Positions 1 through 20,000 of a stretch of DNA of 20,000 bases are shown one piece after another. Below the pieces are notes generated by a model. It was not told the DNA's origin. It did no database searches and was given only the letters and a program-made list of their open reading frames with translations. The position numbers and the translations under genes are program-made. The DNA is from an uncultured virus (IMG/VR IMGVR_UViG_3300014656_005142). Lineage: Duplodnaviria > Heunggongvirae > Uroviricota > Caudoviricetes. Numbering within the stretch: position 1 is the first letter of the stretch; each line of letters opens with the position of its first letter. The DNA is taken from the IMG/VR virus record IMGVR_UViG_3300014656_005142. One strand, given 5' to 3'.

Positions 1-2
1 TA

Positions 3-170
3 AACAGTTTATCGATTTCTTCATTGTCCAAAGTGAGAGTGTCTACAAGATTAGCAAAATATATCTTGATAAATTATGATACTATAATGGTTAGTGGAAA
101 ATTATATTCTACTCAAGTTAGAAATATTGGAGCAGGAGTTAAAGAATTATTTTTAAAGGAGGTAGAATAG
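3..170 (+). CDS. 3' end of a small hypothetical phage protein (partial)
   Basis: Frame 3 is open from the window edge (NSLSISS...RNIGAGVKELFLKEVE) to TAG 168-170, abutting the next GTG start at 171. Confidence 0.55.
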   Translation, partial: NSLSISSLSKVRVSTRLAKYILINYDTIMVSGKLYSTQVRNIGAGVKELFLKEVE

Positions 171-761
171 GTGGCTCTTCCTAAATTAATAGATGAAATT
201 GATATAATGGAGAAGTGGATTCCTAAAATAGAAAAGCATCCTTGTTTTCTTTATAATTTTAAAGCAATGGGGATTACTCGTACTCAATTTGCAAATCTCA
301 TAATTGGCAAAAAGGCCATGTTATTTGAAAAGCCTTTAGAAGAAGAACTCAGAGCTAAAAAATGTCCTTGGTGTGATTTTAACGAAAGGGGAGGCCGAAA
401 AATGTTCAGCAATAGAGATGGCAAACCTTTCAAAACTGTTCCTTTATCTCATCATGTTATGTCTCATGATAAAAATTTCGTAAGCGTTCAGGCGTTAAAA
501 TTCCAGAAAGAACTTTATGTCTATAGATTACAGCTTGTAAGAGACGGATATCATGGGGCCATGCCTTTTCTTGTAGAACATGAATGCAATTTCTGCATCT
601 CTCCCGAGGCCAAAGGAAGAAAAAATAAATGTGCGTTACCCCAATCCTCAAGAAACAAGATGAGAAGTTTAAAAGTTCTAGGATATCCTCTAGAAGAAAT
701 CACTAAGTATAGAACTCATAAATGGTCTTTATTAGGAATCATTGTTCTTAGGAAATATTAA
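171..761 (+). CDS. Cys-rich putative metal-binding protein, DUF2284-like
   Basis: GTG start with AAGGAGG SD just upstream. CPWC plus a C-terminal CNFC...CALP...R..M..L..LG...LLGIIVL pattern recalls DUF2284 (CxxC..C.xP..RPSmea.G...gLvLv). Confidence 0.5.
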   Translation: MALPKLIDEIDIMEKWIPKIEKHPCFLYNFKAMGITRTQFANLIIGKKAMLFEKPLEEELRAKKCPWCDFNERGGRKMFSNRDGKPFKTVPLSHHVMSHDKNFVSVQALKFQKELYVYRLQLVRDGYHGAMPFLVEHECNFCISPEAKGRKNKCALPQSSRNKMRSLKVLGYPLEEITKYRTHKWSLLGIIVLRKY

Positions 762-811
762 AAAAGAATATTATATATAGTTAAAGTTAAAACAATATAG
801 GAGGATAAAAT

Positions 812-1060
812 GTGGATGTGAATAAGATCTTAACTGACGAAGAAGTCTATAAGAGTTTTCTTTACAAGAGAATTGTTTTAGGATCTTTTGTTGCTTTTTT
901 TTCTGGAGTGTTTACAAGTATGGGAGTTTATTTAGTTTCAGATAACCGAATTATATTTGGAATAGTTTTGTTTGTAGTTTCTCTTGTTTTATTATTTGCT
1001 TCTATTGCTTGGGGAGCATATAAGCTTTTTGAAGAAGAGAAAGAAGAAGAAGGAGAGTAA
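812..1060 (+). CDS. small membrane protein with two predicted TM helices
   Basis: AGGAGGA SD at ~799-805. Hydrophobic stretches IVLGSFVAFFSGVFTSMGVYLV and IIFGIVLFVVSLVLLFASIAWGA; acidic tail. Confidence 0.65.
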   Translation: MDVNKILTDEEVYKSFLYKRIVLGSFVAFFSGVFTSMGVYLVSDNRIIFGIVLFVVSLVLLFASIAWGAYKLFEEEKEEEGE

Positions 1061-1061
1061 A

Positions 1062-1301
1062 ATGAATTCTAGAAATATCAGCATTGAAGAAAATTATATA
1101 AGACTGATTCCCACTGTTGGTCCTAATTTCATCAAACTTCAAGTGGAAATAAGTGATTGGGGAAGATTTGTTGCTGAATTGAATAAAATTAGAGATGGAG
1201 GGAAGATTCACCTTAGAGATAATTCTAATGATAAGATGATTGTTCTGCTAGAAATAAATAATAACATAATGGGAACTAGGAGGTTAGCAGATGAGGGATG
1301 A
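1062..1301 (+). CDS. hypothetical protein (79 aa; start revised from 984 to ATG 1062)
   Basis: AGGAG SD and TAAAATG junction at the stop of the previous gene; overlaps the next start. Confidence 0.6.
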   Translation: MNSRNISIEENYIRLIPTVGPNFIKLQVEISDWGRFVAELNKIRDGGKIHLRDNSNDKMIVLLEINNNIMGTRRLADEG

Positions 1302-2439
1302 TTTTTTATCAGTAGTTTGCGATGGAATAGGAGATTGTTACAAAGATCTTACTCGGTCTGTCTATGACGAAGGAGATATTGTTGTTTCTAGAGGGCTAGA
1401 GACTAAAGAGATAAGACCTTTTGTTTTAATCCTAAATAAGCCGCAAGAAAGATTTCTTATGTGTCCTGGCAGGAAAGCTAATATCTTTTTCCAGGTTTTA
1501 GAGAGCATATGGATTTTAGGAGGAAGAGGAGATCTTGAATTTATCTCATACTATCTTAAGAATATGCAAGCATATGCAGATAATAAAGAAGAATTTCACG
1601 CTCCATATGGAATTCGAATGAGACATGTTGGAAAACATAGAGAAATGTATTATGATAGTTACGGGTTTCATGATCAATTAAAACATTGTTATGAATATTT
1701 GAAAAAAGATCCTGATACAAGACATGCAGTTATGTCTTTTTGGGATCCCGTTTTCGATAATTATCAAGTGAAAACAAATGACAGACCGTGCAATATCGCA
1801 TTTCATCTTCTTATTCGGGATGGAAAGTTGGATTTTACAATTTTCAACAGAAGTAACGATCTTCACTGGGGATTGGCAAATACTAATGTTGTTCAATTCT
1901 CCGTGATTCTCGAAGCAATGGGAATGTTACTTTCTATTCCAGTAGGAAATCAGATTCATATATCGAATTCTTTACATTATTATACGGATAGTCTTCTCAC
2001 TAAAAGTGTTTTAGATGCAGAATATGAATTTAATCCATATGAGCATATTGAGCCTCTCCCTTTTGAAATGGAATTCAAAACAGAAGATAGATTAGCGGAT
2101 CTAGATGAAGAGTTAGAGTTATTTTTTAAGTTAGAAGATAAAATAAGAAAAGGAACTGATGAAGAATCTGATATCGATCTTTCTTTTAATTTTTTACAAA
2201 TTGCTCTCATTTTATCTAGATCTTTTAAAGCTTATAAAGAAGAAAATTATAGAAAGGCTTACAGTTATATAGAAAGAATTGAAGCAGATGATATATTTGT
2301 TTCAGCAACAGAGTTTTTAGTTCGTAAGATTACAGAAGATCTTTTGAGAGATGAGATTTCTGTAACTGTTAAAGCAAGATTTCAGAAATTATTAGATGAA
2401 GAAATTAAACAAATAATTCATTTCATATTTAATCATTGA
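1291..2439 (+). CDS. thymidylate synthase superfamily enzyme, probable dUMP hydroxymethylase
   Basis: Motifs SRG, YGIR, DPDTRHAV, catalytic DRPCN (Cys codon 1789), NRSNDLHWGLANTN and SLHYY. RSNDxxWG and the long C-terminal extension fit phage pyrimidine hydroxymethylases rather than ThyA. Asn, not Asp, lies at the base-specificity position. Confidence 0.8.
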   Translation: MRDDFLSVVCDGIGDCYKDLTRSVYDEGDIVVSRGLETKEIRPFVLILNKPQERFLMCPGRKANIFFQVLESIWILGGRGDLEFISYYLKNMQAYADNKEEFHAPYGIRMRHVGKHREMYYDSYGFHDQLKHCYEYLKKDPDTRHAVMSFWDPVFDNYQVKTNDRPCNIAFHLLIRDGKLDFTIFNRSNDLHWGLANTNVVQFSVILEAMGMLLSIPVGNQIHISNSLHYYTDSLLTKSVLDAEYEFNPYEHIEPLPFEMEFKTEDRLADLDEELELFFKLEDKIRKGTDEESDIDLSFNFLQIALILSRSFKAYKEENYRKAYSYIERIEADDIFVSATEFLVRKITEDLLRDEISVTVKARFQKLLDEEIKQIIHFIFNH

Positions 2440-2458
2440 AAATGAAGGAATATTATAT

Positions 2459-5400
2459 ATGAACCCACCTCCCCTGCACGTTCACGATCATTTTTCAACT
2501 CTCGACGGAGTTCCTTCTCCTGAATCTTATCTTGAATTATGTGATGAGCTAGAAATCCCTGCTATAGCTTTTACCAATCACGGCAATTTATCTAGTCATG
2601 CTCAGGCTTCTATAGAATCTAAAAAATATAAAACCAAAGTCATTCTTGGAATAGAAGCTTATGTTTCTAGAAGCATAAAAGAAATTAATCTTTTAAGAAA
2701 TAAAACAGATGAAGAAAGTAAGAATAAGCTTAAAAAACAAAGAGGAACATATCATATTATCTTACTTGCCAAAAATAAAGAAGGCTATCAGAATCTCATT
2801 AGACTTAATAATGAATCTTGGACAAAAGGGTTTTATTATCGTAATAGGATTGACTTTGGACTCATCAAAAAATATTCTTCTGGATTAATTTCATTGTCTG
2901 CTTGTTCCTCCGGAGTAATAAGTAAACTTTTATTGCAAGATAGAGACAAGGCTGCTGAAAAAGTTGCAACGTATTTTAGAGACACATTTGGAGAAGATTT
3001 CTATTTAGAACTACAGCTTATAGATTATGAACCTCAGAATGTTGCAAACAGTAAACTAATTCCATTGGGAAAAAAACTTGATATTCCTTTTGTTCTCACA
3101 AATGACGTACATTTTTTAAGAAGGGGAGATGACAGGCTACAATCTGTACTCATCCAGTTAGCCACAAAGGGAAAGTTTGAGATGAAGGCTAAAGAGCTTT
3201 ATTTAAAAACTCTTTCTGATTATGAAGAAAATTTTAAGAACCAAAGTATTATTCCCAGAGATATTTTTGTAGAATCCATTGATAATACTTTCAAAATAGC
3301 TGATAAATGTAACTATCAAGTAGAAACCGGCAACTTATATTTTCCTGAATTTAATCATAAAGAACATTTTTTATATAACAAATTTCCATTAGAAGATAAG
3401 AAAGAATTCTTTAAAAAGATAGTTCTTTATAGAGCTAAAAGAATACTGGGGAATAAGTTCAGTGATGAAGTTTATAGAAAGAGAATCAAGAGTGAATATA
3501 ATACTATTTCTTCTTTGGGAGGAATTGATTACTTTCTAATAGTCGATGATCTACTTCATTTTATTAGAGAAAATAAAGCCTTTACTGTTATAAGAGGATC
3601 TGCTAATGGAAGTCTTATTGCTTTCATATTAGAGTTCGGGCTTATAGATCCCATTAAACATAATATAATGTTTGAAAGATTTATAAGCAAACATAGAAGT
3701 CTTAATGATATTGATATAGACATAGATGTAAGATCTGAGTTTAGACAAAAAGCTATAGATTATCTTAAGAATAAATATGGAAATGATAGAGTTCTATCTA
3801 TAGGAACTTATAATAGAATGCAGCTTAAAGGAGCAATTAAAGACATAACGAGAGTGTTCAAGGAGAGGCTTGATGAAAAAATAGCTAAAACTAAAGATGA
3901 AGCGAAAGCTGAACGCCTTGCAGAGAAACAATCTGAATATCTCTTTCCTGTTATCAATAGAGTCACTTCTATTATGGAAGGAGACTTAGATGTAGAAACT
4001 GCTAGAAGAAATCATGAAATTTTTAACAAGTGGTACGAAAGAAATAGCAAGTTGATGCAGAGATATATAGAGCCGGTAATAGGAAATATCAAAAACGTAT
4101 CTCTTCATCCCGCTGGAATAGTTATTATTCCTGAGAAGGCTGATAATCTTCTTCCCATAAGAACTCAGGCTCATCCTCATGATCCTAAGAAAAGAGTTAT
4201 TGCTACAGCTTGGGAAAATTCTCATACGGGTAGAGAAGATTTAAATGAAATAGGAGTTATGGTATTAGATATTTTAGGAGTTAAAACTTTATCTGTTGTT
4301 TCTGAAGTGATAAGTCTGGTAAAGAAAACTCGAGGGATCGATATAGATATTTCTAAAATATCTCTTGAAGATAAAAAGACTTTAGATATGTTTAATAGGA
4401 AAGAATTGATAGGAGTGTTTCAGTTTTCAGGAGGAGCAGCTTCTCAGATAGTTGATATAACAAATATAACAGAGTTTAATGATCTTATAGTTATTAATGC
4501 CTTAGCCAGACCAGGAGCTCTAGGAGCTAAAGCGGAACAGGATTTTGCAGAAAGAAAGAAAAATCCTAAACTTGTCAGGTATGATCATCATTCTCTTAAA
4601 GATATTCTAGGAGATTCTTTGGGGGTATTAGTATTCTCAGAACATATTTTAAGAACAGCTTCAGAATTTGCAGGAATGCCTCTTAAAGAAGCAGATACTC
4701 TTAGGAAAATTATTAAAAGTAAGAGTCCAGAAGTTTTTAAAAAGTATAGATCTATTTTTATTAAAGGGGCTATGAAGAAATGGAAAAAAGATAAGAACAT
4801 TAAAGAGATAGCTAAAAATATATGGAATAAATTTTCTAAAGCAGGGAGTTATTTATTCCCCAGGGGACATGCTGCGAGTTATGCTCTCCTTGGGTATATA
4901 TGTCAATATCTTAAAGTTCATTATCCTATAGAATTTTTTACATGTCATTTAAGATATGCTGAGCAGAAGAAATATGGAAAGATCAGAGATGTTGCTCAGT
5001 CAGTGCATGGAATTAAGTTTAAAATGCCCACTATACTTACCCCTTGTTTAAAGTTTGAGACTAGTGTAGACCACATTAGATGGCCTCTGACCGGCCTTAA
5101 AAGCGTGGGTAGTAAAGCTGTTGGTAGCATAGTTGCAAATGTTCCTTATTCTTCTTTTGAAGATTTTTATAACAAGGTAGATAAAAGAGTTTGTAATAAG
5201 AGAGTCGTGACTAATTTAATTATAGCTGGTGTATTTTCAGAATTTGGAAATAAGAGAGCTATAATGGGTAAATATATAGAACTCAGGAAAGATAAAAATA
5301 AAGATCTTCCTATTGCCTTTTCTTCTAAGAATTTATTAGCTGCTGAAATGGAAAATATTTATGGATTTGAATTAGAATCTATAGAAAAGATGTATCGTGA

Positions 5401-5749
5401 ACAACTAAAGCCGTATAGGAAATTATTAACCAGCAGTAAGGAATTCTTTGAAGCTGATGCTGGAGATCAAATTGTTCTTTTTGGAAGGGTTGAAAAAATT
5501 AATCCCATAGTCACTAAGAAGGGAGATAAGATGGCGTTTTGTAGTCTTAAGGGGATTGAAGATATATATAATATCACTTTATTTCCTAAGACTTATGAAT
5601 TTGCTAAAGATTATTTCAAGAAAAATAATGTACTAGTCATATCTGGCAAAAAAAATATTTACAATAGCGAACATTCTCTTATATTAGAGGTTTCTGATAG
5701 AGGAAAAGTGATTGGATTCAAGGATAAAAATTGGGCGATAAAACTATAG
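2459..5749 (+). CDS. dnaE: DNA polymerase III alpha subunit (family C)
   Basis: PHP domain (LHVH..S.LDG, TNHGN, GIEAY, HIILLAKN, LSAC, TNDVH); RGSANGS; FERF; DIDIDID palm; HPAG; LDILG; GVFQF; ARPG; HhH (LKSVG); C-terminal OB fold (TKKGDKMAF). Confidence 0.96.
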   Translation: MNPPPLHVHDHFSTLDGVPSPESYLELCDELEIPAIAFTNHGNLSSHAQASIESKKYKTKVILGIEAYVSRSIKEINLLRNKTDEESKNKLKKQRGTYHIILLAKNKEGYQNLIRLNNESWTKGFYYRNRIDFGLIKKYSSGLISLSACSSGVISKLLLQDRDKAAEKVATYFRDTFGEDFYLELQLIDYEPQNVANSKLIPLGKKLDIPFVLTNDVHFLRRGDDRLQSVLIQLATKGKFEMKAKELYLKTLSDYEENFKNQSIIPRDIFVESIDNTFKIADKCNYQVETGNLYFPEFNHKEHFLYNKFPLEDKKEFFKKIVLYRAKRILGNKFSDEVYRKRIKSEYNTISSLGGIDYFLIVDDLLHFIRENKAFTVIRGSANGSLIAFILEFGLIDPIKHNIMFERFISKHRSLNDIDIDIDVRSEFRQKAIDYLKNKYGNDRVLSIGTYNRMQLKGAIKDITRVFKERLDEKIAKTKDEAKAERLAEKQSEYLFPVINRVTSIMEGDLDVETARRNHEIFNKWYERNSKLMQRYIEPVIGNIKNVSLHPAGIVIIPEKADNLLPIRTQAHPHDPKKRVIATAWENSHTGREDLNEIGVMVLDILGVKTLSVVSEVISLVKKTRGIDIDISKISLEDKKTLDMFNRKELIGVFQFSGGAASQIVDITNITEFNDLIVINALARPGALGAKAEQDFAERKKNPKLVRYDHHSLKDILGDSLGVLVFSEHILRTASEFAGMPLKEADTLRKIIKSKSPEVFKKYRSIFIKGAMKKWKKDKNIKEIAKNIWNKFSKAGSYLFPRGHAASYALLGYICQYLKVHYPIEFFTCHLRYAEQKKYGKIRDVAQSVHGIKFKMPTILTPCLKFETSVDHIRWPLTGLKSVGSKAVGSIVANVPYSSFEDFYNKVDKRVCNKRVVTNLIIAGVFSEFGNKRAIMGKYIELRKDKNKDLPIAFSSKNLLAAEMENIYGFELESIEKMYREQLKPYRKLLTSSKEFFEADAGDQIVLFGRVEKINPIVTKKGDKMAFCSLKGIEDIYNITLFPKTYEFAKDYFKKNNVLVISGKKNIYNSEHSLILEVSDRGKVIGFKDKNWAIKL

Positions 5750-5919
5750 CTTTTCTATTTGTAGCTGTTAAAGCTTTAAGAGAAATTCATGATACTCAGG
5801 GCAGAGTGTGTCCGGTATATGAAATATGTGAACAAAAATCTTGTAAGGGCAGCTATGAATCTTGGATTATTGCAGATAAGGCTTTGAAAGAACTAGAATT
5901 ACTGGTAAAAGAGAAATAA
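5731..5919 (+). CDS. small hypothetical protein with three Cys
   Basis: TTG start after AAGGA; fills the gap between dnaE and the next gene; CPVYEICEQKSC. Confidence 0.5.
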   Translation: MGDKTIAFLFVAVKALREIHDTQGRVCPVYEICEQKSCKGSYESWIIADKALKELELLVKEK

Positions 5920-5925
5920 CGGAAT

Positions 5926-6621
5926 ATGGATATTTTTAAAAATAAATTAGTTGATGATATTTCAGACTTTCATCCCACTGAAAGAAAAAAGAATTGGAGT
6001 TTCGAAGTATTATCTCATTTTGGAGAAGTTGGGGCGATAATAAAATCTGTAATAATGGGAGTTTCTTTTACCAGCCTTACAGAAGAAGTATATGGATTTA
6101 ATTCTATAAGATCTGGATTGATAAAAGAGTTTACTGATCTTAGTTATGATTCTTTTATGAATATTCTCAATCATTATTCTGGATATTATAATGTGTTCAT
6201 TAAAGAATTTATTGAAAGTGTTTTAAAAAAATCTTTTATCAAAAGAGACTACAGAAAACTTTTAGAAATTAATAATACTTTAAATAGAGAGTATATAAAA
6301 ATTATTCATGAAAAGAATAATAGATATGATTCTAATGCTTTGCAGATTTTGGGATTTTTTCCTAAAGATAATAGGTGGAAAGATTTTGGATATTTTCCTA
6401 GAGATCTTTCTTCTTTTATTTTTACAGAATTTGGTTTACAAAATTCTTTATTAATAGGATTTGAGAAAAAAGGGGAGAGAAATCTTATTTTAACAATCTT
6501 GTGTAACAAGAATGGATTTGCAAATAAAATAATAGAAGATAAATTTGTTGAAAATAAGAAAGAATTTGAGTTTCTAGATCTTAGAAAGTTAAGAGAAAAA
6601 TTATCTGTGCAAGGGGGGTGA
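5926..6621 (+). CDS. divergent HIRAN-domain protein with internal insertion
   Basis: KSVIMGVSF...IKIIHEKNNRYDSNALQI...FGYFPRDLSSFI aligns by eye to the HIRAN consensus (i.Gv.f, L.REP.N.yD.NAi.V, iGYvPr..a) and to the downstream gene. Confidence 0.65.
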   Translation: MDIFKNKLVDDISDFHPTERKKNWSFEVLSHFGEVGAIIKSVIMGVSFTSLTEEVYGFNSIRSGLIKEFTDLSYDSFMNILNHYSGYYNVFIKEFIESVLKKSFIKRDYRKLLEINNTLNREYIKIIHEKNNRYDSNALQILGFFPKDNRWKDFGYFPRDLSSFIFTEFGLQNSLLIGFEKKGERNLILTILCNKNGFANKIIEDKFVENKKEFEFLDLRKLREKLSVQGG

Positions 6622-6968
6622 TTAATATTATCACTAAAATAGTCGGGGTGACGTTTAGAAATTTGGAATACAATATTAATAGGCAGGATATAATTAAACA
6701 ATTATCTGGAAAAGAAAAAGTTTCTCTTAGAAGAGAACCAAAGAATAGATTTGATACTAATGCTGTGGCTGTATATGTAGATCTTAGTAGTAAGAAATAT
6801 AAAATAGGATATCTAAAAGCTGAACTTGCAGGAATAGTTGCAGAAATGTGGAAAGACTATAGATTCGTTTCCAGCATTTCTGAAATAAGAATGGGAGATG
6901 AGGAAAAGAATATTTCTTGGGGAATTTCTCTTGAAATTAAAAAGGCTAGATTAAGAAAATATGAATAA
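6618..6968 (+). CDS. HIRAN domain protein
   Basis: TKIVGVTFRN...VSLRREPKNRFDTNAVAV...KIGYLKAELA is a canonical HIRAN signature; GTGA overlap with the upstream gene. Confidence 0.9.
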   Translation: MINIITKIVGVTFRNLEYNINRQDIIKQLSGKEKVSLRREPKNRFDTNAVAVYVDLSSKKYKIGYLKAELAGIVAEMWKDYRFVSSISEIRMGDEEKNISWGISLEIKKARLRKYE

Positions 6969-6982
6969 AAGGATTCAATATT

Positions 6983-7357
6983 ATGCCTATTTATAATTAT
7001 GAATGTAAGAGTTGTGGATATTCTTTTGAAAGAATAGAAAAGATCACTTCTCTTTCTTGGAAAGAAGTTTCTAAAATTAGAATAAGATGTCCTAGGTGTA
7101 ATCAGAAGAAATCTAAAAGAATTGTAGAATCTTTTAAAGTGGGATCTAAGATTTTAGAAACTAGAAATAAATCTGGCTATCAAACAGATGAACTCACTTT
7201 GGGGAAGATGATAGATGAAGGAGGAGTTCCTTATGAATATAAAGAAGATCTTAGAAAAAGAAGAGAAATAATTACACGGCAAAATGAATATAATAAGGGC
7301 CTTTTAGAAAGAGCTAGAAAATATAAATTTGATCCTTTTAGTGAAGATGAATCTTAG
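6983..7357 (+). CDS. FmdB-family zinc ribbon protein with C-terminal extension
   Basis: MPIYNYECKSCGYSFE...CPRC signature. Confidence 0.85.
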   Translation: MPIYNYECKSCGYSFERIEKITSLSWKEVSKIRIRCPRCNQKKSKRIVESFKVGSKILETRNKSGYQTDELTLGKMIDEGGVPYEYKEDLRKRREIITRQNEYNKGLLERARKYKFDPFSEDES

Positions 7358-7775
7358 ATATATAGAAATAGAAGATAAAGTGAAGGAAGCAGGATTTAGA
7401 AATTTTGCTTCTTTCTATTTTACTTACTATTATAATAAAGATTCTAAAACAACTCTTAAAGGGAGTGCTAGAATTTTAGGAGTTTCTGAATATAAATTAA
7501 GAACTTCTGTTTTGGAAAGAAACTGGCCTATTAAAAGCAGATCAACTTGTTCCAGAACGAAACATAGAAAAAGAAGATTGTATATATGGGAAAAGGTAAA
7601 GATGAATACTCCTTTTATTTTTCCTTGGTGCGCTATTAATTATTATTATAATAGATGTCTGCTTACAACTTATGAGGTAGGAAAAGTAATAGGAATAAGT
7701 CAATTTTCTGTAATAAAACTTATGAACAAATATAAAATGGATAGGAGGAAGCAGGGATCTTATGAAAAAAGATAA
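7347..7775 (+). CDS. DNA-binding protein with two tandem HTH-like repeats (start revised to ATG 7347)
   Basis: Internal duplication: EDKVK..F..YYYN..TLKGSARILGVSEYKL and WEKVK..F..YYYN..TTYEVGKVIGISQFSV. Confidence 0.65.
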   Translation: MNLRYIEIEDKVKEAGFRNFASFYFTYYYNKDSKTTLKGSARILGVSEYKLRTSVLERNWPIKSRSTCSRTKHRKRRLYIWEKVKMNTPFIFPWCAINYYYNRCLLTTYEVGKVIGISQFSVIKLMNKYKMDRRKQGSYEKR

Positions 7776-8394
7776 TGAAATATTAGATTTTCTTAGAAGA
7801 GCTAGAAGGTTGAGTTATATAGAAAGATGTAGTAATACTATTCATATAAAACCTTATAGTGTCGCAGAGCATTCTTTCTATATAGCTTTATATACTATGA
7901 TATTTGCAGATTTAGAGAATGAAAGAATTGGTGAAGAGATTTATGATGTAGGAAGTATAAGTAATTCCTCAAGTAATATTAAAAAGACATATGATGTTTT
8001 TGAAGCTGTAAGAAAAGCTTTAGTTCATGATCTTGAAGAGAGTGAGACAGGAGATATTCTATATCCTATGAGGAATATGGATTCAGATCTTAGAGATAAA
8101 ATTAATGAGGTTAGAGATATTTGTGTAAACAAGGTAGTCTTTTCTGAATTACCTGTAAATGTAAGAAATTATTATATTAGGTTATGGTCGACATCGAAAG
8201 ATGATAGTAAAGAAGGAATATTAGTAGCGGCTATGGATAAATTCGAGATTCTGATGTTTGCAATAGATGAATTAGATATTGGAAACAAGGCTTTTTTAAA
8301 GATGTATAAAGATGTTAAGGAAATATTATTCCAATTTACTATCCCTTCTTTACTGTCTGTGTTAGATAAAATAGAATCAATTTATGGAAAATGA
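7762..8394 (+). CDS. HD-domain 5'-deoxynucleotidase / dNTPase, YfbR/DatZ-like
   Basis: LSYIER, SVAEHSF, ALVHDLEESETGDI and EG..V..MDKFE match the YfbR-type HD motifs. Confidence 0.88.
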   Translation: MKKDNEILDFLRRARRLSYIERCSNTIHIKPYSVAEHSFYIALYTMIFADLENERIGEEIYDVGSISNSSSNIKKTYDVFEAVRKALVHDLEESETGDILYPMRNMDSDLRDKINEVRDICVNKVVFSELPVNVRNYYIRLWSTSKDDSKEGILVAAMDKFEILMFAIDELDIGNKAFLKMYKDVKEILFQFTIPSLLSVLDKIESIYGK

Positions 8395-8425
8395 TTCTAA
8401 ATTTAAAAGAAAGGAGGTGAATCTT

Positions 8426-8797
8426 ATGGGATTATCTTTAGGAGATGTTGCTGGAGAAGTATTTCTTAGGATTGATAGTGTGGAAGGGCTTCCTAAGCTA
8501 AAGAAGACTGGAGTTTATGAAATTCTCAAGGCTTCTTTTGATGTAATTACTCAAGCTGTATCTGCGGGAGAACCTGTTTCTATTTCTTATTTTGGAAAGT
8601 TTACTCCCTATATTAAAGCAGCTAGGAAAGCTAGGAATCCCCATACGGGTCTATCAGTTTCTGTTCCAGAAAAAACCGTTGTTAAATTTAGGCCGAGTAG
8701 TGCTCTTAGAGAATCTGCTCTTTCTGCTCTTGGAAATCTTAAAGAGTCTTCTAAGAAGGAAGAGAAGAAACCTCTCAAGAAGAAGAAAAAGAAGTAA
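8426..8797 (+). CDS. HU/IHF-family DNA-binding protein with Lys-rich tail (start revised to ATG 8426)
   Basis: GEPVSISYFGKF...ARKARNPHTG..V.VPEK.VVKFRPS; AAGGAGGTGA SD at 8411-8420. Confidence 0.92.
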   Translation: MGLSLGDVAGEVFLRIDSVEGLPKLKKTGVYEILKASFDVITQAVSAGEPVSISYFGKFTPYIKAARKARNPHTGLSVSVPEKTVVKFRPSSALRESALSALGNLKESSKKEEKKPLKKKKKK

Positions 8798-8816
8798 TTT
8801 TAATATTAATATCTTT

Positions 8817-8851
8817 ATAGGGAGGAAGCCTAAAAATTTCCTCCCTATTTT
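8817..8851 (+). terminator. probable intrinsic terminator after the HU gene
   Basis: Perfect 11-bp stem ATAGGGAGGAA (8817-8827) / TTCCTCCCTAT (8838-8848), 10-nt loop, short T run. Confidence 0.65.
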
Positions 8852-8860
8852 AAGGATCAC

Positions 8861-9418
8861 ATGAAACAGACAGTTGGAAAATTTCAGAAATCTAAACTTA
8901 AAAGAGAAATTGCAGGAAAGCTTTTCGAAGATCTTACTAAAATTACATTCACTTTTAAGACTAAGACCTTTGAAGTGGATTTGACTGAAGAGCTCCTGAT
9001 AACTCCTGACAATTTATCTTTGCAGATAGAGAAGATTCCTGCTATTATGGGATATTTAGGTTCTGTTGTGGCTATTGTTGAAAGGGAATCTAGGGATAAG
9101 GAAGATTTAAAGAAAAAAATAGAGGCATCTATAGATAATAAAATAAGAAGAGATGGAGTTGTTGGGGAAGCTAGAATCGAAAAGGCTTTAAGAAGACATC
9201 CTAATTGGATAGATGCATGTATAGAAGTTAATAGGTCTAAGGAAAAATTGGAGATTGCTAGAAGCTTATATGTTGCTCTTAAGATTAAGTTTGAAGCATT
9301 GAAAATAAGAGCTAATGATATTAGGAATGTTCCAGGAGATTCTATCATGGGGGTAAATAAAAAAGAAGTTATTAAAGTGACTAGAATGTCAAAATTCGAT
9401 GAAGGGAATTCTATTTAA
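8861..9418 (+). CDS. UvsY-like recombination mediator protein
   Basis: Helical protein (DL.EEL.I..DNL...P....Y...IEKAL..HP.W...AL..K...L) resembling phage UvsY-like proteins; lies directly before SSB and RecA. Confidence 0.65.
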   Translation: MKQTVGKFQKSKLKREIAGKLFEDLTKITFTFKTKTFEVDLTEELLITPDNLSLQIEKIPAIMGYLGSVVAIVERESRDKEDLKKKIEASIDNKIRRDGVVGEARIEKALRRHPNWIDACIEVNRSKEKLEIARSLYVALKIKFEALKIRANDIRNVPGDSIMGVNKKEVIKVTRMSKFDEGNSI

Positions 9419-9461
9419 AGAAATAAGTATATTTTATTAAGTATTAATAAGGAGGATTAAA

Positions 9462-10616
9462 ATGGGTAAATTTAGTCTTGAAGGAATGAAGAAGAAAAAG
9501 GGAGAGATTAAGAAACAGAAGGAGAAACAAGCTGAAAGGATTAACTTTGTAAGGAGGCATTCTGCTGTTGATGGAAAGAATATTTTTAGGTTTAAAGAAA
9601 CTAATACTGGAGGAGAATATCCTTGGGAAGAAATGGGTCTTCATTACAGATGTGGTCCTAATAAAGATCAAACTGTAAGATGCTTGAGAGATGTAATTGG
9701 AGAAGCAGATGGAATAAAAGATATAGCAAAATGTCCTCAGTGTGTTGAAGTAGATTCTTATTATAAAAAAGGAGGAGAAAGATATAAAGCTTTAGCTGGA
9801 ATTAAAGGAAGAAAACATCGTGTTTTATTAGAAGGAATAAATCTCACTTCCCTTGTAGAAAATTTCGAGAATGACAATGTTCCAGACCCTAAAAAGTGTT
9901 TTGGAAATTTTGTCTTCAGAGAAGAGGATGAAGGGTTTAAAAAATGTAAAATCTGTATTAATAAAGATCCTTGGGGAATGGTATGTAAGTCTGGATTAGG
10001 ATATTTAACTATAGGCCCAACCCTTGGAGAACCTCTTGTTAATCAGGCATATAAAATAGGAAAATCTCTAAAACATAACCCTTTTTCTTTAAAAAATGGA
10101 CATAATTTTGAGTTCAATAAATCGGGAGAAGAGCTTCTTACTAAGTATTCAGATATAGGATTTTCTTTAGATTCTTATAATCTTCCTCTAGTAGTTAAGG
10201 TTTTCATGAAAGATAATTCTTTAGATTGGTCTAGAGTTTATCCCAAAGTAGGCAAGGAAGAGATGTCAGCTTCAATGGAAGGAGTTGAACCAGAGATTGA
10301 AGATGTAGAAGAAGAGGATCTTGAAGAAGAAGAAAAAGAAACTGAGGAGGAAGAAGAAGTAGAAGAGGAGGATGCTGAAGAGGAAGAAGAGACTGAGGAA
10401 GAAGAAGTAGAAGAAGAAGCTGAGGAGGAGGAAGAAGAAGAACCCGAAGAAGAAGAGGAAGTTGAAGAAGAGGAAGAAGAGGAAGAAGAGGATGAAGAAT
10501 TCTTTAAAGAAATAGAGGATGAATTGGAGAAAGAAAAGAAGTCTTCCCTTTCAGAAAAATTAAAAAAGCAGGCAGAAGATAAGAAGATAAAGATTAAGAA
10601 AAAGATTAAAAAGTAA
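9462..10616 (+). CDS. T4 gp32-like single-stranded DNA-binding protein
   Basis: GKNIFRF; H..(RC)..CPQC zinc-site pattern; GHNFEFNKSG...TKY; long acidic C-terminal region; AAGGAGG SD; position between UvsY-like and RecA genes. Confidence 0.72.
   Translation: MGKFSLEGMKKKKGEIKKQKEKQAERINFVRRHSAVDGKNIFRFKETNTGGEYPWEEMGLHYRCGPNKDQTVRCLRDVIGEADGIKDIAKCPQCVEVDSYYKKGGERYKALAGIKGRKHRVLLEGINLTSLVENFENDNVPDPKKCFGNFVFREEDEGFKKCKICINKDPWGMVCKSGLGYLTIGPTLGEPLVNQAYKIGKSLKHNPFSLKNGHNFEFNKSGEELLTKYSDIGFSLDSYNLPLVVKVFMKDNSLDWSRVYPKVGKEEMSASMEGVEPEIEDVEEEDLEEEEKETEEEEEVEEEDAEEEEETEEEEVEEEAEEEEEEEPEEEEEVEEEEEEEEEDEEFFKEIEDELEKEKKSSLSEKLKKQAEDKKIKIKKKIKK
10290..10493 (+). repeat. four imperfect 51-nt (17-aa) Glu-rich tandem units in the SSB tail
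   Basis: Units start at 10290, 10341, 10392 and 10443: PEIEDVEEEDLEEEEKE / TEEEEEVEEEDAEEEEE / TEEEEVEEEAEEEEEEE / PEEEEEVEEEEEEEEED. Confidence 0.7.
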
Positions 10617-10636
10617 TTTATATTGTAGGAGCTAAA

Positions 10637-11668
10637 ATGTCATCAGAAATGGCTGAGAAATTAGTAGCTGGTGTAAATAAGGCTAGGAAAGAAGAATCTA
10701 TGTTACTCATGAGTGATCCCAAGACTCCTATTACTGTGGATGATGTATTATCTACAGGACTTCCTAATCTAGATAGAATTTTAGCTTGTTCTATTAATGG
10801 AAAGTGGGGACTTCCTGTAGGCCGCATAGTTGGAATCAAATCTAAGCCAAGCGTTGGGAAGACTTCTTTTGTTCTAGGAATTGCTAGAGAAGTTCAGAAA
10901 AGGGGAGGATTAGTTCATATTGTAGAATCTGAACATGCTCTAGATCTTGAGTATATAAGAAAACTTAAATGCAACGTAGAAGATTTTATGATTTCTCAGC
11001 CAGATAATTTGGAAGAGTCTTTTGAAATAATAGAGAATGCTGTAGAATTATGTGTTAATCTAAGAGAAAAATATGATAATCAGGCTCCTTTCTTAATAAT
11101 AATGGATTCCTTTTCAGGATTTCAAACGGAGTCTGAGATGGGTTCTGGATATGGTAGTAGTGGTGGGTTAGCGGAACATGCGAGAGTTGCTTCTAGGGCC
11201 TGTAGGAAGCTGACAGGCCCTATTAAAAAAGCGAAAGCCCTTTTACTGGTTGTTCACCAAATTAAATCTAAGATAGGAATGACATGGGGTAATCCAGAAA
11301 CTCATATTGGCGGAGATGCTTTTCGTTTTCATGATTCTATAGAAATTTCTCTATATAGAACAACTTCATTAAAGTCAGGAACTCAAATCTTAGGCCATTA
11401 TGGAACAGCTAGAACAACTAAGAATAAATTGTATCCCCCCTTTAGAGAAGCTAAGTTTAAAATAATAAATGGAAAAGGATTTGATAGAAATTTTGCTATT
11501 CTTGAATTTTTATTAAGCGAAAAAGAAATAAAGAAAAGGGGAGGATGGTTTACTTTCAGAAGAAGTCCTGAAATTAGATTTCAGGGAAGTTCTAGCTTTT
11601 TTGATCTTTTGAGAGAAGATAAATCGACTAGAATGTTGGTTAGAAAAATTTTATCGGAGAAAACTTAA
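10637..11668 (+). CDS. recA: RecA-family recombinase
   Basis: STG...LD, GLPVGRIV, Walker A SKPSVGKT, ESEHALD, SQPDNLE, Walker B IIMDS, GGDAFRF, KNKL.PPF, KKRGGWF. Confidence 0.95.
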   Translation: MSSEMAEKLVAGVNKARKEESMLLMSDPKTPITVDDVLSTGLPNLDRILACSINGKWGLPVGRIVGIKSKPSVGKTSFVLGIAREVQKRGGLVHIVESEHALDLEYIRKLKCNVEDFMISQPDNLEESFEIIENAVELCVNLREKYDNQAPFLIIMDSFSGFQTESEMGSGYGSSGGLAEHARVASRACRKLTGPIKKAKALLLVVHQIKSKIGMTWGNPETHIGGDAFRFHDSIEISLYRTTSLKSGTQILGHYGTARTTKNKLYPPFREAKFKIINGKGFDRNFAILEFLLSEKEIKKRGGWFTFRRSPEIRFQGSSSFFDLLREDKSTRMLVRKILSEKT

Positions 11669-11674
11669 AAGATT

Positions 11675-11947
11675 ATGAATAAAAATAATACTAAACCTAT
11701 AAGAAAAATTGCATATAATTTGTTGGAAGGAACAATAAAGTTTTTTTTCATAGTTTATATTTCTACGTCTAGTAAGTTTTTAATTAATAAAGAATCTAGA
11801 AAAGAAGAGAGTTTAAATATTTTGTTGAATAAGATTGATGAAGAAACTAAAGATTTTATGAAAATATTAAATAGAAATCTTGAAATTAAATCTGATTTAT
11901 TAGCTGAAATTTTATCTAAAAATATAAATGAAAAAGAAAAAATCTAA
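11675..11947 (+). CDS. hypothetical protein
   Basis: ORF fills the recA-sbcD gap and overlaps the sbcD start. Confidence 0.55.
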   Translation: MNKNNTKPIRKIAYNLLEGTIKFFFIVYISTSSKFLINKESRKEESLNILLNKIDEETKDFMKILNRNLEIKSDLLAEILSKNINEKEKI

Positions 11948-13037
11948 AATAAGGATAGCTGCTCTTGCAGATCTTCATATTACTTCTCGCCTACCCTATA
12001 CCCCTATTGGGGATTCTTTCAGGAAAGATAAACTCATAGAGTTTTTTCATCATTCGTTTAAAATAATTGTAGAGAAAAAAGTTGATATAATTATGGTGGC
12101 TGGAGATATTTTACATCAAACTGCTGTTGATCCTGATGGATTAGATTTGCTTACCTGTTTTGTTGAGCTTTCTCGTATTTCTGGAATCCCGAACATAGTA
12201 GTCTCAGGAAATCATGACATAGATAGAAAAGATTCTATTCTAAAATTTTTGAAACGTATAAATCAGGATCGTGTAATCTTTCATTATTCTCCTAAGACAA
12301 GTGAATATATTTTTGCAGATCTTAATATCAGAGTTGTGGCTATTCCTTCTATGAGTGAAAAGTTATTTGTGAAGAAAGCCATAGAAGAAGGAATACTGGA
12401 AAAAGATCGGAGATCAGAAAGCTTCTATAATATTTTACTAGGACATCAAGGAATAAAAGGAGCAGTGCATGGATCTCTAGAAAGTTTTCATGGAATAGAA
12501 AAGAAAGATATTGAGAAGATATCTAAACTCTATGATCTTATTTTGTTGGGACATTTTCATAAGTTTCAGGCTATATGTGAAAATGGAATTTTCATAGGAC
12601 CCATTCAGCAGACAAGAATTGATGAAGTTAGTATTGATCCAGGATTTATTATAATAGATTTACCAGATATGAAGATTGTCCATATAGAAAATAAATTGAG
12701 TCCCAGATTTAAGATTATAGAATATGGATCTTCTATTGTTGGAAGTGAAATGGAAGGAAATATAGTTAAGCCTATAATTGATCCAGAAAATAATACAGAA
12801 GAAGAAAATAAGAAATTTATATCTGATATAAGAATATGTGATCCTTATTATCTTATTCAACCTAAGTTAAAGAAGACTTATAGCTTAACAAAGAATTATA
12901 AGAAAAAAGAATCTTTAACAAAAGAGGAGGTGATTTTAAAGACTTTAAAAAATATGAATATCAGAGAAGAGAGAAGAGAAGAAATTGAAAAAGAAACTTT
13001 AGATTTCTATAGGAGGATGAGCGATGGGAATTTATGA
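11928..13037 (+). CDS. sbcD: SbcD/Mre11 (gp47-like) metallophosphoesterase nuclease
   Basis: Phosphoesterase motifs ADLH, AGDI, SGNHD, GHQ and LGHFH. Confidence 0.92.
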   Translation: MKKKKSKIRIAALADLHITSRLPYTPIGDSFRKDKLIEFFHHSFKIIVEKKVDIIMVAGDILHQTAVDPDGLDLLTCFVELSRISGIPNIVVSGNHDIDRKDSILKFLKRINQDRVIFHYSPKTSEYIFADLNIRVVAIPSMSEKLFVKKAIEEGILEKDRRSESFYNILLGHQGIKGAVHGSLESFHGIEKKDIEKISKLYDLILLGHFHKFQAICENGIFIGPIQQTRIDEVSIDPGFIIIDLPDMKIVHIENKLSPRFKIIEYGSSIVGSEMEGNIVKPIIDPENNTEEENKKFISDIRICDPYYLIQPKLKKTYSLTKNYKKKESLTKEEVILKTLKNMNIREERREEIEKETLDFYRRMSDGNL

Positions 13038-13299
13038 CATGGTTGGAAATCAGAATATTCAGGTAAAATGCACAAGAGATCCTAGTATGAAACATTACAA
13101 AGTAGGAGATGAAATAGAACTTTCAGATGGTCTTTTCATTGGACATGAAGGGTGGTTTGTGGTTAAAGATGGAAAAATTCTAACAGAAGGGAGAGATATA
13201 TTTGACAAGTGGGGGGATGGAATAAATTTAGAAAGAGATATTCTATCTCCTAGGAATCCTTTAAATAAAAGAGATATAAATAATAAGGATATACTGTAA
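13024..13299 (+). CDS. hypothetical protein
   Basis: AGGAGG SD; overlaps the sbcD stop; TAATG junction to the next gene. Confidence 0.7.
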   Translation: MGIYDMVGNQNIQVKCTRDPSMKHYKVGDEIELSDGLFIGHEGWFVVKDGKILTEGRDIFDKWGDGINLERDILSPRNPLNKRDINNKDIL

Positions 13300-13664
13300 T
13301 GAATGATGTAAGTTATAAAGTCATGAAGACAGAGGAATTTCCTGGATTAATCTTCTACAGAGCTTCTTGTTCTTGTGGAAATGTTGATTGTGACATGACA
13401 TTAGAGTTTGAACATGATAAAGAAACTTGTGATGATATGGTTTTTTTAAATCTTTATAAGAGTCTTCGATGGTGTTCTTCCTGGGTGAGTCCTGATACTT
13501 GGTGGAATAGGGTTAAAAGGAGAATCTTTGGAACATTTGAATTATTATTAACAGGAAGCATTAAGATGGAAGAGTCTTTTATTTTTCAAGGAGAAAATCA
13601 TATTTTAGAATTTATTGCTGCTTTAAATGAAGGATTAGAAAAAATTAAGAGGAAGGAAAAATGA
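13299..13664 (+). CDS. hypothetical protein (CxC..C motif)
   Basis: Translationally coupled ORF; YRASCSCGNVDC and WWNRVKR. Confidence 0.7.
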   Translation: MNDVSYKVMKTEEFPGLIFYRASCSCGNVDCDMTLEFEHDKETCDDMVFLNLYKSLRWCSSWVSPDTWWNRVKRRIFGTFELLLTGSIKMEESFIFQGENHILEFIAALNEGLEKIKRKEK

Positions 13665-13927
13665 TGAAAATTTTTAAAACCCTGAATAGAATTTTTTTTC
13701 CCATTAATGATGCTGGCGATAAATGTAATCATATTTATATTGATCGGTATATAATAAATGACATTGGATATGTTCATCTGATTTGTAAAAAATGCCAAAC
13801 TAAATTAAGAGTTACTTTTTTGGATTACAGAAAACTAAGAGATAAAAATAAAGTTGACGAAGAAGATGAAAAATATTTAAATAGTTTACTTGATTTAACT
13901 CATAGGAGGATAAGTTATGGAGAATAG
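13661..13927 (+). CDS. small protein, possible zinc finger
   Basis: ATGA overlap; CNH...CKKC pattern. Confidence 0.65.
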   Translation: MMKIFKTLNRIFFPINDAGDKCNHIYIDRYIINDIGYVHLICKKCQTKLRVTFLDYRKLRDKNKVDEEDEKYLNSLLDLTHRRISYGE

Positions 13928-14084
13928 AGAATGTCCCATATGTGTTCAGATTATTCCCCCTGGGGACGATTGTGTATCTATATCTTTAATTCCAGAAAGA
14001 AGAATAATTCATATAGGTTGTGCGGAAAAAGTTAAAGAAGGATTAGAAAAATTTAGATTTGATTCTCATTTAGATGATGTTTAG
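13917..14084 (+). CDS. 55-aa CxxC...HxxC zinc-finger protein (absent from ORF track)
   Basis: AGGAGG SD then ATG 13917: MENRECPICVQIIPPGDDCVSISLIPERRIIHIGCAEKVKEGLEKFRFDSHLDDV, ending TAG 14082-14084. Confidence 0.75.
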   Translation: MENRECPICVQIIPPGDDCVSISLIPERRIIHIGCAEKVKEGLEKFRFDSHLDDV

Positions 14085-14095
14085 GAGAATAGGTT

Positions 14096-14290
14096 ATGGA
14101 AAAAGAAAAAAAGATTACGATTGAAGAATTTTTAGAAGGCTTAAGAGAACTTATTTTTCAAGGAATTTTTTATAAAGGATCTCCTAATACTCAAGTTTGG
14201 TCTAATGCTACAATAATTAACGATAAAGAAAAGAGTTTAAATGTTTATCTTAATGATGAATCTAGATTTATAATATCTGTGTCAGAATAG
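14096..14290 (+). CDS. hypothetical protein
   Basis: AGGAG SD fused to the previous TAG stop. Confidence 0.65.
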   Translation: MEKEKKITIEEFLEGLRELIFQGIFYKGSPNTQVWSNATIINDKEKSLNVYLNDESRFIISVSE

Positions 14291-14300
14291 GAGAATCCTA

Positions 14301-14544
14301 GTGAATGATGAACTAATAGAATCCAAAGATGATAGGATATTTTCAATTAATCCTGAATTCTATAAAGCATGTCATAGAATTTCTTTTAATGATGTTGATC
14401 TGGGAGAAGTTGGTTGGTTGGATTGGGGGAGGAGGAAAGATGACTTTCGGAGGAAATATGGAGAAATCTACTATTGTCTTTTTCGAATATCTGAAAGATA
14501 AAGTAGATGAATATATAAAAAATAAAACTAAGAATGGAGAATAG
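14301..14544 (+). pseudogene. probable single 80-aa gene frameshifted at a G5 run
   Basis: Removing one G from GGGGG (14425-14429) joins ...GEVGWLDW to GGGKMTFGGNMEKSTIVFFEYLK..., which then overlaps the next start as neighbouring genes do. Confidence 0.55.
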
Positions 14545-14722
14545 AATGAATCATGCAGAAAAGTGTCCAGTTTGCAATGGGTCTGGTAGAGTAAAGAATA
14601 GTGATCTATATTCTACTGGTTCAAGTGAATTGACTTGCCATGGATGTAAAGGATTAGGATGGGTAGAAGTTTCTGATACCTATCCTACTCCTATTCCTGT
14701 TCATGGTCCTATTTATACTTAA
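14534..14722 (+). CDS. DnaJ-type CxxCxGxG zinc finger protein
   Basis: CPVCNGSG and CHGCKGLG. Confidence 0.75.
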   Translation: MENRMNHAEKCPVCNGSGRVKNSDLYSTGSSELTCHGCKGLGWVEVSDTYPTPIPVHGPIYT

Positions 14723-14820
14723 TTCTTGTTCTGTAATTTTTACCCTATACCAACCCATTGCCTATGGCTTAAAGATTGTCTGTAGGCCCTGTTAGACCGG
14801 TTTTAGACAGCATTATGTAA

Positions 14821-14826
14821 TATAAT
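14821..14826 (+). promoter_or_regulatory. possible -10 element (TATAAT)
   Basis: In the largest intergenic gap, within ATATAATACA, which recurs at 17799-17808; no clear -35 at canonical spacing. Confidence 0.35.
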
Positions 14827-14863
14827 ACAGCTTTATAAAAGTTTAAAATTTAAGGAGGATAAG

Positions 14864-15046
14864 ATGCCAAGTGTATGGAATGCATTTATAGAAGATTATA
14901 AAGATCATTTACACGAGTGGAGTCTTAAATTTACATTAGAAGCATTTTGGCATTATTGCCAAGGTGGATCTAGGGAATGCAATGAACTTCTGGGAAATAA
15001 AAATATTGATGGAATTTATTGGACTACAAATGTAATTCCAGAATAG
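14864..15046 (+). CDS. hypothetical protein
   Basis: AAGGAGG SD at ~14852-14858. Confidence 0.65.
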   Translation: MPSVWNAFIEDYKDHLHEWSLKFTLEAFWHYCQGGSRECNELLGNKNIDGIYWTTNVIPE

Positions 15047-15055
15047 AAGTGATAT

Positions 15056-16990
15056 ATGTTCAAACTCCTCAAATTAGAAGCTTATAATTTTGTTCTCTAT
15101 AAAAAACTCAAAATAGATTTCAGTAATCTTTCTGATAATCTCGTATTTATAGTAGGAGAGAACAAAGAGACTGCTGGAAGTGATTCTAATGGTTGTGGTA
15201 AATCTTTAATCGGAGATCTTCTAACTGATCTTCTTTTTGATGATACTATAAGAAAACATTCTCCAGATTCTTTTGTGGGAAGGTTTGATTACTATTATAG
15301 AGGATATCTTTCTATTCTAGATGAAGATACTAAAGATATCTTTCATATCAGTAAATATAGAAATCACCCTGTTCATAAAAGTAAAGTTAGATTTATAAAA
15401 GAATCTTCTACCGGAGAAAAGAAAAATCTTTCTAGAAAGAAGAGATCGGATACTTATAAAGTTATAGGAGAATCTCTGAATATAAATTGGAAAACTTTTA
15501 AGAATAGAAATTTCTTTGGGCAGAATGATCTTAAGAGATTCCTAGATGTTCCTGATTCTATGAAAGGGGAAATAATTTCTGATATTCAGGATCTAACTGA
15601 TCTTCAAAAGTGTAAAGATAAGTCTCATAAACTCTTCCGAGAAGAAGTTAAAAAAGTAGAAGATATAGAACAAAGAATGCAGATATTATCTGCTTCCATA
15701 GAAGTCATTAAAAATAACAAGAAAAAAATTACTGAAGAATTAAATTCTAGAAAAAAAGCAAGCAAAATAAGAATAGAACAACTTAAGAAGGAATGCATTT
15801 CTATTAAAGAAAAAATTAAATATGCTCTATCTCAATCTAAAGGAATGGATTCTTTAAGAAAGAAATTATCTGTTCTTAAAACTGATATAGATAATTTCAA
15901 TAAGTTGTTGAATACTATAGGGAATATTCGTTCAAAGATATATGATACCAAGGAATCTATTTCTGTTTTTTCTTCTCAAAAAGAATCTATTCAAGAAAAT
16001 ATTTTTGGTAAAAAGAAGTCTCAATCTGATATAAAGCTGGATAAAATTAAGAAATGTGGATATTGTGGTGCAGGATTAAAAGAATATAAAAGAAAATCTA
16101 CTTTGTTATCTTACTATGAAAATGAAATAGAAAAACTTAGTGCAAAAGATTTTAACTTATCTGAAACACTTGTAAATTTAAAAGAAGAGTTTAAATCTAA
16201 AGAAGAAATTTTAAAGAAATTAGATAAAGAAAAGAATTCTTTTATTCCCGTAGTTAATAAAAGAGAAAAGCTCTTAAATGATCTAAGAATTAAAGAAAAA
16301 TGGAATTTTCAGAAGAAATCTTTTGTTTCCGAATTCAATATTAAGAAAAAGATGATCAGTGAATATTTAAAAGAATATAAAGGTTCAGAGAATAACTCTG
16401 TTCTTATATCTTTAGATTCAGATGAAAAGATTAAGGTTAATCAACTTAACCAGAAGCAAAGAGAGTTAAAAGAAATCAGTGATCAGAAAGAAAAGTATGA
16501 AATAATGGAGAATGCTTATGAGTTGTCTATGAGAAAGATGTTCAGTGATTTTTTAGACCAGCTTAATTTCTTTTCTAATTATTTCCTAGGAATTCTATCT
16601 GAAAATGATGTATCGGTAGTCTTTAGTCCTAAAAAGAAGTTAAAGAGTAAGAAAATAGTAGATGAAATTACAGTAAGAGTGAGCGTTAACAAAGATAAAC
16701 CTAGAGATATAAGAACATATTCTGGAGGAGAAAAGAGTAGAATAAATATATCTACTCAGTTAAGTCTTTTTTCTTCAGCAGATTCCCCTATGGCTCTTTT
16801 GTTTTTTGATGAACCCTTCGTTGGGGTTGATAAAGAAGGGAGAGACAGAATAATTCAAATTCTAAGAGAAAGAGCAGACGAAGGAACGTTGATTATAGTG
16901 ATAAGTCATGAAGATATTGTTAGAGGCTATGGGAATATGTTGAATGTTGTAAGAGATAATGGTCGAAGTCTTGTCCAGGCGATAGAATGA
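15056..16990 (+). CDS. sbcC: SbcC/Rad50 (gp46-like) SMC-family ATPase
   Basis: Walker A GEN...SNGCGKS, Q-loop FFGQ, coiled coils with zinc hook CGYC, signature YSGGE, Walker B/D-loop FFDEPFVGVD, H-loop ISHE. Confidence 0.94.
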   Translation: MFKLLKLEAYNFVLYKKLKIDFSNLSDNLVFIVGENKETAGSDSNGCGKSLIGDLLTDLLFDDTIRKHSPDSFVGRFDYYYRGYLSILDEDTKDIFHISKYRNHPVHKSKVRFIKESSTGEKKNLSRKKRSDTYKVIGESLNINWKTFKNRNFFGQNDLKRFLDVPDSMKGEIISDIQDLTDLQKCKDKSHKLFREEVKKVEDIEQRMQILSASIEVIKNNKKKITEELNSRKKASKIRIEQLKKECISIKEKIKYALSQSKGMDSLRKKLSVLKTDIDNFNKLLNTIGNIRSKIYDTKESISVFSSQKESIQENIFGKKKSQSDIKLDKIKKCGYCGAGLKEYKRKSTLLSYYENEIEKLSAKDFNLSETLVNLKEEFKSKEEILKKLDKEKNSFIPVVNKREKLLNDLRIKEKWNFQKKSFVSEFNIKKKMISEYLKEYKGSENNSVLISLDSDEKIKVNQLNQKQRELKEISDQKEKYEIMENAYELSMRKMFSDFLDQLNFFSNYFLGILSENDVSVVFSPKKKLKSKKIVDEITVRVSVNKDKPRDIRTYSGGEKSRINISTQLSLFSSADSPMALLFFDEPFVGVDKEGRDRIIQILRERADEGTLIIVISHEDIVRGYGNMLNVVRDNGRSLVQAIE

Positions 16991-16998
16991 GAGGTCAG

Positions 16999-17037
16999 GA
17001 TTGCGGGTTCACGAAAATTTTCGGAGGCGATTTTTTT
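16999..17037 (+). terminator. possible intrinsic terminator or operator after sbcC
   Basis: Perfect palindrome CGAAAATTTTCG (17012-17023) inside an imperfect hairpin (GATTGC...GCGATT) that runs into a T7 tract (17031-17037). Confidence 0.45.
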
Positions 17038-17052
17038 CAATAGGAGATCAAT

Positions 17053-17778
17053 ATGGTAAGACAAAAACACAGATCTGTAGTTCAACAAAGAGAAAAGTTT
17101 ATAATTGGCTGTAAGTTTATAGATAAAGCCAGAAAAGAATATTGCAAAAACTCCTTTATATCTTTAGGTATAGATCCTTCTTTAAGTTCTACAGGATGGT
17201 CTTTAAGATCAAGCAAGGGGGGAGTTAAGTTTGGAGCTATTGTTCCTAAGTCTTGGGGATTTTCCAGGATGATCTATATAGAAAATATTATTAAGAAAAT
17301 CTTTAAAAGTTATGATCCCTTTGTAGGAATAGAAAATTATTCTTTTGGAGCTAAGTGGGGAAGAGAAAAAGCTGGAGAATTAGGAGGGGTAATAAGAAGA
17401 ACTTTATTTATCTACAAGAGACCTCTTTTGTTAATTGCTCCTCTCAGTATTAAATCTTGGGTGAAGGTTAGTCAGAAAAATCAGATTATGCTTGAGATAT
17501 TTGATCGCTATAAAGTTAAGATAAATAATGATGATGCAGCAGATGCTTTTATTTTGTCTGAAATGATAAGATCTGTTTTGTATATGGCCCATGATATCGT
17601 TGAAAGAAAATTCAGTGCCGAGGATGTGAAGGATTATCTTAAGAACGAAGAATATAAGGATACTACTCCAGAGTTAGATAAACTTTTTAAATATCAGGCG
17701 AATTCTATTTTTAATTTAATAGCTGAACATGGAAAAGAATGTGTGTTTTTTTCTAAAGCTTCTCCTGGATTCTTTTAG
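17053..17778 (+). CDS. ruvC: RuvC-like Holliday junction resolvase
   Basis: SLGIDPSLSSTGW, VGIENYSFG, GELGGV, AP..IK...K, NDDAADAF. Confidence 0.88.
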   Translation: MVRQKHRSVVQQREKFIIGCKFIDKARKEYCKNSFISLGIDPSLSSTGWSLRSSKGGVKFGAIVPKSWGFSRMIYIENIIKKIFKSYDPFVGIENYSFGAKWGREKAGELGGVIRRTLFIYKRPLLLIAPLSIKSWVKVSQKNQIMLEIFDRYKVKINNDDAADAFILSEMIRSVLYMAHDIVERKFSAEDVKDYLKNEEYKDTTPELDKLFKYQANSIFNLIAEHGKECVFFSKASPGFF

Positions 17779-17799
17779 AGTCTTAAAAAAAGATAATTA

Positions 17800-17805
17800 T
17801 ATAAT
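17800..17805 (+). promoter_or_regulatory. possible -10 element (TATAAT)
   Basis: Intergenic; shares ATATAATACA with 14820-14829. Confidence 0.35.
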
Positions 17806-17837
17806 ACAATATACAAATACGAATTCAGGAGAAATTA

Positions 17838-18344
17838 ATGGATAAAAGGATAAAGTTAATTGCAAGTAAGCTGGAATCAATATATTATCAAAAAATTAAG
17901 AAATTCGAGAATCATCCAAGCACTTTTTTTATTATCCCTTGTTATAGATATGGAAGAATGGGATTTGGAAGAAGACATATTTCTTTTTGTCATATAATAT
18001 GTGAATTTTCAGATTCGTGTGTTCTCTTTAAGAATAAAGTTTTTATTTGTCGTCATATAGGGTGTCCAGATGGAATAGAATGTTTGGAAGCCAAGGATTA
18101 TGTTCTTACTTGCAAGAAAAGAAAAGTTCTAGAAGAAAGATTAAAGTTAGAGAAATTATATAAGAAATATCTACTGACTTATAGAATTTATAGAGGATTA
18201 AAGAAAAATCCAGAAAAGACTATGAGGTATTTGATAAAAAATGGGAAAATTCCAGATGTCTTCGATGAAGAGAAAATTAAAAGAGCAGGAAGTTCAGGAA
18301 AAGGAAAAAATAAAAAGAATTCTAAAAAACAAAAAGCTTCTTAG
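17838..18344 (+). CDS. basic Cys-rich hypothetical protein
   Basis: AGGAG SD; seven Cys in the N-terminal half. Confidence 0.65.
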   Translation: MDKRIKLIASKLESIYYQKIKKFENHPSTFFIIPCYRYGRMGFGRRHISFCHIICEFSDSCVLFKNKVFICRHIGCPDGIECLEAKDYVLTCKKRKVLEERLKLEKLYKKYLLTYRIYRGLKKNPEKTMRYLIKNGKIPDVFDEEKIKRAGSSGKGKNKKNSKKQKAS

Positions 18345-18618
18345 GGTCATAAGGAGTAAATCGGGATTTGTTAAAGATGGAAGATTGTTATTTGGCAAGT
18401 ATGAAGGAAAAAGAATAACAGAATTATTAGATGGGTTTGAAACTTCTCCTTATGTAATTAACTATCTTATGGGAAGTGAAGATCTTCCTATTAAATTTAA
18501 AAAAGTCATAAAGATGATCATGGAAAACTATGATCCCTTTAATAATTCTAAAGAAGATTCAGAACCTTTTGGATTTAAAGTTAGAGAAATAGATCCTGAT
18601 GATGATATTCCCTATTAA
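18241..18618 (+). CDS. FGKYxG-motif (DUF3820/ExoX C-terminal-like) protein ending in DDDIPY
   Basis: GRLLFGKYEGKRITEL...YVINYL and C-terminal EIDPDDDIPY. Start uncertain (18241, 18256 or 18265). Confidence 0.7.
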   Translation: MGKFQMSSMKRKLKEQEVQEKEKIKRILKNKKLLRVIRSKSGFVKDGRLLFGKYEGKRITELLDGFETSPYVINYLMGSEDLPIKFKKVIKMIMENYDPFNNSKEDSEPFGFKVREIDPDDDIPY

Positions 18619-18640
18619 TTTTTTATAAGGAGAGAATAAA

Positions 18641-18865
18641 ATGAATAAAGATACTGAAAGAATAGATTGGTTACAAAAGAATCAAGGAAAAGCTTTAGTG
18701 AGTGATGATTGTGGACATTGGGCTGTTGTAGAAGATGGAATGCAAAATGTTCCTGACAATTCTCCTAATGATATTCATACTACTTTTTTTATTAAAAAGA
18801 AAGAATGGAAAAAGACTATAAGGAAAGCTATAGATTATGCTATTAAAGAAGAAAAAGGGGGATAA
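18641..18865 (+). CDS. small hypothetical phage protein
   Basis: AAGGAG SD; DTERIDWL...IRKAID pattern typical of small phage proteins. Confidence 0.7.
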   Translation: MNKDTERIDWLQKNQGKALVSDDCGHWAVVEDGMQNVPDNSPNDIHTTFFIKKKEWKKTIRKAIDYAIKEEKGG

Positions 18866-18866
18866 A

Positions 18867-19241
18867 ATGTCTAAACCCAAAGAATATCAAGACAAATGGG
18901 TCGTGTATCTTTTGGAATGTTCTGATGGAACATACTATTGTGGAGTTACAAATAATATATATTGGCGATTAGAAGAGCATAATGAAGGAGAAGGAGCAAA
19001 ATATACAAGAGGAAGAACCCCTGTTGATTTGATTGCAATATCTCCAAGAATGTCTAGATCATCCGCTCTTCAAATGGAAATCTTGGTAAAGAAACAAAAG
19101 AAAGAAAATAAAATAATACCATTTGTTTCCATTTGGAGATTAAAGATGCTTGAGATAGAAACCCTCAATGAACAGTTAGATAGATTAGGTTGTTGGAAGA
19201 TAAGAGATTTATTTAAAAATGGAAAAGTTGAATTCTTATAG
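18867..19241 (+). CDS. GIY-YIG nuclease, UPF0213 (YhbQ/YazA) type (start revised to ATG 18867)
   Basis: WVVYLLECSDGTYYCGVTNN...RLEEHNEGEGAKYTRGRTPV...RSSALQME..VKK. Confidence 0.92.
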   Translation: MSKPKEYQDKWVVYLLECSDGTYYCGVTNNIYWRLEEHNEGEGAKYTRGRTPVDLIAISPRMSRSSALQMEILVKKQKKENKIIPFVSIWRLKMLEIETLNEQLDRLGCWKIRDLFKNGKVEFL

Positions 19242-19267
19242 AAAATTAACATCATAGGAGAACAAAG

Positions 19268-19603
19268 ATGTCCAAAACCAAAGAATATAAAGCTGTAAGC
19301 AATTATCTTTTGAATACTTTGGAAGTCACTAAAGAGCTTGCTCAAACTGTTATAGAGAATAAGATAGAAAAAATGTTATCTAATAAAATAGAAGATAAGC
19401 TTAAGAGTAACTGGTTTGATTCTCTTCTCCAGATAACTCTTTTAAAAATTATGAATAGAGATGTTGAGAAAAGGTTTTCTCCTTATTCCTCTTCTTCTTT
19501 TGAAGAATTAATAGAGAATGAAATTAAGAAGACTGTAAAGAAATTTATAGAAGATACTTATTCTATAGATGTTTCTATAAGTTTGAATAAAAAGGAGCAA
19601 TAA
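19268..19603 (+). CDS. hypothetical protein
   Basis: AGGAG SD; KEYKAVSNYLLNTL N-terminus. Confidence 0.7.
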   Translation: MSKTKEYKAVSNYLLNTLEVTKELAQTVIENKIEKMLSNKIEDKLKSNWFDSLLQITLLKIMNRDVEKRFSPYSSSSFEELIENEIKKTVKKFIEDTYSIDVSISLNKKEQ

Positions 19604-19604
19604 T

Positions 19605-19847
19605 ATGATAAATATTCACTTAGATGGGGACGGTTGTTGGCCTGATTTAGCTGATAAAATGGGAACTGAGAATCTTATTGAAGTTAGAAATATAGAAATA
19701 GGAGTTCTTGGAAGAGGAATGACTTCTGGAAGAACTTCAATATCTATAAGAATAGACTTGCCAGATGGGAAAATAGTTTTATATCAAGAAAGTTTAAGAG
19801 AATTTATATTAGGTGTAGAAATTATAAAAACAAGATATGCGGAATAA
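19605..19847 (+). CDS. hypothetical protein
   Basis: AAGGAG SD; LDGDGCWPDL...GMTSGRTS..IRIDLPDG. Confidence 0.72.
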   Translation: MINIHLDGDGCWPDLADKMGTENLIEVRNIEIGVLGRGMTSGRTSISIRIDLPDGKIVLYQESLREFILGVEIIKTRYAE

Positions 19848-20000
19848 TGAAGAAAAAATGAAAGAGCTTAAAGAAACTCATATGTCTGGAATGATAACTA
19901 TAGAGAATAGAAAAGAAACAATAAGTAATGATGATGTTATCTTTGGAGATATAGGGATTCAGATTTCTGAGGATGGAAGAATATGGATTTGTATAAATGG
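19837..20000 (+). CDS. hypothetical protein, 5' part (runs off window)
   Basis: Open frame from ATG 19837 (or 19858): MRNNEEKMKELKETH...GDIGIQISEDGRIWICIN. Confidence 0.6.
   Translation, partial: MRNNEEKMKELKETHMSGMITIENRKETISNDDVIFGDIGIQISEDGRIWICIN

Follow-up and report, generated by a model that had tools for sequence, protein, structure and literature searches.

Does a tailed phage that replicates with a family C DNA polymerase build its DNA from 5-hydroxymethyluracil (hmU) in place of thymine? The stretch of 20,000 nucleotides analyzed here (hereafter referred to as the window) raises this question. An initial annotation had read it as encoding an enzyme that makes 5-hydroxymethyl-dUMP (hm-dUMP), an HD enzyme that depletes thymine nucleotides, and a DnaE that replicates the resulting DNA. 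The window is the replication and recombination region of an uncultivated tailed phage, with a G+C content of about 30%. All of its accepted genes, from 171 to 19847, lie on the plus strand, and no nucleotide similarity to the phage-collection records was found. The features considered below are given in Table 1; the Pfam E-values of the hydroxymethylase, DnaE and HD reading frames are far beyond chance.

Table 1. Gene run from the hydroxymethylase candidate to the HU-family gene
Feature	Position	Strand	Length	Basis
SPO1 gp29-type dUMP hydroxymethylase candidate	1291..2439	+	382 aa	ATG start; PF00303, phrog_5131, trees, predicted fold
Spacer with GAAGGA, Shine-Dalgarno-like/ribosome-binding site for dnaE	2440..2458	+	19 nt	sequence read
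Phage DnaE, family C DNA polymerase alpha subunit	2459..5749	+	1096 aa	five Pfam domains; phrog_405
Protein with weak HIRAN match	5926..6621	+	231 aa	PF08797 0.0028, below cut-off
HIRAN-domain protein	6618..6968	+	116 aa	PF08797 1.1e-12; conserved in L001-L003
Zinc-ribbon protein	6983..7357	+	124 aa	PF09723 2e-09; conserved in L001-L003
Protein, possibly DNA-binding	7329..7775	+	148 aa	no Pfam match; 34-48% identical in L001-L003
YfbR-like HD 5'-deoxynucleotidase, candidate thymine-nucleotide-depleting enzyme	7762..8394	+	210 aa	PF12917
HU-family DNA-binding protein	8384..8797	+	137 aa	PF00216 5.7e-21

The hydroxymethylase candidate groups with SPO1 gp29

The candidate gene has AGGAGG upstream of its ATG, and its translation includes DRPCNIAFH, which holds the PCN motif, and FNRSNDLHWGLANTNVVQF. 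The initial annotation had described a thymidylate synthase (TS)-fold enzyme with PCN and RSNDLHWG, and this description holds: the protein matched PF00303 (Thymidylat_synt) with an E-value of 6e-19 (68.7 bits against a cut-off of 24.3) and phrog_5131 with 1.3e-78. A TS-fold catalytic domain covers approximately residues 1-250, and a helical domain approximately residues 260-382. All seven NCBIfam equivalog models of ThyA remained below their cut-offs, with scores of 32-64 bits against the 108-427 demanded (for instance, 64.2 against 174.55). The closest named relatives were the enzymes of SPO1 (gp29), SP8 and SP-10, at 43-45% identity and E-values of 1e-50 to 6e-58. Identity to gp29, a 383-residue protein named 'Deoxyuridylate hydroxymethyltransferase' in UniRef (DUHM_), was 44%.

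The phylogeny was calculated with IQ-TREE from 47 rows, and a quick tree including T4 gp42 was run separately. The careful tree split the four canonical ThyA rows from a 43-row clade with a support of 100/100 and a branch length of 2.91. The window protein fell within a nine-row clade (100/99), which joined the SPO1/SP-10 clade (94/92). The wider clade around the window protein includes SPO1 gp29, SP-10 188, the ViI-like enzyme of Det7 and the M6-like enzymes of Ab18 and PAE1, and the characterized lineages within the hydroxymethylase clade are all 5-hydroxymethyl-dU (hmdU) lineages. The quick tree agreed with this placement, with gp42 on a very long branch. The tree comparison with ThyA, gp29 and gp42 that had been suggested initially sets the enzyme apart from canonical ThyA and beside gp29; a grouping with canonical ThyA, named in advance as a refuting result, was not seen.

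The catalytic cysteine is Cys167 of the PCN motif, followed by Arg187-Ser188-x-Asp190 (RSND) and by Asn199 at the site of ThyA N177. The equivalents of all ten E. coli ThyA residues compared (R21, E58, Y94, C146, R166, S167, D169, N177, H207 and Y209) are kept, and the site string in the site table reads REQ-YCNRSDNHY. ThyA W80 is replaced with Gln and H147 with Asn (that of PCN), and both are replaced in gp29 as well. Among 197 sequences, Trp in the W80 column was limited to the four ThyA sequences and gp42; the functional meaning of W80 in ThyA comes from mutant studies.

The position of ThyA N177 and gp42 D179 discriminates between substrates, Asn conferring specificity for uracil and Asp for cytosine. 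Asn199 aligned with N177 of E. coli ThyA and the Asn of SPO1 gp29, the Asp of T4 gp42 standing in the same column (alignment A2), although gp42 was shifted by one column at this site in a larger MAFFT run. Asn199 was invariant among the 28 sequences of alignment A1, and Asn occupied the N177 column in 196 of the 197 aligned family members. The CMP 5-hydroxymethylase MilA has Asp opposite Asn199 in a HMMER alignment. The claim that the specificity segment contains no Asp was confirmed.

The predicted model of the protein (pLDDT 91.2) matched TS folds and has helices at 267-381. Its top match was the hydroxymethylase MilA (E 2.8e-20, TMt 0.85), aligned over 345 columns that include the C-terminal helical domain; the ThyA matches extended over about 260 columns with a TMq of about 0.5. 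The C-terminal helical extension continues for about 130 residues past the TS core, and the total lengths of the window, gp29 and SP-10 proteins are 382, 383 and 382 residues, respectively. MilA was also the best match by sequence in the PDB (3e-20), canonical ThyA structures following at about 1e-10 to 1e-13.

The sequence places the protein in the SPO1 gp29 lineage of TS-fold enzymes, with the full nucleotide-binding and catalytic set retained. As an SPO1-type enzyme, it should produce hm-dUMP. We know of no residue that divides hydroxymethylases from methylases with certainty, so that this assignment follows from the position of the protein in the clade and its 44% identity to a single characterized enzyme.

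A family C polymerase gene lies 19 nucleotides downstream

The hydroxymethylase gene ends with TGA at 2437-2439 and dnaE begins with ATG at 2459, which leaves exactly the 19 nucleotides noted in the initial annotation. The DnaE sequence contains PHP, DNA_pol3_alpha (palm), finger, HHH_6 and OB domains, with the Pfam profiles covered to near full length, and matched phrog_405 at 1.8e-234. All three catalytic Asp residues of E. coli DnaE (D401, D403 and D555) are conserved in the alignment. In the related loci L001-L003, DnaE orthologues of 55-61% identity follow directly after the TS gene.

Four genes lie between dnaE and the HD gene. The 231-aa protein encoded by the first of them has a counterpart at the same position in G003 with a clearer HIRAN match (2.3e-07); it is part of the gene run, with no evident function in base replacement. 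The G003 orthologue of the 148-aa protein gave a weak match to HTH_50 (3.4e-05).

The gene run includes a YfbR-like HD phosphohydrolase and an HU-family protein

The HD nucleotidase that had been noticed in the same gene run was recovered as a PF12917 (YfbR-like) protein, with an E-value of 4.3e-27 and 95.4 bits against a cut-off of 25.9. In the PDB it matched Lin2634 (3mzo, 1.9e-13) and E. coli YfbR (2paq, 9.3e-06). It carries the motif of HD-domain metal binding and catalysis, H...HDxxExxTGD...D, as EHS, HDLEESETGD and a later Asp, all of which align with 2paq and 3mzo. Orthology to E. coli YfbR was rejected, as the NF003009 equivalog scored 43.1 bits against a cut-off of 122, and the protein is accordingly called a family member. 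Its best PHROG is labeled dATP triphosphohydrolase, and the other labels are of T5-type dNMP phosphatase. Pairwise BLASTP gave weak similarity to the HD proteins of PAE1 (E 0.002) and P26218 (2e-06), and SPO1-like phages were absent from the 15 phage records that the window protein matched. HD 5'-deoxynucleotidases are also present in phages without modified bases, an example being Dmp of T5.

The HU-family protein is 29% identical to TF1 of SPO1 (E 9e-09). Its gene lies 3' of the hydroxymethylase gene, the order also found for TF1 in SPO1 and for its homologue in SP-10.

The hydroxymethylase, DnaE and HD genes recur together in uncultivated phages

We collected 80 related IMG/VR loci by similarity to the hydroxymethylase candidate, many of them from one dataset. 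In the 66 loci that extend for at least 5 kb after the hydroxymethylase gene, DnaE was encoded directly downstream in 64, starting from -100 to +1300 nt relative to the hydroxymethylase stop codon, and both DnaE and a YfbR-like HD gene were downstream in 61; given how the loci were selected, these counts overstate the number of independent lineages. All ten HD reading frames sampled from the related loci scored above the PF12917 cut-off. The pairing of TS and DnaE is not specific to the window and occurs widely across contigs of uncultivated phages, and hydroxymethylase, DnaE and HD form a conserved cassette in many uncultivated phages. Each relative has a single TS-fold gene.

The HD gene can also adjoin the hydroxymethylase gene itself. 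It lies immediately 3' of it in locus L056, and PF12917-family genes have this position in the Pseudomonas phages Ab18 and PAE1 and in Rhodoferax phage P26218, as does an annotated HD hydrolase gene in MW202557, an uncultivated PolA phage.

To judge from these sequences, the cassette probably lets its carriers make DNA without ordinary thymine. We consider a bolder extension rather unlikely, namely that the trio is a mobile 'thymine-replacement cassette' marking a large unrecognized set of uncultivated phages (about 40 kb to more than 140 kb) with a DnaE adapted to hm-dUTP, and that in this lineage hmU is further glycosylated by the unusually large glycosyltransferase complement that the relatives carry, so that a bacteriophage would have base-J-like DNA.

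Proposed pathway of thymine replacement

The best explanation of the locus, and in our judgment a likely one, is that the hydroxymethylase would make hm-dUMP, the HD enzyme would remove thymine nucleotides and DnaE would incorporate hm-dUTP. The hydroxymethylase would attach the methylene group of 5,10-methylene-tetrahydrofolate to C5 of dUMP via Cys167, and water, in place of hydride transfer, would resolve the intermediate. The products would then be hm-dUMP and tetrahydrofolate, so that dihydrofolate reductase (DHFR) would not be needed. Kinases would raise hm-dUMP to hm-dUTP, which the phage's own DnaE would place opposite A. The HD enzyme would dephosphorylate thymine deoxynucleotides (dTMP and possibly others), thus keeping dTTP out of the pool. 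The HU protein may package or organize the hmU-DNA in the manner of SPO1 TF1. hmU itself may be the end product or the precursor for a modification encoded outside the window.

DHFR was found neither in the 80 related loci nor in the contigs of three relatives; in all four canonical phage ThyA contexts examined, it lay no more than two genes from ThyA. This absence gives the proposed hydroxymethylase reaction indirect support. An excerpt of PMC8989533 lists, as the hmU pathway, dUMP hydroxymethylase, dTTPase, dTMPase, dCMP deaminase, dNMP kinase and a phage polymerase. Searches of the 20-kb window for dCMP deaminase, dUTPase, dNMP kinase, dTMP kinase and dTTPase gave no match. In the three relatives' contigs, which are 62-89% complete, dCMP deaminase was present in one, and dUTPase (PF00692) and thymidylate kinase (PF02223) in none. 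All parts of the initial reading, an hmU system coupled to a family C polymerase, that can be examined in the sequence came out favorably and support it. What appears to be new here is the known SPO1-type thymine-replacement pathway in a version with a family C polymerase.

Alternative interpretations

The enzyme might instead be a true, though divergent, thymidylate synthase providing the dTMP of ordinary DNA. The HD protein would then be a general deoxynucleotide phosphatase with no connection to base replacement, serving, for example, in the turnover of host DNA breakdown products. The presence of all catalytic residues common to ThyA and hydroxymethylases, the name 'thymidylate synthase' in most database records of these proteins and the failure to find ancillary hmU-pathway genes in the window agree with this view. 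We nevertheless regard it as improbable, given the fully supported long branch to canonical ThyA, the scores far under every ThyA equivalog cut-off, the loss of the W80 and H147 equivalents and the hmdU character of all characterized lineages of the clade. The two-domain architecture, which in the predicted model appears closer to MilA than to ThyA, and the lack of DHFR in loci and contigs, against its presence in every canonical context, argue in the same direction. Hydroxymethylation of a cytosine nucleotide, dCMP as by T4 gp42 or CMP as by MilA, is suggested by the rank of MilA as the best PDB match in both sequence and fold. This is very improbable: Asn199 stands where gp42 and MilA carry Asp, Asn is invariant in A1 and nearly so in the wider family, and the nearest characterized relative is a dUMP enzyme.

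Two further interpretations keep the hydroxymethylase and are doubtful but real possibilities. In one, hmdU is a precursor only, replacing T at replication and then being hypermodified on the polymer (for instance, glycosylated) by genes outside the window. According to an excerpt of PMC8989533, the SP-10, ViI-like and M6-like phages of the same clade end with hypermodified thymidines derived from 5-hmdU. The contigs of the three closest relatives contain 3, 5 and 5 GT2 glycosyltransferase genes. G003 has GT1, GT2, GT9, TagF-like, cytidylyltransferase, PfkB kinase, epimerase, methyltransferase and radical-SAM genes among its replication genes, and in Maribacter phage Molly the genes directly preceding the TS homologue encode sugar-nucleotide enzymes and an annotated 'beta glucosyl transferase'. 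However, the proteins of the relatives share only about 50% identity with those of the window, and the glycosyltransferases match general families rather than known DNA glycosyltransferases and could serve virion or host-envelope glycans. Pfam and PHROG gave no hypermodification gene among the window reading frames. The M6/ViI-type genes for 5-hmdU DNA kinase (PF18748) and aGPT-Pplase had no match in the 26 window reading frames or the 145 scanned in G003. A PF18748 search of the G001-G003 genomes was negative with its control also silent; the profile does detect Orf47 of PAE1. In the other interpretation, the HD protein is not the thymine-exclusion enzyme: it might act as a 5'-dNMPase of broad range, as a dNTP triphosphohydrolase with another purpose or as a counter-defense enzyme, and dTTP would be excluded by other means or incompletely. 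Its assignment by family membership, the mixed PHROG labels, the score under the YfbR equivalog cut-off and the four genes between it and dnaE leave room for such roles. Against them stand its tight and recurrent linkage downstream of TS and DnaE, its occurrence as the very next gene after the hydroxymethylase in L056 and in four PolA phages, and the phage dTMPase and dTTPase activities that an excerpt of PMC8989533 gives as established in the hmU pathway.

Comparison with known base-replacement systems

The system most similar to the thymine replacement proposed here is that of SPO1, which shares the enzyme lineage (sister clades, nearly equal length and the discriminator Asn), a hydroxymethylase gene near a polymerase gene and an HU-family gene 3' of it. 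The polymerase differs, being a family C DnaE in the window and gp31 in SPO1. The initial annotation had noted that characterized hmU phages use family A or B polymerases, and the use of other polymerases was upheld for the cultured hmU-lineage phages inspected: those of Ab18, PAE1 and P26218 are annotated as family A, and those of SPO1 and SP-10, annotated only as 'DNA polymerase', are presumably family A as well. An HD 5'-deoxynucleotidase, present in the window run, was not found in the 16.7-kb SPO1 stretch inspected. SPO1 also has phage dTMPase, dTTPase, dCMP deaminase and dNMP kinase activities. The overall logic, in which hm-dUMP is made, thymine nucleotides are removed and a phage polymerase replicates the DNA (PMC8989533), would be the same in both.

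The M6-like/Ab18-like Pseudomonas phages (Yuavirus, Abidjanvirus), P26218 and MW202557 share the hydroxymethylase clade and the coupled YfbR-like HD gene (an annotated HD hydrolase in MW202557), with a polymerase gene within a few kb, but their polymerases are of the PolA type. In these phages the HD gene adjoins the hydroxymethylase gene, whereas in the window DnaE lies between the two; PAE1 additionally has the 5-hmdU DNA kinase for hypermodification, which was not detected in the window.

T4 gp42 is likewise a TS-fold hydroxymethylase encoded near a replicative polymerase gene (gp43, family B) and acting in pre-replicative base replacement. Unlike the window protein, it is cytosine-specific, with Asp as its discriminator, and has 246 residues without the C-terminal helical domain. 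T4 excludes the canonical nucleotide by the dCTPase gp56, not by an HD enzyme. MilA (PDB 5jnh, 5b6d), the best match in structure, C-terminal helical domain included, and in PDB sequence, is about 22% identical to the window protein and is a bacterial antibiotic-pathway enzyme that is not linked to replication. The Z-genome phages (PurZ, DatZ, MazZ, DpoZ), in which 2-aminoadenine replaces adenine, cluster a biosynthetic enzyme for the replacement nucleotide, a dedicated PolA-type polymerase and an HD-domain hydrolase by which the canonical nucleotide is removed. Their cassette is analogous in logic to that of the window and differs in the base, in the type of polymerase and, the HD fold excepted, in the enzyme families.

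A replication gene run led by the TS-fold gene

Every accepted ORF of the window, whose G+C content is 27–35%, lies on the + strand, and Pfam and PHROG scans of 26 window ORFs revealed a phage replication and recombination block. The initial annotation had read part of it as a thymine-replacement system, and the features on which it drew were found in place: the translation of the TS gene contains DRPCNIAFH and FNRSNDLHWGLANTNVVQF, a gap of 19 nt separates the TS stop codon, which ends at 2439, from the dnaE ATG at 2459, and the HD gene belongs to the same gene run. The 19-nt spacer contains GAAGGA, and AGGAGG stands ahead of 1291. Operon boundaries could not be drawn, because sigma-70 promoter-like sites (42 versus 45.9) and terminator-like sites (4 versus 3.6) in positions 1–10000 were not commoner than in shuffled sequences. 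The window contained no tRNA genes, and megablast of its whole length against 50,697 phage records gave no match.

Features of the window
Feature	Coordinates	Strand	Basis
TS-fold protein	1291-2439	+	Pfam/PHROG
DnaE	2459-5749	+	Pfam/PHROG
Weak HIRAN match	5926-6621	+	
HIRAN-domain protein	6618-6968	+	
Zinc-ribbon protein	6983-7357	+	
No assigned function	7329-7775	+	
YfbR-like HD phosphohydrolase	7762-8394	+	PF12917
HU-family protein	8384-8797	+	
T4 gp33-type late coactivator, weak match	8861-9418	+	PF16805 1.3e-04 (below cut-off), phrog_254 4e-05
384-aa protein, no family match	9462-10616	+	
RecA/UvsX	10637-11668	+	
SbcD	11928-13037	+	
SbcC	15056-16990	+	
RuvC-like resolvase	17053-17778	+	
GIY-YIG endonuclease, free-standing	18837-19241	+	PF01541 1.2e-16

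The hydroxymethylase, DnaE and HD genes form a conserved trio

In dozens of uncultivated phage contigs, a hydroxymethylase of the lineage of SPO1 gp29 sits in an operon-like trio with DnaE and an HD deoxynucleotidase, and the finding is notable mainly because the trio is so widely conserved among these phages. A scan of IMG/VR with the TS-fold protein as single query found no relative; an alignment-based scan found 169, the best 80 of which were taken as loci. In the three closest loci (L001–L003; 47–55% identity, contigs of 84, 88 and 122 kb), synteny with the window runs from ORF 171–761 through the HD, HU and gp33-like genes on to the end of each locus's DNA. Among the 80 loci, which were picked by similarity to the window hydroxymethylase and about a quarter of which come from a single dataset, DnaE was detected in 70 by phmmer on ORFs; by tblastn it was detected in 73 of 81, phage Ab18 being included. 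The DnaE start nearly always falls −85 to +27 nt from the TS stop codon. Where at least 5 kb follows the TS gene (66 loci), a same-strand DnaE starts at −100 to +1300 nt in 64, and 61 have a further-downstream HD ORF as well; one (L056) has HD directly after TS without DnaE, and one (L009) has neither. DnaE is visible in 6 of the 14 shorter loci. A purpose-built, iterated HMM detected HD ORFs in 63 of the 80 loci, and all ten hits sampled exceed the PF12917 cut-off. After thinning for the tree described below, 14 of 19 IMG/VR rows, spread over three separate clades, are DnaE-linked.

The hydroxymethylase-linked DnaE is split in two ORFs or overlong in some loci. It has 1820 aa in L004 (a contig of 146,652 bases), the summed lengths in L008, L013, L029, L033 and L046 are 1460–1523 aa, and G003, the contig behind L003, has a 1305-aa ORF bearing LAGLIDADG/intein. 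Split and overlong forms suggest inteins or homing-endonuclease insertions.

The TS-fold protein groups with dUMP hydroxymethylases

The best named matches of the TS-fold protein in the phage collection were the enzymes of the hydroxymethyluracil (hmU) phages SPO1, SP8, SP82G, CampHawk and SP-10 (43–45% identity over residues 14–261, E 2e-50 to 6e-58). In a search of 5.8 billion proteins, the 46 nearest were unnamed metagenome proteins (35–58% identity, 315–411 aa), followed by SPO1 gp29 (383 aa; UniRef name 'Deoxyuridylate hydroxymethyltransferase'). The seven NCBIfam ThyA equivalog models that match the protein do so at 32–64 bits, below their cut-offs of 108–427, and a PDB sequence search placed the CMP hydroxymethylase MilA on top (3e-20), with ThyA entries at 1e-13 to 1e-8.

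The initial annotation had proposed to place the enzyme in a tree with ThyA, the SPO1 enzyme and T4 gp42, and the outcome favoured its reading. With rows thinned beforehand to <62% mutual identity, a quick tree (48 rows, LG+C20) separated ThyA at 96 and united the window protein with SPO1 gp29 and the homologues of SP-10, Det7, Ab18, PAE1, Molly and P26218 in a 43-row clade at 91. The gp42 branch was very long (7.3), and gp42 was for this reason omitted from the careful tree (47 rows), in which the window enzyme is split from ThyA at 100/100. The window protein and L001–L003 lie inside a 9-row clade (100/99) that pairs with the SPO1/SP-10 clade (100/99) in a 19-row clade (94/92); the joining of Det7 with Molly is a possible long-branch artefact.

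An AlphaFold2 model built from a 28-sequence alignment (pLDDT 91.2, pTM 0.92) gave seven MilA chains as the top Foldseek matches (E down to 2.8e-20, TMq 0.68–0.72, TMt 0.81–0.85, 337–346 columns), and the superposition takes in the C-terminal helical domain. The ThyA chains ranked below, with TMq of about 0.5 over about 260 columns. The longer MilA matches, which include the C-terminal domain, argue that the predicted architecture is that of the two-domain hydroxymethylases.

The choice between uracil and cytosine is decided at ThyA N177 and gp42 D179. In an alignment with E. coli ThyA, gp29 and T4 gp42, N199 of the window enzyme shares a column with ThyA N177 and with the Asn of gp29 and of Ab18 ORF14; gp42 has Asp there, as does MilA in the HMMER alignment. 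Asn occupies the N177 column in 196 of 197 sequences of a larger alignment, in which gp42 is shifted by one column and reads Tyr. The catalytic and phosphate-binding residues of the window enzyme are all kept, and the equivalents of ThyA W80 and H147 are substituted, likewise in gp29. Judged from its sequence, the protein is probably a hydroxymethylase.

A canonical ThyA differs also in its folate product: it yields dihydrofolate and needs dihydrofolate reductase (DHFR), and a hydroxymethylase gives back tetrahydrofolate. In each of the four canonical phage ThyA contexts examined (T4, Matisse, Grass and an SPbeta-like phage), a DHFR gene stands no more than two genes from ThyA. We found none in the 80 loci with a 3-sequence HMM, and none with PF00186, whose control was positive, in the contigs of three relatives (G001–G003), each of which has one TS-fold gene. 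Given the small number of cases and the possibility that the host supplies DHFR, its absence is supportive only.

A candidate enzyme for thymine-nucleotide depletion

The window HD protein gave a strong match to PF12917 and aligned with Lin2634 (3mzo; 1.9e-13) and E. coli YfbR (2paq; 9.3e-06). Its EHS and HDLEESETGD are in register with the metal-binding and catalytic residues of YfbR. With a score of 43 bits, where the cut-off is 122, it does not qualify as a YfbR orthologue, and pairwise similarity to the HD proteins of PAE1 and P26218 was weak. According to PMC8989533, the genomes of hmU phages specify dTTPase and dTMPase activities, for which the window HD protein is the obvious candidate.

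Only 15 phage records were matched by the HD protein. They include the YerA41-type phages vB_Yru_GN1 and Yersinia phage YerA41 (H131/H132); the DNA of such phages is heavily modified and hard to sequence.

The polymerase sets the window apart from the hydroxymethylase phages compared

The gene orders of cultured phages show that linkage between pyrimidine hydroxymethylase and replicative polymerase genes is general. SPO1 has gp29, three small genes, TF1 (HU family) and the gp31 polymerase, and SP-10 has hydroxymethylase, a replication gene, an HU-family gene and polymerase. A YfbR-like HD gene follows the TS homologue in Ab18, PAE1 and P26218, with PolA a few genes further in the first two and a few genes upstream in P26218; MW202557 has kinase, 'pyrimidine hmase' and HD hydrolase, and T4 gene 42 is two genes from gene 43. 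Compared with these phages, the particular feature of the window is the family of its polymerase, a DnaE that retains the catalytic Asp triad. The window HU protein and SPO1 TF1, which prefers hmU-DNA, are 29% identical (E 9e-09).

Several candidates for an already known pairing were considered. M6/YuA-like Pseudomonas phages were ruled out as DnaE carriers, since Ab18 and PAE1 encode PolA, and the TS match of Gordonia phage Sixama was rejected as gp29 type, being a 282-aa gene beside thymidylate kinase and dCMP deaminase genes. No TS homologue is present in the 15.9 kb of the human-gut DnaE contig MT835885, and Moorella phage MTATph1 has no annotated TS gene within 15 kb around DnaE. When the hydroxymethylase of L072, from the large DnaE-linked clade, served as query, the best cultured matches were once more SPO1-like phages. 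Among the matches examined, no cultured phage with the trio was found. The literature searched, subscription-only papers being outside its scope, yielded no account in which DnaE is coupled to a hydroxymethylase of the gp29 type, nor did the text consulted in PMC8008677, PMC8989533 and PMC7824862. Benler et al. (PMC8008677) credit Gratiaviridae with DnaG, DnaE, SbcCD and RecA, and their main text nowhere mentions hydroxymethyl, thymidylate synthase or dUMP.

As far as sequence reaches, the interpretation in the initial annotation is supported, and we consider it likely, with slightly less confidence than the hydroxymethylase assignment, that the whole mechanism operates: hm-dUMP would be made, the HD enzyme would deplete dTMP and dTTP, and DnaE would replicate the DNA. 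To our knowledge, thymine replacement by hmU and its derivatives is known so far from a handful of cultured phages with family A or B polymerases. Such substitution shields the phage genome against restriction enzymes and further nucleases. The trio in dozens of contigs suggests that non-canonical thymine is far commoner among viruses than one would judge from cultured phages, a matter of relevance to metagenomics because some methods under-recover or miscall modified DNA. It also leads to the prediction that hmU-DNA can be copied by polymerases of family C, provides a concrete gene candidate for thymine-nucleotide depletion in hmU phages, and offers enzyme engineering a possible processive polymerase accepting 5-substituted dUTP.

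Further pathway genes and possible modification genes

Pfam and PHROG searches of the window gave nothing similar to dCMP deaminase, dUTPase, dNMP kinase, 5-hmdU DNA kinase or aGPT-Pplase. A wider search covered the contigs G001–G003 (roughly 50% identical, 62–89% complete): dCMP deaminase was found only in G002, PF00692 and PF02223 had no matches, and PF18748 had none, its control being likewise silent. The 145 ORFs scanned in G003, the closest large relative, include at least 10 glycosyltransferase-family genes (GT1, GT2, GT9) and single genes for a TagF-like glycerophosphotransferase, a cytidylyltransferase, a PfkB sugar kinase, an NAD epimerase/dehydratase and a UDG-superfamily protein, besides two for radical-SAM enzymes and several for methyltransferases. 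The stretches concerned are L087:18207-19328, L110, L088:51-10256, L088:15010-18488, L107, L090:7260-9275 and L086:1532-7413, and many of the genes are interspersed with replication genes (helicase, primase, DnaB). G001 has three GT2 genes and G002 five. Enzymes of these kinds could act on DNA, virions or the host envelope.

In Maribacter phage Molly_5 (L104, MT732455.1), positions 4246-9005 hold UDP-glucose dehydrogenase-family, epimerase and 'beta glucosyl transferase' genes directly upstream of the TS homologue, which has Asn at the discriminator position and lies inside the hydroxymethylase clade. Among cultured phages, Molly may thereby be a candidate for carrying a hydroxymethyl-pyrimidine that is glycosylated.

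Other genes of the window

The HIRAN-related ORF pair directly 3′ of dnaE, one member weak and one clear, is kept in the three relatives; HIRAN domains adjoining a phage DnaE are unusual. The 384-aa protein encoded directly upstream of RecA/UvsX, also kept in L001–L003, has several Cys pairs and a Glu-rich, extremely acidic C-terminal tail of ~100 residues, and its location and make-up suggest that it may be a single-strand DNA-binding protein of the gp32 type. The GIY-YIG gene is without counterpart in the relatives' loci and probably encodes a homing endonuclease. The gp33-like gene is kept in L001–L003, and this match, together with a sigma-70 region-2 protein in G003, is a hint that a phage with DnaE may transcribe its late genes as T4 does.
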